DNA of 64,000 nt from Nitrospirota bacterium (GCA_963790025.1 CAWBMP010000002.1:544001-608000); one strand, 5' to 3'; counted from the stretch's first letter, positions 1-64,000 are shown. Made by a program: numbers and translations. The notes: generated from the sequence alone by a model not told the origin.

Positions 1-1822
1 GCCCTTCATCAAGGAGCGCCTCTGCCCAGGGCCGCAAGGCGCCTCTCATGAATGTGCCGATAGGTACCCCAAACCCCATCTTGGGTCTTTCGATAAGATG
101 TTTGGGGACATAGCGGTCAAGCACCTGCCTGAGAAGCCATTTCCCCTGTCCGTTGCGGACCTTCATCTGTCGGGGGAGCCGCCAGGCGAACTCCACGACA
201 TGGTGATTAAGATAAGGAGCGCGCGACTCAAGGCTTATACCCATGCTGGCCCGGTCTACCTTGACCGGATATCGTCGGGGAGATAGGTGATTGCATCAAG
301 GAACATCATACGGTCCAGGAAGGAAGACAATACGGAAGATCGCTCGCTGTGAGAAAGAACGAGATCCTCCTCCCTGCCGTCGATAACGATGGATGATGGG
401 TTCTGCCACGTAGATACAAATCGTTTATAAAGCTCCTGCCCGTTTCTTACAGACATGATCTCCGCAAGTTTGCGTAGCTTGTCGCCAGGCATCCTTTGTT
501 TAGTTTTTTGGGTATGAGAATATCCAGGGACTGAAATACACTGTCCCATGTATCGGGGGACATGATGGTCAGGGCCTTCGCCATGGCCTTCCTTGCCCCG
601 ACCGGCATCCGCCCACCCTCCTCCAGATATCGGGACCCCAGAAATATCTGGTAACCGCCGAAGACCTCATCGCCGCCGTCGCCGGACAAGCTTACGGTAA
701 CGTGACGACGTGTCATTTCCGATACAAGAAAGGTGGGAATCTGCGATGAATCGGAGAAAGGTTCATCGTAGATGCGGGGAAGCCTGGGGATAACCGACAA
801 GGCCATTTCCGCAGTGACATACAGTTCTGTATGTTCGGTCCCCAGATGCCGCGCAACCGCTTTTGCATGAACTGCCTCATTGAAATCGTCCTGATGGAAA
901 CCGATCGTGAATGTTCTTACGGGGCGGCTGCTCTGAACCTACATCAAAGCGACAATCAATCGAGGAATCCACACCGCCTGAAAGAAATGCCCGAGGGCAC
1001 ATCCGCTTCCATCTGTTCCCTGACAGCCTTCCGCAACACGGCGTCCAGCTGGTCGGCAGCCTGTTCATCCGGCCCCGTAAATGGATGCCCTAAGCCCTGC
1101 TCAGCAATTTCCAGGACATCCCAATACTCCTGACTTCAGGGAAACTGCCTGCCGCGGTCGCAAGAGGGATGGTAATAAAACTTCCTGGAGAAAGCTTCCG
1201 GATGCCCTTGTATATTGAAAAAGGGGCCGGGACGTAATTATAGCGAACGTATTGGCAAAGCACATCACGGTCGATCTCCCATGATGCGGTTGCCGGGCAG
1301 GCCCTGAGGGCCTTAAGTTCAGAACCGAACAAGAAAGTGTTGCCTGCCCATCCGTAATATAAGGGCTTTTCCCCCATCCGATCGCGGGCCAGGGTCAGTT
1401 CCAGGCTGTCCCTGTCCCAGAGAGCAACAGCGAACATTCCGGTAAAGCGTTTTAAAGCATTTTCCACACCCCATGCCTTAATGGCTTCCAGCATGATCTC
1501 CGTATCAGAGTGGCCTTTCCATATAATTGTATTATTCTCTTTGAGCAACTCGTCCCTGATGTCCTTGTGGTTGTATACCTCTCCATTGAACACGATGACA
1601 TAGCGCCCATTATGGGAAGTCAGTGGCTGATGCCCCATCGGAGTAAGGTCCATAATGGCCAGCCTCCTGAATCCCAATGCAATACCGTATTCGGGATCGA
1701 CCCAATTGCCGCTATCGTCAGGCCGCAATGCCGTATTTTTCAGCCATACGGTCAACCGCACGCTTCAGCGCTTCTTCGGTGTGAGATCGTTTGATGTCGA
1801 TCAATCCGGCGAATCCGCACAT
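1..1822 (-). CDS. asnB: Asparagine synthase (glutamine-hydrolysing)-like amidotransferase, 3' truncated by the window edge and split by several frameshifts
   Basis: ATG at 1822 reads MCGFAGLID (Ntn catalytic Cys2). Fragments carry [70 protein letters not shown] and C-terminal RPKMGFGVP. The pieces lie in ORFs 1090-1761, 877-1068, 447-806 and 256-549. Confidence 0.9.
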
Positions 1823-3895
1823 TTAATAAACCTTTCGCAATTATCACGATTGTCAAAATCGCGCTCAGATTCCAGGCAAGCATGGCATAACGGAATTGTG
1901 CTGAATCATAAATGGAAAGCATCGGCAAGTGAGCGGCCAAAGCCGTCCAGGCCAAAACAAATAACCTCTCGCTAAGGATGGTCGGAAAGCAATAAAGACC
2001 GTTATGGCCAGAGTGACTAAATTCCCGATCATAAACAACTCCGCGGCAAATTTAAGAGATGGATATGTCAACCGTGGCAGCGTCCAAAGCCAACCCGACA
2101 ACTGCTTAATAACCTCATTGATATGTTGGGCCTTCCAATCCCGGCGAGAACGTCTTGTCCGGCCTGAAGATACGTCATGGGTGACAGGGTGACTGAAACA
2201 GTCGTTCCTGCTTTGGAAATGAGGTAAAACTGGTGGCCGAAATACAAATTATGAATGGGCATCAAAAATGCGAGTGCAAGCCCTGAGAGGCGCAGCCCAT
2301 GAGAGTAAAATCACGGATGCGCCAACTGCCCGTAAAGGAAAAAAAGGCCGAGCACTGCGACGGCAATAACAAAATTCGTGGTGTAAACATGGAAGCAGCA
2401 AGAAACATTCCTCCAATAAAAGCGAAAAACCGGTCCCTCTCTCCTCCCCATCGCGGGTTGGAACGCATGAACAGGTATAACCCAAAGATAAACAAGCCGA
2501 AACCCATTGCCTCGGCATATCCTAACTTGGCATTCTGGATATATTGCAGAAAGGAGAAACTGCCTAATGGCAGGAAGACAAAGAAAAGAGCACTTGCCAG
2601 AGCCCACTTATATCCGGCAACATGTTTGATTAACAGGTAAAGGAAATATGGAAGAAGGGCGACAAACGCGGTATATCCGAGATTGGTGTCACCAAAAATA
2701 TTTTTTTCTATGGAGCGGGCATAACGCATCCCGGGGGTAAACCAGTAAATCGGTTCATTCCCTTCAAACGCTTTGCTGATATCGCCATTCATCGTCGCAC
2801 GAGCAATATCCCTTCCCCAGGATTCATTAACTATGCCGTCGTCTCCGCCACCTTGGGGGGGATATTCAGACCAAGAAATTTCCCATTGCTATAATGAATA
2901 AATACGCCAATGATGATTAGGCTAAGTGCCGTGATATTGATGGCGACAACATAGGATTTCCATTTAATGTGCATCATAATAACGATCAATGCGACAATAC
3001 CCATTATGCTCAGAACGTCCCTCGCCGCACGGCCGACAGCAAGTTTTGGGCTTAGTTTCAGATTCATCGCTAATTCATATGGCTGCGGCGTTCTCGGCAC
3101 GTTCCGTGATTCGCTCAACTGTTTGAACCCCCCGGGAAAAACTGCGGGAAGATTCAACGCGTATATTCTTTTTCCCTCATTACTTACCGTAATGGTTCTC
3201 CCCGAGTAGTTCGTATGACTGATCTTTTCATAAGATCCGTCATTCTTTTGCCAGAAAACAGTGCCTTGCCACAGCAAAGTGCATCCAACAGATTGCTCAG
3301 AAAATTCGTACATAACGAAAAACGGCAACTGGACCTCGAAATTGCGGGCAAAGGTAATGGGATCATTGCCGTAAAAATTGTATTTTAAATCGTTGGCAAA
3401 GCCGCCGCGGAATTGGCTCAGATTCCTGAAAGAAAAGCCGTCCACCTGGCGGGAATATTTGGCCGCCCGCCACAATGCATCGCAGGAATAAGCATATAAC
3501 ATGGTGGGAAATGCCTTCAATTTTCGCCAGCGCTCGAGCGGAAGCTGCCCGGGAGGATACTGCTCGTTATAAGCTCGCCGCCATTCTTCGGATATTTCAA
3601 CAGGCAAATCCCGCTGCAATACGCCGTTTTCCTGGGTGCAAAGAAAAATATTATGCCCTTCTTCTATGTTTGCCCGGGGGAGCAAGCTCCTGGAATATGG
3701 CACCACAAGTATAATGCCGATGGCTGCGAGAATCCGCCATTTTTCCAGCCTTACATCGCAATAAACCAGCGCCAGCCATGAGGCCAGGACAATCACCATC
3801 TTCCACGTTTCGAGGATGGGCAGGCCGAACATTATCAACGGCGCCGCCGCCAGCGTAATTTTTGTCAATACTATGCTAAACCTGTTCTTTGCCAT
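1752..3895 (-). CDS. Large polytopic membrane protein, GT-C-like, paralog C of the ~750-aa family (frameshifted)
   Basis: Likely start MAKNRF at 3895. Fragments 2831-3976, 2262-2792, 2068-2265, 1865-2101 and 1752-1955 are collinear with paralog A (12537-14781) and share IEEGHNIFL, KYSR, FRGGFAND, PFFVMYEFS, IFGDTNLG, HNLYFGH and QFRY..L.W. A GGGDDG loop appears when the frame is repaired near 2870. The exact 3' end is uncertain. Confidence 0.7.
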
Positions 3896-3906
3896 ATACA
3901 CTTTGT

Positions 3907-4620
3907 TCAACTTCTGCGCATCAGATAAGTGGTCGCAAACGCATAGCGCAGCCACATCAGATATTGAGGTATCCATTTCAATGTACGGAAGCGGCTTTTT
4001 CCTTCCTTACGTTCGTACCATTGCACCGGATATTCCGCTATGCGGAAGCCGCAGCGATGCGCTTTCACCAGGAGTTCGATGCTGACGGCAAAGCCTGTTT
4101 TGCTTTCGATCTCGAAAGTCGCGATCACTTCGCGGGAAAACAGTCTAAAACCGTTGGTAGCATCGCGGGTTGGCAGAAAAGCGAGATTGTGGAGTATCCA
4201 TGCGGCCGATCGCGTGAGTATGGCTTTCAAAAATGGCGCGCCTTTAAAAGCGGCGCCCGGCATGAACCGGCACGGCGTAACGATGTGGCAGCCTTTTTCC
4301 ATAAGCCTGACCATGGCATCGATACTGGGCGCATTATAGTCGTCATCCGCCGGCATGACAAGTATGCATGGAGCAGTGGCGCGCCGTAACCCGGTTATTA
4401 CGGCCCCGTGCACGCCATATCCCGCATTTCGGACCAACTCAAGCGAGTGGTTTTCCGCCATTCTAAGGCTTCGCACAACAGGCAGGGTATCATCTTCTTC
4501 AAAGTCGTAACAGATCATGAGGCGAAAAGGAGTCTTCACGTGACGCTCCAGCGACTCCACAACGGAACGTATGTTTTTCCCTTCATTGAAAACAGGCATT
4601 ACTATATCCAGGGCGGTCAT
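3907..4620 (-). CDS. GT2 glycosyltransferase, polyprenyl-phosphate (Dol-P-Man synthase-like) type
   Basis: IVMPVFNE, MPADD (DxD-like), DATNGFRLF, GFAVSIELLVKA, EYPVQWYERKEGKS. The ATG at 4620 overlaps the upstream stop (ATGA). Confidence 0.85.
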   Translation of the reverse strand: MTALDIVMPVFNEGKNIRSVVESLERHVKTPFRLMICYDFEEDDTLPVVRSLRMAENHSLELVRNAGYGVHGAVITGLRRATAPCILVMPADDDYNAPSIDAMVRLMEKGCHIVTPCRFMPGAAFKGAPFLKAILTRSAAWILHNLAFLPTRDATNGFRLFSREVIATFEIESKTGFAVSIELLVKAHRCGFRIAEYPVQWYERKEGKSRFRTLKWIPQYLMWLRYAFATTYLMRRS

Positions 4621-5681
4621 ATGTGGCCTTCTCCACCGGCCGTGCACTTAATAGGAACAATGCCCTGATGCGATCTTGCAAGACAATCGAGCAGGTATTG
4701 GACGCGAAGGCCGTCCCTGATGTTCGGCGTCATGCCGCGGCCTTGCCTGATACAGTCTATCCAGCGGCCGATGATCATTCCGCTCGCAATCTTCCGGCCA
4801 TCCGCCTCGTCCTGCGCGTCCTTCATTTGACCGAGACTTTCCTCACTGCCGTCCTCGCCGCTCCGGAAACCGCTAAAACCCTTAATATAGTCCCGGGAAG
4901 GGTTGTACAGACAGACCGCCCCTTTATCACCGTATACCTCTACACGGTGCCCGCTCCCGCAAGGGGAATCCTGGCTGACCTGTACTGAAACCTTGGCGCC
5001 GCACGCGACTTCCAACCTCATGGTTGCACGAATGTCCCGCCCTGCATCAAGTTCGTCAAGCAGACATGCCGCCGAAACGATTTCACCCAGCAGCCATTCC
5101 GTATAATAGAGCACATGACTTACGAAGTTATTCAACACGCCTCCGCCTTTGTTCCGATCGAGCTTCCAGGGATGGTTGCCGGCGCGTGAGGAGCAAGTCT
5201 GCACATGCCAGTTTATGCTGGCGTGGCGGATACTCCCGAGTCTTCCTTCACGAATTACTTCGCGGGCGCGTTTCCACACGGCTGATTCCGGAAATATGAA
5301 ATCCACAGCGGACCTGTCGGCATTTTCGCAGGCGGCTTTCACGATTTGCGAAGCCGTCGGCCAGTCCGCGGCCAGGGGCTTCTCGCAAAAACAGGGAATG
5401 CCTGGGGCCGCAATGTCCGACAAAATTTCACCCTGTACAATCGGGGGAACAGCGACCACAAGCAGGTCCGGCCTTTGCTCGGAGAACATCTTGCGCCAAT
5501 CCGTGTAAGCACCGGGAATTCGATGCTGATTTGCGACCCTTTCAGTCTTCTCGCGATCGGTTCCGCAGAGGGCCGCTATTTCGCAGTCAGCCCGTTTTTG
5601 AAAAATCGGCAATAACACGTGTCGCGCATAGCCCAGACCTACGAGTCCTATACGCAACCGTTTATCCGGGAAGGGCTTCAT
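4617..5681 (-). CDS. Gfo/Idh/MocA-family NAD(P)-dependent oxidoreductase domain (in frame with the upstream membrane protein in ORF 4617-6182)
   Basis: RIGLVGLG Rossmann motif, CEKPLA and GGGVLNNFVSH. An internal Met (MKPFPD) at 5681 has no obvious Shine-Dalgarno. Confidence 0.8.
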   Translation of the reverse strand: MKPFPDKRLRIGLVGLGYARHVLLPIFQKRADCEIAALCGTDREKTERVANQHRIPGAYTDWRKMFSEQRPDLLVVAVPPIVQGEILSDIAAPGIPCFCEKPLAADWPTASQIVKAACENADRSAVDFIFPESAVWKRAREVIREGRLGSIRHASINWHVQTCSSRAGNHPWKLDRNKGGGVLNNFVSHVLYYTEWLLGEIVSAACLLDELDAGRDIRATMRLEVACGAKVSVQVSQDSPCGSGHRVEVYGDKGAVCLYNPSRDYIKGFSGFRSGEDGSEESLGQMKDAQDEADGRKIASGMIIGRWIDCIRQGRGMTPNIRDGLRVQYLLDCLARSHQGIVPIKCTAGGEGHI

Positions 5682-7844
5682 ACGCGTAAAACCAATCAAA
5701 TCCTTGTTTTCCCATATACAAGCCACCAGCATGATAGTGACTATCATGGACAAATCCCATCCGAGCAGATCATAGCGGAATTTTGTATCAAAAACAAAAA
5801 GCATGGGAATATGTACAGCTAATGCAATCCAGGCCAGCAGAGCAATGCGCGGAAATCTTTTCGGTGAAACAACCATTCCGCAAAAAGTCAGAAGCAACGT
5901 GAATAAGTTCAGCATCAGTAAAAAAGAAATCCCTTTATGGATCGGAAACTGCTGGATGGGCGGCGTCCAAAACCAGCTTTGCATCTGATGTATTACCCGG
6001 ATCAAATCCGGCGCTTGTCCATTTCCGGCGGGCCGGGCGATCCATTCGCTCAAAGCGCGAACATAGGTCATGGGAGACGCGGTCAATGAAGCCGTTGTCG
6101 CCACCGAGGTGATAAGGAAGAACTTGTGCCCGAAATACAAATTGTGCAAGGTCATAAGGACAGCTAGGCTCAACCCGGCCACGGCCAGGAATTCTCAGCC
6201 GAAACGATGGTCACGCAAAGGCCGGTATATGCAACAAATACATAGCAGAACAGCGGCAAGAGCATAATTGGGCCTCAGAAAAAAAGACCCCGCCAAACAT
6301 GCCCCGCCCAGGAACGCGGACCACCCGTCCGCGCCTCCGGCATAGCCATCCTTTTCGCCCAGGTCCCGGCTGCATTTTCATCAGCAGGACCGCGCCAGAA
6401 AAAAAGCCCGCTCCCCACCGGTTCCGCGTATCCCAGAGGCCGCAAACAACATACTGCCCGAACGAAAAACTCACAGGAGAAAACAGGAAAAAAAACGCAC
6501 TGATATATGCCCACCGCGCGCCGCATAACCGCTGTACCAGAAGAAATACCCATAAGGGAAGGCATGAGATCAACGCGGTCAGACCGAGATTTGTATCACC
6601 AAAAATTATTCTTTCCGCCGCACGGAAATAACGCATTGCAGGGGTTCCCCCGTAAACCGGCTCATATCCCTCCAGGACCTCACCGATATGCCCCTGCGCC
6701 AGGGCTTCGGCCATCCCATGGCCGAAAAACTGCATGGTATATCCATCATGACTTACCATGCGGCGTATACAGCGCTCCAAGGGGTTTGCCCCCGCTGAAT
6801 GCCACACTGGCGTATATGAACGCCATCGCTACCGCAACAAGAGCTGCCGCGTTTATAAAAGGCCTCCATTGCACACGGGCCAGGAATATATAAATTGAGC
6901 ATATGCCAATTACCGTCAGGATCGTTCCGATCACCCTGCTTGCTGCCAATACGCGATTGAGTTTCAGATGCATCGGAAAGACAGGCGTTGCCTGTGGCAT
7001 AGAAAAGAGATACACCCTCTTGCCCGCGTCTGCCAGGGTAATTGTCCTGCCGGACAGTGCGGTGTGGTCAATCTTTTCATAAGATCCGTCAGCTTTTTAC
7101 CAGAACAAAGGCCCCTTCCAGCACAATTCGCATCCCGCGCACTCTCTCGAAAATTCGTACATCACGAAAAAGGGCATCGCCCTCCTGGAAAGATCGCCTC
7201 TCCACCAATAGTACCTGTAATCGTTCGCAAACCCGCCACGGAATCCTGCAAGACTGCTGAAATCTATGCGGTCAACCTTGCGCGAATACTTTGCAGGATG
7301 CCAGAACGCATCAGCCGACCATGCATATTCCCTGTCGGGCATGCCGCCGGTGGATGCAGCAAACTGCCAGAGACATCATCCCCAAAAGGGGGCTCCTCGG
7401 AAGGATACGTTTATCGAATTGGTCCCGCCAGTCATTATAGATCCGGGCCGGGATCGACTGCTGAAGGACCCCTTTGCCCTGCGCCAGCAGCATCAGAGCG
7501 TCATGCTCCTTCGACGGAATTTTATTTCCATAGATATCCTTGCCGTTTTTCACATCGTCTGGAACGGCTGACGCGCCGGGTTCAAAAACCAGAAAAATAT
7601 TGTGCCCCTCTTCGATTCCTGCCACCGGCAGCAGGGATTTGATAATCAGGACCGCAGCGATTATTCCCGCGCACAGGAGAACCTGCTTCTTTTTTGAAAA
7701 CGACGTCGCAGTATGCCAGCGCAAGAACACCGAGGAGAACGAACAAACATCTTCCAGGTCTGCACCACCGGCAAGCCCAGAAGAACAAGTAGCGGAACTT
7801 CCCAGAAACGACTTTGCCAAAACCAGATAAGACCTGCTACTCAT
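5682..7844 (-). CDS. Large polytopic membrane protein, GT-C-like, paralog B of the ~750-aa family (heavily frameshifted; C-terminus reads into the Gfo/Idh/MocA domain)
   Basis: Start MSSRSYLVLAK at 7844 (ATGA overlap). Fragments 7311-7940, 7097-7342, 6746-7015, 6211-6807, 6275-6565 and the start of 4617-6182 carry IEEGHNIFL, AKYSR, FRGGFAND, PFFVMYEFS, IFGDTNLG, LRPNY and HNLYFGH. Confidence 0.7.
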
Positions 7845-8499
7845 TGCTTTCTTATTATCCCCAGCTTGCCGTAAATGATCTGAGAGGGCAGGCTTCTTTC
7901 TTCCATGAATTCTTTGTACGCCTGATCCGATCCATCCCACCTGTCACTGGAAGGATCGCAGTCGTCAACCACCATAATTCCGCCCGGACTCGATAGCTGA
8001 TATAACTCGGGCAGGGCTTTTCTGATGGGCCGGTGCAATCCACATCCAGAAGGACAAAGGAGAGGGGAGCAAGGTCGTTAAATCGTATTCGTTCCCGTCG
8101 GTTTCAATTGAACAGATGCCGGTGATATTGTTTTGCTCACTGCCCCGTCGAACCGTTCTTCTTGTTGGCAGAAAATCCCTCGTTGGAGAGGTTTTCGGTC
8201 TTGCCCCGATTCGACACTTAAATCTATCTCCCGGGTCGAAGCCCGAAAAAGTATCGACTGCGTAATATCTCTTGCGGATATCCTCATCGTCAATATATTC
8301 TTTGAGGAATACGGTCATGGTTGACCGTTCAAAAATACGATTTCCGCGATGTCTCCCCCGACATCTGGTCTCCTCAAGGCAACGGCAGAGAAAGCATAAT
8401 TGCGGCACGGTAAAGTTGTATGAGTACCTGGGGAAAAAAAATTTCCTCACGGAGGGATGAACAATATTTCCTTGATGATTTTTATAATCTTTTTTTCAT
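7841..8499 (-). CDS. TylF/MycF (macrocin O-methyltransferase)-like methyltransferase, frameshifted
   Basis: YAVDTFSGF, LDVD and C-terminal SPGGIMVVDD, spread over ORFs 7965-8450 and 7841-8038. ATG at 8499. Confidence 0.65.
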
Positions 8500-8510
8500 T
8501 TCCTGGCGAT

Positions 8511-9780
8511 TCAGTCGATAATCCTGGGTTCCGGCAAGGGGACGATAAACCTCCCTCGAAAACCTTTCTGTTTCAGTTTCGGCACAAGTTCGTCCGCAAT
8601 ATGCCAGGAAAAGAGAAGGGCGTACTCGGGCTGATCCTCGAATAACCTCGATTCCTCGATCACGGGTATGACGGTACCCGGAACATACTGCCGATCTTGT
8701 GGGACCCCTGAATTTCGAGAACAAAGTCGATGATCCCGTCATCCAGGCCGACATAATTGATAAGGGTGCTCGCCCGCGAAGGGGCGCTGATCCCATATAC
8801 GCGCTCTCCTCTATCCTTGATTGCAAGAAGAGTCTTTGCAGTTTCAGTTTGGAGACCACGACCTTTTTCTTGAACTCCAGAGGATCCTTCCTGTCCAGTA
8901 CAACGTGCGCCTCTGCCTTAAGAATATCTTCGACAGTCGGTTTGACGGGATAGTCTCCTTTTCTCGCAGCATAAACGCGAATGGAACCGCCATGCGTGGG
9001 GATACGTTTTGCATGGAATATCTCCAGTCCGTGGCTTTCGAGCAAATAGCGCAGGCTGTGCAGGGAATAATAGCGAAGGTGCTCATGATAAATGGTGTCG
9101 TACTGGAGTGTCTCTATCAGCGGGAGAAGATAATGCGATTCCGAAATGAAGACACCACCGGGCCCGAGCAGCCGCATGATCTGCTCCACCACTGCGTTGA
9201 CATTGTCTATATGGGCGAAGACATTCGTGGCCGTGACAAGCCTGGCGTGGCCGTGCTCGCCAATTACCCGCGAGACGGTTTTCTCCGTAAAATAGTCGAT
9301 AACAGTGGGAATACCGCGTCCGATGGCTATCTTTCCGATTTCCTCCGGGGTTATGCCAAGCACACGATGACGGTCCTTGAAATTCGAGAGCAGGTTGCCG
9401 TCATTGGAACCGATATCAACGACCAGATCGTCCTTTTTCATGTCCAGTATGGATGAGCATTCCCGGTAGAGTTCAGCAAAGTTTTCCCGCAATATTTTAG
9501 TTGTACTGCTGGTATACGGATATTCCGGCGGGAACAGGATTGCGGGATCAACAACAAGACCGAGCTGGACAAGACGGCATGTCGGGCAGAACAAGAGCTC
9601 CGCCGGATAAGCCGGCTGCTCATGGGGCTTCTCCCCGATCGGATTCATACGATTCACCGGGGGCAGATACCCCAGGAAAAAAATGGAATCCAGCTCAGGG
9701 TTGCCGCATATCTGGCAACTTTCGACAACTGCGCTGGAACCTGCTCTGCCGGAAAGAATCGATATTTCATTTTTTTTCAT
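8511..9780 (-). CDS. NDP-hexose 3-C-methyltransferase family (Zn-binding N-terminus, class I SAM domain), frameshifted in its 3' part
   Basis: CQIC...CPTC Zn motif, DIGSNDG, TNVFAH, YDTIYHEHLRYYS, THGGSIRVY. Alternative frames give YGISAPSRASTLINY and ...FIVPLPEPRIID with a stop at 8511-8513. Confidence 0.85.
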
Positions 9781-9864
9781 GTGGAACTACTCCTTTCGCG
9801 CATAATTTAGTGAACAAATTCTTTGTGATCATCGGCAACCCGGCTGGAAGCAGGCCGGAGAAGG

Positions 9865-11055
9865 CTAAATCAGTTTTCTCGATTGCAGGACCCTTATGAG
9901 ATAGGAGAAATATTTGTTCGACGGATGCTCGTGGTCAATAAAATAAGTCCTATATTTTTCTATATGCCTGTGGTCGACTATGTTCAGGTCCGGCACCATT
10001 TCGAAGGTCCTTGACAAAATCTCTCCCGGAAGGTTACCGCCTTCCTTATAAATCGGGGGTATAACGAACACAACTTTCCTGCCTTTTTCCGTAACTATCC
10101 TGTTTATATCTCTCATAATCTTCGCGATGATTTTTTCATCTCCATACTGCAATTCCGAACGGCTGTTATCGTCTATGCGTTTATCCAGGACAAGCTGACT
10201 GCCCGTCCTTCTCACGGAATCGAAAAAGAAAACTTCCTGGGCAGTCCGGGACCCGTCGGCCAAAAAAGCCAGATCGAGATTGGAACAATAATTCTTCGCA
10301 TTGTTTTTTTCCAAAATGGTGAACAAACCCATTCTGGATAGAATTTTGGAAAGAAAGAAATGCGTGCCCTCCGTATTTGCCGCAAGCCGGCTGCAATCAT
10401 TCGGCGAAAAAACTCTTTGCCTGAAATCATCCTTCTTCAGCAATCCCAAAATCAGTGTTTTGTAGTTATACGTTGCTCTCACATACATTTCAAATTGATC
10501 CAGCGATTTCAAGATATTATTTAAATGCGTGAGAAACACTGAATTCCGCGCATTGTAAAAATCAAAAAAGTCGACAATATCCGATGGAAGATTGTCCGAT
10601 TTGTCCAGGATCATTAATCCCGAAACATTTGAATTGCTGACGAACAAAGGATCGAGTATCGCTACGATTACCAATTTGCCGGGAAGTTTATCTTTGCTCG
10701 CCAGGTAAGCCAGGTAGTCTCTTGTTTCGAGTAGAGAGATATGTGGAAAATTGTAATTATAGAAATAGTTCCGGGGGACGCCTGCGGGAAACGCTGATAT
10801 GGAAAAGCCGTCCAGAATATGACAACCAAAAGCGCCCACCAGAGCCGGCTGATACTTCTCTATGAAAGCGGTTTTGATATTCGCCCTGTCCCGTTCCGTA
10901 AGACCGTAAAAACTGAATACGTTGTCCTTTTTCAGATCAAAGAAATTTATCGCGTCGTATCGCGGAACATCATGGGCCCTGACAAGAACCCCAAGAACAA
11001 GATAAGAGACTACGACGAACAGGAAACAAAGAGAATGCCTGATTTTATTATTCAC
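9865..11055 (-). CDS. Membrane-anchored extracytoplasmic protein, putative AlgJ/DltD-like (SGNH-like) partner of the MBOAT
   Basis: N-terminal TM/signal helix, VVFVIPP and a C-terminal DHEH (DxxH) motif. Lies directly downstream of the MBOAT gene. Confidence 0.55.
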   Translation of the reverse strand: MNNKIRHSLCFLFVVVSYLVLGVLVRAHDVPRYDAINFFDLKKDNVFSFYGLTERDRANIKTAFIEKYQPALVGAFGCHILDGFSISAFPAGVPRNYFYNYNFPHISLLETRDYLAYLASKDKLPGKLVIVAILDPLFVSNSNVSGLMILDKSDNLPSDIVDFFDFYNARNSVFLTHLNNILKSLDQFEMYVRATYNYKTLILGLLKKDDFRQRVFSPNDCSRLAANTEGTHFFLSKILSRMGLFTILEKNNAKNYCSNLDLAFLADGSRTAQEVFFFDSVRRTGSQLVLDKRIDDNSRSELQYGDEKIIAKIMRDINRIVTEKGRKVVFVIPPIYKEGGNLPGEILSRTFEMVPDLNIVDHRHIEKYRTYFIDHEHPSNKYFSYLIRVLQSRKLI

Positions 11056-11061
11056 AAATCC

Positions 11062-12447
11062 TCAAAACCTGAAATAAATAAAAGTCTGAGAATACTCAAA
11101 AAATGTAATCGCCAGCACCATGGCGCATCCCTGAAGGACAGGGCTGTCCACAAGAAAAACCGGCTTCTCGTTGTATAGCCATTTATCTTCCCTTACCAGA
11201 AACACAAATGCCCCGATGAGCAGGAAAAAGGCCCAATGCAAAAGTCCGAACTGCCCGGCGCCCCACTTGAAGCTGAACAGTATCTGCAGCATTTCCACAT
11301 ACTGGCCGCGGCCCCACAGATTATGAAAAAACAGGGGCCATCCGAATGAGACTATCGTGAACGTAACGGCTCTTCGCACCGGAGCGGCAAGCGCGTCCCA
11401 TTGCTTCCTGAACAAGTGGTAAAGGATGACAAAAAAAGCATGGTACGCCCCCCAAATTAAGAACCTCCATCCGGCTCCGTGCCATAACCCGCAAGCAAGA
11501 AAGATGACGATTATGTTCCGAACGTATCTTTTGTTTCCGCCCAGGGGCAGATAAACATAGTCTTTCAGCCAGAAAGATAAAGTCATGTGCCAGCGCCTCC
11601 AGAACTCTTTGGGACTCAGGGAAATGTAGGGTTCGTCGAAATTCCTGGGCAGGTCTATGCAAAAAAACTTTCCGAGGCCTATGGCAATTATCGAATACGC
11701 CCAGAAGTCGAAATAAATCCTGTACGAATATGCCAGAATGTTGAACAGCGCGTCCAGCGAGCTCAGTTGACCTACGCGCGCAGCCGAATTAAAACAGGGA
11801 TAAAATATGGTGTCCTGCCAGACGAACAGCCTGTCGGCTACAAAGACCTTGAAAAACAGGCCATAGGAAACATACTTTATGCCTCTGACTATGTCAGGCT
11901 TCAGGGCATTCACATTCCTCAGTTTTTCAAGTTGGGATTCTATTTGCCAGTAGCGCGGTATGGGACCGGCTATCAACTGGGGGAAGAAAGTCACATATAG
12001 CGCCATTTTGAGGGGGTTCCTTTCGATTTTTATCCTGCCCCTGGAAACGTCAAGGGAATAGCTGAGAATATGAAAAGTGTAAAAACTGACACCGGCAGGA
12101 ATAGTGACGTTCAGAAAAAAAACGAAACTGCTTCTTACACTCTCGCCGGCGCCGAACGTTGTCAACGTGAAATTCAGGTATTTGAACAGGAACAGCATTA
12201 ACAACGGCGCCGATGCGGCGACAACTTTGGCGCCGGTTGTCGGATATTTCACAGTAAGAAAAGCGGTCACGTATCCCCATAATACGGCGATTACCATACA
12301 TACCAGCGCAACCGCCCCCGAAGTCCAGTAGAAGAACAAGGAAGCGACCAGCAATATGGGCAGTCGAAACTGCCTGGGGAATAAATAAAAAAGAATGAGC
12401 GTTACGGGAAAGAATAGAAGTATGAACTGGACGGTATTATAATTCAA
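11062..12447 (-). CDS. MBOAT family O-acyltransferase (AlgI/DltB-like)
   Basis: GVSFYTF, FFPQLIAGPI, YFDF.AYS, EFWRRWHMTLSFWLKDYVY, GLWHGA (catalytic His) and C-terminal FIYFRF. Confidence 0.92.
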   Translation of the reverse strand: MNYNTVQFILLFFPVTLILFYLFPRQFRLPILLVASLFFYWTSGAVALVCMVIAVLWGYVTAFLTVKYPTTGAKVVAASAPLLMLFLFKYLNFTLTTFGAGESVRSSFVFFLNVTIPAGVSFYTFHILSYSLDVSRGRIKIERNPLKMALYVTFFPQLIAGPIPRYWQIESQLEKLRNVNALKPDIVRGIKYVSYGLFFKVFVADRLFVWQDTIFYPCFNSAARVGQLSSLDALFNILAYSYRIYFDFWAYSIIAIGLGKFFCIDLPRNFDEPYISLSPKEFWRRWHMTLSFWLKDYVYLPLGGNKRYVRNIIVIFLACGLWHGAGWRFLIWGAYHAFFVILYHLFRKQWDALAAPVRRAVTFTIVSFGWPLFFHNLWGRGQYVEMLQILFSFKWGAGQFGLLHWAFFLLIGAFVFLVREDKWLYNEKPVFLVDSPVLQGCAMVLAITFFEYSQTFIYFRF

Positions 12448-12500
12448 ATGAAGTCTCTCCCACTTTTGCTCCTTATGCCCTAAGCTCCTGGCTCGTTCTT

Positions 12501-12527
12501 TTTATACCACTCGACTGTTCTGGACAA
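12501..12527 (-). promoter_or_regulatory. Possible internal sigma70-type promoter (extended -10) upstream of the MBOAT
   Basis: The minus strand reads TTGTCC-N15-TATAAA with TG at the extended -10 position (TGGTATAAA). It lies in an ~90-bp gap, one of the few in the locus. Confidence 0.25.
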
Positions 12528-12536
12528 AGTTTTCTT

Positions 12537-14781
12537 TTACTCAGAGCCCAGGGTTTCCCCCGGCCTGCTCCGGGCCGATACAGAAAATCCCCTATTCGAT
12601 AAAACTTTGGCAATTGCCACTATGCTCAAGATGGCGCTCATATCCCAAGCCATCATGTCGTAACGGAATTGTCCGTAAAGGGTAAAGATAAAAAGCATTG
12701 GAGCATGAGCAGCCAATGTTGCCCAGGCTAATACGAAAAAGGCCTCTTGCTTCAGAAACAATCGGAAAGCAATAAATAGCGTCAAAACCAAAGTAAATAC
12801 ACTCACGACCATAAACAGTTTGGCGATAAATATAATCAGAGGGGAAAGCGGTAAGGTCGGCAATGTCCAAAGCCACACTGACAACTGATGAATTACCGCA
12901 TTAATGTCATGCCCTTTCCAGTTGCCGGCGAAGAGTTCCTGACCGGCATGAAGATAGGTCATAGGCGACAAAGGCAATATCACATCCCCCGACCCGGTCA
13001 TGAGATAGAACTTATGGCCGTAATACAAATTATGAACAGGCATTACAAGCGCGAATGCGAGCCCTGCCGCTGCGCAGGCCATCAGGATAAAATCATGGCT
13101 ACGCCAACTGGCGTAAATGAAAAAAAGGCCGAGCAATACAACCGCAATGGCAAAATTCGGTCTGACAAACATCGAAAAAGCCAGGCACAGCCCTCCCAGA
13201 TAGGCGAACAGCGAGTTCCGCCGCCCTCCCCATCGCTGCTGCGAACTTATGAACAGGTATACCCCCAAAACAAAAAAGCCAAAACCCACGGGATCGCCCA
13301 TCCCAAATTCCGCTTCATGGACATGTTGAAGAAAAGAAAACCTGCCCAATGGGAACAACAGAAACCAAAGCGTGGCTGCCGCTCCCCACTTGAAACCGGC
13401 AAAATGTCTGATCAGCAGGAAGACGAACCATGGCAGAAGAGCGATAAAAGCGGTGCATCCAAGATTGGAATCACCAAAAATAATTCTTTCTATGGCGCGT
13501 ACATAAAACATGCCGGGGGTGGTAAAGTAAACAGGGCCCTCTCCTTCAAGCGCTTTTACCAATTGACCGTCGAAAGCCAGATGCGCCATTCGTCTGCCGC
13601 CATTTTCATACCCAAAGCCATCATCACAGCCGCGCGGGGGATACCCCGGCCCAAGGAATTTTCCGTTGCTGTAGTGATTGAATAAAATAATAATGATATA
13701 ACTGATCGCCATGACAGCCACGGCTGTAAAATAGGATTTCCACCTGATTTTAGTCATGAGAAAGAATAATATAAAAATCCCTGCCAGACTCAAAAAATTT
13801 CCCGCAGCCCAACTGACGGCAAGTTTCGGACTGAGTTCAAGATGCATCGCCAAATCGGCTGCCGGCGGCCCATGCATGGAATGCCATTTCCCGCATCCAA
13901 TCTCCAATAGATGGGCCGGGGAGAACACTCGGAAGGCTCAGTGCGTAGACCCGTCTGCCTATGTCTGCTGCCGTTATAATCCTCCCTGAAAAATCCTGAT
14001 GGCTGATCTTCTCGAACGCGCCGTCGTCTTTTTGCCAATAGGCAGTGCCGCGCCACTTCAAAGTACATCCGACACTTTGCCCGGAGAATTCAAACATAAC
14101 AAAAAACGGCAACTGAAGCATGTAACTCCGGGCAAATGAAATAGCATCACTACCGTAAGAAGCATATCTCCAATCATTTGCGAATCCCCCTCTGAATTCG
14201 GCCAGGCTGTTGAAAGATATCGTGTCAATTTTCCTGGAGTATTTTGCCGGACGCAGGAAGGCATCGGAGGACCAGGCATACGGGCTGTCCGGAAAGCTAC
14301 CCTCGCCGTCAGCAACCCGATAGAGCCACGAGTGCTCCTCGTACGGCAGGACCTCAGGAGGTGAGATTTTATCAAATTCACTTCGCCATTCGTTGAAGAC
14401 CTGTGCCGGAAGAGAACGCTGCAGGACCTTCCCGTCCTGTTCACGCCGCCAATCATTGAAGATCGGCGGCGGACCAGTGAAGCTTGACGCCTGGGGGGCA
14501 GGCTGGACGACCACTCCGCCCTTACTGTAGAGAAAGATATTGTGCCCTTCCTCTATGCCTGCAACCGGCAGAAGGGATTTCACGATCAGGATCGAAATAA
14601 TAATTCCCAAGCACCAGACAATACGCGTCTTTTTGAAAACGATATCACTGTATACCAATGCGAGGACGCCTCCGAGAAATACAAACATCTTCCATGTCTG
14701 CACCAGCGGCAAACCCAGCAGAACCAGCAGCAAAACTCCCAGAACAGCCTTGGCTAAGACCTGATAAAAACGATTTCTCAT
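12537..14781 (-). CDS. Large polytopic membrane protein, GT-C-like, paralog A of the ~750-aa family (one frameshift near 13920)
   Basis: ORFs 13837-14781 and 12537-13928 join by removing one C from a C4 run near 13918-13921. Architecture: N-terminal TMs, a soluble domain (IEEGHNIFL...FRGGFAND...PFFVMFEFS), then a multi-TM domain with a GCDDG loop, IFGDSNLG, FVRPNF and HNLYYGH. Confidence 0.75.
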
Positions 14782-14830
14782 TCTTTCGTTCAGGAGGACA
14801 ATCGAGAGCCGAACTCAACAGTGTTGTAAT

Positions 14831-15787
14831 TCATTTTGCGTTTCTGATGTACCAGTCAACGGTTTTTGATAATCCTGTGGCGAGATCAGTTTTGGGCATG
14901 AATCCAAGAGCACTCAGCTTCGACACATCCGGGCACCGGCGGAGTGTGCTCCCGCGTTGCAAACGGCCGGGCACTATCCGGATTTCACGGCCGAAACAGC
15001 GGGCGGTCATTTCCGCGAGCCTCCCGATCGTTATCTCCTGGGATGTCCCGATATGATAGATATTCAGATGCTCTCCCTTTTTGATGACTTCGATCAAAGC
15101 CTCCACAAAATCATCGATGTATATGAACGCCCTCGTCTCCTCCCCGCTGCCCTGAATGGGGAAATCGATGATCCCCTGGGTTTCCGCGCATAGTTTTTTC
15201 ATCCGTATCGCGAACTGCGGGATCACATGCTCCCATCCCATGTCCGGCCCATATACATTGTGGGGGCGGAAAATAATGGCACGATCGAAATATTTCCTCC
15301 CATAATTGACGAGCATGAGCTCACTTATTATTTTGCCCCCGCCGTAAGAGTACCTGGGATTCAGAACATCGGGCACCATAAGGGGCGCTGTTTCATCGGT
15401 AGGGACAACAGGAGCGGTCTGATAAACTTCAGAACTGGAGGCCAGGACCAGGTTCTTTACGCCTTCCGCCATACAGGCGTCAAGGACGTTTATCATGCCC
15501 TTGACAGCTACTTCCAGAACAAGTTCCGGTTTCTCGTAAAAAAATTCCGTGCCGTTGATATATGCCAGATGGCATACGCAATCCATGCCTGAAATGGCTT
15601 TCCTCACAACAGACGGATCGCGGATATCGCCGGTAATTATTTCCACCCGGTCGACGTAAGGACCAAGCTTTTCGCGGCCTCCGCGAGAATCGTTATCCAG
15701 TGTCCTGACCTGTGCCCCTGCATTCAGGAGCCCTTTGACCAGGCCGCTGCCAATAAATCCCGTGCCTCCGGTTACAAGATATTTCAT
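14831..15787 (-). CDS. NAD-dependent epimerase/dehydratase (extended SDR; UDP-glucuronate decarboxylase/dTDP-glucose dehydratase-like)
   Basis: TGGTGFIG, ASSSEVY, PRYSYGGGK (YxxxK), RPHNVYGP, RRCPDVSK. Confidence 0.88.
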   Translation of the reverse strand: MKYLVTGGTGFIGSGLVKGLLNAGAQVRTLDNDSRGGREKLGPYVDRVEIITGDIRDPSVVRKAISGMDCVCHLAYINGTEFFYEKPELVLEVAVKGMINVLDACMAEGVKNLVLASSSEVYQTAPVVPTDETAPLMVPDVLNPRYSYGGGKIISELMLVNYGRKYFDRAIIFRPHNVYGPDMGWEHVIPQFAIRMKKLCAETQGIIDFPIQGSGEETRAFIYIDDFVEALIEVIKKGEHLNIYHIGTSQEITIGRLAEMTARCFGREIRIVPGRLQRGSTLRRCPDVSKLSALGFMPKTDLATGLSKTVDWYIRNAK

Positions 15788-15799
15788 CGAACACTTCCT

Positions 15800-16552
15800 T
15801 TATTTTTTGGCATGTGTAATTAAGAAGGAACCGAACCTGTTTCGCAGGGGTCTGAAGTCCATCAACCTCTCGATTAAATTATAAACAGGCAGTATTATGA
15901 ATGATAATCTGCTGTCGACGTACTTGTAAGTCACTCCTGAAATTCCGTATACCAGCACATCTGAGAATCCTAAATCCCTTACCACTGCTTTAATCTCCCT
16001 TTTGTCAAGAGGCCTCTCATTCTCCGTTACACCTTTTGACGAATAAAAAGGCGATTCCTTGCATCGATAGAGCCACATGAAGGGATTCCCCCGATGAGGA
16101 TCATATCCCAGGATGATACCGCCTTTCTTTAAAACGCGATAGCACTCTTTCAAGACAGGCGAAAAATCCGGAAAATGGTGCAGCAATCCAGACAACAAAA
16201 TAACATCGAAACTACTTTCCGGGAAGTTCGTGTTTTCGATATCCCCCTGTCGAAAATTAATTTGAGGATACTTGTTCTGAGCATGAGCGATAGACCCCTC
16301 GGATATATCTATGCCATAAAGATCAAAACCTTTTTCCAGGAACTTTGAGGTAAAAGAACCGGTACCGCATCCGCAATCAAGTATCCTGAGTTTGCCGGAG
16401 GAACTCATGATAGGCCCCAGGAACCCGAAGAATTCATTGACTATCCGCCCATAACCCTTCTCGGTAAAAACATCGTAATCCAGGTCTCTCCCGAAGCGGT
16501 CGAAGAACTTTTTTTCCGCATTTTTGTTCTGTGCCGTTGTCCAGCCGTTCAT
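15800..16552 (-). CDS. Class I SAM-dependent methyltransferase
   Basis: ILDCGCGTG, GIDIS, SFDVI, LHH, RVLKKGG. Confidence 0.88.
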   Translation of the reverse strand: MNGWTTAQNKNAEKKFFDRFGRDLDYDVFTEKGYGRIVNEFFGFLGPIMSSSGKLRILDCGCGTGSFTSKFLEKGFDLYGIDISEGSIAHAQNKYPQINFRQGDIENTNFPESSFDVILLSGLLHHFPDFSPVLKECYRVLKKGGIILGYDPHRGNPFMWLYRCKESPFYSSKGVTENERPLDKREIKAVVRDLGFSDVLVYGISGVTYKYVDSRLSFIILPVYNLIERLMDFRPLRNRFGSFLITHAKK

Positions 16553-16592
16553 TTTTCTTTACAAGGCCACGTTCTGATCTCAAAAATTTCTT

Positions 16593-17366
16593 TCATCGAT
16601 AATAATCCGGTATTTTAATTTTAATCACAGACCTGTCTCCTCCAACCTTCCGGTAATGACGGAATCCCCACAAAAACCATCGCGAATACTCCTTGACCCA
16701 TGGACCGAGGCGGAATGTAGACTCGCCGCCGTAAAGACGGTCTATGGAAATAATGGGAACTTCTCCCAGACTGAGTCCCACATACTGGGCTTTGATAGCC
16801 ATTTCGAAGGCCACTGCCCAGCCAATGGGCCGACATTCAAGATTGAGCCGGTGGAATACGTCCCTTCGGAACATCTTGATTCCGGTTGTCGCATCGGTAA
16901 AAGGCGACCCGCAGAAGCTGTAAAACAGTCGATTGGCAATACGGGAGAGAATACCACCGATCAGGGACCCCCCAAGACGTCTTCCGCCGTTGGCATAGCG
17001 TGTGCAACTTACAAAGTCGCAACCGTCATTCATAAGACTGATCATATCTTCGATGGCCAGGACCGGGCCGACTTCATCGGCGGCAAAGATCAGGATGTAT
17101 TTGCCCTTCGCGGATTCTACTCCGGTTTTGACAGCATTCACAACACCACGGCCCAGAGTGTTGTGGACAAGGAACAGTTCCGGATAGGTTTTCTGGATTT
17201 CGCGGACAACAGGTACGCTGTCATCGTCAACAGTATCGTGGATTACAATTACCTCGTGAGGTTCTTCCACAACGGCGCGAAGTATCTTCAGCATGATCTT
17301 CAGATTGATACCTTCGTTCCGTACCGGGAGGAGAATGGACAGGACTGTTTCACAGGAGTTATTCAT
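16593..17366 (-). CDS. GT2 glycosyltransferase, polyprenyl-phosphate (Dol-P-Man synthase-like) type
   Basis: SILLPVRNE, FAADE, SCTRY..GG, FTDATTGIKMF, EVPI...DRLYGGES. Likely start MNNS at 17366. Confidence 0.82.
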   Translation of the reverse strand: MNNSCETVLSILLPVRNEGINLKIMLKILRAVVEEPHEVIVIHDTVDDDSVPVVREIQKTYPELFLVHNTLGRGVVNAVKTGVESAKGKYILIFAADEVGPVLAIEDMISLMNDGCDFVSCTRYANGGRRLGGSLIGGILSRIANRLFYSFCGSPFTDATTGIKMFRRDVFHRLNLECRPIGWAVAFEMAIKAQYVGLSLGEVPIISIDRLYGGESTFRLGPWVKEYSRWFLWGFRHYRKVGGDRSVIKIKIPDYYR

Positions 17367-17902
17367 TTGGAGGCATCCCTCTTTGAAACATAATTCCTGA
17401 GTATCTCGACCTGTTTCAGGACATTGTCCCGGTTTCTCCTTCGCATGAGCCTTATGGGACTTCCGGCATAGACTGACCATGGCTCAAATGGAAATGAAGG
17501 CGGAACAAAACTCATGGCGCCGATAACCGTTCCTTCCGGGATAATGTTCCGGGGCATGACCACGGAATTGGCCCCAACGCCCGTATAATGGCCAAACACG
17601 ACATCACCCTCGATCGGATGGTTTTTCATATCAAGCCCGGGCGGCGTGATTACAACAAGATCGTTGACAAAATCACTGCTGGCGCACAGGATTTTCACAC
17701 CTGACGACAAACTGGAGAAGTCCCCGAGTTCGAACGTAAACCTGCTTCCCCCGACTACACCGCAGCCGGAGGCGATATGGGAATGCTTTCCGACGCGCAC
17801 CCTCGTAGAAAAATAGCAAAAGTCGTCTATGATGGAATACTCTTCCACAAAAAAAAGTTCCGGACAGCGAATACGGATATGTGGGGAAATAATCGGTTTC
17901 AA
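17363..17902 (-). CDS. Hexapeptide-repeat (left-handed beta-helix) acyltransferase
   Basis: Hexapeptide repeats, VGANSVVMP, IGAMSFV, YAGSPIR. Confidence 0.8.
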   Translation of the reverse strand: MKPIISPHIRIRCPELFFVEEYSIIDDFCYFSTRVRVGKHSHIASGCGVVGGSRFTFELGDFSSLSSGVKILCASSDFVNDLVVITPPGLDMKNHPIEGDVVFGHYTGVGANSVVMPRNIIPEGTVIGAMSFVPPSFPFEPWSVYAGSPIRLMRRRNRDNVLKQVEILRNYVSKRDASK

Positions 17903-17912
17903 AAAAACCCCG

Positions 17913-19130
17913 TCAGTTCTTCCCTTTTTTGTGTATGTTCCACATATCGATCACTTCGACGTTGCCGGAAAATTTGACTGTTTTGTATGCCTCATGCGGT
18001 ACGCCGATTATCACAATGTCGGACATGGCGACAAGTTCTTCTTTAGTAACAAACGCAGGGTCTTTTACATACTCATCGGACAACAAAACCGTACTGCCCT
18101 TGTAGCGGAGAATTTTCCCGAGTTTATATGACAATGAATCACGAATATCATCGCTTTCGGCTTTGAAGGCCATTCCGAGGATCCCGACCTTCATTTTTCT
18201 CAAATCATATTTTTGGGACAATCTCTCAACAATAAAATTAGGAAGCCCCTCGTTGATCGTCATAGCCACCTGTCCCATGATAAAATTATGTTTTTCAAAG
18301 GCAAAAAGCTGCATCGTGTCCTTCATAAGGCATGGCCCTGCCGCGAATCCCGGACCGGGAATGCTTTCCATTCGGGGGTATCCTCGTTTCATTTTATTGA
18401 GAAGTCCGTTGTAATCTATACCCGCTGACTCTACCATCATATAAAGCTGATTGGTTGCGGCAAACTGGATGTAGCGGTGGGCGTTGCAGATCAGTTTTGC
18501 AAACTCCGCTTCCCTCGGCGTTGCCTCTACGATCGCAGGCGCGATCTTCCCGAACAGATCACTCGCTACCCGGACCGCCTCAGGCGTTGTGCCGCTGACA
18601 ATCTGAGGCAGGGACTGTATCTCTTCGATGCCCTTGCCCTGCACTACACGCTCCGGGCAGAACGCGAGGGGATTATTCCTGCCGCGGGACCTGAGATAGC
18701 GGTCAAGGTATTCCGTAGCCCCTGGCGCAACAGTAGAACGCAGGATGATTGTCTGCCCATCCAGGAGAAAGGGGAGCATGCTGTCCACTGAACGGGTTAA
18801 AAGACTGAAGACTGGATTATGGAATTCGTCAATAGGAGTGCCTATGGTCAGGATCACAACAGGAATTCCTGAAACGTCTTTTATATCGGATGTAAACCCC
18901 AGCATGTCCCTGGCAAGGACTTTCCCTAGCATGGTCTCGCCGCCTTCTTCCATGAAAGGCAACTTCCCCTGCGAAAGAATGCTTATCGCTTTTTCATTGA
19001 GATCGCAGATCAGCGTGCGCATGCCCTTGTCGGCTAAAACAATGGATAGCGGAATCCCCACATGGCCGGCGCCCCCAATGACACAAACGTCATAATTACT
19101 CTTCGAATCACTTTTCATGGACATATTCAC
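17913..19130 (-). CDS. UDP-glucose/GDP-mannose dehydrogenase family nucleotide-sugar dehydrogenase
   Basis: GGAGHVGIP, LRSTV.PG, FCPERV, EAEFAKL, GPCLMKD (catalytic Cys), GMAFK..SDDIRDS. Confidence 0.88.
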   Translation of the reverse strand: MNMSMKSDSKSNYDVCVIGGAGHVGIPLSIVLADKGMRTLICDLNEKAISILSQGKLPFMEEGGETMLGKVLARDMLGFTSDIKDVSGIPVVILTIGTPIDEFHNPVFSLLTRSVDSMLPFLLDGQTIILRSTVAPGATEYLDRYLRSRGRNNPLAFCPERVVQGKGIEEIQSLPQIVSGTTPEAVRVASDLFGKIAPAIVEATPREAEFAKLICNAHRYIQFAATNQLYMMVESAGIDYNGLLNKMKRGYPRMESIPGPGFAAGPCLMKDTMQLFAFEKHNFIMGQVAMTINEGLPNFIVERLSQKYDLRKMKVGILGMAFKAESDDIRDSLSYKLGKILRYKGSTVLLSDEYVKDPAFVTKEELVAMSDIVIIGVPHEAYKTVKFSGNVEVIDMWNIHKKGKN

Positions 19131-20253
19131 CCTTCAGCAATTGATTGTAACGGTTGAGAAGCCCTTCGGCAACCACTCGAATGTCAAATTTATTTTGGAC
19201 CATTATTTTTCCCTGTGTCCCAAGCCTCCTGGATTTTTCGGGATCGTCCAGGAGATCGTTCAGTTTGACGGCCAGATCACCGGAGTCTCCTCTCTTGACC
19301 AGCAGCCCCGTTTTCTCATGAATGACCGCCTCACGGACATCCTCACCTTCAAAAGCCACCACCGGAGTCCCCACGCTTTGCGCTTCCAGGACCGTGATCC
19401 CCACAAAGCCGTCCAGAATGCCCGGCTTCACACAAATGTCCGCCAGCGAAAGCAATGCAGGCACATCCCTGCGCACGCCCAACAACTCCACTTTTTTTTC
19501 GAGTCCGAGTTCCCGTATGAGTTCCATAATTTCGCCCCTGAGATACCCCTCTCCCACTATCAGGAATCTTACATCCCGGCGCTCCCTGCAGACCAGAGCC
19601 GCGGCGCGTACAAACAGCTCATGGCTTTTCCGCGGCTCCAAAGCTCCGATCGTCACGATAACTCTTTCGCCGGGCTTTATCCCTAACTCGCCACGTAACC
19701 TTGAGATATCTTCCTCCGAAAACCTGTCCAACAATACCACCCCGCAAACCAGTTGTTTGCAAAGACGGCTGCTCCTGACCGGCAATCGGCGATAATAGCT
19801 GGCAATCTCCGGGGAAGTCAAGATCGTCATGTCCACTCCGACCGTTAAAAACCAATTCCTCAAATGCGTTGTAACCATGAATTCATCGGGCGCGTTCTGC
19901 AAACCCATGACACTGCTTAAAAATACCGGCTGCCGATGACCATTCCATGGATTGAAAAAGGTCCTTGCCACCCATGCCGTCACACAACAACGCGCAGCAA
20001 ACAAATGGACCACGTCGGGATTCAGCTTTCCAAGAGTTTCAGCCAGCCGCCTGCCGCTGGTAAACGCCTTCAGACCATAGAAATCAATTCTCTCCGTCCT
20101 TCCACCCTCCCGGATAATATCGCTCTCCAAAGGTCCCCCTCTGGAGATGACTGTGACATGATGACCCTTTTTGACAAATTCCCGTGTCAACAGGACCAGA
20201 TTGTGTTCGATCCCTCCCATTTCAAGGAGCAGGCAGACAAAAACAATGTTCAT
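19108..20253 (-). CDS. GT4 (GT-B) glycosyltransferase
   Basis: GGIEH, GHHVTVI, IGALEPRK, VGEG, LGVRRDV, GITVLEA..VGTPVVA, TGLLV. Confidence 0.9.
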   Translation of the reverse strand: MNIVFVCLLLEMGGIEHNLVLLTREFVKKGHHVTVISRGGPLESDIIREGGRTERIDFYGLKAFTSGRRLAETLGKLNPDVVHLFAARCCVTAWVARTFFNPWNGHRQPVFLSSVMGLQNAPDEFMVTTHLRNWFLTVGVDMTILTSPEIASYYRRLPVRSSRLCKQLVCGVVLLDRFSEEDISRLRGELGIKPGERVIVTIGALEPRKSHELFVRAAALVCRERRDVRFLIVGEGYLRGEIMELIRELGLEKKVELLGVRRDVPALLSLADICVKPGILDGFVGITVLEAQSVGTPVVAFEGEDVREAVIHEKTGLLVKRGDSGDLAVKLNDLLDDPEKSRRLGTQGKIMVQNKFDIRVVAEGLLNRYNQLLKGEYVHEK

Positions 20254-20257
20254 GAAA

Positions 20258-21364
20258 TCACTGTTTAAAAAACTCTCGCAGCGCCTTTATCACCGATTGA
20301 CAGGCGGTTTCTGCCAGGTGGGGTCCCAGCGGCAGGCTGAGTCCGGTCTCGCAGGCCCTCTCGGCATGGGGCAGACTTCCCCGGCCCAGTCCCAACCACC
20401 GGTAGGCCGGCATCAGATGGATTGGGACAGGATAATGCATCCCGGTCCCGATGCCGTGCTCTCCCAAATGCCGGGCCAGATAATCCCTCAAAGGATGTCG
20501 CACCACAAACAAGTGGTGGCAAGGCGATTCCTCATCCCGCCACCGCGGCAACCAGAGATTTTCCAATCCCCCAAGCCCGTCGATGTAATGCATAGCTCTC
20601 TTACGCCGCTGCCGGTTCCAGTCATCGAGCCTTTTCAGCTTGATTCGCAGCACCGCTGCCTGGATAGCGTCCATCCTCTCAGTAGAGCCGACGAATCGGT
20701 GATCAAACGGTTTTAACGCCCCGTGGTTCCTGAGCATCAGCAACTTCTCGCTGAGTTCCTCATCATCCGTTACCAGTGCGCCTGCATCACCGCATGCCCC
20801 TAGGTTTTTCCCTGGATAAAAACTGAAAGCTGCGGCATGACCAAAGGTCCCCGCCTTCTTTTCGTTGATCAGGGCACCGTGCGCCTGGCAGGCGTCCTCC
20901 AACAGCTTGATTCCGTGGGCATCTGCCAGACGCCTCCATCTATCAAGGTCCATGCAATGACCAAACAGATGCACGGGCATGAGCGCCCTCGTCCTGGTTG
21001 TGATAGCCTGTTCGGCCGCTTCGAAGCCGGCATGGATACCATCCGGCTCGATATCTATCAACACGGGTTTTGCGCCCGTCAAAGCCACGGCCTCTGCCGT
21101 AGCTACAAATGTATTTGCAGGGAGGACAACCTCGTCCCCAGGCCCGATGCCCCAGGCCCGCAGACAGTAATGCTCTGCCGCCGTGCCGCTGCTCACCGCA
21201 ACACAAAAGCGCCTCCCGACATACGCTGCGAACTCTTTTTCGAAGCTCTCGACTTCGTGTCCTCCGGTAAACCTTCCCGTTGAGAAGATACCGGCGAGAA
21301 GCGGCTCTGCCTCACCACGAATTTCCGCCCACTGCGGACCAAGATCAAGAAATGGGACCTTCAT
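20258..21364 (-). CDS. DegT/DnrJ/EryC1/StrS sugar aminotransferase (WbpE/WlbC-like)
   Basis: VPFLDL, SSGT.A, PVHLFG, EDACQAHGA, FSFYPGKNLGACGDAG (PLP lysine), HYPVPIH. Confidence 0.92.
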   Translation of the reverse strand: MKVPFLDLGPQWAEIRGEAEPLLAGIFSTGRFTGGHEVESFEKEFAAYVGRRFCVAVSSGTAAEHYCLRAWGIGPGDEVVLPANTFVATAEAVALTGAKPVLIDIEPDGIHAGFEAAEQAITTRTRALMPVHLFGHCMDLDRWRRLADAHGIKLLEDACQAHGALINEKKAGTFGHAAAFSFYPGKNLGACGDAGALVTDDEELSEKLLMLRNHGALKPFDHRFVGSTERMDAIQAAVLRIKLKRLDDWNRQRRKRAMHYIDGLGGLENLWLPRWRDEESPCHHLFVVRHPLRDYLARHLGEHGIGTGMHYPVPIHLMPAYRWLGLGRGSLPHAERACETGLSLPLGPHLAETACQSVIKALREFFKQ

Positions 21365-21858
21365 CCGGCATCCTCCTTGAGTAACAGCCTTGCTGGATTT
21401 CCCGCAAATACCGCGCCGGGCGGGACATCTCTTGTCACCACGCTTCCAGCGCCAATCGTAGCGCCTTTCCCAATAACTACCCCGCTAAGAATTGTAGCGC
21501 TGGTACCAATGGACACCTCATCCTCTATACGCGTGGGAACGCACACCCAATCATTGTCCGTCTGAAGGGTCCCATCCCGGTTAATTGCTTTGGGATACTT
21601 GTCATTAATAAATGAAACATTATGGCCTACAAAAACACCGTTTCCGATTTCAACGCCCTCACAGATAAAAGAATGGCTGGAGATTTTGCAATCCGATCCG
21701 ATCCGGCAATTTTTTTGCAGTTCAACAAATGAACCTATTTTCGTCCGGTCACCGATTTCGCAGTCATATGCATTCACGAATTCATAGAATTTCACGTCAC
21801 TTCCAACTTTCACATTCCTGAGGCAGCGCCTCGGGGAATCTTCATTGACTATCTTCAT
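21361..21858 (-). CDS. Hexapeptide N-acetyltransferase (WbpD/WlbB-like)
   Basis: CKISSHSFICEGV, FINDKYP, IGAGSVVTRDVP, AGNPAR. Confidence 0.88.
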   Translation of the reverse strand: MKIVNEDSPRRCLRNVKVGSDVKFYEFVNAYDCEIGDRTKIGSFVELQKNCRIGSDCKISSHSFICEGVEIGNGVFVGHNVSFINDKYPKAINRDGTLQTDNDWVCVPTRIEDEVSIGTSATILSGVVIGKGATIGAGSVVTRDVPPGAVFAGNPARLLLKEDAG

Positions 21859-21860
21859 TA

Positions 21861-22874
21861 TTATAACAATACCTCTTTACCGGAGCTCTTGATGCTTTGT
21901 TCGGCGGCCTCCAGAATTCTTACAACTCTCAGGCCGGAATCGCTGCCGCTGATCGGCCTTTCCTGTCCGCGCACAACGTTGGCAAAATGCGTCACTTCCC
22001 GGCTCAATGCCTCTACGTTCTCTATGTGCGGAGCAAACATGTCTCCCATACGATATTGCACGAGGGTCTTGTAGATGCCCTCCCGCTCCTCAACCACATC
22101 CACACCCTTGTCATAGACCTTGATCTTCTCAACCGTTTCCATATCGTCGAACACAATCATTTTCTTCGTTCCCCCGATCAGGGTTGTCCTGATTTTAACC
22201 GGCGCCAGCCAATTCACATGAAAATGGGCAATAGTGCCGTTTCCGAACCGCAAAGTGAGGTACGCGATGTTCTCCAGCCCGTCGGAATAATGGGCCACAC
22301 CAGTCACCTGGACGCTCAACGGCCTGGCATCCAGCACATAATCCATTATTGAAAGATCATGCGGGGCTAGGTCCCATACAACGTTGACGTCATGCTGGAA
22401 CAAGCCAAGGTTCACGCGGACCGAATCCCAGTAAAGGATCTCTCCCAGGCTCCCCGACGCTACAATTTCCTTAAGTTTGGTCACGGCACCCGTATAATTG
22501 AAGGTATGGTCCACCATTAAAACCAGCCCCCGCTTGTCCGCAAGTTCGATCAGGGTCTCGGCCTGCGCCACGGTACGCGTCATCGGTTTTTCCAGCAGTA
22601 CATGTTTGCCGTTTTCAAGACATGCCTTTGCAAGCTCAAAATGTGTATCAACCGGGGTTGCTATGGCAACAGCCCCTACTGCGTCATCTTTCAGGATGTC
22701 CGCAAGTTCCTGGGTCTGCCTCGCCGCCGGATACAGCGCGCCGATTTTTGCAAGTCTCGCGGCAGCGCGATCACACAAATGAGATAATTGGGTCGCATTG
22801 CATGCTGCAACATTTCTCGCCAGATTCGGCCCCCAATAGCCCAAGCCGACGACTGCCATTTTCAATGGTTCCAT
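21861..22874 (-). CDS. Gfo/Idh/MocA-family sugar dehydrogenase (WbpB/WlbA-like)
   Basis: VVGLGYWGPN, HVLLEKP, MVDHTF, WDLAPHD. Adjacent to the acetyltransferase and aminotransferase. Confidence 0.88.
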   Translation of the reverse strand: MEPLKMAVVGLGYWGPNLARNVAACNATQLSHLCDRAAARLAKIGALYPAARQTQELADILKDDAVGAVAIATPVDTHFELAKACLENGKHVLLEKPMTRTVAQAETLIELADKRGLVLMVDHTFNYTGAVTKLKEIVASGSLGEILYWDSVRVNLGLFQHDVNVVWDLAPHDLSIMDYVLDARPLSVQVTGVAHYSDGLENIAYLTLRFGNGTIAHFHVNWLAPVKIRTTLIGGTKKMIVFDDMETVEKIKVYDKGVDVVEEREGIYKTLVQYRMGDMFAPHIENVEALSREVTHFANVVRGQERPISGSDSGLRVVRILEAAEQSIKSSGKEVLL

Positions 22875-22898
22875 GTGTTTCTATGACCACCTTTATTT

Positions 22899-25745
22899 TT
22901 ATTTATAGAATCGGGCAAAGAGTTTATTATACTCATTCCTTTCATGATCGTTAAGTTTTTCAGGGTCCATCATTTCCATTGTAGCCCTTCTGACGTTCTG
23001 TCCCATCCTTCTTGAGTATTCCTCATCCGACAAAAATCTTTCCGCAGCCCTGGCCATGGACTTCCAGTCTCCATATTCAACCAGTTCCCCGGTCTCGCCG
23101 CTCTTTATCAGCTCAGGCTGCCAGTCGACATTATATGCCACTATAGGAACGCCGCCAAGGGCGGCCTCGGTCAAAGCACGGCCCGTATGAGGAGACAGCG
23201 CAACCGAAGCTTTGGGGATTACCCTTGCAAGCCATTCCTGGTCCCTGTTGCCCACAAATGCGACATCCCCTGAGATACCCAGTTTGGCAGCCGTCTGCTC
23301 AAGTTCTTTCCTCATCCTTCCATCGCCCGCAATAAGACACGCGATCTCATTGCCCCGTTTCTTCAGTTCGGAAAGAACAAACAGCACATGATCAGGCCGC
23401 TTCACGGCTTCCAGTCTTCCTATGTATATGGCGAACTTCCTGCCCGACAACTTAAAGCGTGCAAGCAGCTCTTCGGCGTCAGGACGCTCGGCCGGGTCCT
23501 TGTAATGCGCAGAGTGTATCAGGTTTCCATAGCGAAACACTGTAGAACATTCCTTCCTTGCACCGTTTTTCAGGGCAAAGTTAAGATTGTTCTGATTGGC
23601 CCCGGCAACCAGATCGGCGCGGGGAAGAGTGACCTTTTCAATTATCTTTTCTATCCATCTTTTACGGAAAAGCCTCGGCATGGCAACTCTTCCCGTAGCC
23701 TTATAGATATCGTCATAATTGCCCCCAATTCTTATAACAAAAGGAATCCCGAATGCCCTCGAAAGAGCGAGACCGAGCAATCCCAGATAGTAAGGCTCGC
23801 CGGCCCGGACCATCGAAATATGCTCTCCGGCGATCAGGCGGGAGAGGTAAAGATACAGGGACCATTGGGCAAGGGCAAAATTAAGAGCAGGCAGTTTCCG
23901 TAGTGAATCATATCTTCCTACCTTGCCTTCCACTATTGTATGTCTTTCAGCCAATGGCGTGCTGACCGGTTTACCATAGGTATCAGCCTCGTTCGCCGGG
24001 GGTATCACTGTGGCCAGGGGATGCACTGACCAGACATGCTCGAAATACCCTTCCAGGTCGCGGCAGGTGATGGATTCGTGCAACTGTCTCTTGCGAATTG
24101 CCTCAAGCGTATACGCCATATCCAGGATGAGCAGGCGTTTTCCTTTGAGGAGACCCTGTTTTTTTTGAAAAACAGCCTTCATCGCAACATAGACTAACAA
24201 GGAGGACAACGCCACCGCTGCGGCAATAGTATCAGCTGTCGCAGTCAATACTTTGGAAAGGGACAGTGAATTATAATAAGTCCCGATCACTTTTTTGATT
24301 CTTTCTATCGACAATACGACTAAATCACTCGTTATCACTTTCAGATAGCTCAACTTCTTTCTGCTCTTTAATACGGCTTTCCAATATGCCGGATTGAGGG
24401 TATAATCTATGATGCTCCGAAACCTGTTTGCCTTGATTGTGGCCCTGATTCTCAGACTCGTCAGGTTCATGCGATGGCTGGCCATGTAAAAACGGGGATC
24501 AACCACCTTAAAGAAAAGATTATCAGCGTTATAGATTTTATAATCCTCCTTTGTCAAAGGAGGGTTCACATAGTTCCTGTAAATGGCCGTTCCCGGAAAA
24601 GGCACGGTCAGGCATATAGCTACCCTGGTGGGACGTATTCGCCCCATCATCTGCAAAGTCTTTTTCGCATCTTCAGCCGTCTCTCCAGGCGTATTGAACA
24701 TGAAATTGGCATATGTCCTCAGGTTATACTTTCTGCATAAATCGAAACACTTCACTATCTGATCTTCGGTAATGCCCTTTTTCATCCTCCTGAGCGCTTC
24801 ATCGGAGCCTGATTCCACGCCAAAATCCACCTGTATGCAATTTGCCCCGCTTATCAAGCGTGCCATTTCCTCATCGAGTATGTTGACCCTTGTCTCCATT
24901 GCCCAGATCAAATCTATCTTCCTGCTTTTGAGGCCCTCCACAAATTCAACAACCCTGGGCTTCTTGATCATGAATGTATCATCCAATATGTAGAACGAGT
25001 CTATGTTGTATTTGTCCCTCAAACCCTCGATCTCATCCAGGACCTTTGATATCGGCCTGTATTTGACCTTTCTGTTCCTGTTGGCGCAAAAGGTGCACGA
25101 AAAAGGACATCCGATAGTTGTAAATATATGAATGCCGGACACAATCAGGTTTCTTATAATTCCCATATGGGGCTTTGCATAGTAGTTCATGTCCAGTTGT
25201 GAATAATCAGGATTCGGCAGAGTGTCCCAATCATTGAAGCTCGAACTCCCTTGTACTAACAGCCCGCCTTCTTTCGACCGCATTACAACGCCTTCCACAC
25301 CCCCCAGTCCCTGCCCGGCGTCCAGCCGTCTGATGATTTCAACCAACGGATATTGTCCGTCCCCTGCGACTGCAATGTCTACAGGACTCCCTTCAAAAAA
25401 GAAATCCTCAGGCTTGATGCTTACATGCAGGCCGCCGATTATGATAGGACAGTCATGGTTCTTCTTTATTGTCCTGCACAAGCTGATCACATCCCAGAAC
25501 TCCGGTGTATAGCACGGGAGACCTATATACCGCGGCCGCAATATTTTGACCTGTTCGATAATCTTGCGGGCAACCGCATCCATCTGCTTTCTCGTCGCGG
25601 CTATGCCGGGCCGTCCGGTCTTTATATCGACAATCTTGCATGCAATATTCTCATGTGTAAGCCAGGCGTGCAGATACAGCAAACCAACCGGGACCGTTGC
25701 TGAAGCGCTCCTGCTAGGTGGTGATACAAGGCATATATCGGTCAT
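22899..25745 (-). CDS. Fusion: cobalamin-binding radical SAM enzyme (N-terminal) + GT4 glycosyltransferase (C-terminal), 948 aa
   Basis: The N-half has a B12-binding domain (PVGLLYL, IIGGLH), GCPFSCTFC, DDTF, FGVESGS and TPGET. A hydrophobic linker follows. The C-half has YIGRLE..K, AGDG, EAALGGVPIVA and GETGELV. The reading frame is continuous. Confidence 0.85.
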   Translation of the reverse strand: MTDICLVSPPSRSASATVPVGLLYLHAWLTHENIACKIVDIKTGRPGIAATRKQMDAVARKIIEQVKILRPRYIGLPCYTPEFWDVISLCRTIKKNHDCPIIIGGLHVSIKPEDFFFEGSPVDIAVAGDGQYPLVEIIRRLDAGQGLGGVEGVVMRSKEGGLLVQGSSSFNDWDTLPNPDYSQLDMNYYAKPHMGIIRNLIVSGIHIFTTIGCPFSCTFCANRNRKVKYRPISKVLDEIEGLRDKYNIDSFYILDDTFMIKKPRVVEFVEGLKSRKIDLIWAMETRVNILDEEMARLISGANCIQVDFGVESGSDEALRRMKKGITEDQIVKCFDLCRKYNLRTYANFMFNTPGETAEDAKKTLQMMGRIRPTRVAICLTVPFPGTAIYRNYVNPPLTKEDYKIYNADNLFFKVVDPRFYMASHRMNLTSLRIRATIKANRFRSIIDYTLNPAYWKAVLKSRKKLSYLKVITSDLVVLSIERIKKVIGTYYNSLSLSKVLTATADTIAAAVALSSLLVYVAMKAVFQKKQGLLKGKRLLILDMAYTLEAIRKRQLHESITCRDLEGYFEHVWSVHPLATVIPPANEADTYGKPVSTPLAERHTIVEGKVGRYDSLRKLPALNFALAQWSLYLYLSRLIAGEHISMVRAGEPYYLGLLGLALSRAFGIPFVIRIGGNYDDIYKATGRVAMPRLFRKRWIEKIIEKVTLPRADLVAGANQNNLNFALKNGARKECSTVFRYGNLIHSAHYKDPAERPDAEELLARFKLSGRKFAIYIGRLEAVKRPDHVLFVLSELKKRGNEIACLIAGDGRMRKELEQTAAKLGISGDVAFVGNRDQEWLARVIPKASVALSPHTGRALTEAALGGVPIVAYNVDWQPELIKSGETGELVEYGDWKSMARAAERFLSDEEYSRRMGQNVRRATMEMMDPEKLNDHERNEYNKLFARFYK

Positions 25746-25787
25746 TTCTCTCCTCTGTGAAAAAGAATAAAAATAAACATTTTTGGC

Positions 25788-26786
25788 TTATGCCGACACA
25801 TCTCCCCTGCCGACAATAACAGGTTCATTAATAATAACTTCAACATTATTCATTTGCGCATCCCTGAACCACTTTCTTACAGTATCAATGGTCTGCGGCT
25901 GATCATGGGCCGGCGAGAGCATATCGAAGGTATCGAGGACGGCCCACTCCTTAAACATCTTTTCATCAGGCAGATCGAATATCCCCCTGTAATCGGCAAT
26001 GAGCAGCTTGAAAACCAATCTTTTACCGAGGAAAGGGATTTTCCCCAAAAAAGTAGCCAGCGGCCACATCGACTCCACATATTTCTCACACAATTTGTAA
26101 AGCCTCTCAGCCTGAATGTTCCTGGTGAAAGGTCGCACCCAGTATTTTGTGTTCAGTAGTTGCCTGAAAAAACCTCTTTTAATGTAAACATCTATGACCA
26201 TGTTACCGCCCGGTTTTAGATACCTGGGCAATACAAAAAAAGCTTTTTCAACGTCAGGAGTATGCTGCAACACCCCAAAACAGAACAGCTTGTCAAAAAA
26301 TTTTTCCCTGAACGGCATGTTATATAAATCAGCCTGAACAATAATCACATTGTCCCTGCCGCCATTGGCAGCGTAATTCGCATCGACAGCATAACTGTAA
26401 TCGAGAGAAAGGACCATGGCTCCGGTTAAAGCCGCATGTTCGGTAAACCTCCCCGAACCGCATCCTGCCTCCAGTATTATCTCGCCTCGCAAATCGGTCT
26501 TCCAATGGGACTCCTCAAAAAATCGTGACCTCGAAATGTCGGCCCCGCTATAAGCGTCATATTGGGTCCTCGAATGTTTGGTCCATTGCAGGCCAAAGCT
26601 GCTGGCGTAGTTTTCAATGGGAACAAAGCGCGGTATATTCCGTATAATCTTATAATCTGCTCCGCATTTCCCGCATCCGAGAGTTCCGGTTGTAATCGAT
26701 GTTTCGTTTTCTTCGGTTACATTAGTTATCCCGAGTTGCTCTTTGCAGGCAGGGCAGACAAGATACTGGAGATGCGCTTTTCTCAT
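25788..26786 (-). CDS. Class I methyltransferase with N-terminal Trm112-like Zn-finger
   Basis: LVCPAC...CGKC..YKIIRNIPRF, then SFGLQW, LEAGCGSGRF, GVLQHTP, LKPGG. Start at 26786 (ATGA overlap). Confidence 0.82.
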   Translation of the reverse strand: MRKAHLQYLVCPACKEQLGITNVTEENETSITTGTLGCGKCGADYKIIRNIPRFVPIENYASSFGLQWTKHSRTQYDAYSGADISRSRFFEESHWKTDLRGEIILEAGCGSGRFTEHAALTGAMVLSLDYSYAVDANYAANGGRDNVIIVQADLYNMPFREKFFDKLFCFGVLQHTPDVEKAFFVLPRYLKPGGNMVIDVYIKRGFFRQLLNTKYWVRPFTRNIQAERLYKLCEKYVESMWPLATFLGKIPFLGKRLVFKLLIADYRGIFDLPDEKMFKEWAVLDTFDMLSPAHDQPQTIDTVRKWFRDAQMNNVEVIINEPVIVGRGDVSA

Positions 26787-27793
26787 TTGACTTCTCTTCC
26801 CAGCCAACTCCGCAATTGAGTCCTTCTTATAAGAGAATCAAAGAGATCTTTATCCACCGGTTTGATATTGATATTGTCCAGGAAACCTTCTTCTACAGAC
26901 TTCCTTATTATCTCGGGGCATGTTCCCTTGTTAATAAATGTGACAGACCGGGCAATAATCTTTGACATAATAATCCTGATATTATAACAAACTACAATCC
27001 ACGAAAGACACAATTTCGTACTCGTCTTCATCGGTGACCTGAGAATTCTGCGGATATGACTTTTTGCAAGGATAAAAAAAGGCAGATAATATTTAGGTTT
27101 CCTTTTCCCGGGGAAAATATTCCGGTAATCCTCGTCTATGGTATTCCATTTCAGCCTGCTGAAGTAGGCGAACATAATTTCAGGGACCTGCCTGAAGCTG
27201 CCGTATAAGGCAAGTTCCTGGACAAATGCCTGATCGGTCGCCAAATGCTTTTCAAACAACAGCGTCTTTCTTACGGCTTCGAGCCTCATCAAACCATAAA
27301 CCGCCACCTGGGGGAATGTTCTCAAAACCATTTTATAACGTTCGACCGGATCATTAATCCCATCGATTGTTTCAAGAGTGGCCGTACAAAGTGTGTTTGC
27401 ATAGCCCTCGCACCTTAATTCGGTATGAGAGTGACATAGCACGGCAGCGGGATCGGCTTCCAGCACTTCAACGCATTTCCTGACATAAGCCGGCGCCCGC
27501 CTGTCATCGTGCGCGGCCCACATGAAATACTTGCCGGAAGAAAGCTCAACAACACGATTGAAATTCCAGAAGCTGCCCCGATTTTCCGGGGACCGGCTAT
27601 ACTTCACCCTCGGGTCCCTGCGGACGTATTCAGCGCAAATCTCCGGTGTCTCATCCGTTGAAGCATTGTCCGATACGACTATCTCAAGATTGGGATAGTC
27701 CTGCTCACGCAGGGAATCCAGGGCGCGGGCAAGTCCTTTTTCCCCGTTGTAGACAGGTACACCTATGCTGACTAATGGCATGGTATCGCTCAT
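26783..27793 (-). CDS. GT2 glycosyltransferase
   Basis: PLVSIGVPVYNG, SDNASTD, YFMWAAHDD. Confidence 0.9.
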   Translation of the reverse strand: MSDTMPLVSIGVPVYNGEKGLARALDSLREQDYPNLEIVVSDNASTDETPEICAEYVRRDPRVKYSRSPENRGSFWNFNRVVELSSGKYFMWAAHDDRRAPAYVRKCVEVLEADPAAVLCHSHTELRCEGYANTLCTATLETIDGINDPVERYKMVLRTFPQVAVYGLMRLEAVRKTLLFEKHLATDQAFVQELALYGSFRQVPEIMFAYFSRLKWNTIDEDYRNIFPGKRKPKYYLPFFILAKSHIRRILRSPMKTSTKLCLSWIVVCYNIRIIMSKIIARSVTFINKGTCPEIIRKSVEEGFLDNINIKPVDKDLFDSLIRRTQLRSWLGREVK

Positions 27794-27801
27794 TTACCCT
27801 C

Positions 27802-28533
27802 TCATGCCCCCTCCACTTTCTTCTTCATTCCCGGCCGACCCTTGGATGCCCTGAAATATATATTCGGGCTAACGATGGGTTCGCCCAGGCGTCCGAGGAC
27901 ATACCGCATAAGGGCCCTCAGAAAAAATCTGGCCCCTTTTCTGCTCCAGTCCGGAAAACTGCGGACAATAACCGATATGTCTCCGAAGCCGGCAGATTCC
28001 ATCAATGCCCTCATACTCTGTTTATCAAAAGACTGTATGTGTCCAAACCTGTGGAATGTATTCTTGCAACAAGGGCAAAAAACTGTGCCGCTGCGCAAAT
28101 CTTCCCTGAATGGAACAGTGCCGATAAAAAGGCCGCCGGGTTTAAGTACGCGAAAAACCTCCGGAAGGGTTTGGTTCAGATCATCGTCGTTCAGGTGCTC
28201 CAGCACCTCCGTCATAATGACCCCGTCGAAGACATCGCTTTCAAAGGGTATGGATTGACTATGTCCGACACAAGCCCTGTCCCCTATGGGGATCCGTTGT
28301 TTCAGGTTGTCCACCGTTTTTGGGGAAGGATCGAGCGCGTAGACATTAATGCCCCGCTGATACATCTTTTCCTCCATGTGGCCACTTCCGATTCCTATAT
28401 TCAGAACTGACCGGGACTTTTCAAAACGCGTGGCCAGATAGTCGAGACGCGGATAACTTAGTTCGAATGTCGTCCACTCCGAGTCGTTCTGGAAATGGTC
28501 CCAAATGCAGTCCTGAGCATCCTGCTTCTTCAT
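27802..28533 (-). CDS. Class I SAM-dependent methyltransferase with CxxC...HxxxH motif
   Basis: VLNIGIGSG, FDGVIMTEVLEH, RVLKPGG, CPCC..FHRFGH. Confidence 0.85.
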   Translation of the reverse strand: MKKQDAQDCIWDHFQNDSEWTTFELSYPRLDYLATRFEKSRSVLNIGIGSGHMEEKMYQRGINVYALDPSPKTVDNLKQRIPIGDRACVGHSQSIPFESDVFDGVIMTEVLEHLNDDDLNQTLPEVFRVLKPGGLFIGTVPFREDLRSGTVFCPCCKNTFHRFGHIQSFDKQSMRALMESAGFGDISVIVRSFPDWSRKGARFFLRALMRYVLGRLGEPIVSPNIYFRASKGRPGMKKKVEGA

Positions 28534-29783
28534 CTGCGCTCCGGTATCCTCAATATCTTCCTCAAAATATCTTTTATCGTCTTATGCCTGCCCAGCCAAA
28601 CCGCGGCTATATACCGAAGATATATACGGACGCTGGGATAATCGATTTTACGGTATTTCAGAAACAGGCAGAGTTCTTCAAGAAAATTCCTGTATTTTCC
28701 CGCAAGTAAAAAAAGTCCCATATAATGAAACCTGAAGCTCGAGTAACCCCTGACAAAACATTTGTCCACATAAAGGGCCGGGTCCTTTCTCCTGTATTTG
28801 TGCAGTGTCCCGAATATTCTTCCGAAAGCTGTTTCGGCGTCATAATCCCTCAGCGCCCGCTCATGCCCTCTCCTGGCAATTTCCTCTCTCTCTTCTTCAT
28901 TCTCCAGGTAATACTTTATTTTATCCTTAAGCTCTTCCTGCGTGTGAAACACGTCGATCTCTTTGCCTATCTCGAACATTTCCTCTATTCCGGGCGCGTA
29001 TTCGCTCAACACAAATCCACCGCATAAAGCCACTTCAATGGGCCTTCCCTTGCACCCCTTTATCCTGTTATTGATATGAAGGCCAAAAGGCGCGGACCCC
29101 TGGTCCGTTCCTGTAAAGTTGAGGTTTATCCTGCTTTCGCTGAATATTTCCAGCATTCTGGCAAAACTGACGTGGCCGTTCGGGGCGTCTGCCCCATAGG
29201 CCTCGATACTTATGTTGTTCTCCATCAGATAGTCGACATGTTTTCTTCTCGTTCTGTTTATAAAATTGCCGACAAATGAAACGTCTATGGTTTTTCGTGT
29301 AACGCCGGGGGCTGCATAAAGTTTTTTGCTGAATAGAGAGAAAGTGCACAGGGTATTGATATTTAAAAGTTCATATGCGTATTTAGGCAGATAGTTCGGC
29401 AGCAGCACCAGATCGGCAAGCTGGGCATAATACCTGTCAACCGATTCGAAATAATATTCCGTATCGAAAAAATTCATGACTATACTGGACGATTTGGACA
29501 ACTTTTCCAGGAAATGAATATCGAAAGTAAGGTCGCTGGACCAGAGTATAAAGAAAATATAATTGACCCTGTTCTCAATGACCATGGCCTCAATAGTCTT
29601 CTCAAACTCCTTCTTTCCCTTCTGCACATATAAATCCCAATAATCTACAAAACAATAATTATCGCTGTTTGCTTTTATGCCGTTGCAATAAATTTCCAGT
29701 ATAGCATTGAAATCTGCAAAATGAGATATTGCCATTACATTCCGATTAGTTACCTGCAGATATTCACTATGTTCTTTCATCAA
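28530..29783 (-). CDS. CgeB-like glycosyltransferase (Glyco_trans_1_2-type C-terminus)
   Basis: DVSFVG, SRINLNF, KGRPIEVALCGGFVLSE, F..GKEI, KIKYYL..EEERE.IA..G. Confidence 0.8.
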   Translation of the reverse strand: MMKEHSEYLQVTNRNVMAISHFADFNAILEIYCNGIKANSDNYCFVDYWDLYVQKGKKEFEKTIEAMVIENRVNYIFFILWSSDLTFDIHFLEKLSKSSSIVMNFFDTEYYFESVDRYYAQLADLVLLPNYLPKYAYELLNINTLCTFSLFSKKLYAAPGVTRKTIDVSFVGNFINRTRRKHVDYLMENNISIEAYGADAPNGHVSFARMLEIFSESRINLNFTGTDQGSAPFGLHINNRIKGCKGRPIEVALCGGFVLSEYAPGIEEMFEIGKEIDVFHTQEELKDKIKYYLENEEEREEIARRGHERALRDYDAETAFGRIFGTLHKYRRKDPALYVDKCFVRGYSSFRFHYMGLFLLAGKYRNFLEELCLFLKYRKIDYPSVRIYLRYIAAVWLGRHKTIKDILRKILRIPERR

Positions 29784-30867
29784 AGAGTATCACCCCGGCA
29801 GTTTTCATTTTACCCTGTCCCATTTTTATCCGTAAACGGAATTCCTCAACTTTACGCCCGATGCATATATTCAATAAATAGGCAAATAGAATCGACAACA
29901 TAATGCTTGCAAACACGAATAAATCCGTATCATTAATATGCAGCTTTTGAAATAATAGGCGGGCCGCCCATATGACAACATAATGCACTATGTAAATCGG
30001 ATAGCTCAACTCGCCGATTCTGTTATCAAAATCAAACCTGTTTTGAAATATGAACGCGAGCGGAAGCAGCAGCAGGAAAAGAGGGAACAATATCAGCGAT
30101 TGATACAGCTCTCGTAACGGCAATATCAGGGGGAAACCGGCAAAGACGACCAACAGAAATATACTGGCATAGACCGACAAATTGTTAATCATCCTGACAG
30201 TCATGAGTCTGCGATACAAAGGCAGAAGAAACTGGTGAGAGAGGGCCCCCAGAAGGAAAAGGGCCAACTCTGCCGGAATAAACCTGTAAGTCCATGTGTC
30301 AATTGTTCCGATGCCGCGCATGAACAAACCTGCCCTCACAATAAGGGAGAGAATCAGGAAGGCTAAAATATACCTGCGTCTCTTTAAAATAAAGGGGGCA
30401 ATTAAATAAAAGGTGAGCTCGACTTCGAGCGTCCAGGCAGGAGGAACTAGCATACCAGCAGACAGCAGACAATAAGGACCGAATACCAACACATTATTCG
30501 TAACACTAAAGAACTGGATCCAATCCTGGCCGAATAGAAATATATTTGACAGGACCATCAAAATGTCTGCGGAACGAGGCATTACTCTATAAAAAGCAAA
30601 AAAACGCGGATTTGCAATTGAATATGCAATTAACGTCGCAAAGGCTACGCAAAAGTAGATCGGGTAAAGCCTGAGACAGCGATTGATATAGAAGGTCTTT
30701 ATATTCGCATATGCCTTACGCTCTACCAGGACATAAGACATCAGGAAACCCGAAATCATATAGAAGAGTTGAACGGCGTGCATTCCTCCGACAGCAAACA
30801 GCCTCTCGCTGCCCGATGCATGTCCTACTAACACGGCAATCGCGAACAATGTCCTTAGTGAACCCAT
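29767..30867 (-). CDS. Acyltransferase-3 (OafA-like) membrane O-acyltransferase
   Basis: LRT..A..V...H, AVQLFYMISGF, RCLRLYP, WTLEVELTFY, GELSYPIYIVH; about 10 TMs. Confidence 0.88.
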   Translation of the reverse strand: MGSLRTLFAIAVLVGHASGSERLFAVGGMHAVQLFYMISGFLMSYVLVERKAYANIKTFYINRCLRLYPIYFCVAFATLIAYSIANPRFFAFYRVMPRSADILMVLSNIFLFGQDWIQFFSVTNNVLVFGPYCLLSAGMLVPPAWTLEVELTFYLIAPFILKRRRYILAFLILSLIVRAGLFMRGIGTIDTWTYRFIPAELALFLLGALSHQFLLPLYRRLMTVRMINNLSVYASIFLLVVFAGFPLILPLRELYQSLILFPLFLLLLPLAFIFQNRFDFDNRIGELSYPIYIVHYVVIWAARLLFQKLHINDTDLFVFASIMLSILFAYLLNICIGRKVEEFRLRIKMGQGKMKTAGVILFDERT

Positions 30868-30870
30868 TTT

Positions 30871-32166
30871 TCAGATATTCTCTGGATTGTAATCAGCAGC
30901 AATATTAATACCATGCGGGCGCTTATACTTGAAGCAAAGGACCACCGCGCTCAGCGCAACCATTTCGGAAACCACCAATGCAACCGCCATCCCTATATGC
31001 TTGTAAACAGGAGTCAGTATAAAAGCCAGGACCAGATTGACTATTCCTGCAAATATTACCACCCTGGAATATGCCTTATTCATATTGAATGCCAGCAATC
31101 CCAATGACGCTGCCAGACCACTGGAGCAAACAAGAAACGGCAGCAGTGAAAGAATTCTCAGAACTGCCACAGACCCGGGGTATTTAGGTCCCAAAAGTAT
31201 TCTTACAATATAAGGGGCAAGGACAAAAATCATCACCCCCAGAATAATTGTAAATCCGCCCATGCCCGCAAGGGCCTTATTAAAGATATTGACCGCCTTC
31301 TTCTCCGAGGTAACCGCCAACCTGCTTATATATGGATACATTGCTTGCGAAACAGGACTCAACATTGCAATAAAAGCTTTCACAATAGCATCTGCCGCCC
31401 TGTAATATCCCACAATAACATTGCTGCAAAACAATCCCAGGATAAAGACATTACTGGAAGTGTAAACAGTCCCCGCGAACAGTCCCAGAAAGACATGCCA
31501 GCCCTCTCTCAGTTCCGTGTAAACCGCCGCTTTCCGGGGAAGAGATATTACTATGCCGAAATTTCTAACAATCATCCACAGACTGATCGCGCCGACTATG
31601 ATTGTCCCAAGGGAATTCAAAAGAGGAACATAAAGATAGTCCGATTGTTCTCGCACAAAAATAAAGATGGTGACCAGATAAATGACCCTTGCAAATGTAT
31701 TGAGGACACTTATATGTTTCATTTTCTCCATGCCTTGGAAAAACCATGTGGGGAAAAAAACATTGCCCGGGACCATCAGGAAAGTTATAAGATAAAGTTC
31801 CCAGTTGGTCCTGAATTTGGAAAATATGATTACCATCAAAATAAAGACAGTGAAGCATGCAAGCATGAGAACAATCTTTATAAACATTATGGAGTTGAAA
31901 ACCTCGGCAAGTTCTTCTTTATGATCTCTGCTAACTGCCACCTTTCTCGGAGCGCTATGCACAAAGCCATAGTCTATTACAGTCACGAAGTAGAAAACAA
32001 AGGCCTGGGCAAAGGCGACCAACCCGTATTTCCCCGGGCCAAGGACACGCACCAGATACGGCAAAGTAAAAAGCGGCAGTATGCAGGTCACTCCCTGGAA
32101 AGCGGCCAATGAAAGAAAATTTTCGATTACCCGCTTTGCCTCCTGCGATAATGATTTGATAACCAT
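30871..32166 (-). CDS. wzx: Wzx-type polysaccharide repeat-unit flippase
   Basis: LFTLPYLVRVLG...YG, DYGF, WFFQGMEKM, VGYY.AA, QAMYPYIS; about 12 TMs. Start MVIK at 32166 (TGATG overlap). Confidence 0.88.
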   Translation of the reverse strand: MVIKSLSQEAKRVIENFLSLAAFQGVTCILPLFTLPYLVRVLGPGKYGLVAFAQAFVFYFVTVIDYGFVHSAPRKVAVSRDHKEELAEVFNSIMFIKIVLMLACFTVFILMVIIFSKFRTNWELYLITFLMVPGNVFFPTWFFQGMEKMKHISVLNTFARVIYLVTIFIFVREQSDYLYVPLLNSLGTIIVGAISLWMIVRNFGIVISLPRKAAVYTELREGWHVFLGLFAGTVYTSSNVFILGLFCSNVIVGYYRAADAIVKAFIAMLSPVSQAMYPYISRLAVTSEKKAVNIFNKALAGMGGFTIILGVMIFVLAPYIVRILLGPKYPGSVAVLRILSLLPFLVCSSGLAASLGLLAFNMNKAYSRVVIFAGIVNLVLAFILTPVYKHIGMAVALVVSEMVALSAVVLCFKYKRPHGINIAADYNPENI

Positions 32167-33551
32167 CAGTTCTCCAGGACCCTGTTTTCGGCAGTGGCAG
32201 ACCGGTCTGTTTGTCTCCACCTGGTGAAGTCCTGAATTGCGGACGTAAAACCAATACTCACTATGGTCATATAGAAGCAGTAGCGAAACCGGTTAAGTGT
32301 GCCTATATTGGGGTAGGTATAGGCGAATACAAGCACTCCGCATATGCTGTACAGGACCACCAGCCAGAAACTGCGATTTTTCCGGCAGATCAGCAAGCTC
32401 CGCACAAAAAAAGCAATACAGATATAAAAAAACATGGTAAGAATTCCCAGGACGGCCCTTCCGGCCGTAGTTGCCGGCGTAGTACCCGGCGAAAACCACA
32501 TTGACGGGAAAGGGCTCAGGAAACCGACCTCGAGCGCGCGGGGCAAATACAGGAGATAATCTTCTGATGACTCAAAATTGACCTCCGGGTCAATCACCGA
32601 GCCTCCGCCAGTAGCAGACACGCCCCATCTGACTTGCGCCAATATATATAATTTTGATTCGATATACCTGGGCATAATAGAACTGAAGCGCCACTCGATC
32701 TCATGCTGTTGTCCCTTTTTGGCTATCATTTCCGCCGCTTCATCCCACTGCCGAACAGTGCCTTCGGCGAACTTATCCAAAAGTGCGGTCTGCGTCACCA
32801 GCATAATACAGAGCAGTAAAACTGCTGCAATATGATAGATTACCCTTGATGAACGCCTGTGCAGTGAAACGATCATATGAAAAAAAATCACCGCGATCAA
32901 AACCGCACACACGACCGCCACAACCTGTCCCCAGTAATTACGCGACGCCCAGATCAATGTGGTCCCTGGTACGAAAGCAAGCCCCGCGCATATGAAAAAG
33001 CGCCATTTCTCTTCTTTAATGCCTTTCATAATCAAAAGCCATGCGCTGAGGACCAACAGATTGCCGAGAATAAATGTTCCGTCCCTGTGGATCTGCGACG
33101 CCCACTCCAGGGATGCCGGGTTGAGAACAAACAGCGCAGCCCCGCCAAAAGCCGCTGTCCGGTCAAAATGAAGAAAAGAAGAAAGAATGAAGAAAACCAC
33201 GCATCCTGCGGTGGCATGCAAGACCGCGTTGGCAGGAATCATGGAAAAGGGTTCAGGATACCACAGATAATAAAAAATTGACGCCAGACCGGCAGGGTAA
33301 CCTTTTGGTCCCGGGCTGAGTTGCCAGGCACTCCACCCATATTTCATCATGTCCGATGCCTGTTGCAGCGCCACCCTGTGGAATTTCGCTGAATCCTGGA
33401 CAAACAGGCCGTGCCCATAATTCATCCTTGTCAGAAAATGCGGCAGCAGCACCAGTTGTATTATAGCGGCCACCGCGGCAGTATACACGAAAAAGAAAAG
33501 CCACATGCCCCACCATGTTGTCATCCATTTTTCGACTTGCTTTAAATTCAT
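32166..33551 (-). CDS. Polytopic membrane protein, ~455-aa family copy 3 (Wzy/GT-C-like)
   Basis: WWGMWL, QDSAKFH loop, LEWASQIHRDGTFILGN, YLPRALEVGFLSPFPS, NIGTLNRFR. Strongly similar to 33548-34918 and 40039-41397. Confidence 0.7.
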   Translation of the reverse strand: MNLKQVEKWMTTWWGMWLFFFVYTAAVAAIIQLVLLPHFLTRMNYGHGLFVQDSAKFHRVALQQASDMMKYGWSAWQLSPGPKGYPAGLASIFYYLWYPEPFSMIPANAVLHATAGCVVFFILSSFLHFDRTAAFGGAALFVLNPASLEWASQIHRDGTFILGNLLVLSAWLLIMKGIKEEKWRFFICAGLAFVPGTTLIWASRNYWGQVVAVVCAVLIAVIFFHMIVSLHRRSSRVIYHIAAVLLLCIMLVTQTALLDKFAEGTVRQWDEAAEMIAKKGQQHEIEWRFSSIMPRYIESKLYILAQVRWGVSATGGGSVIDPEVNFESSEDYLLYLPRALEVGFLSPFPSMWFSPGTTPATTAGRAVLGILTMFFYICIAFFVRSLLICRKNRSFWLVVLYSICGVLVFAYTYPNIGTLNRFRYCFYMTIVSIGFTSAIQDFTRWRQTDRSATAENRVLEN

Positions 33552-34918
33552 ACGATGTCCCGCCGTCGACTCTCCCTTGACTTCATGAATCTTTCAGTCA
33601 TGACTGCAAAGCCTGCGCTCACAATGGTCATATAAAAACAGTATCGCAATCGGTTAAGAACTCCGACATTGGGATAGGTATAGGTGAACACAAGCACTCC
33701 GAAAATACTATAAAGGACGACAAGCCAGAAATTACGGTTTTTCCAGTACATCCGGAGACTGCGGACAAAAAAAGCAATACAGATATAAAAAAACATGGTA
33801 AGAATTCCGAGAACAACTCTTCCGGCAGTCGTTCCCGCTGTCTTGCCCGGTGAAAAGCACATCGAGGGAAAGGGGCTCAGGAACCCCACCTCCAGCGAGC
33901 GGGGTAAATACAGGAGAAAATCGTTTGAAGACTCAAACTCGACCTCCGGGTCAATAAGCGAGCCTCCGCCCATAGTAGCCGCAGCCCATCTGACTTGCGC
34001 CAATATGTACAATTTTGATTCGATATACCTGGGAATAAAAGGACTGAATCGCCACTCGATCTCATGCTGCTTTCCTTTCTGGGCCATCATAGCCACAGCG
34101 TCATCCCACGCCTGAATGACCGGCGGGGCGAACTCCACCTTATTTTTCTCAGCAAGGACTATCTGCATCACCAGCATAAAGCTGACAACTAAAACCGCGG
34201 CCACATGATGAATCTTCTTTGATGCATCCTTGCCCAGGGAGACGATGAGCTGAAAAAAAATCACTGCTGTTAAACAGGCGCATGCAACTTCCACAACCTG
34301 ACCCCAGTAAGGGCGTACCACAGACATCAATGAGGCCCCGATAAAAAAAATGAACACGGAATAAATGAACTTCCGCCATTTCTCTTCGTCAATGCCTTTC
34401 AGGACAAGAAGCCATGCGCTGAGGACCAACAGATTGCCGAGAATAAATGTTCCATCCCTGTGGATCTGTGATGTCCACTCAAGGGACGCCGGGTTAAGGA
34501 CAAACAGAGCAGCGCCGCCAAAAGCTGCAATCCGGTCCTGAACAAAAGAAAAAAGAAGGAAAAAAACGAGACATCCAGCAGTGGCATGAAGGACCGCGTT
34601 AAAAGGAATAAGAGAAATGGGTTCCGGGTACCACAGATAGTAAAATATTGAAGCGATACCAGCCGGGTAAAAGTTATTAGGGCGAAGCTGCCATGCCTTC
34701 CATCCATATTTCATCATAGCCGCTGCCTGTTGTTTCGCCACCTGATGGAAACCGGTCGAATCCGGGACGAAAAGGCCGTGCCCGTAGTGCATACCTGGAA
34801 GTAAAAACGGGAGCAGGACCAGTTGCACAAAGGCGCCCGCTGCGGCAGTATACAGAAAAAATACAAGCCACATGCCCCACCATTTAGTGATCCACTTATT
34901 ACTTTGTTTTATATTCAT
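33548..34918 (-). CDS. Polytopic membrane protein, ~455-aa family copy 2 (Wzy/GT-C-like)
   Basis: Same motifs (PDSTGFH, SQIHRDG, NVGVLNRLR). Tandem with copy 3 through an ATGA overlap. Confidence 0.7.
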   Translation of the reverse strand: MNIKQSNKWITKWWGMWLVFFLYTAAAGAFVQLVLLPFLLPGMHYGHGLFVPDSTGFHQVAKQQAAAMMKYGWKAWQLRPNNFYPAGIASIFYYLWYPEPISLIPFNAVLHATAGCLVFFLLFSFVQDRIAAFGGAALFVLNPASLEWTSQIHRDGTFILGNLLVLSAWLLVLKGIDEEKWRKFIYSVFIFFIGASLMSVVRPYWGQVVEVACACLTAVIFFQLIVSLGKDASKKIHHVAAVLVVSFMLVMQIVLAEKNKVEFAPPVIQAWDDAVAMMAQKGKQHEIEWRFSPFIPRYIESKLYILAQVRWAAATMGGGSLIDPEVEFESSNDFLLYLPRSLEVGFLSPFPSMCFSPGKTAGTTAGRVVLGILTMFFYICIAFFVRSLRMYWKNRNFWLVVLYSIFGVLVFTYTYPNVGVLNRLRYCFYMTIVSAGFAVMTERFMKSRESRRRDIV

Positions 34919-34960
34919 CCAATGTCCCTATTGAAGAAAATCAACATTATAACCTCAGAC

Positions 34961-36490
34961 TCAGGCAGAAACTTTCAGTATCTTCAGGAATTTCCGGAAA
35001 AACCTGAGTATCCGGAACCATTCTCCCCTTTGCACATCACTTATGCCTCTTTGCGCCAGATATACGATTTTCTTCAAGCTGAAAGGAATAATGAATGCTC
35101 TCAGAGAAAAATATAATGGCCAGTGCAGACGCAACAGTCTTATGTTTTTGTTCGTCAGCGCCCGCATAACCTTTGGAGATATCCTCAGCCCATATGAAGC
35201 ATAATCACTAATAAGGAAGAAAAGGCCGTTCAAATAAGTCTTTTTTGGATAAGACAATTCCTTGAGATAGACGTCTTTTATATCGTCAGTTATCACGCCT
35301 TCTGCTTTGGCTTTCTCATATAACTCCGTACCCGGATAAAAAACGAGGGAGAATATCTGCAATCGATATGGAGGCGGTAATCTTGACAGGAGCATCAGTG
35401 TGTCTGTCAAATCTTCATCGTTCTCCCATGGATTGTCCAGAATAATATCGTAATGCGGCAATTTAATCTTATCCCTGAACTCGTTAATTACATTAACCGC
35501 CTTTTCTACCTGCTCGTTGGGGTATTTTCGGCCATACAATTTTTTTGTTCTCTCGCTGCCCGACTGTATGCCCATTCTCATCAAGAACAGGCCTGCATCA
35601 ACGAGCAGCGCCAGCTTCTCTCTGTTGACCGTAGTGGGCGCGGCCCCGCCTATTATGAGGGGGAGCCCAAGCTTCTTGAATTCCGTGCAAAATTCTCTGA
35701 TTTCTTCAACGGAAAAGCTGAAAAAGGCGTCATCCTCAAACTTTATACAATTTATAAAAGGCAAACGTGCCTTGATCTCCGCCAGTTCCTTTACGATGTG
35801 ATTGACGCTTCTTTTTCTTATCTGCTTCTGTCCAGGGTGCATCTTGTTCAGCCTATTGTTGCAGCAATACGTGCATCCGAAAGGGCAACCCCTTGTCGGC
35901 AATGTCATATATATTTCGCCGTTATGCTCGCGCAGTAATTTAATATCCAACCCTTCAATGCGGCCGTTACTCAACATGTAATGGGTGCTGGTATCGTAAT
36001 CCTGAAATGGTATCCCCTCCAATGACTGCAAGGGGCGGAGAGGGTTGGTGATAATGGCGCCTTGATTCTTAAACCACATGCTCCGGACATCATGATACGG
36101 CTCCCCCTTCTCCATCTTGTTCAGCAGCTCCACAATGGCTTCTTCACCTTCGCCGATGCAAACCATGTCCGCGTAATCGAGGCTTTCCTCCGGTCGTACA
36201 GTTGGATGAATGCCTCCCCACAGTACCGGAATGTCAAGCGCGGCTTTCAGCTTCCCGGTGATTTGGACAACATTGCAAAAATAATTAGTCATCAGCGAAA
36301 TACCTATCAAATCCGCTCCCCTGCAAAACTCCACGACGTCATTGAGGGCCTCATCCTCGTATAGCTCGGTAAATTTTCCTGGAAGAAAAAGAACTCTCAC
36401 ATCATGTCTTTCACGCTTGAGACATGCAGAGATGGTTCTTATGCCGAATGCCTGAAGATCCAAATACGGCGATATCAGAATTACTTTCAT
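34961..36490 (-). CDS. Cobalamin-binding radical SAM enzyme
   Basis: B12-binding N-terminus (IGIS, WGGIHPT, CIGEGE), RGCPFGCTYC, EDDAF, MGIQSGS, YPGTELY. Confidence 0.9.
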   Translation of the reverse strand: MKVILISPYLDLQAFGIRTISACLKRERHDVRVLFLPGKFTELYEDEALNDVVEFCRGADLIGISLMTNYFCNVVQITGKLKAALDIPVLWGGIHPTVRPEESLDYADMVCIGEGEEAIVELLNKMEKGEPYHDVRSMWFKNQGAIITNPLRPLQSLEGIPFQDYDTSTHYMLSNGRIEGLDIKLLREHNGEIYMTLPTRGCPFGCTYCCNNRLNKMHPGQKQIRKRSVNHIVKELAEIKARLPFINCIKFEDDAFFSFSVEEIREFCTEFKKLGLPLIIGGAAPTTVNREKLALLVDAGLFLMRMGIQSGSERTKKLYGRKYPNEQVEKAVNVINEFRDKIKLPHYDIILDNPWENDEDLTDTLMLLSRLPPPYRLQIFSLVFYPGTELYEKAKAEGVITDDIKDVYLKELSYPKKTYLNGLFFLISDYASYGLRISPKVMRALTNKNIRLLRLHWPLYFSLRAFIIPFSLKKIVYLAQRGISDVQRGEWFRILRFFRKFLKILKVSA

Positions 36491-36714
36491 CGAATTGCCC
36501 CTTTTTCACGTTGTTCATGCCTTCGAAGCCTTGAAATAAGCTTTAAAATGGCTGTTATTTTATCTTTGCTATCTTTATTTTTGACTGGAATTTCACCTTT
36601 ACGCTGAAGCTTATGTTCAAAAATATAGGCAAAAGTCATCGACAATATAACGCCCATACGCATTAATGAAGTGATACCGTCATCTTTTAAGAAGTCTTTA
36701 ACGATGTTCGTCAA
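36487..36714 (-). CDS. Small hypothetical protein (75 aa) or gene remnant
   Basis: Exactly fills the gap between its neighbours, with 4-nt overlaps at both ends (TTG start). Confidence 0.4.
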   Translation of the reverse strand: MTNIVKDFLKDDGITSLMRMGVILSMTFAYIFEHKLQRKGEIPVKNKDSKDKITAILKLISRLRRHEQREKGAIR

Positions 36715-38252
36715 TATTTACCGTATACACTATATTTTTTTCTCGATGCCTCGTGTGCCTGTCCCAGCAGGTAAGGCATCGATGGATTGGGCTGAACGAC
36801 CATAACTATCTGATAAGAGAAAAACGACTTACTCAGAAGGATCAATAACCGGTTCACCTCCAGCAGAAAACGGCTGATGATGTTATCACCGAACATGCCG
36901 GGGAACGGCGCCGGCACGCCATACTGTCGTATGATCTTGAACCCGCCCTGTTCAAAGAGCTTGCCGAATGTTGAGAATGTGAACAAACGTGTGTGCTTGA
37001 TATCGAGGATGCCGCGCTTGGCATAGTGAAACTTGCCAAGGAGCAGCATAAATCTGGTGACAAGAAAAGCCACGTTGCCTGTAGACACAATCAATCGTGT
37101 GTGGGGGGCATATGCCGCTGCCCCGCGCATCCTGTCGATAAAACCTTCCGGATAGAGCAAATGTTCTATAATATCAAGCATTACGATATAATCGAAATCC
37201 TCCAGTTTCACCGGCAGGTCAGCAACATTCAGGTCCTGCTGATAGAAGGCATCCAGTTCTGCGCCTTCGGGAAGAGGAGCGATATCAATTCCGGCAACAT
37301 AGCATCCTTTCTTTCTCATTTCGACTCCCATATGCCCTCCGCTGCAGCCGACGTCGAGGACCCTCTTGCCGGGTTCAATAATCGAAAGGGTAATCGTCGA
37401 CGGACTGAGGTAGTTCAGCTTTGGTCCGTAATGAATATTTGAATGTCCGGTTGAGCGGCAGTCAAATTTACGGTCGTAGCCCAAACTAAAATCCATTGCC
37501 CTCGCCTTCAAGGTCGTCCAAAATACGTTCCATGCATACTTAAAACCATTGACATAGCAGATTTCTCCGCCGTAGTATGTCGGGATCGGCAGTTCCCGAA
37601 TTCGTAAGCCCGCAAAAAGAAATTGTATAATGATCTCCGTATCGAAATGGAAATCGTTAGTGTTGAGTTCAAAGGGAATCCTTTTCAGCCCGTCTACCGA
37701 ATAGAGTCGGTAACCGGAATGGAACTCGCTCAGCTTTGTACCAAGCAACCGGTTCTGAAGCCAGGTCAAAATCTTGTTGCCGAAATATTTATACATCGGC
37801 ATGCCCCCCTTCAGGGCGTCAGCCGCTACAGACATGCGCGACCCAAATACCATATCGGCACTTCCTTCGGCTAAAGGCTTCAGCAATTCAGGCAGACATT
37901 CAGGAGCATATTGCCCATCGCCGTGGACCAGGGCTACAAAATCGAATCCCTGCTCAATGGCAAAATGAAATCCTATTTTCTGGTTGCCCCCGTAACCCAG
38001 GTTGTCCGGGTTAAAAAAAACGTGCAATTTAAATGGAATGTCCGCAGGACGGTTGATATTGATAGCATGCTTAAAGGTATCATCCTGTGACGAATCATCT
38101 ATTATGAGGACTTCCGTATCATAGTCATCAACAAGCAAATGGGGAATCCGGCCCACCACGGACTGGATAGTTTTAGCAGCGTTGTAAGCAACGATAAAAA
38201 CAAGCAATCGCTTTTTTTGCATATTTAATGGCAGATCAGGCATCTCACACAC
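36711..38252 (-). CDS. Bifunctional Dol-P-Man-synthase-like GT2 + class I methyltransferase
   Basis: N-half: IVAYN, IDDSSQD, NLGYGGNQK, HGDGQY, SEFHSGYR, FHFDTEI. C-half: VLDVGCSGG, LDIIEH, GILD..H.RLFT. Confidence 0.88.
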   Translation of the reverse strand: MCEMPDLPLNMQKKRLLVFIVAYNAAKTIQSVVGRIPHLLVDDYDTEVLIIDDSSQDDTFKHAININRPADIPFKLHVFFNPDNLGYGGNQKIGFHFAIEQGFDFVALVHGDGQYAPECLPELLKPLAEGSADMVFGSRMSVAADALKGGMPMYKYFGNKILTWLQNRLLGTKLSEFHSGYRLYSVDGLKRIPFELNTNDFHFDTEIIIQFLFAGLRIRELPIPTYYGGEICYVNGFKYAWNVFWTTLKARAMDFSLGYDRKFDCRSTGHSNIHYGPKLNYLSPSTITLSIIEPGKRVLDVGCSGGHMGVEMRKKGCYVAGIDIAPLPEGAELDAFYQQDLNVADLPVKLEDFDYIVMLDIIEHLLYPEGFIDRMRGAAAYAPHTRLIVSTGNVAFLVTRFMLLLGKFHYAKRGILDIKHTRLFTFSTFGKLFEQGGFKIIRQYGVPAPFPGMFGDNIISRFLLEVNRLLILLSKSFFSYQIVMVVQPNPSMPYLLGQAHEASRKKYSVYGKY

Positions 38253-39963
38253 GTTTCGGCATTCGCCATGAGTTTATATAATCCCGCAGGGCATTTCTTA
38301 TTCTCTCCCTAAGGATCAGCGGATGATAGTTGATTTTATTATCTTCGCTATATTTAAGTGTCCTGTAAAAGTCCGCCTTATCCCGGATCTTTTCAATCCT
38401 CGACTTGCCGCTCCCCTCACGGTACTCATAGTACCAGAGGTTTTCATTTTCAATCGACGAAGCTATATTTTTTATATTCTGGGCCGGGTAGTAGGAACCA
38501 TCCGTAACAGTACGCCAGCAAAACGGGAAAGAGCGTACTTCCTTTTCCAATCCAAACATTTTCATTCCAAAACTGAAGTCCCACGTAGTGAAAAATACCC
38601 CTTCGTTATTATAATTATTCAAGGTAAAGAAGGGGACATTTGCAATAACAAAGGGTTTCTTGCCTAGTTCCGTGCTGTCGAGTTTTTTGGCAATGTCCGT
38701 TAAAACATGTTTCTTTATGTCCCACGCACGCGAAAAGTTGTTAGCCTGTATGATAAAAGATGAAATCCACAACACGGCAACGACTGCGGCTAATACTATT
38801 TTCCAGGAGTCCAACGCTTTCCCTAATGCCCATGCCAGCAGGATGCTCGAAAGCAGGAATGCCGGGTGCATCATCTTGTTGTAGTATCCAAAGGTCACTG
38901 CCGGATAACTGGAAAGGAAAAAGATACTTGAGCATGCAAGCAGCGTAAAGAAAACAAGAGCAATAAACTGTCTCTCGATGAATGCTTTTGCTTCCCCGGC
39001 CCTCGCCATTGGCCCTCTCAAATGAATAAGGAATAAGACGATCAACAGGGACGCTGCGATTATCTGCCATCTGAAAAGCATCGGCACCGCCTCAATTAAC
39101 AGCATCGGAACCTCAATGAAAATCGTAAAAACAAAGTAACATGCCTGCAGGAGCGACTTCATGTTGATAGGCGCCAAACCATACGTATATGACGTGTCTG
39201 CGATATACAGTTTCGTAATATACACTTTGAAAATATAAAATGCAAAGGACAGCGCGACGACCGGCGCCGCATACATTGCGATCGTTTTGAGAAAGTCACG
39301 GGCTTTATCACTCAACCGGTAACGGCAAAGTATCGGGAATACCGCGCTGATCAAAAGCAGGGGCAATATCACCTCAAGTGTCAACAACCCGCATGCCAAC
39401 AATATGTATGCCGATATATAATTATGCATCTTGCCCGTAATGGCATGTTTATACAGGAAAACGAGGGACAATGCCCAAAACGCTATTGCCAGGTTATTGT
39501 CTATCGAATTAAAAAAAGCGAACACATCTGCCGACGAAAATAGCGGAAACGAGCCCAACAGGATGAAAAACCATGCTGTTTTCTCGTCAATCACAATTTT
39601 GATCAACTTAAAAAGTGAACACATGGCCAGCAGCCATATGAGCAGCTGGGTAATGATATAATATGCCGGTACGTTCCTGTAAAGATATAACTCGGCAACA
39701 CGAAATAGAGATGACATCGGTCTCGACGCACTTCCCTCGCTGACCAGTATGCCCTTCAGGAAGGGGACCAAATCAGATACGTGTGTTGTCGATCCCACTA
39801 TTGCCAGGTCGTCGCCCACTCCGAATCCGCCACACATCACGTATGGGACGTACACAACCGATAGCAACAACAAGTATATCAACACCAAAGCGGTTGTCCG
39901 GTGTCTCATGGAAAACGACAATGTACTCATGGCAGGCTGCCGCCAATGAAAAACATTATGCAA
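38245..39963 (-). CDS. Polytopic membrane protein, GT-C/GtrII-like glycosyltransferase
   Basis: First loop has GDD followed by RP, a TLE motif, about 12 TMs and a soluble C-terminal domain. Directly upstream of a polyprenyl-P GT2. The start codon is uncertain. Confidence 0.6.
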   Translation of the reverse strand: MHNVFHWRQPAMSTLSFSMRHRTTALVLIYLLLLSVVYVPYVMCGGFGVGDDLAIVGSTTHVSDLVPFLKGILVSEGSASRPMSSLFRVAELYLYRNVPAYYIITQLLIWLLAMCSLFKLIKIVIDEKTAWFFILLGSFPLFSSADVFAFFNSIDNNLAIAFWALSLVFLYKHAITGKMHNYISAYILLACGLLTLEVILPLLLISAVFPILCRYRLSDKARDFLKTIAMYAAPVVALSFAFYIFKVYITKLYIADTSYTYGLAPINMKSLLQACYFVFTIFIEVPMLLIEAVPMLFRWQIIAASLLIVLFLIHLRGPMARAGEAKAFIERQFIALVFFTLLACSSIFFLSSYPAVTFGYYNKMMHPAFLLSSILLAWALGKALDSWKIVLAAVVAVLWISSFIIQANNFSRAWDIKKHVLTDIAKKLDSTELGKKPFVIANVPFFTLNNYNNEGVFFTTWDFSFGMKMFGLEKEVRSFPFCWRTVTDGSYYPAQNIKNIASSIENENLWYYEYREGSGKSRIEKIRDKADFYRTLKYSEDNKINYHPLILRERIRNALRDYINSWRMPKRV

Positions 39964-40038
39964 GCATTGTCGGGTCTTTTCTGTAAATTTGTAACCAGGT
40001 CGTTATTCTCCCAGCTTTCCATTATCCCGGCCGCAAAC

Positions 40039-41397
40039 CTATACCAGACAGACAGGCCTTGGCCGGATCAGTTTTTCAACCATGAACGCAAAGCCTATGC
40101 TTACAATGGGCATATAAAAACCGTATCGAAATCTTACAAGTGTTCCTATATTGGGCTGCACATAAGTAAATACAAGCAATCCAAATGTGCAATACAAAAC
40201 GATCAGCCGGAAATTGCGGTTCTTTCCGTAACTGAGGATACTCCAGCAAAAAAAGACAAGACACATATAAAAAAACATGGTAATAACCCCAAGAACGGCC
40301 CTTCCGACAGTCGTTCCTGTCGAACTGCCCGGCGTAAACCACATTGACGGGAAGGGGCTCAGAAAGCCGATCTGAAGAGCACGCGGCAGGTATGTAATAA
40401 AATCCGTTGCGGCTTCGAAATTGACTCCGGAATCGATGTTAGATCCCGCAATATGGGCAGCCGACTTAAACCTGGAAACTGCCAGTACGTATAATTTCGA
40501 CTCGACATACTTTGGCACATATGGGGTGAAGCGCCACTTGACAGAATGCTGTTCGCCCGGCGTTGTCAAACCGGCGTCTGCACTGTCCCACCGCTCTGCG
40601 GGCTTATAATCTTTATCAAAATACCCGAGGCTTTGCTGCATGACAAGCATGAGGCAAACAGACAGGAACGCGGCAGCATAACAGAACTTTTTCGATGAAC
40701 CCTTGAACCACGCCATCATCATGCCGATAAACATCGTTGCCGCTAAAGCAATACACGCAATCGTGACAACATACTTCCAGTAAGGGCGCGGTGCCCAGAT
40801 CATTATGGCGCCAAGGAAAAAGGTGAACGGGGCATAAGTGAACGCCCGCCATTTCTCTTCTTCAATGCCTTTCAGGACCAAAAGCCATGCGCTGAGGACC
40901 AACATATTGCCGAGAATAAATGTTCCGTCCCTGTGGATCTGCGATGTCCATTCCAGGGATGCCGGGTTAATAACAAACAACGCAGCCCCGCTGAAAGCTG
41001 CGATCCGGTCCTTGACAAAAGAAGAAATAAGAAAAAAAACAAGACATCCTGCAGAGGCATGAAGCACAGCGTTAAAAGGGATGAGAGAAAAAGGTTCCGG
41101 ATACCACAGATAATAAAATATTGAAGCGATACCCACAGGGAAATAGTTGAACGCGGGGCAAAGGCGCCATGCCTTCCACCCGAACTTGATCATTGCCGCC
41201 GCCTGGTCCCGGGCCAAATAATGAAACCCCCAGGAATCCTTGACAAACATGCCGTGCCCATAATGCATGCCAGGGAGCAAGTAAGGCAGCAGTATGAGTT
41301 GCACAAAAGCGGCGGTGGCAGCAGTATACAGGAAAAATGCAAGCCACATGCCCCACCACGTGGTTATCCAATTCCCAATTTTCTTCAGGTTTATCAA
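40039..41397 (-). CDS. Polytopic membrane protein, ~455-aa family copy 1 (Wzy/GT-C-like)
   Basis: WWGMWL, KDSWGFH, LEWTSQIHRDGTFILGN, YLPRALQIGFLSPFPS, NIGTLVRFR. Confidence 0.7.
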   Translation of the reverse strand: MINLKKIGNWITTWWGMWLAFFLYTAATAAFVQLILLPYLLPGMHYGHGMFVKDSWGFHYLARDQAAAMIKFGWKAWRLCPAFNYFPVGIASIFYYLWYPEPFSLIPFNAVLHASAGCLVFFLISSFVKDRIAAFSGAALFVINPASLEWTSQIHRDGTFILGNMLVLSAWLLVLKGIEEEKWRAFTYAPFTFFLGAIMIWAPRPYWKYVVTIACIALAATMFIGMMMAWFKGSSKKFCYAAAFLSVCLMLVMQQSLGYFDKDYKPAERWDSADAGLTTPGEQHSVKWRFTPYVPKYVESKLYVLAVSRFKSAAHIAGSNIDSGVNFEAATDFITYLPRALQIGFLSPFPSMWFTPGSSTGTTVGRAVLGVITMFFYMCLVFFCWSILSYGKNRNFRLIVLYCTFGLLVFTYVQPNIGTLVRFRYGFYMPIVSIGFAFMVEKLIRPRPVCLV

Positions 41398-42134
41398 CTT
41401 TTTTCCTTTGCTGTTGTTCTTTCTTTGCTGTGAAACATTTGTATCAGTCTGTCCAGGGGATTCTGGATGCTTGACCTGCTGCCCTTGAACTGACTGTCGA
41501 AGTCGACTTTACCCAGAGACTGGAAGTACTCCCTGTAAGTAGCAGTATCTCCTCCAGGCTTATTATTTCCAGTTTTTTTTCGCCAGTTTCCCGATATGAT
41601 CTCGCTGATGGTTGCCCATCGGCCTTCACTATTAACAAATTCCGTGCTCTGCCAGGGATCACAGATGTGCCAGGCGCCGTTAAAATATATGGCGCCAAAG
41701 GGATAGACGCGCGTCCCGTCATGCCTCTTCAGAAGAAGAATAAATGCCTTGCAGCCTGCATAATTGCAAAGAGTGGCAAAAACGTCCGCCATTTGGTCCG
41801 CAATGCCGTATCCCCGGACAATAATATGCCAGACGTGGTCATCTATAACCGGCAGTCCTTCCGGCTGTCTGGCTATGCGCTGAATTGTCCATTGGAAGAT
41901 GACATCCGCTTTTTGTTCGTCGGACATATGTTTGTTGACTATGTTTCGAACAGTCCAGCGATAGTTTAAATCGCGGTCCATGAAGTCGAGCGACTTAAGA
42001 TAGAGCGGTATTTTGATCTCCTTGACATCAGCGTTAATTCCCTGCTTGGTCGTCGATTCGATGGTAAGAAACCCCGACACGGCTATTATGCATACAAGGA
42101 GCAACCCGATTTCCCAGGTCCTTTTCCCTTTCAT
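41394..42134 (-). CDS. Membrane-anchored transglutaminase-like domain protein
   Basis: N-terminal TM; IFQW, RGYG.ADQMA.VF..L...AG and W.ICDP resemble the transglutaminase-like core. Confidence 0.55.
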   Translation of the reverse strand: MKGKRTWEIGLLLVCIIAVSGFLTIESTTKQGINADVKEIKIPLYLKSLDFMDRDLNYRWTVRNIVNKHMSDEQKADVIFQWTIQRIARQPEGLPVIDDHVWHIIVRGYGIADQMADVFATLCNYAGCKAFILLLKRHDGTRVYPFGAIYFNGAWHICDPWQSTEFVNSEGRWATISEIISGNWRKKTGNNKPGGDTATYREYFQSLGKVDFDSQFKGSRSSIQNPLDRLIQMFHSKERTTAKEKS

Positions 42135-42904
42135 GGGTTATCGGTCCTCTTGAGCCACGCCCCGGGCCAGTGTGTAATATTCCTGGTCAGGGCACTTTCG
42201 TTGAACGGCCACAACGGCGTCTCCTCGATAAACTCGGGATGGCCCATGAGGAATTCTTCTGCAGCGGACGCTGGGTTATCCAGGGCCCAGGAAGGGTTTC
42301 CCCGAGGCACGTCCTGCAAATATTTCATGATTCCGTCGGTGGCCACTATGTATGAACCCGGAGTAACAAGCTTGCAATATGCCTCCAGTTCATCCAGGAC
42401 ATGCCGCCTTGTATGATTCGAATCGAGAAGGACCAAAACCGTCTCCCCCGGTCTCACAAGGGATTTGACATGGTTGACAATGCCGGTCTCAGTGGAACTG
42501 CCCTCGACAAGGGTTATAAAAGAAAACAAAGGATGTGCTTCAATGGCCTCGCGGTTATGAGGCCTGATTTCGATATCGATGCCTATTACACGGCCTTTCC
42601 CCAAAATCTTGCAAAGGGAAGCATAGAAAATAAGCGAGCCCCCGTGGGCAACGCCTGTCTCTATTATGACATCCGGCTTTACGCGGTAGATTACCTCCTG
42701 GGTCCGTATCATATCTTCCGGCAGTTGAATCACCGGCCTGCCCATCCAGGAAAAAGTGTATGTATATTTCTGGTTCCATCCGGTCTTCAGCCATTGCTGT
42801 GAAATGAGTTCGAAAGCTTCTTTGGAATAAAGCCCGAACGTCCTTTCGTTTCCCTGGTCTTCAAGTACAAGAATTTGTTTCGATGTGTCAATAATCAATT
42901 TCAT
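42131..42904 (-). CDS. CmcI (cephalosporin hydroxylase)/sugar O-methyltransferase family
   Basis: YTFSWMGRPVIQLPED, KPDVIIETGVAHGGS, GIDIEIR, LDSNH, GSYIVATD. Confidence 0.88.
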   Translation of the reverse strand: MKLIIDTSKQILVLEDQGNERTFGLYSKEAFELISQQWLKTGWNQKYTYTFSWMGRPVIQLPEDMIRTQEVIYRVKPDVIIETGVAHGGSLIFYASLCKILGKGRVIGIDIEIRPHNREAIEAHPLFSFITLVEGSSTETGIVNHVKSLVRPGETVLVLLDSNHTRRHVLDELEAYCKLVTPGSYIVATDGIMKYLQDVPRGNPSWALDNPASAAEEFLMGHPEFIEETPLWPFNESALTRNITHWPGAWLKRTDNP

Positions 42905-42918
42905 TTCTATTCCCTATA

Positions 42919-43836
42919 TTATGTATTATTCATGCTTGCCGGCCCGCCGGATTTCCCGATAGTATCGATTATCCCGGTATCGAGTCCGAACCCGGGCGTC
43001 CACAGTACCTCATGCCGCAAGCGCCGGACATCGGCGATCACAACAGGGGGATCATTTTCCCTGCAGGGAAGGGCGCCGAGATTGACAAGTCCCTCGCGGC
43101 CGATATGCCGGGCTATTTTGAAAACCAGGTCCTTTATCATTACAGGTTCCCCGGATGCAATGTTGACGGCCCCCCGGACATCGCTCTCCAAAAGAGCTAC
43201 GAAAGCGGAGGCTGCATCCGCCACATGGAGGAAGTCCCGGATTTGATTGCCATGCGAACACAGCGCAGGGCTGTTTTCAAGCAGCGACCGTATGACAGAG
43301 GCCACAAGTCTTCCGGGATGCTCATAAGGCCCGTAAAGAAAAAACATCCTTCCCCATGCGCTGCTCAAACCGCTCTGAAGCGATAGCGCCTCAAGCATGG
43401 TACTCAGGGCATGTTTGCAAACACCGTATAATGTGGCAGGCGCCAGAGGCGTAACATTCTCAGAGCAGTAGCCGTATTTCCAGTCATATTCGGCGCATGT
43501 GCCTGCGGCCACCACACGGAGACCGCCATTTGCATAAAACTTTTCAAACAGGTCCAGGCTCGCCCTAACCCACCGGAGGTTCTCCATTGCAGTCCAGTAC
43601 TTCCCGGGTTCCGCATACCAGGCAAAGTGCAGGAGATGGGTCGGCCGCACATCCGCAAGGATCCGGCTGACTTGTTTTTCGTCAAGCAGATCAGTCCTGA
43701 GCCATCGGACAGACGGGCTGTCCACTTCCGGTATATGAATATCTGCGGCATATACTTCATAACCCGAACGGACCAGGGGTTCAATGCAGTGCCTGCCGAT
43801 AAATCCCGCTGCCCCCGTCACCAGAACACGTTTCAT
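42919..43836 (-). CDS. NAD-dependent epimerase/dehydratase, probable NDP-4-keto-6-deoxyhexose 4-reductase
   Basis: TGAAGFIG, HFAWY..PG.YW, GTCAEY, YGVCK, RDFLHV.D. Confidence 0.85.
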   Translation of the reverse strand: MKRVLVTGAAGFIGRHCIEPLVRSGYEVYAADIHIPEVDSPSVRWLRTDLLDEKQVSRILADVRPTHLLHFAWYAEPGKYWTAMENLRWVRASLDLFEKFYANGGLRVVAAGTCAEYDWKYGYCSENVTPLAPATLYGVCKHALSTMLEALSLQSGLSSAWGRMFFLYGPYEHPGRLVASVIRSLLENSPALCSHGNQIRDFLHVADAASAFVALLESDVRGAVNIASGEPVMIKDLVFKIARHIGREGLVNLGALPCRENDPPVVIADVRRLRHEVLWTPGFGLDTGIIDTIGKSGGPASMNNT

Positions 43837-43864
43837 TTGACTTTTTCCACTTCTTCTTTTAAAG

Positions 43865-43936
43865 AAACCACAGAGGTCACAGAGGAACTTATTAATTTAG
43901 AAAAAATTTCAAAACCAAACAATAAAGAGCACAGAG
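43865..43936. repeat. CACAGAG-type intergenic repeat element (copy 1)
   Basis: AAACCACAGAGGTCACAGAG at 43865-43884 and GAGCACAGAG at 43927-43936, around an AT-rich spacer. Confidence 0.7.
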
Positions 43937-43963
43937 AAAAATATTTGGGTTTGATTAATAGCA

Positions 43964-44518
43964 TTATTTCACTCCAAAATCAGGGTAATTGCGGTCCTTC
44001 TCTGACATTACAGGGTTCGGCAGGGGCCAGGGTATTTGAAAGGCAGCATCGTTCCATCTGATGCCCCTCGCTGTCTCCGGATGATAGTATTCAGCGATCT
44101 GGTAGAGCAATTCCGTGTTGTCCTCCAATGTCTGATACCCATGAGCGAAGCCTTCAGGGACGTACAGCATCCTGTATCGGTCGGGTGCCTCCGGCGGCCC
44201 GGAGGATCTGAGTTCAAGGGCATACCACCGTTTATAGGCAGGCGAACCGGGCCTCAGGTCGATTACAACGTCGTAAATGGCACCCGTGATACAGCGGACG
44301 ATCTTCGCCTCTTCATGGGGAGGGGCCTGATAGTGCATGCCCCTCAGGGTCCCCTTTTTCCGGTTGAATGAGATGCTGCACTGAACGAGGTCCGGGTTCA
44401 ACCCATGGGCCTCGAACTCCCTCCGGCAATAACTGCGGGCGAAAAACCCGCGCTCATCACACATAGGTTCGATCTCGATGATATATACGCCCGGAAAGGG
44501 TATTTCCTTAAAAATCAT
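43964..44518 (-). CDS. rfbC: dTDP-4-dehydrorhamnose 3,5-epimerase family
   Basis: DERGFFAR, GTLRGMHYQ, KIVRC..GAIYDV..DLR, VPEGFAHGYQTL, GIRWND. Start MIFKE at 44518. Confidence 0.9.
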   Translation of the reverse strand: MIFKEIPFPGVYIIEIEPMCDERGFFARSYCRREFEAHGLNPDLVQCSISFNRKKGTLRGMHYQAPPHEEAKIVRCITGAIYDVVIDLRPGSPAYKRWYALELRSSGPPEAPDRYRMLYVPEGFAHGYQTLEDNTELLYQIAEYYHPETARGIRWNDAAFQIPWPLPNPVMSEKDRNYPDFGVK

Positions 44519-44541
44519 TTTCGCTACCAAAATATACCGGC

Positions 44542-44701
44542 AAACCACAGAGGTCACAGAGAAATTTGTTCATTTCAAAAAAAAACCTCAAAATACTCCT
44601 TATACTTCTTAGACTCTGTGCTCTCCCATATAAATAAAATATTATTCCGCATTTTAATTTCTTGAGTTCACAGAGAAAACCTCTGTGCGGCCTCTTTGGT
44701 T
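44542..44701. repeat. CACAGAG/CTCTGTG inverted-repeat element (copy 2; two arm pairs)
   Basis: AAACCACAGAGGTCACAGAG 44542-44561; CTCTGTGCTCTC 44614-44625; GAGTTCACAGAG 44664-44675; CTCTGTGCGGCCTCTTTGGTT 44681-44701. Confidence 0.75.
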
Positions 44702-45962
44702 AAAAGGTGTTGATGTCCGGAATAGGGACGACAAATTTAGCTCCCCAGTCCCGGATGTGTCTCATCTGTTCCATAATTTCATTCTTCAGATTCCATGGCA
44801 GGATAAACAGATAATCAGGCTTCGTCTCCGCTATCTTATCAGGATGGTAAATCGGGATGTGGGTACCCGGCAAAAAGAGTCCCTGTTTTCCGGGGTTCCT
44901 GTCTACCGTGTATTCAATAAAATCGGTGCGGATGCCGCAGTAATTCAGGAGGGTATTGCCTTTTGCAGGGGCGCCATAGCCTACGATTTTTTTTCCTCCG
45001 GTCTTGGTCCTGATCAAAAATTCAAGAATGTTCCGTTTAATGCCCCTGACTTTTTCGCCAAAGGCGGAATATGAGTCCATGTTGTCGAGGCCGAAGCCTT
45101 TTTCCCGTGTCTTAAGGTTTCCAATATTTGACGCAACCGGATATAGAGGATTGCCCGAATAACATGCGTAGATCCTGAGAGAACCCCCATGCGTGGGCAA
45201 CTCTTCAACATCAAATAATGTCAGCCCATGGGCTGCAAAGATCCTGTCCGCAGTAATAAGAGAGAAGTAAGAAAAATGTTCATGATAAATAGTATCGAAC
45301 TGATTTTCCGCAATGAGACGCATCAGGTGCGGAAACTCCATTGTAATCACCCCATCCAGCTTGAGCAGGGTCTTCAGGCCTGATACGAAATCATTAAGGT
45401 CAGGCACATGGGCCAGGACGTTGTTCCCTATAATCAAATCCGCTGGTTTGCCTTCAGCTCTCAGGCTCTCCGCCAGCTTTTTCCCGAAGAAGTCTACCAT
45501 GGTGGGGATACCTTTTACAGCCGCCGCTTTTGCAACATTGGCAGCGGGTTCGATGCCCAGCACCGGGATGTTCCGCGATACAAAGTTCTTCAGAAGATAA
45601 CCATCGTTACTGGCGATTTCTATAACCAGGCTATTAACCCCGAGATGGAGCCGATTTATGATCATCTCTGCATAATCTTTGCAATGTGAGAGCCATGTGT
45701 CGGAGAAAGATGAGAAGTAGGCATAATCTCCGAATATGTTTTCCGGCGACTCAAATTGGGGTAGTTGCACCAGGAAACAGGCCGGACACACGCGAACATG
45801 AAGGGGATAAAATGGCTCCATGACGTCAAGCTGTTCTTTCTTCAGATATGCATTGGAAAGAGGGGACATACCCAGGTCTGCAAACGTGTACGTAAGCGAT
45901 GTTCCGCAAAACCGACAGGAAGGATTAGCCTGCATCCCATCCATAATCATCAACCGATCCAC
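44700..45962 (-). CDS. NDP-hexose 3-C-methyltransferase
   Basis: CRFC...CPAC Zn motif, YAYFSS, EIASNDGYLL, NNVLAHVP, FDTIYHEHFSY, THGGSLR, YGAPAKGNTLLN. Confidence 0.92.
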   Translation of the reverse strand: MDRLMIMDGMQANPSCRFCGTSLTYTFADLGMSPLSNAYLKKEQLDVMEPFYPLHVRVCPACFLVQLPQFESPENIFGDYAYFSSFSDTWLSHCKDYAEMIINRLHLGVNSLVIEIASNDGYLLKNFVSRNIPVLGIEPAANVAKAAAVKGIPTMVDFFGKKLAESLRAEGKPADLIIGNNVLAHVPDLNDFVSGLKTLLKLDGVITMEFPHLMRLIAENQFDTIYHEHFSYFSLITADRIFAAHGLTLFDVEELPTHGGSLRIYACYSGNPLYPVASNIGNLKTREKGFGLDNMDSYSAFGEKVRGIKRNILEFLIRTKTGGKKIVGYGAPAKGNTLLNYCGIRTDFIEYTVDRNPGKQGLFLPGTHIPIYHPDKIAETKPDYLFILPWNLKNEIMEQMRHIRDWGAKFVVPIPDINTF

Positions 45963-47044
45963 TCCACGTCTTTCGATTTTGCGTCTTCGATATATTCATT
46001 CAGGTTTTCAGAAGTGGTTATTCTGCCGTTTTCATAAAATTCCTTATACCACATAACCGTCTGCTGGATGGTCTTCTTTAGGTGCCATACAGGTTTCCAG
46101 CCGAGCCTTGTATGCGCCTTTGAGCAGTCGAGTCTCAATAAACCGGCTTCGTGAGGGTCGCCGGCATATCTCTTTATATCGTACTTTATATTGTTCCACT
46201 CCATGCCCATCTGACTGACCACTTCTTCTACATTTACACTGCTTTCGTCTGCAGGCCCGAAATTCCATGCCTCTGCAAATTCCTTATTCTCTTCCAGAAG
46301 TTTTTGACCGAGCATCAAATAGCCTGATAACGGCTCAAGCACATGCTGCCACGGACGGGTGGAATCCGGATTTCTTATAAGGGCGATTTTGTTTTTGCTT
46401 GCCGCCCTCATCACGTCAGGTATTATCCTGTCTTCCGCCCAGTCGCCTCCGCCTATAACGTTACCGGCCCTTGCACTTCCAAGGTGAATTGTATGGTCAG
46501 ACGCGGAGAAAGAGTGCGGATCACTGAAAAATGAATTCCTGTATGAACTGCCCACGATTTCCGAACAGCATTTCGAAGCGCTGTACGGGTCAAAACCGCC
46601 AAGGTGATCGTTTTCCCGATAACCCCAGAACCACTCCTTGTTTTCATAGCATTTATCGCTGGTGACATTCACTATGGCCTTTACTGATTCACAGTATCTG
46701 CAGCTTTCGAGAACATTTATTGTTCCCATGATATTCACTTCGAATGTTTCGATAGGATTCTTATATGAATATCTGACGAGAGGCTGGGCCGCTAGATGAA
46801 ATACTATTTCGGGTTTATGACATTGAATGATCTCCCGAAGCACTTTTGAATCCCGTGTATCACCGATTATCGATGTCAAATTCAGGTTCAAAAGCTTGAA
46901 GTGGCTCGGCTCCGTCCGCGGTTCCAGAGAATATCCGACAACCCTGGCGCCCAGTTTCTGCAGCCACAAAGAAAGCCACGAACCCTTAAAACCGGTGTGA
47001 CCCGTTATAAGAACGACCCTGTCTTTGTAAATATTACCAAACAT
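45950..47044 (-). CDS. rfbG: CDP-glucose 4,6-dehydratase
   Basis: ITGHTGFKGSWL, HLAAQPLVR.SY, TSDKCYEN, DPYSASK, RAGNVIGGGDW, RPWQHVLEPL. Confidence 0.95.
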   Translation of the reverse strand: MFGNIYKDRVVLITGHTGFKGSWLSLWLQKLGARVVGYSLEPRTEPSHFKLLNLNLTSIIGDTRDSKVLREIIQCHKPEIVFHLAAQPLVRYSYKNPIETFEVNIMGTINVLESCRYCESVKAIVNVTSDKCYENKEWFWGYRENDHLGGFDPYSASKCCSEIVGSSYRNSFFSDPHSFSASDHTIHLGSARAGNVIGGGDWAEDRIIPDVMRAASKNKIALIRNPDSTRPWQHVLEPLSGYLMLGQKLLEENKEFAEAWNFGPADESSVNVEEVVSQMGMEWNNIKYDIKRYAGDPHEAGLLRLDCSKAHTRLGWKPVWHLKKTIQQTVMWYKEFYENGRITTSENLNEYIEDAKSKDVEWIG

Positions 47045-48053
47045 TTTTCCCCCTGCGTCCAATTTCTCTGATTTTGCAAAAAAAAGAACTCACTGCATGT
47101 ATAATGAGGTCCGCCGCGCCTTTTATATATCCTATCAACTTGCCCGCATCTATAACAACACCTACCAGGGGCAAGGTCAATATACTCAATGGTTCCTCGC
47201 GGATCAAGCCGGAATTCCCGGACTTACAAGCCGGAATTACATAGCCCCTGACTATTATATAAACTCCCAGGAACAGTATTGCTTTGGTGCTATAAAGAAG
47301 AAAGAGTACCGCCAGCAGAAGGACAAGCAGCATGTAATAATAAGGATAATAGTACTTGTAGAGGCCTACCGTCGGTATTGAGTAACTCACGTTTTTCAGA
47401 AATATCTTTTTCAGGGAATCGCCGTAATTCGTCCCATGATAATTTATAACGACATGTCGATTCACGCCTCTGGTAATGTCCTTCGAGGCGAGCCGGTTGA
47501 TCCAATCGACATCGTACCCCGCCCGCTTTTCTTCCAGAAATAGTCCGGCCCTGTCAAAAACGGATGTTTTTACCAGCGAGGAAGGCACCGTTGGCCGAAG
47601 CTGCCGGTAGCCGTATGTCTGGGCGATCGCGGATTTATCCAGAAGCGATTTCCCCTCGAAAAAGCAGACACCCGATACAATATCAAGGCCGGAGGAGCTT
47701 AGAAACTCCATCTGCTTTTCAAGCCAATCCCTGTCAAATGCCAGTCCGCAGTCCATGAAGGCCAGGATGCCGTACCGCGCATTTCTTATCCCGACGTTCT
47801 TTGAAGAGCTCGGCTGCGTGGTCCCTTCCCGAATATTACGAAATATTGTCGCATAACTGCTGCTGTTCGTCCGTATCCAGTTCTCGACTATATCGAAGCT
47901 GTTATCTGTCGATCCCGAGTCCACCAACAGTACCTCGCGGGGCGGAACTGTCTGCTGCGCCGCAAGGTCCAGTACTCTAACTAGATTTTTCGCCTCATTA
48001 TAGTAAGAAAAAATCACCGATATTTCTTCTTTGTTTACTTGCCGTATTTCCAT
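47034..48053 (-). CDS. GT2 glycosyltransferase with C-terminal TM segments
   Basis: ISVI...YNE, VDSGSTD, KNVG, AFMDCG and a hydrophobic C-terminus. Confidence 0.8.
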   Translation of the reverse strand: MEIRQVNKEEISVIFSYYNEAKNLVRVLDLAAQQTVPPREVLLVDSGSTDNSFDIVENWIRTNSSSYATIFRNIREGTTQPSSSKNVGIRNARYGILAFMDCGLAFDRDWLEKQMEFLSSSGLDIVSGVCFFEGKSLLDKSAIAQTYGYRQLRPTVPSSLVKTSVFDRAGLFLEEKRAGYDVDWINRLASKDITRGVNRHVVINYHGTNYGDSLKKIFLKNVSYSIPTVGLYKYYYPYYYMLLVLLLAVLFLLYSTKAILFLGVYIIVRGYVIPACKSGNSGLIREEPLSILTLPLVGVVIDAGKLIGYIKGAADLIIHAVSSFFCKIREIGRRGKNVW

Positions 48054-49057
48054 GAAAGATATCTTTCAAACCATTGAATGGTTTTTTGTATGCCGGTGTC
48101 GAAACCGACGGCGGGATTCCAGCCAAAGTATTTATCCAGTTTATCGTAGCTCATATACTGATGATCGATCTCTCCGACGGTTTTTCTGTCAGCCCACAAT
48201 TTCTCGACTTCAGAATATGCCTCGTTCTTGCCGAGCACCTCGTATATTTTCCTGACTATGTCCTTCACCATTTTGGGCTGATTTGTTCCCGCGTTGAATA
48301 TCTCTCCCCGAAGATTTCCGTCTGCGGCAAGTCTCTCGGCAAAGAGCAGATAAAGATCGACAACGTCGTCAATAAAAATATAATCGCGGAGGTGAAGGCC
48401 GTTGCCGCGGGGAATAAATTTCCCATACCCGAGCGCCGACCTTATCGCATCGGGCATGAGCGCGGAAAAGTTCAGTTGACCCGGTCCGAAGATATTGCAA
48501 AACCGAGTAATAATTACGGGCAGCCTGAAGAGGTCCCCAGCATACGACCGCGCTATCATATCCGCGCATGCCTTGGAGACGTCGTAGGGATATACTGGAA
48601 TGAGGGGATAATCTTCCACGTAGGGCAGTTTGTCCTTATCATAACTGCCATATGCCTTATCGGAAGAAGCTATGATCACAGCCTGTACTTTCTCCCTGTT
48701 TTCACGCACCGCCTCAAGAAGCGCATAAGTGCCTTTTATATTGGTTTCCCATGTCAGATACGGACATTCCCTCGCTACGCCCACCTCGACCTGGGCAGCA
48801 AGATGGAAGCAATAATTGATCTGCTCCTCGACGATAATGCGCCGCATGAGGTCCTTATCAGTTATATCTCCCTGGACAATATTCACTCTGTCCGAGACGC
48901 CCTCGTAAAAAAGCAGCGTGTCCTTTTTTACATTCCTGATAATGCCTGTAACATTCGCCTCCTTTTGAAGGCATGCCTTAGCGAGATTCCCGCCTATAAA
49001 ACCGTTTATGCCGGTGATCAGCACATTCTTCCCTGTCCAGCTGTCAGTCACTTGCAA
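48035..49057 (-). CDS. NAD-dependent 4,6-dehydratase/epimerase (RfbG-related extended SDR)
   Basis: ITGINGFIG, HLAAQ, ASSDKAYG, PYDVSK, RFCNIFGPG. TTG start with GGAGG upstream. Confidence 0.88.
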   Translation of the reverse strand: MQVTDSWTGKNVLITGINGFIGGNLAKACLQKEANVTGIIRNVKKDTLLFYEGVSDRVNIVQGDITDKDLMRRIIVEEQINYCFHLAAQVEVGVARECPYLTWETNIKGTYALLEAVRENREKVQAVIIASSDKAYGSYDKDKLPYVEDYPLIPVYPYDVSKACADMIARSYAGDLFRLPVIITRFCNIFGPGQLNFSALMPDAIRSALGYGKFIPRGNGLHLRDYIFIDDVVDLYLLFAERLAADGNLRGEIFNAGTNQPKMVKDIVRKIYEVLGKNEAYSEVEKLWADRKTVGEIDHQYMSYDKLDKYFGWNPAVGFDTGIQKTIQWFERYLSWKYGK

Positions 49058-49060
49058 GCG

Positions 49061-49771
49061 CTACCTCCTCAATATTTCGTAGAATTTGGTTATGTTCTTC
49101 TGCGCTTCGTGCAATTCCGTGATAGTATTGACGGTTATATGCAATCCAGTGTGTTTAAAGCTGAACATTTCGTTTTGATCGATCATGTGCTTGAGAAAAC
49201 CGACAAAGTTCTTGCACTTTGCAATGTCCTCTCTGCTCTCGCCGCTCAAATAAAAATAGCCTATGTTTATCCATTTGTCCATCACAGGCTTTTCCTCGAA
49301 CGAGACCACCTTTCCCGATTTATCGCTTTCCAGTATTCCGAACTGGCTTTGCAGCGGATAGGTGGTAATGCTCATTTTACCCTGGTGCCGCCTGTGGAAG
49401 GAGATCAGTTTTCCGATATCGACATCTGCGAGAGTGTCTCCGTAGCACATAATAAAGTCCCCGGGAATGTACTGGACAGCGTCCTGAACGCGCTTCAGGA
49501 TATCGGCATCACCCGAATCGACAATCCGGATATCAAGGTTTTGGTGGTTCTCCTTGCAATAGCGGACGATCTCCCCGGCCTTATACCCCACTGCAACAAC
49601 AAATTTCTTGAAGCCGTGAGACTCGAAATACGAGATCAGATAATTCAGTATGGGCCTTCCATTGATAAGTATCAAAGGCTTCGGAACACTGTTGGTTAGG
49701 GGCTGAAGCCGTTCACCTTTCCCCCCGCAAAGAATAAGCACTTGTATATTCTGAATGTCTTTCTTAGTCAT
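49061..49771 (-). CDS. Sugar-1-phosphate nucleotidyltransferase (RfbF-related)
   Basis: ILCGGKGERL, PKPL, YGDTLADVD, FEEKP, WINIGYF. Confidence 0.85.
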   Translation of the reverse strand: MTKKDIQNIQVLILCGGKGERLQPLTNSVPKPLILINGRPILNYLISYFESHGFKKFVVAVGYKAGEIVRYCKENHQNLDIRIVDSGDADILKRVQDAVQYIPGDFIMCYGDTLADVDIGKLISFHRRHQGKMSITTYPLQSQFGILESDKSGKVVSFEEKPVMDKWINIGYFYLSGESREDIAKCKNFVGFLKHMIDQNEMFSFKHTGLHITVNTITELHEAQKNITKFYEILRR

Positions 49772-50529
49772 TATGGATTCTCAGAGACCAATTTTTGACG
49801 CCATTGATACCAGTCATAAGCCCCTGCCAGCTTGAGATGGAATAACGAAAGAACATCCGATGCCAAAACCTCGGTCCTGTATAGCATCAGGGGATCATGG
49901 TCCGTACCATTGCACCCGAAATAACTGCTTGCGCCTATTTCGTAGCCCACTTTTCGCACAGCCTCCCTCACGCGCCTGTCCACGGAACCATGAGGATATG
50001 AAATAAAGGTCACCGGCTTACCAATTACATCCTCAAGGTAGCTGCGGCTCTCATATAGCTCTTTTCTTAATGTCGCATCATCGCATTCCGCAAGAGGGGT
50101 ATGGCTCATTCCATGAGAGCCTATCGTTACTCCTTCGAGGGAAGCCAGTTCTTTCAGGTCTTCACTGGATAAATATATCTTCGAGCCGTTCTGTATGTAT
50201 GATGCGGTGACAAATACCGTAAAAGGCATATTCCTCTTCCGCAATTCCTCTGCCGCTACATAAAGGTTATCGACGTAGCCGTCATCGAAAGTAATGACCA
50301 CATCGTTGTCCCTCACGGTCCGGCCAAGGGGAACAACCTCGCAATTTCCCGTTACAAAATCCAACTGGCTCCGGAACAATTCAGGTGATATGCTTATGCC
50401 GTAAGTATCATGGGGTATGACCGATCCTACCGAGTGATAAAGCAATATTCTCTGCCCCTTCTTGCGAAAAAACTGCCTGTAAAAGTAATAATATGCCATT
50501 GAGAACCCATCCATGAGTAATCGTTTCAA
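49771..50529 (-). CDS. Polysaccharide deacetylase (CE4/NodB)
   Basis: LLYH, ITFDDGY, IGSHGMSH, SYPHG. Confidence 0.9.
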   Translation of the reverse strand: MKRLLMDGFSMAYYYFYRQFFRKKGQRILLYHSVGSVIPHDTYGISISPELFRSQLDFVTGNCEVVPLGRTVRDNDVVITFDDGYVDNLYVAAEELRKRNMPFTVFVTASYIQNGSKIYLSSEDLKELASLEGVTIGSHGMSHTPLAECDDATLRKELYESRSYLEDVIGKPVTFISYPHGSVDRRVREAVRKVGYEIGASSYFGCNGTDHDPLMLYRTEVLASDVLSLFHLKLAGAYDWYQWRQKLVSENP

Positions 50530-50553
50530 TATACGCTCCCGCCGCTCACGCCC

Positions 50554-50970
50554 CTACTCATTCAGGCCGACCTTTATCTTTGCCCTTGAAATCTTTGCCC
50601 CGGAATGGTTAGTGATGCTCGCCTTGATTTCCACTTGCTTATAGGCCTCGTTGATGTATGAAACCTCGCCGAAGATGGAAAGCCTGTCTCCTATGAATAC
50701 CGGATTCACAAAAGATACATCGATACCATGAAGCAAGCAGTATTTGCCGGGCAGGTAAACTCCAACCAGGGTCGAATAGAATGAGGCTGTCAACATGCCG
50801 TAGACAACCCTGTCCCTGAACCCCTTCCCACAGGCAAAGTCCTTATCAGTGTGAAGCGGGTTATTATCGGATGTCAGTTGCAGGAACATGTCCATCATTT
50901 CCTGTGTCACGGTCACTTCCAGCGAATGGGACAGCCCCATCCTGATATCCTCAAAACGATAACAATTCAC
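50554..50970 (-). CDS. MaoC-family (R)-specific dehydratase (hot-dog fold)
   Basis: SDNNPLH (D-x4-H), VYGML, LPG, F.NPVFIGD. Probable GTG start at 50970. Confidence 0.85.
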   Translation of the reverse strand: MNCYRFEDIRMGLSHSLEVTVTQEMMDMFLQLTSDNNPLHTDKDFACGKGFRDRVVYGMLTASFYSTLVGVYLPGKYCLLHGIDVSFVNPVFIGDRLSIFGEVSYINEAYKQVEIKASITNHSGAKISRAKIKVGLNE

Positions 50971-51217
50971 TTCTTTGACTGACCTTGATGGCAATAAGGT
51001 CGACTGTGTCTCCCACATCTTTAAGTGATTGCAGTTCATCAAGTCCAAACTTAAAATGAAATTCCTTCTCGATAGCAACAATCAGGCTAATGTGGTTCAA
51101 CGAGTCCCAGTCTTCGATGTCCTTGGCGGCAGTCTCTCTCCTGATAACCAGCGTCTCATCATCGAATATTTCCCTGAAGATTTCCTGCATCCGATCCAAA
51201 ATAGCACTTTTATCCAT
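50951..51217 (-). CDS. Acyl carrier protein
   Basis: Small acidic protein with DWDSL (phosphopantetheinyl Ser) and IEKEF..KF. Confidence 0.9.
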   Translation of the reverse strand: MDKSAILDRMQEIFREIFDDETLVIRRETAAKDIEDWDSLNHISLIVAIEKEFHFKFGLDELQSLKDVGDTVDLIAIKVSQRSELLSF

Positions 51218-53039
51218 GAACAATCCTTATTGTTGTACTTTTATTGCAGTACTGCTCCGGAAGTCTTAAGCTCCATACGGCATCCCCGTTATCTTCGCAA
51301 CTACCACCCCGAAGATCTTCGATCTTCGGGGACCCCGGCCCTTCCGGTACAAATCCAAGAGTCTGATAAAGGTCCTTCACTATATTGTTCTTTGCCGTCT
51401 TGCGATAGCTGCCCCTGATGGATTCCATGCCACGCCGGTCGCACTCTCTTATGAATTCGTCGAACATTGCAAATTCCATCTCCCTTTTGAATACCCTGCA
51501 ACTCATGATCCATGCCTCGATTTCCACCTGCCGGTCTTTAATTACACCGATTATGACCGACACGATACCGTTGTCCCCAAAGCGATCGGTCAACTTCCCG
51601 TATAGCGCTACATAGTCCGTATTGTCCGCTATGGATACAACCTCCGAATGATTATAGCGCCGGCCCGTGAGATTAAACTGGTTCGTCTTGTTGAGCAACT
51701 GGGTAATACGATCCAGCGATATCAGGTCAAACTTCTTGATTAATGCTTCCATTTCAAGGGACCTGAGGAAATCTTCATAATTTGAGAATTTTTGCTGAAG
51801 AGCGGTCCTCTTCGCATTTTCAACATAAAGTTGAGACCGGCGCAAATCCTCATCCGACAGAGAAACGGTCTCGAAATAGCCTGCTTTGTCTATCACATCT
51901 ATGTAAGCGCTCACACCTTCGTCAGTCGCAGTGACGGCTACTTCAGGCAACTGGGATTTCACAAGCTCGCGCTCTACGCGGTTATCATCGATAAAAACCA
52001 GAGACTCTCTCCCGATGTTGAGTTCTGAAGCAATGTCCTTTATGTTTTCATGTTTTGGATTCCAGTTCACCTTGAAGGCCGCAAAATCATCAGGATGTAA
52101 AACATTGCCCGGATGACTGAATCCCTCGTGAGCGGATTCCAGCTCGTTTTTCGAGCATACGGCAAGTATAATGCCTTTTCCCCTGAGAATTCGTACGTAT
52201 TCCTGAAACTCAACGTAGGCCTCGCCCAAGGCCGTTTCCCTGCCGATTTGCAAGCCTTCCACGCCGTCGTCTCCCACTACGCCACCCCACAACGTGTCAT
52301 CCAGATCCAGCACCAGACATTTCCTGCTCTTGCCGAGCAACGATTTTATAAGAGCCGCTATGTTGTGCGCGAGGTATGGAATGGCCTCGTAACTGAGGGC
52401 ATACTTTGCAAGATGCCAAAGTCTCCTGTCATACCAGCGGCTGAGGCCCAGCCATGATGACAGGTAGTTTATGTCGTTAATATAAAAATTGGATGTTTTT
52501 CCGGCAAACTCGGCAAATTCCCTGTTCAGCCGCATTATATAATTCACTCTGCCTCTTGCATCTGAAAAATCAAGATTCCCTAATGCCCGGAAAGATGGAA
52601 GTTCAAAATTATTCTGTATGATTACGCAGCCGTAATCCTTGCGAATAGCTTGCCACATGCCAATATAGCGTCCCAACTCCCCGGCCGCCATGGAATCGAT
52701 ATGAGAAGCGCTGTCCTTCATGCCAGGATAGCGGGTAATATTCAGCGAGGTGGTATGAATATAAATGATATCGGGATTGAATTCCTTTAACTGCCTGTTG
52801 TCAAACACCGCCTCCTCGTAATATCTATTGAAATCCGACTCATAAAACTCCGGCATTATGCCGCTATACAGCAGAAAAAGCTCCAGGATCTCCTTTATTT
52901 CGTGAGTTGTAGAGCCGCCAAGGATCGCGATCTTTTTATCGATTAAACCTGTTTGCTGTAACAGTCCTTTTTTAATTGATTTCTTTTTTCTTAAAACAAC
53001 AAAAGGGTCAAAAGGATATTCAAGTTCTATGCATGCCAT
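51210..53039 (-). CDS. FkbH-like HAD-IIIC glyceryl-ACP synthase
   Basis: KCLVLDLDDTLWGG, CSKN, VFIDDN..ER, QLLNKTNQFNLT, DRFGDNG, MSCRV. Adjacent to the ACP. Confidence 0.92.
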   Translation of the reverse strand: MACIELEYPFDPFVVLRKKKSIKKGLLQQTGLIDKKIAILGGSTTHEIKEILELFLLYSGIMPEFYESDFNRYYEEAVFDNRQLKEFNPDIIYIHTTSLNITRYPGMKDSASHIDSMAAGELGRYIGMWQAIRKDYGCVIIQNNFELPSFRALGNLDFSDARGRVNYIMRLNREFAEFAGKTSNFYINDINYLSSWLGLSRWYDRRLWHLAKYALSYEAIPYLAHNIAALIKSLLGKSRKCLVLDLDDTLWGGVVGDDGVEGLQIGRETALGEAYVEFQEYVRILRGKGIILAVCSKNELESAHEGFSHPGNVLHPDDFAAFKVNWNPKHENIKDIASELNIGRESLVFIDDNRVERELVKSQLPEVAVTATDEGVSAYIDVIDKAGYFETVSLSDEDLRRSQLYVENAKRTALQQKFSNYEDFLRSLEMEALIKKFDLISLDRITQLLNKTNQFNLTGRRYNHSEVVSIADNTDYVALYGKLTDRFGDNGIVSVIIGVIKDRQVEIEAWIMSCRVFKREMEFAMFDEFIRECDRRGMESIRGSYRKTAKNNIVKDLYQTLGFVPEGPGSPKIEDLRGGSCEDNGDAVWSLRLPEQYCNKSTTIRIVHG

Positions 53040-54088
53040 AGGATAAACCCCTTTTCCCCGAAGACACCCGTAATAGTAGCCCCCTTTATCTCAGATACCC
53101 GGTCACCATAAACCAGGCACGTTGAGGGCATGAGGCGCGTGATATCCATATAGCCGTACCGGTGATGCCGGCCAAAAGAACAGTTTGAAAACACTATGCA
53201 ATCTATCTCTTCCCTCGGGAACAGTTTTAATATACTTCCGCCAATGCTGTCCATGATCGGCAGTGTTATGTTCAGAGAATCGAGGACCTGCACATAATTC
53301 AGACCATTATGTCTGTTCCGGACGAATTGGACCAGCAAATATCCTTTCATAACATCCTGTCCTTCCTCGTAAACCCCCATTAATCTTTTGTTGCTGTCGT
53401 TTTGGAGGATCCACGTCATATCTTCAACATACACATTCGAACTCGCCTGTTGTAATTCTCTAACTGACACGGCGTCAAAAACCTCGGCAGCCTTATAGCG
53501 TCTGCTATTCAGTCGCGTGAAACAAAGTATTTCCTCATAAAGACGAAACAAAACGAAACATGCCCGAGAAAACAAAGATACCGGAAGAAAAGGCAGTTTC
53601 AAATTTTTTTTTGCAGCCGCGTACGCAACAATCCTGTGGGAAAGCGGCCTCATAAGGGTTTTTTGTTCCCCGCTCATATTGATGCAGCCGAATTTCAATG
53701 AGATTTCACTCACCATGTCAGAGGCCGTGGAGGTCACCATGATATCTTTTTTCTGACGATAAAAAGCAAAGAACAGGTAGAGAGAATGTTTCCTGTAATC
53801 CGGAGCCACGTACCAGGTGGTCGGACTCACTGTCGTAAACTGCTTGTCCGCGTAACGGTAATCGGCAGGTATGCTTCCCAGGAAACCTTGCAGATAGTCC
53901 CTACGGCTGTCATCGGCAATGACCCATCCGTATGGATCGTCACTTCTGAAATAAGGATTTCTCAGCCACCAGAAATCGAAATTAACCAGGTATTCCTGTA
54001 CGCTGAACCGGGGCAGGGCATTCGCAGCCAGGAACTCAGCCAAAGTCGCAAACTCATCCTTCCGCAATTCCCTGACAGATATTGTCAT
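53027..54088 (-). CDS. GNAT-like acyltransferase-domain protein
   Basis: N-terminal VRE...DE, W...NP, GFLG.IP and WYVAPDYR (motif A-like). Coupled to the FkbH gene. Confidence 0.5.
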   Translation of the reverse strand: MTISVRELRKDEFATLAEFLAANALPRFSVQEYLVNFDFWWLRNPYFRSDDPYGWVIADDSRRDYLQGFLGSIPADYRYADKQFTTVSPTTWYVAPDYRKHSLYLFFAFYRQKKDIMVTSTASDMVSEISLKFGCINMSGEQKTLMRPLSHRIVAYAAAKKNLKLPFLPVSLFSRACFVLFRLYEEILCFTRLNSRRYKAAEVFDAVSVRELQQASSNVYVEDMTWILQNDSNKRLMGVYEEGQDVMKGYLLVQFVRNRHNGLNYVQVLDSLNITLPIMDSIGGSILKLFPREEIDCIVFSNCSFGRHHRYGYMDITRLMPSTCLVYGDRVSEIKGATITGVFGEKGFILWHA

Positions 54089-54106
54089 CGCATCAGTCTG
54101 CTCATG

Positions 54107-55042
54107 CTATTTTTGATGCCTGTGAAACACACGCAACATCCCCTCAAAATACGAATACGGGAGAAAAGTCAGGAAGTAAAAGGCGGACAATTTCGGAGAG
54201 TGTGTCAAGTATGGAATTACCATCTCCCGAATTTTTGACGGTGATTCTCCGCGCTTCCAGGCCCCTATAGCTTCAAAGTAAGTTGTTCTGGCCTCGAGTT
54301 TTCTCATCTCCGGGCCATGTCTTTCTGAAAACTCAGGGTATAATAAAAGATACTTCTCCAACATCATCCTATACTCCTTGCCGAGAACGTCTCTTCTCAG
54401 CCGGGTGAGGTTCCCTTCGTGGACCCTGCATTTCGCAAGTATCTCGGGAACATAATCAACCTTCCAATTATATGAGATACGGGTAAAGAGATCGGCATCC
54501 CCTATAATATCGAAACGATTATCGAACCACTCCTTAAGGCCCTTCAGACATTCCCTCCGGATAGCGACTGTCAGAAACGGAAGAAAATAGGAAGTCAGAA
54601 GTCGCTCAAAGACCATTCCGCTGTAAAATCTTCCAGGTTTTGTATGCAGCCATTGCCTGCCGGTGTGCTCGTTGAACATGATTGTGTTGGAGTAAACAAT
54701 ACCAACATTCTGAGATTTCTCGAAAACGACTATCTGTTTTTCGAGTTTTTCCGGCAACCATATATCATCACAATCGAGAAAACTTATAAATTCGCCTTTA
54801 GCCTTCGCGAGCGCAAGATTCCGGGCGGCATACAGGGGGACTGTTCTATCTCCCATGAAATACCGCAACCTCCCGTCGTATGACCGGGCTATCTCCGCGC
54901 TGCTGTCTGTGGATGCGTTATCCCAAAATACAATTTCCCAGTCTTTACTGATTTGTGAGTACACACTTTCGATCGCTTCACGCAGGTATTCCGCGCCATT
55001 GTAACAGTTCATAATAACACTGACTTTAGGAGTATCTGCCAT
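54107..55042 (-). CDS. GT2 glycosyltransferase
   Basis: VSVIMNCYNG, WDNASTD, ARNLA, FLDCDDIW.PEKLEKQ. Confidence 0.92.
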   Translation of the reverse strand: MADTPKVSVIMNCYNGAEYLREAIESVYSQISKDWEIVFWDNASTDSSAEIARSYDGRLRYFMGDRTVPLYAARNLALAKAKGEFISFLDCDDIWLPEKLEKQIVVFEKSQNVGIVYSNTIMFNEHTGRQWLHTKPGRFYSGMVFERLLTSYFLPFLTVAIRRECLKGLKEWFDNRFDIIGDADLFTRISYNWKVDYVPEILAKCRVHEGNLTRLRRDVLGKEYRMMLEKYLLLYPEFSERHGPEMRKLEARTTYFEAIGAWKRGESPSKIREMVIPYLTHSPKLSAFYFLTFLPYSYFEGMLRVFHRHQK

Positions 55043-55051
55043 TCGCAAGCC

Positions 55052-55486
55052 CTAAAAAGAAAAAGGTATCCTCTTATCGAAAGGATCGAGCCCTTCCGAC
55101 TCGGTTGGATCGTGATGTATATCCGTGCAATTTGCAATAAGGGCCGGGACCGTCGAAATTCCCTTGAATCCATACCATATCATCGGCGGTATGATCACCA
55201 GGCAAAAGTTGCTCTCTCCTGTCTCCAGGGAGTAAACGTTCCCAAACGAAGATGAATTGTGACGGTCATCGTAAAAAGCCAGATGGACCATGCCGACAGG
55301 TACGGCAAGACGCTGGGTCATCCTGGAATGCCTCTTCCACGCCTTTATCGCTCCCGGATTCACGACGGAAAAATATATCTCGCCAAATCTCGAAAAGAGG
55401 GGCGAATCGTCCCTCAGCATATGCATTACCCTGCCGCGTTCGTCAGCCATCTGTTTCAACGGCTGTATTACAACCCCTTCAATCAT
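55052..55486 (-). CDS. RmlC-like cupin sugar epimerase (dTDP-4-dehydrorhamnose 3,5-epimerase family, short type)
   Basis: MIEGV, DERG, GEIYFS, IKAWK.H, YDDR..S, IPP.IWYGFK. Start at 55486. Confidence 0.85.
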   Translation of the reverse strand: MIEGVVIQPLKQMADERGRVMHMLRDDSPLFSRFGEIYFSVVNPGAIKAWKRHSRMTQRLAVPVGMVHLAFYDDRHNSSSFGNVYSLETGESNFCLVIIPPMIWYGFKGISTVPALIANCTDIHHDPTESEGLDPFDKRIPFSF

Positions 55487-55496
55487 ACCGGTCTCT

Positions 55497-56270
55497 TTAA
55501 TCATTCCAGATCTTCCAGGGCGCCTCGCCGCCCGACCAGAGTTCTTCGAGCAATTTCTTGTCTCTGAGCATGTCCATACATTGCCAGAACCCCGCATGTT
55601 TATATGCCATAAGCTGACCGTTTTTTGCAAGCATTTCGAGAGGATCTCTTTCCAGAATAGTATTATCGTCGGTGAGATAGTCGAACACCTCGGGCTCGAA
55701 AACAAAAAAGCCGCCATTGATCCAACCCTCCCCTGTCTGCGGCTTTTCGGTAAACTTAACAACCGAATCTCCCTCAAACATCATCCCGCCAAACCGGGGT
55801 GTGGGCCTGACTGCCGTCACCGTAGCTATCTTTTTGTGGGACTTGTGAAAAGCGACCAGCTCCCGGATATTAACATTGGACACGCCGTCTCCGTATGTCA
55901 GCATAAAAGTTTCCTTGTCCAATCTGTCCCTCAGCCTGAGAAGCCTTCCTCCCGTCATACTGCTGAATCCTGAATCAACAAGGTGCACCGTCCAATCCCG
56001 ATAACAATTCTTCCTTGCTGTCACCTCTCCTGTCTTCAGGGATATGGTGAGATCGCTCTGAAAATTATAATAGTTGAGAAAATATTCCTTGATTACTTCC
56101 CCTTTATATCCGAGGGCGATAAGAAAATCATCATATCCGTATGAGCTGTAAATATTCATAATATGCCAGAGGATAGGTTTTCCCCCTATCTCTACCATCG
56201 GTTTGGGCTTTACTACCGTTTCCTCGCTGAGCCGCGTGCCCAGCCCACCTGATAGAATTACAACCTTCAT
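55497..56270 (-). CDS. rfbF: Glucose-1-phosphate cytidylyltransferase
   Basis: MKVVILSGGLGTRLSEET..KPKPMVEIG.KPILWHIM, MTGGR, TYGDG, WINGGFF, GFWQCMD. Confidence 0.95.
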   Translation of the reverse strand: MKVVILSGGLGTRLSEETVVKPKPMVEIGGKPILWHIMNIYSSYGYDDFLIALGYKGEVIKEYFLNYYNFQSDLTISLKTGEVTARKNCYRDWTVHLVDSGFSSMTGGRLLRLRDRLDKETFMLTYGDGVSNVNIRELVAFHKSHKKIATVTAVRPTPRFGGMMFEGDSVVKFTEKPQTGEGWINGGFFVFEPEVFDYLTDDNTILERDPLEMLAKNGQLMAYKHAGFWQCMDMLRDKKLLEELWSGGEAPWKIWND

Positions 56271-56285
56271 AGCACCTCCATACTT

Positions 56286-56361
56286 AACCACAGAGAGCAC
56301 AGAGCAAAATCTTTGATATCAAAAAGACTTATGGACATTCCCCTCTGAGTTCTCTGTGGTT
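56286..56361. repeat. CACAGAG/CTCTGTG inverted-repeat element (copy 3), 76 bp with 19-bp imperfect terminal inverted repeats
   Basis: AACCACAGAGAGCACAGAG (56286-56304) pairs with CTCTGAGTTCTCTGTGGTT (56343-56361) with 2 mismatches. Confidence 0.8.
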
Positions 56362-56374
56362 GATTTTTTTGGTC

Positions 56375-57310
56375 TCATATATTATTTCGATAAGAATCGA
56401 TAGTCTGTATAAGTCCCTCGGCAAGGCTTACACCGGGCTCCCAGCCTATCAATTCCCCGGCAAGATCTATATTCGCATACAACGCCATATTTTCGCCCTT
56501 CCTGTATGGATAAGCACCCCAGAGCGGGGTCCCCTTTCCAGTCAGTCTTACCACTTCCTCCACCACGGAGCGAATTGTCACGGGAATGCCGGAGGCAAGG
56601 TTAATGATATGCCCATGCGCCGCCGGTGAAACCGCCGCACCGATCATGCCTTTCACAATATCATCCACATGGCAGAAATCCCTCAACTGTTCTCCCGCAG
56701 ACGTCCTGAACTCCTGATCCCTCAGACATGCCCTGATAATCTGGGGAAGAAATCTTTTCTCATCCTGGCCCGGACCGTATACAAGGAAGAGCCTGAGCAC
56801 AACACCCGGAAAACCTTCGGTCCTGGAGATAGTTTGTATGAACTGAGATGCCGCTGCCTTGGCCAAAGAGTAAGGCGAAAACGGAGACTCACGCATGGAT
56901 TCCCTTTGCGGCGCGGGCGCACTGCCATATTCATCACTGCTGCCTGTCTGGACAAACCCTTTCAAGCTTTTCATGTCAAGGCAGTCAATAAGGTTCAGCA
57001 GGCCCTGAAAGTGGGTTTCTATGACCTTCCTTCCCCCCTGAAAATAGGGAGAATGATCTATATATCCGCCAAGACTTAAGACATAATCGAAAGACCTGCC
57101 GGAGATGACCTTTGTCAAGGCTTCCCTGTCGCAAAGGTCGGCGCACAGTATCTCCACATCCTGTTCAGGCCCGATGCCTGAAATACCGGGTCGAACACCC
57201 AGGCAGGTAACATAAGGTGTGCTTTCCAGGCATTTTGATGCCAGATGTTTTCCGATAAATCCTGTACCGCCTGCAATCAGGACCCGCTGGCTGCTATCTA
57301 TTGTCCTCAT
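56375..57310 (-). CDS. NAD-dependent epimerase/reductase (extended SDR)
   Basis: AGGTGFIG, GSSDEYG, PYSLAK, RLFLVYGPGQ, RDFCHVDD. Confidence 0.88.
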   Translation of the reverse strand: MRTIDSSQRVLIAGGTGFIGKHLASKCLESTPYVTCLGVRPGISGIGPEQDVEILCADLCDREALTKVISGRSFDYVLSLGGYIDHSPYFQGGRKVIETHFQGLLNLIDCLDMKSLKGFVQTGSSDEYGSAPAPQRESMRESPFSPYSLAKAAASQFIQTISRTEGFPGVVLRLFLVYGPGQDEKRFLPQIIRACLRDQEFRTSAGEQLRDFCHVDDIVKGMIGAAVSPAAHGHIINLASGIPVTIRSVVEEVVRLTGKGTPLWGAYPYRKGENMALYANIDLAGELIGWEPGVSLAEGLIQTIDSYRNNI

Positions 57311-57312
57311 TT

Positions 57313-58818
57313 TTATAACTCGAACGCATCAGCAATATTTTCTTCGGTAGGTTCGCAAAAAAACATCTTCCTGTATTCACCGGCGAAGTGCGCTATCTCA
57401 TCAGGGCGGTCCTGCAATAGCTGCTCAAATTTCCGGAGGTAGCGGACCAAAAGCTCGGTCGTGTCAGCTTCGTCCCATACTATCCCCTTGCCATATTCGG
57501 GGAGCGGATTGAAATCAAGCCTTGTCCGGTTTCTTACTGCAATAACCGGAATGCCGAGGCTGACAGCTTCAATAAGCGTGCCGCTCGCGGCGCCGATGAC
57601 TATCTTCGTTCCTTCGAACAGATCATGGATATTGTCATCAACCAATATTAACCCTTGCGGAAGTAACCGGCCAATGGCCGCCTTATCCGCCGCTGGATGC
57701 GGCTTGACAAGGATACCGGTAAATAAATCGCTGTCATTGTTCAGCAGGCTCAGAATACCGTCCGTTCCTTCGTTCTGGGGGAGCAGGACCAAGATTTTCT
57801 CCTGCTTTTTCCTGTGAGGAATTCCCCTGAAAATATGTGAGTATCGTAAAGAAGGACCGACAGCATAATTAAGCCCAGTGTTCTCCGGCATATAAAAAGG
57901 GCCGTTGACCACTATTTTGTCGGGGACAATGCCGAACGCAAGCTCTTTTTCGTCACTTCTGATGTTGAGATCATTGCTGGAGTATAACAAAAGCTGGGCC
58001 CCGTAAATACTGACTTTATCATCAACACTCCTTAATCCCTTATAAAGCGTTTTATTGAGGGCCTTGTTTTCATACCAGCTTATTATTTTTATGCGCGCAT
58101 ACGGGAGTTTTGCAATGCGTTTACCCTGAGCATATCGCGAGAAGCTGTAAAACGTGACATGGTCAAGTGTGTCTATCAGTTCATATTTGAGAAGAGCGGC
58201 ATCATATGAATTTTCTTCAAGTGTCTTCAGGAACCTGAGCACATGAAAAGGATAACTGATCAGAAAAAAGAAAATATACGCCAGGTCGGACATGGAGAGC
58301 AACTGGTATTCCGTCAATAAGCTGACTTTTTGCCGCTTCAGAATTTTCAAAATATCATAAAGGCCCGTGACCCTTTTTGTGCTGTAAAATACAGGCAGGT
58401 ATGCGTAAACAATTTTTCTCTTTTTCAATACGTCCTCGAGTCCGGGGAAATAAGGGTCCACAAAGGCATCGGCATCACGGATATTGTCGACAAGAAAAAA
58501 AGTATCAATCAGAAGCAGTTCCTTATTTTCATCCGGAAAATCGAAGCGGTTGTTTGCGACCATATACTCTATGAATTTCAGGGAGTAAAAAAAGAAGTGC
58601 AGAAAACTTTTTATATAATATTTCAGAAGTTGAAATAATACATATAAAATATTCGGCCTTCCAACGGTTTCACCGCTGACATAGCGCCGCAGAAAGCCGT
58701 TATTGGACGGTTCCTTGCACAAGACCTGATTCGCCATAAGAAAGACATCGTTGAACGCCCGGGAGTTAGCATCCGACAACGCATCGTATGCCTCTTTACA
58801 TCTTCCCCGCAGTACCAT
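57313..58818 (-). CDS. Hypothetical protein with GT-B-like C-terminus (HP motif; capsule/TagF/sialyltransferase-like)
   Basis: C-terminal GPSLRY, VKPHP and SGTLIEAVSLGIPVI. Confidence 0.5.
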   Translation of the reverse strand: MVLRGRCKEAYDALSDANSRAFNDVFLMANQVLCKEPSNNGFLRRYVSGETVGRPNILYVLFQLLKYYIKSFLHFFFYSLKFIEYMVANNRFDFPDENKELLLIDTFFLVDNIRDADAFVDPYFPGLEDVLKKRKIVYAYLPVFYSTKRVTGLYDILKILKRQKVSLLTEYQLLSMSDLAYIFFFLISYPFHVLRFLKTLEENSYDAALLKYELIDTLDHVTFYSFSRYAQGKRIAKLPYARIKIISWYENKALNKTLYKGLRSVDDKVSIYGAQLLLYSSNDLNIRSDEKELAFGIVPDKIVVNGPFYMPENTGLNYAVGPSLRYSHIFRGIPHRKKQEKILVLLPQNEGTDGILSLLNNDSDLFTGILVKPHPAADKAAIGRLLPQGLILVDDNIHDLFEGTKIVIGAASGTLIEAVSLGIPVIAVRNRTRLDFNPLPEYGKGIVWDEADTTELLVRYLRKFEQLLQDRPDEIAHFAGEYRKMFFCEPTEENIADAFEL

Positions 58819-59491
58819 TCAATCCTTCCTGTTTGCTGTCCATGCCGTCCAGACATAGTTTCAGACCGGTCAAATCAGTGACTTTTAAGCAATCGTATCC
58901 CGCAAAAAGGGCCTCGTTGCCGCGTATTCGGGCTATGAATTTCATGCCATGAGCCTTTGCAGCTTCATAATCGCTCAATGCGTCTCCTATGTAAACATAC
59001 TCATTCACTGAAAATTCGTTCGATGATATAATGTTCCCGACAATTTCGCCCTTCGGGCATGGAGCGCCAAAAATACCCTTGAAAAATTGGGCCATTCCTC
59101 GCCTTCTTACAATCTCTGCGATTTCTGCGTGAGGGGTTGCCGAGGCCACGAAAAAGCTTAAAATAGCGTAATTCTCTTCAATGAATTCCCGGGCGCCTTT
59201 GACATAGGGGGCTTTTACCACTTCGTCCACTACCAACTGCGCAAATCTTTCGCATAAAGATCCAAAATCCTTTTCCGAAAGCTGCCTTTTAAGGACCGTG
59301 TCGAAAATATATTTTATCTTCTCAAACCTTGAAACACCGGAATTCTCCAGATGATAATCGACTATCCTGTTTACAGCTTCCGTTCCTTCATCCTGAAAAA
59401 GCGCGGCAAATGCCCTCGTTTTGATGTCCACAGACTCTGCCAACACCCCGTCGAAATCGAAAATGACCGCCTTAATCACCGGAAACACCAC
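58796..59491 (-). CDS. HAD-family phosphatase
   Basis: FDFDGVL, ASAT, K, IGDA..D. Confidence 0.88.
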   Translation of the reverse strand: MVFPVIKAVIFDFDGVLAESVDIKTRAFAALFQDEGTEAVNRIVDYHLENSGVSRFEKIKYIFDTVLKRQLSEKDFGSLCERFAQLVVDEVVKAPYVKGAREFIEENYAILSFFVASATPHAEIAEIVRRRGMAQFFKGIFGAPCPKGEIVGNIISSNEFSVNEYVYIGDALSDYEAAKAHGMKFIARIRGNEALFAGYDCLKVTDLTGLKLCLDGMDSKQEGLNGTAGKM

Positions 59492-60380
59492 CCAGGAGAT
59501 TTTTCACGGCCTGCATTTCCATTTCCACTCGTGCTTCTCTTGCATACGAGCCGATATGCGGCGTCAAAATAACGTTGTCAAGCTCAGTCAGCGGGCCGTG
59601 GTACGGCTCATCTTCAAAAACATCCATTGCAGCGCCCGATAGCTTTCCCCTCTTGAGCGCGTCATACAGGGCATGCTCATCGATAACTCCGCCGCGGGAA
59701 GTATTCACTATCCACGCTCCGTCCCGCATGGAGGCTATTTCGCTTTCTCCGATCAGTCTGTCCCTGACAGGGACATGGAAGGACAGGACCTCTGCCCAGC
59801 CAAGGAGTTCCTTCATGTCCATGCACCTGGAGCTGAAAGGGCATTCCCGGGGAGCGGGGTCCGCATACGCGATTTCACACGAAAACGGCTGCAGCATTTC
59901 CGCCACTTTTCTTCCTATCCGGCCGTATCCTATTATCCCGGCCCTCTTCCCCCAAAGAAGATTGCCCATCTGTTTTTTCCAGGTCCCTCTTCTCATGCCG
60001 GCATCCATGAGAGTGACCTTACGGAGCAGGTCCAGTATCAGCCCGATGGTCAACTCGGCAACGGCCTGCGTAGGCCCATATGGTGTATTGAAAACCTTTA
60101 TCCCGAGGGCAGCAGCGGCTTTCAGGTCAACACTATCCATGCCCACTCCACACCGGGAAATCACTTTCAGCCTTCCCGCGGAATCGAGGACTTTCCGTGT
60201 AAGGGCTTCTGTGCCTGCTATCAGGAAATCGGCATCTGAAAGAAATCCCATTACCTCGTCTTCGGTAAGTTTCCTGCCATGGGGGTTGCACTGGGTCGCG
60301 AGACCTGCTTCTTTCAGCATCAATAAAGGTCTGTCGTCGTATTTCGCGAAAGAGGATGTGGAGATAAATACCTTTTTCAT
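59472..60380 (-). CDS. D-isomer-specific 2-hydroxyacid dehydrogenase (phosphoglycerate dehydrogenase-like, no ACT domain)
   Basis: SRCGVG.D.VD, AVAE, GIIGYGRIG, NTSRGG, DVFEDEP, TPHIGS. Confidence 0.9.
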   Translation of the reverse strand: MKKVFISTSSFAKYDDRPLLMLKEAGLATQCNPHGRKLTEDEVMGFLSDADFLIAGTEALTRKVLDSAGRLKVISRCGVGMDSVDLKAAAALGIKVFNTPYGPTQAVAELTIGLILDLLRKVTLMDAGMRRGTWKKQMGNLLWGKRAGIIGYGRIGRKVAEMLQPFSCEIAYADPAPRECPFSSRCMDMKELLGWAEVLSFHVPVRDRLIGESEIASMRDGAWIVNTSRGGVIDEHALYDALKRGKLSGAAMDVFEDEPYHGPLTELDNVILTPHIGSYAREARVEMEMQAVKNLLGGVSGD

Positions 60381-61270
60381 TCCGAACCGCCATTATGCAT
60401 CTTGTCGAATATCTCCTGCATGCAAAGAAGCAGACCCTGTCCCATGTCGGTATAGTAATGCCTTACATACTTTTTCCCTATCTTGGGCATGAAACTGTAT
60501 GGAGTAATTGTATAGTGAGATATGGGATCGTCCGATTCAGGCTTTATATATTCTATTTTTATGTCTTTTTTCAGGATTTCCCTGATCATAATAAATAGCT
60601 CGTTGACCTTCATCGGATAATGCCCGGTGAATATGACATGCTCATTTCTGAAATCGTCATCAAGTATTTCCACACTTGCCTGGGCAGCATCAAGAACGCT
60701 TATGTATTCTCTTATTTCAGTGCCATCACCATAATATGTTATCACCCCTTCGGTCATCGCCTGCGTTATGTACCGGTATACACTGTTGCGCAAATTCGCC
60801 CTGTTCCCATATACCGTTCCGTAACGCAGTATCGTATATTCCAATCCGAATTGTTTTTGGTATGTCTCGATGTAAAGCTCGCTCGCATATTTGCTGCACC
60901 TGTAAAAAGACCCTGAGTCGCTGTATACATATACGGTGCTGGCATAAACAAATCGCTTGACCTTTTCCCTGACCGCCGCTTCAAGCAGTATGGTATTGCC
61001 GAGGATATTGGTCCGCACCGTCATCATCGGTTTTTTTGAGGCTTCATCGATATCGGCAATACCGGCAAAATTATATATTATATCAACTCCACTGACAGCA
61101 TCCCTCACACGCTCCTCATCAAGAATGTCACCCACAATCATCTCTTGGCCCGGTTTGAGATAGGGAGATTCCGTCAAATCGTAGATGATTACCTTGTGCC
61201 CGGCCGCGGTGAGGGAGTCCGCAACATGGCTTCCCAGGAATCCAGAACCACCAAAAACCGCTACTTTCAT
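60377..61270 (-). CDS. NAD-dependent epimerase/dehydratase
   Basis: FGGSGFLG, ASTVYVY, FYRCSK (YxxxK), LRYGTVYG, REYI.V.D. Confidence 0.88.
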   Translation of the reverse strand: MKVAVFGGSGFLGSHVADSLTAAGHKVIIYDLTESPYLKPGQEMIVGDILDEERVRDAVSGVDIIYNFAGIADIDEASKKPMMTVRTNILGNTILLEAAVREKVKRFVYASTVYVYSDSGSFYRCSKYASELYIETYQKQFGLEYTILRYGTVYGNRANLRNSVYRYITQAMTEGVITYYGDGTEIREYISVLDAAQASVEILDDDFRNEHVIFTGHYPMKVNELFIMIREILKKDIKIEYIKPESDDPISHYTITPYSFMPKIGKKYVRHYYTDMGQGLLLCMQEIFDKMHNGGSE

Positions 61271-61285
61271 ATTCTTCCCTCCCTC

Positions 61286-62776
61286 TTATGAATAACTTTC
61301 ATAATATATTTCTTTGAGTTCTTCAAACATTCTGTTGCCGGCATCATTGAATTTTTCGGCGAGTTTTATTTTATCAAACATGTTTTCCGGCATTTTTGCG
61401 TAGAGAGGAAATGTCCGCTGAAGCCCTTTAAGTTCCTCATACGTAATCGTGTCCATCTTTAGCGGGGCCCCGTCAAGAAGCTGATGGACTTTATCGTTTC
61501 TATCCAGATAACCCTTTTCTATGCAATACTGATAAAGCCTTGTTCCGCGATAGGGAGTAAAGAAGTATACATTCATGGTTGCGGGATTTATCTTCCTGTT
61601 CACACTGATAGTATCAAAGATCAGCTCTCTTGTTTCATCAGGAAATCCGATGATGTTGTTGACCGTGTATGCTATCCCGAATTTTTCGACAATTTTGAAA
61701 GCGTCCATCATCTGTTTATTCGTATACTGCCTATTCAGGATCCTGGCCCTGAACTCTTCGTTGCCGTGCTCTATCCCGAACTGCATATTCTGGCAGTTCA
61801 TGTCCTTCAGTATTCTTATTTTCTCCTCGGTCACAGTTTCGGGCCGCGACTGGCACCAAAAAGGCAGTCCGATCTGGGCATACCTCTCGGCAAATTCCAC
61901 GAGTTCGGAAACCGGCTTCGCCAGAAACGATTCCGCATTAAAATTTATGTAATCGGGCGAATATTTCCCGACAAGATGCTTTATTTCTTCAATCGCACGA
62001 TCAATCTTTTTTCTCCGGTAATACGTCCCACAACCCTGCGCCTGGAACAATCTCCTCAAATGGGGGGCCTCGCAATAAGTGCAGTCATAAGGGCATCCCC
62101 TGTCCAGCTCGACATGTATCATAGTATAGATTTTCCCCTGCATTGGCCTGTAAAGTCTCTTTTTTTCAAATATATCGTAGTCTATAAAGGGCAGCTTGTT
62201 GATATCTGTCAGTTTTCGCATCGGGTTTCTTGTTACCTGCCCGTTCTTCTTAATCCAGAGGTTCTTGACAGAGGAGTAATCTTCTTTTCCACGCATTCTC
62301 TCACACAGCTCCACAAGCGCTTCTTCACCCTCTCCAATACAAATCATGTCTATATTTTCATCGTTTATGACATCCTCAGGTGAAAACGTCACAAATACCC
62401 CTCCTGCAATTACCGGCGCTTCGTAATAGCTTATAGCATCTAAAAGGCGTTTCCCAAGCTCATATGTGTCCTCGACAAGTGTTATCCCGATAAGGTCCGG
62501 CTTATACTCGTTGACCTTCCTGACAAGGTCCTCGCACATGTCGCCTTCCTTATAATGGACCCCCTTTTCTTCATAACTGAACGGTTTCAACTGCAGCAGC
62601 TCAACTTTCTTCTGCTCGAAATTTATGTCTTCCCACTTGTAATATGTTGTGTCGAACAGCTCCACTTCAAATCCGGCCTGCTTCAGACACGGGGCGAGCA
62701 ACGACAGGTTGATCGGCACTAACGTGGCCATTTCCGTATTCGGATAAATGAACAGCACTCTAAAATTTCTTGACAC
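61286..62776 (-). CDS. Cobalamin-binding radical SAM enzyme
   Basis: B12-binding N-terminus (PDLIGIT, AGGVF, CIGEGE), RGCPYDCTYC, FGIEHG, IIGFPDET, PYRGT.LY. Confidence 0.9.
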   Translation of the reverse strand: MSRNFRVLFIYPNTEMATLVPINLSLLAPCLKQAGFEVELFDTTYYKWEDINFEQKKVELLQLKPFSYEEKGVHYKEGDMCEDLVRKVNEYKPDLIGITLVEDTYELGKRLLDAISYYEAPVIAGGVFVTFSPEDVINDENIDMICIGEGEEALVELCERMRGKEDYSSVKNLWIKKNGQVTRNPMRKLTDINKLPFIDYDIFEKKRLYRPMQGKIYTMIHVELDRGCPYDCTYCEAPHLRRLFQAQGCGTYYRRKKIDRAIEEIKHLVGKYSPDYINFNAESFLAKPVSELVEFAERYAQIGLPFWCQSRPETVTEEKIRILKDMNCQNMQFGIEHGNEEFRARILNRQYTNKQMMDAFKIVEKFGIAYTVNNIIGFPDETRELIFDTISVNRKINPATMNVYFFTPYRGTRLYQYCIEKGYLDRNDKVHQLLDGAPLKMDTITYEELKGLQRTFPLYAKMPENMFDKIKLAEKFNDAGNRMFEELKEIYYESYS

Positions 62777-62811
62777 GCATCTCCCTCATAAAATTCACCT
62801 TTGAATAATTG

Positions 62812-63681
62812 TTAGTCTTCCCAATCCTGATAACAATCGGATAATGCAGTATCCTGTTCCAGTATTGCACCCCAGAAACCCTCGTAGTCGATTGCCCTCC
62901 AGAACCGTGAAAGCACCTGGCTTGCGAAAGGCAATCTCTTTGGATACTGATAATAGGTATCGCTGTATATGACCTTCCAGCCCGCGTGACGCATCAGCAG
63001 CGTCCAGTCTTCCGGGTTCAATTCAAATATGTGCTCTTCTTCGGCGAAAATAGGCTTGATAGACCCGGTTCTCAAATGGTGCAGCCCCACACGGCTCTCT
63101 TTCAGATACGGAACAGTCACCACCACCCTCTTGCAAGGCGTCCTCTTGGCCAGCCTCCGGAAAAAAATTGCGGGATTGTGAAGGTGTTCGACCATCTGGA
63201 ATGAAGTAAACAGGTCAACTCTCCTGTCGCCAAGGTCGAGATCCTCGGCACGGCAGAGAACGGCGTTGAGCCCCCGCGTCCTGATTCTTTCTATTGCCTT
63301 CGGATCCAGATTAACGCTGATCGTTTCCACGTCGTACTTCCCTTCCGTAAGCTCTTTCAGGTACAGCATATGCGTGCCCGCCGAATCCCCGATATCTACG
63401 ACCACCAGCGGTCCGGGATCAATGGCCTCGATCGCTTTGAGCATCATCCGGCACTGAAAAGCCTGCAGCCCCCTGCGCTTGACTTCCCAATATTCATTGA
63501 ATACATCTTTCCCGCTTGTTTCCTGATTGGAAATGTCAGGTACTGTCTGCCTGAGCCGCTCCACCAGTTCTTTATTACTCCGCGACAGGGAAACCAGAAC
63601 TGACCACCTGCAGACTGATTCAACCGCCTGCCTCGCGTCAATGCCGAAAAGCGCTAAACATGTCTTGACTAATCCACGCAA
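62812..63681 (-). CDS. Class I SAM-dependent methyltransferase-like protein
   Basis: VVDIGDSAG (variant motif I), VNLD, FQMVEHLHNP, VTVP, EEHIFE. Confidence 0.7.
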   Translation of the reverse strand: MRGLVKTCLALFGIDARQAVESVCRWSVLVSLSRSNKELVERLRQTVPDISNQETSGKDVFNEYWEVKRRGLQAFQCRMMLKAIEAIDPGPLVVVDIGDSAGTHMLYLKELTEGKYDVETISVNLDPKAIERIRTRGLNAVLCRAEDLDLGDRRVDLFTSFQMVEHLHNPAIFFRRLAKRTPCKRVVVTVPYLKESRVGLHHLRTGSIKPIFAEEEHIFELNPEDWTLLMRHAGWKVIYSDTYYQYPKRLPFASQVLSRFWRAIDYEGFWGAILEQDTALSDCYQDWED

Positions 63682-64000
63682 GAACGTCGGCTCCCCTTAA
63701 TACTGGCGACGACCTTTTGCATCTCCCCTGTATTGCCGACGGAAATCCTGGTGTAGCCCTCGAAGCCTTTGACAGCGAGGCTACCTCTTACCAGGATGCC
63801 GTCTCTCCCGAATCCGTCCAGGATTTCATTCTTCCGGGGGCCGAAGTCGACATGTATGAAATTCGCATAAGTGTCTATGGTTCCGAATGAGAGGGCACTG
63901 AACTCATTAATGAGATATCTCTTGCCTTCGGCGGTAGCCCTGATATAGTCGGTCACTATTCCCCAGTTATCCAGAAGCTCCGAAGCAAACAAAACAGCAA
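63669..64000 (-). CDS. C-terminus of a PLP-dependent class I/II aminotransferase (HisC-like), 5' truncated
   Basis: ANFIHV, GILVR and RISVG...EM, typical of HisC/CobD C-termini. Confidence 0.7.
   Translation of the reverse strand, partial: AVLFASELLDNWGIVTDYIRATAEGKRYLINEFSALSFGTIDTYANFIHVDFGPRKNEILDGFGRDGILVRGSLAVKGFEGYTRISVGNTGEMQKVVASIKGSRRSCVD

Follow-up and report, generated by a model that had tools for sequence, protein, structure and literature searches.

Fusion of a cobalamin-type radical SAM enzyme to a glycosyltransferase appears to be encoded by a single gene of a Nitrospirota bacterium, which raises the question of whether the two halves are truly one protein and, if so, what they might do together. 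The gene, whose product we call P0001, lies in the window, by which we mean the whole stretch of 64,000 nucleotides that was analysed (GCA_963790025.1 CAWBMP010000002.1:544001-608000). We favor, with a probability of about 0.55, the reading that P0001 is a bifunctional enzyme of surface-polysaccharide synthesis, in which the glycosyltransferase half would add a sugar and the radical SAM half would modify it, likely by C-methylation.

A search of openly available full-text literature returned neither an account of a glycosyltransferase fused to a radical SAM enzyme nor a B12 radical SAM enzyme in an O-antigen, exopolysaccharide or capsule pathway. Of two reviews, PMC12931638 has no occurrence of "glycosyltransferase", "polysaccharide", "fused" or "sugar", and PMC9204698 has "glycosyltransferase" in one reference title only.

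An intact open reading frame

The open reading frame (ORF) occupies positions 22899-25745 on the minus strand, from an ATG at 25745 to a TAA stop, and consists of 948 codons with no internal stop (Table 1). It corresponds exactly to the uninterrupted ORF of the original prediction, which had not stated the strand, and each of the motifs, the linker sequence and the internal ATG quoted there is located in P0001. The B12-binding, Radical_SAM and Glycos_transf_1 domains all score above their curated Pfam cut-offs, and, together with the AlphaFold model and Foldseek comparisons, they bear out the proposed succession of B12-binding, radical SAM and GT-B domains. The model has an overall pLDDT of 91.7, exceeding 90 throughout both domains. 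In an alignment with four relatives of the same architecture, described below, sequence similarity is unbroken through each half.

Table 1. Features of the P0001 gene and its surroundings (positions in the window)
Feature	Position	Strand	Basis or remark
Whole ORF P0001	22899..25745	-	B12-binding + radical SAM + helix + GT4-type glycosyltransferase
GGAG ribosome-binding site	25750..25753	-	in AGAGGAGAGAA, directly 5' of the P0001 ATG
B12-binding Rossmann domain, residues 16-137	25335..25700	-	Pfam PF02310, 42.9 bits vs cut-off 32.1
Radical SAM core, residues 209-366	24648..25121	-	Pfam PF04055, 80.6 bits vs cut-off 29.5
CxxxCxxC cluster motif GCPFSCTFC, residues 212-220	25086-25112	-	motif scan
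C-terminal helical part of radical SAM half, residues 367-493	24267..24647	-	alignment and model
Junction, residues 494-535	24141..24266	-	hydrophobic helix, then basic stretch; pLDDT <50
Hydrophobic stretch TIAAAVALSSLLVYVAM, residues 506-522	24180-24230	-	motif scan
Internal ATG, M522	24180..24182	-	aligns to start Met of separate glycosyltransferase in L014 (MAVFNGKK vs MKAVFQKK)
A8 homopolymer	24159..24166	-	in junction; X1 variant alters second base (24165), length unchanged
N-terminal Rossmann domain of GT-B fold, residues 536-745	23511..24140	-	weak Pfam Glyco_transf_4; Foldseek BshA, MshA
Glycos_transf_1 domain, residues 767-920	22986..23447	-	PF00534, 106.9 bits vs cut-off 26.4
SPHTGRALTEA, residues 851-861	23163-23195	-	motif scan
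UDP-sugar dehydrogenase, WbpA-like	17913-19130	-	Pfam
GT4 glycosyltransferase	19108-20253	-	Pfam
DegT aminotransferase, WbpB/WbpD/WbpE-like set	20258-21364	-	downstream of P0001
Hexapeptide acetyltransferase, WbpB/WbpD/WbpE-like set	21361-21858	-	downstream of P0001
GFO/MocA oxidoreductase, WbpB/WbpD/WbpE-like set	21861-22874	-	directly downstream of P0001
Additional Methyltransf_11 gene	25788..26807	-	directly upstream of P0001, 42-nt spacer
GT2 glycosyltransferase of conserved module	26783..27793	-	46-48% identical to L001, L002, L013, L014, L016 counterparts
Class-I methyltransferase of conserved module	27802..28533	-	50-52% identity to the L001/L002 counterpart that adjoins the radical SAM gene
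Wzx-type flippase (Polysacc_synt)	30871..32220	-	Pfam

The glycosyltransferase half

The C-terminal half is predicted to be a GT4-like GT-B glycosyltransferase, combining the Glycos_transf_1 domain and the two-Rossmann fold of that type, and Foldseek matches it to BshA, BA1558, MshA, HepE and PglA with TM-scores on the target of 0.77-0.81. Its N-terminal domain carries the family motif LLxLDxxYTLE...HVWSVHP, and GRLEAVK stands at residues 776-782 of the Glycos_transf_1 domain; GRLxxxK and Glu860 are invariant in all five fused proteins. The canonical motif of GT4 enzymes is E-x7-E, and P0001 departs from it: by spacing, Pro852 takes the position of the first Glu, and Glu860, the second, is kept. 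The first Glu is therefore absent, as had been predicted, but this is a trait of the glycosyltransferase family and no defect of P0001 in particular, since proline holds the position in 71 of 79 members and the second Glu is present in all 79.

Several relatives hint at where these enzymes work. In P0033 the glycosyltransferase is fused to an N-terminal Wzx-like flippase domain, in P0015 it follows a multi-helix membrane domain (recognised by eye), and P0017 has a long N-terminal region without Pfam matches, arrangements that suggest placement of the family at the membrane. The most frequent fusion partner is an ordinary SAM methyltransferase, carried at the C-terminus by 8 of 23 matches (P0007-P0009, P0011-P0014 and P0020) and by a further protein, P0028. 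The glycosyltransferase domains of these fusions and of P0033 are 43-57% identical to that of P0001. Among relatives of the radical SAM half, P0019 and P0211 are themselves fused to methyltransferases.

The radical SAM half and its reaction

The N-terminal half is predicted to be a class-B (cobalamin-type) radical SAM enzyme. Its B12-binding domain has a five-strand beta-alpha pattern in the AlphaFold model, and GGLH (104-107), GDGQ (128-131) and the cluster cysteines C213, C217 and C220 are invariant in the five fused proteins. A long, partly hydrophobic helix (464-493) closes the half, and similarity to stand-alone radical SAM proteins ends at about residue 493. Foldseek matches are to TsrM (1e-20), MgmA/QCMT (9ccb), OxsB, AprD4, CysS and TokK, and sequence matches agree, as they do for the C-terminal half. 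A CobS gene elsewhere in the genome (151.9 bits) makes a supply of cobalamin plausible.

All NCBIfam scores of the half are far below the cut-offs. No family (ApyD, HpnJ, BchE, PhpK, HpnR, BzaD, QCMT, AprD4 and others) reaches its threshold; the best are ApyD (125 bits against 750), HpnJ (120 against 577.6), BchE (106 against 481) and PhpK (100 against 600), and a ladderane-lipid family is likewise weak at 103 bits. By this measure the half belongs to no named class-B subfamily. The type of reaction cannot be read from the sequence, so that methylation is a prior and not a result. Among class-B enzymes that have been characterised, however, methylases form the majority, and they include GenK, GenD1, Fms7 and MoeK5, sugar C-methyltransferases of aminoglycoside and moenomycin pathways (PMC9204698). 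The preference of the glycosyltransferase family for methyltransferase partners also suggests that the partner slot is a methylation slot.

It is possible, if rather unlikely, that P0001 has the same architecture and the same coupling to a glycosyltransferase and performs other sugar chemistry: a dehydration or deoxygenation of the AprD4 kind, a ring contraction or rearrangement like those of OxsB and HpnJ, epimerisation, or oxidation. The best PDB sequence match (7.5e-19; rank 5 in Foldseek) is in fact AprD4, a sugar 1,2-diol dehydratase and not a methylase, and HpnJ is the second-best NCBIfam match. Nor is methylation capacity short, with a class-I methyltransferase in the conserved gene module and about ten further methyltransferases in the surrounding gene island, two of them TylC3-like sugar C-methyltransferases; a radical enzyme in a module that already has an ordinary methyltransferase would methylate differently or do something else. 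However, the AprD4 family (NF033070) scores 75 bits against a cut-off of 500, HpnJ falls as far short, and the fusion habits of the glycosyltransferase family point to methylation. The B12-binding domain, moreover, exceeds its Pfam cut-off with GGxH and GDGQ invariant, whereas AprD4, to our knowledge, has been reported to lack cobalamin.

The junction between the halves

The original prediction described a hydrophobic linker. The hydrophobic stretch is present, but its role as a linker is doubtful: it lies within an insertion of roughly 31 residues that occurs only in P0001 and is lacking from the four fused relatives, and that aligns to the N-terminal hydrophobic helix of stand-alone glycosyltransferase relatives. 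HMMER alignments to 19 stand-alone glycosyltransferases begin at query residues 495-510, and the junction helix with its basic stretch resembles the N-termini of the stand-alone relatives P0025 and P0006. About 4 of 10 glycosyltransferase relatives have an N-terminal membrane helix. Most simply, then, the stretch would be an inherited membrane helix of the glycosyltransferase and not a designed linker.

In the model this helix spans residues 504-527, with a Kyte-Doolittle peak of 2.03 (507-525), and in a comparison with the relatives' helices it is the least hydrophobic (2.11 against mostly 2.3-3.1). If it truly spanned the membrane, the halves would lie on opposite sides, which is incompatible with the mechanism proposed below. 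We rejected this topology by reasoning, given the low hydrophobicity and a radical SAM half that has no export signal and that, like radical SAM enzymes in general, requires SAM, a reductant and cluster assembly.

The junction is also where an assembly or sequencing artefact, or an inconsequential recent read-through, would have to lie if the cell in fact contains two proteins, the "linker" being a former spacer or being bypassed by restart at M522. Several observations lend themselves to such an explanation. In G178 (locus L002), a genome of the same family and the closest one that has the pair, the two genes are separated by a 52-nt spacer with stops in all frames; the ~28 residues from ~493 to M522 are unique to P0001, M522 aligns with the start Met of a separate glycosyltransferase, and the junction is modeled with low confidence. 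An AsnB-like gene at 2-1764 in the window is broken over several frames, so frameshifts do exist elsewhere in the assembly or genome.

We nevertheless consider an artefact improbable. Reads across ~24100-24400 had been proposed as a check, and we used Logan contigs of one public DNA run (X1), which is shallow (depth 2.6-5.3) and possibly the sample behind the window assembly, and which therefore counts as a second assembly and not as fully independent support. Three of its contigs span 24081-24534 with zero gaps, crossing the junction with no indel; one contig is a variant with four substitutions, again without an indel, and the listed difference (T>C at 24165, CAA>CAG) is synonymous in the P0001 frame. 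Coverage gaps elsewhere in the ORF fall in bins 22914-23020, 24626-24732 and 24947-25053. The halves share one frame, and a single indel would leave an out-of-frame patch; the patch instead reads as the helix and basic stretch of a glycosyltransferase N-terminus, in which the 19 alignments begin. Restart is not favored either, for no purine-rich or Shine-Dalgarno site occurs in the 25 nt upstream of M522, as had already been noted for this ATG. Finally, the fusion is present in four other lineages. We conclude that the fusion ORF is a genuine gene.

Fused and split relatives

The same architecture occurs in P0002-P0005 (920-927 amino acids, 55-58% identical), which are the 4 further fused proteins among 23 matches and the only ones among the 63 matches of a profile search. 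Elsewhere the two enzymes are separate genes, as direct neighbours in L001, L002 and L014 and with one ORF between them in L015. Close homologues, 4 fused and 4 split, are thus not always two genes, which was the outcome that would have spoken against the original prediction. A genome scan yielded split forms only, and P0002-P0005 are absent from it and from a metagenome scan. In G422 (locus L018), a 72%-identical glycosyltransferase has no radical SAM gene within 1.5 kb upstream, which, with the split genes of G178, indicates that pairing is not obligatory.

Some candidate fusions did not hold up. P0047 (958 amino acids, two matched stretches) has no radical SAM domain by Pfam, P0055 is a double glycosyltransferase, and neither of the multi-radical-SAM proteins P0165 and P0169 has a glycosyltransferase.

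In a tree of radical SAM halves, those paired with this glycosyltransferase form a clade (support 100/100). The glycosyltransferase tree joins fused P0002 and split L002 as sisters (100/100) and nests split L001 among fused P0003-P0005 (100/100). The fusion is rare but recurrent, and these topologies indicate that the two genes were fused or split more than once. Neighbouring or fused genes are a classic sign of two enzymes in one pathway. Because relatives have both enzymes either fused or as neighbouring genes, it is very likely that one and the same sugar chain is the target of both.

A glycan gene island

P0001 resides in an island with at least eight glycosyltransferase genes, dehydratases, epimerases, aminotransferases and many sugar-nucleotide genes. 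Its Wzx-type flippase suggests assembly of lipid-linked repeat units, and flippase, glycosyltransferases and sugar-nucleotide genes together are what characterises a Wzx/Wzy-type pathway. Several ORFs of 450-570 amino acids without a Pfam match (32166-34918, 38245-41397) could be Wzy; no initiating phosphoglycosyl transferase was recognised in the window. Three B12-type radical SAM genes occur in the window.

The genes at 17913-22874 include all four WbpA/B/D/E Pfam types, compared by domain only, and may belong to a pathway to a UDP-2,3-diacetamido-2,3-dideoxy-uronic acid. The GFO/MocA and acetyltransferase genes, or all three genes of the WbpB/WbpD/WbpE-like set, also come after the glycosyltransferase in L002 and L014. 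P0001 itself belongs to a conserved module of GT2, methyltransferase, radical SAM and GT4 genes, for which the window, L001 and L002 have orthologous sets, and in L001, L002, L013, L014 and L016 a GT2 counterpart lies upstream of the gene for the radical SAM enzyme.

The radical half might instead act away from the sugar ring, on a non-carbohydrate decoration or on the carrier, for example by methylating C or P in the lipid or in a substituent such as an acyl, amino-acyl, glyceryl or phosphonate group. This would suit the PhpK-type P-methylases and ladderane-lipid family among the equally weak NCBIfam matches, as well as the FkbH-like, MaoC, 2-hydroxyacid dehydrogenase, HAD and acyltransferase genes of the island, which could build decorations. 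It is hardly probable, as those genes lie at least 25 kb away, outside the module conserved in L001, L002 and L014, and it is two glycosyltransferases that constantly accompany the radical SAM gene.

Proposed function

P0001 is most likely a membrane-associated enzyme that combines sugar transfer with a radical modification, probably C-methylation. The setting, in a bacterium of Nitrospirota type, would be an O-antigen, exopolysaccharide or S-layer-glycan type of assembly that includes a Wzx flippase. On the cytoplasmic side of the membrane, the glycosyltransferase half would transfer a sugar, with a nucleotide sugar as donor and a lipid-linked oligosaccharide as acceptor. In the presumed order of steps, a 5'-deoxyadenosyl radical of the other half would then abstract a hydrogen from that sugar or its neighbour, and a methyl group from methylcobalamin would be transferred, giving a C-methyl (branched) sugar as the most likely outcome. 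The glycosyltransferase's own N-terminal hydrophobic helix, apparently kept in the fusion and now internal, probably does not cross the membrane but keeps both domains attached to it.

The two halves would share one molecule in this scheme. The stronger claim of the original prediction, that radical modification is directly coupled to transfer, finds no backing in the AlphaFold model, which has two confident domains but a pTM of 0.59, a low-confidence linker and no predicted fixed interface between the halves.

Comparison with known systems

GenK, GenD1, Fms7 and MoeK5 resemble the N-terminal half of P0001 in having a B12-binding domain and a radical SAM core, and their targets are sugar carbons, modified around or following glycosyl transfer, which is the chemistry proposed here. 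They are, however, stand-alone enzymes of antibiotic pathways with no glycosyltransferase fusion and lie outside surface-polysaccharide loci, and we liken them to P0001 by description and not by sequence. Given such enzymes, the earlier expectation of new glycan chemistry was overstated; the novelty would lie in the fusion as such and in a surface polysaccharide as the target.

In synthesis of the hopanoid side chain, the glycosyltransferase HpnI attaches an amino sugar to a membrane lipid, after which the B12 radical SAM enzyme HpnJ (TIGR03471) reshapes that sugar. The HpnI/HpnK/HpnJ system resembles the scheme for P0001 in that a glycosyltransferase step on a lipid is followed by a B12-type radical SAM step on that sugar. 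P0001 is not HpnJ, judging by its score, and no hopanoid genes surround it. In the hopanoid system, HpnI is a protein distinct from HpnJ, and HpnJ contracts a ring and does not methylate. AprD4 (PDB 6FD2), of apramycin synthesis, likewise has a sugar substrate (paromamine), but its sequence aligns only over the radical SAM core (residues 207-393).

QCMT/MgmA (9CCB), TsrM, TokK, CysS and OxsB share the fold of P0001 residues 1-~490 (Foldseek E 1e-20 to 1e-14) at 16-20% identity, but act on peptide, protein or small-molecule substrates, and none has a glycosyltransferase domain; the identification of 9CCB as QCMT is from PMC12931638. Foldseek found no PDB chain covering both halves, the best TM-score on the query being 0.37. 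On the other side of the junction, the retaining GT4 enzymes BshA, MshA, PimA, HepE and PglA share with P0001 the GT-B fold, the Glycos_transf_1 domain, the second Glu and GRLxxxK, and differ from its proline at the first Glu and its divergent N-terminal domain with a weak Pfam match.

Implications

More tentatively, P0001 could represent a clade of cobalamin radical SAM enzymes whose dedicated role is the modification of lipid-linked surface glycans of uncultivated bacteria. Such enzymes would stand in obligate tandem with their own glycosyltransferase, fused to it in some lineages, and would install C-methyl-branched or otherwise radical-rearranged sugars while the chain is being assembled at the membrane. 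The host phyla for such a clade would comprise Nitrospirota, the phylum of L001, and others. If so, bacterial surface-polysaccharide synthesis would have its first known B12-radical step.

In addition, the locus offers a clear natural case of repeated gene fusion and fission, in which a membrane anchor has apparently become an internal segment in P0001. The class-B radical SAM family is very large, but since substrates are difficult to guess, few members have a known one. The fusion names the neighbourhood of the substrate, which is the usual obstacle for orphan class-B enzymes, and fusion, gene pair and four-gene module together point to the lipid-linked sugar of a specific glycosyltransferase. 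If C-methylation or rearrangement of this sugar is indeed the reaction, the abundance of radical SAM genes in the glycan islands of several uncultivated phyla would be explained, and B12-radical chemistry would extend from antibiotics, cofactors and lipids to the polysaccharides of the cell envelope.

A single frame joining two enzymes

The uninterrupted reading frame described in the original prediction, encoding a radical SAM enzyme of the cobalamin-dependent kind joined to a GT4-type glycosyltransferase (GT), was recovered in full and lies on the minus strand, at distances of 42 and 24 nucleotides from the adjoining genes (see table). All of the peptide strings that had been quoted occur in the protein where expected, and the internal ATG (M522, 24180-24182) has, as stated, no purine-rich site 5' of it. 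An AlphaFold2 model computed from an alignment of 38 rows has a mean pLDDT of 91.7, with low confidence only at residues 493-517 and 525-532, and contains a helix at residues 504-527. Its pTM of 0.59 corresponds to two well-folded bodies whose relative placement is not fixed. Foldseek matched the N-terminal half to TsrM, MgmA/QCMT (9CCB), OxsB, AprD4, CysS and TokK, and the C-terminal half to BshA, BA1558, MshA, HepE, PglA and further GT4 enzymes; sequence searches of both halves are consistent with these matches, among which no PDB chain spans both halves. The radical half belongs to no NCBIfam equivalog.

The first Glu of the E-x7-E motif, described as absent, corresponds by spacing (P-H-T-G, the Gly at +3 being conserved) to Pro852. 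Pro occupies this position in 71 of 79 members of the GT family, all 79 of which retain the second Glu, and GRLxxxK is also conserved. Judged from this conservation, the missing first Glu is a trait of the family, not a defect of the enzyme; more speculatively, the Pro could point to an unusual donor sugar. Each of the two catalytic halves appears intact.

Features of the fused gene, its product and the surrounding island (window coordinates unless residues are stated)
Feature	Position	Strand	Remarks
Fused radical SAM-GT gene	22899-25745	minus	948 codons, ATG to TAA
Ribosome site GGAG	25753-25750	minus	within AGAGGAGAGAA, immediately 5' of the ATG
B12-binding domain	residues 16-137		Pfam 42.9 bits, above curated cut-off
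Radical_SAM domain	residues 209-366		Pfam 80.6 bits, above curated cut-off
Glyco_transf_4	residues 615-713		weak Pfam match
Glycos_transf_1 domain	residues 767-920		Pfam 106.9 bits, above curated cut-off
AsnB-like pieces	1090-1764 (GATase part); 877-1089 (SGGVDSS piece); 447-938, 256-666, 2-295 (others)	minus	
TylC3-like NDP-sugar C-methyltransferases, two	44700-45962; 8482-9780	minus	Methyltransf_13/14; near RmlC-like and 4,6-dehydratase genes
Stand-alone B12-binding radical SAM genes, two	34961-36490; 61286-62776	minus	
GT2 + class-I methyltransferase fusion	36711-38252	minus	513 aa
FkbH-like, MaoC-dehydratase, HAD-hydrolase and D-2-hydroxyacid dehydrogenase genes	50554-53039; 58796-60380	minus	
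Nucleotidyl-transferase ORF	55497-56300	minus	~280 nt overlap with next
Weak RmlC-like ORF	55052-55777	minus	

Fused and split relatives

Among the 23 proteins retrieved from 5.8 billion clusters by a word-indexed search, four (P0002-P0005) share the architecture, with the same four Pfam domains. These are 920-927 amino acids long and 55-58% identical across 99-100% of the query, and all four are single-member clusters from separate contigs. Searching with a profile of the five fused sequences yielded 63 proteins and no additional fused form. When 1.84 billion 50%-identity representatives were scanned with HMMER, each of the best 150 of 100,816 matches covered one half only (64 radical-SAM-type and 86 GT-type, as we class them), and Pfam shows no combination of radical SAM and GT in any of the five listed representatives with more than one matched stretch. 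Distant matches of the radical half include giant proteins (P0165, 2331 aa; P0169, 2279 aa; P0201, P0202 and P0208) with two to five radical SAM modules, of B12 type plus SPASM type.

Among GTDB species genomes, two loci were found (L001 and L002), in which the halves are adjacent separate genes in different frames, divided by 43 and 52 nucleotides, respectively, with stops in all frames. The halves are also split in two metagenome contigs, in L014 by an overlapping stop and start (TAATG) and in L015 by a 172-aa ORF (8734-9249) that, by eye, may be a hexapeptide-repeat acetyltransferase-like gene. In a third contig, L012, a stop closes the radical SAM ORF and the contig ends ~330 nucleotides beyond, while L013 and L016 are truncated within the radical SAM gene. 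In the window's phylum, 8 of 401 genomes have any match at E <= 1e-60, and only the window's own genome has a single open frame; in G178, which belongs to the window's family and shares its place with L002, the pair is split. In the phylum of L001 (401 genomes), none of the 14 genomes with a match at E <= 1e-80 has a fused form. One genome in this survey, G422, carries a GT of 72% identity, with no radical SAM gene in the 1.5 kb upstream of it. Since the library, genome and phylum surveys find so few fused forms, the fusion is rare. It does recur: its close relatives comprise four fused against four split forms, rather than always two genes.

Proposed reaction

The GT would add a sugar onto a lipid-linked oligosaccharide, and the radical half would then act on that sugar or on the acceptor. 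We assign a probability of about 0.55 to C-methylation as the reaction of the radical half. This reaction is favoured because methylation is the commonest class-B reaction, because a SAM methyltransferase is the usual partner in fusions of the GT family (8 of the 23 word-indexed matches, plus P0028), and because methyltransferase fusions also occur among the radical half's own relatives (P0019 and P0211). It is favoured also by the sugar C-methylases already known in class B, such as GenK, GenD1, Fms7 and MoeK5 (PMC9204698). The main rival, which we think less likely, is that the radical half performs some other radical reaction with the sugar as substrate: its top PDB sequence match is AprD4, a sugar diol dehydratase, and HpnJ is its second-best curated family. 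Both scores fall far under the cut-offs. HpnJ remodels a lipid-linked sugar following a GT step.

Continuity of the reading frame

An AsnB-like amidotransferase gene at 2-1764 on the minus strand is split across at least four reading frames, and represents a pseudogene or else a series of assembly indel errors; AsnB-like genes are intact in L001 and L002. This broken gene justifies caution over the fusion. The public DNA run X1 (Logan contigs, depth 2.6-5.3) contains 66% of sampled words, and three of its contigs span the junction, from 24081 to 24534, without a gap. The sole difference listed, T>C at 24165, turns CAA into CAG, a synonymous change in the frame of the ORF; the contig carrying it has four differences in 166 nucleotides and zero indels. 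Because X1 is shallow and may be the source sample, it amounts to a second assembly, and not to strong independent proof. That the frame is an artefact, or corresponds to two proteins in the cell, is very improbable, for although a gene broken in several frames is present in the same window, the two halves share one frame, the stretch that separates them reads sensibly as a hydrophobic helix and then basic residues, the same fusion is found in four other lineages, and the X1 contigs, shallow as they are, cross the junction intact.

History of the join and the junction helix

In a radical SAM tree of 12 rows (without L014 and L015, and with four 22-26%-identical same-cluster paralogues omitted), the seven GT-associated sequences form one clade (support 100/100), near whose base the window's sequence diverges. 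In a GT tree of 23 rows, from which an unrelated GT4 at 19108 was omitted, fused P0002 is sister to split L002 (100/100), and split L001 is nested among fused P0003-P0005 (100/100). The window's own GT branches separately, its nearest neighbours, weakly, being the stand-alone P0025 and P0006a; grouping of the seven paired GTs was not rejected (p-AU 0.219). These placements imply that the fused or split state changed at least three times. Identity to the window's protein is a uniform 66-69% for the radical SAM halves and just 45-57% for the GT halves. The linker of P0003-P0005 prolongs the tail of the L001 radical SAM protein (KRKQRAST versus RRQPRRST) directly into the GT; this join looks like the loss of a stop, a spacer and a start.

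The window's protein has ~31 additional residues at the junction. Originally read as a hydrophobic linker, they instead resemble the N-termini of the stand-alone GTs P0025 and P0006, which consist of a hydrophobic helix, K/R-rich residues and then LLxLD. HMMER alignments of 19 stand-alone or membrane-domain-fused GTs start at query residues 495-510. Among 78 representatives of the GT family, 30 carry an N-terminal hydrophobic helix (Kyte-Doolittle mean over 17 residues >= 1.8), and in 36 fewer than 20 residues precede the motif. In L015, the most distant of the pairs (56% / 37% identity), the GT bears the helix as well. In GTs fused behind N-terminal regions, the helix is the last one ahead of the catalytic domain, and in P0033 (926 aa) it comes after a Wzx-like flippase domain (Polysacc_synt_3). 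A Wzx-like flippase domain or a long Pfam-less region precedes the GT in P0033, P0018, P0015, P0017, P0031, P0041 and P0047; that of P0015 is multi-helical by eye. In hydrophobicity, the helix of the window's protein ranks near the bottom (2.11 versus mostly 2.3-3.1). The fusion in the window probably took in a whole GT gene, anchor included. Because the radical SAM half has to remain cytoplasmic, the anchor would no longer be able to span the membrane, and it appears to have been softened in the window and lost in other paired lineages.

The glycan island

The entire 64-kb window is one glycan island on the minus strand, with a Wzx flippase, at least eight glycosyltransferases, about ten class-I methyltransferases, a CmcI-type O-methyltransferase, and RmlC-like, dehydratase and epimerase genes. 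The two TylC3-like genes suggest that branched C-methyl deoxysugars are already produced by a non-radical route. Of the two stand-alone B12-binding radical SAM genes, that starting at 34961 is just 22% identical to the fused protein's radical half; the L001 and L002 clusters also have additional radical SAM genes, of B12 and SPASM types. The GT2-methyltransferase protein is another transfer-plus-methylation fusion in the island. The FkbH-like gene and its companions hint that the glycan may be decorated with a glyceryl or hydroxyacyl group. The overlap between the nucleotidyl-transferase and RmlC-like ORFs may reflect a frameshift or a mis-chosen start.

A module of four genes is orthologous across the window, L001 and L002: a GT2 (47-48% identity), a class-I methyltransferase (~235 aa, 50-52% identity), the radical SAM enzyme and the GT. 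The upstream GT2 is found in L013, L014 and L016 too. In the window, L002 and L014, the genes immediately downstream encode a GFO/MocA oxidoreductase and a hexapeptide acetyltransferase, joined in the window and L002 by a DegT aminotransferase and a GT4, a set that, compared at the Pfam level only, presumably resembles the WbpB/D/E route to 2,3-diacetamido-2,3-dideoxy-uronic acids. The window's genome, 98.8% complete at 3.45 Mb in 5 contigs, encodes CobS.

Standing of the fusion

These comparisons show that the radical SAM and GT families travel together and fuse repeatedly and, at the level of sequence, assign the GT family to the membrane and to a pathway of lipid-linked glycans. Sugar modification and transfer had been proposed to be directly coupled; comparative genomics supports the coupling well, while direct channelling does not follow from a model in which the mutual placement of the halves is not fixed (pTM 0.59). 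The proposal of new glycan chemistry goes too far, as class-B sugar C-methylases are already known and nothing observed here demonstrates chemistry without precedent. Searches of full-text literature and of two recent reviews of the class, a coverage that excludes subscription journals, found neither a radical SAM-GT fusion nor a B12-radical step in surface-polysaccharide synthesis. We rate the gene, on its sequence, as a rare, recurrent fusion of two known superfamilies within an unstudied clade. The fusion offers this orphan clade of class-B radical SAM enzymes a testable substrate neighbourhood.
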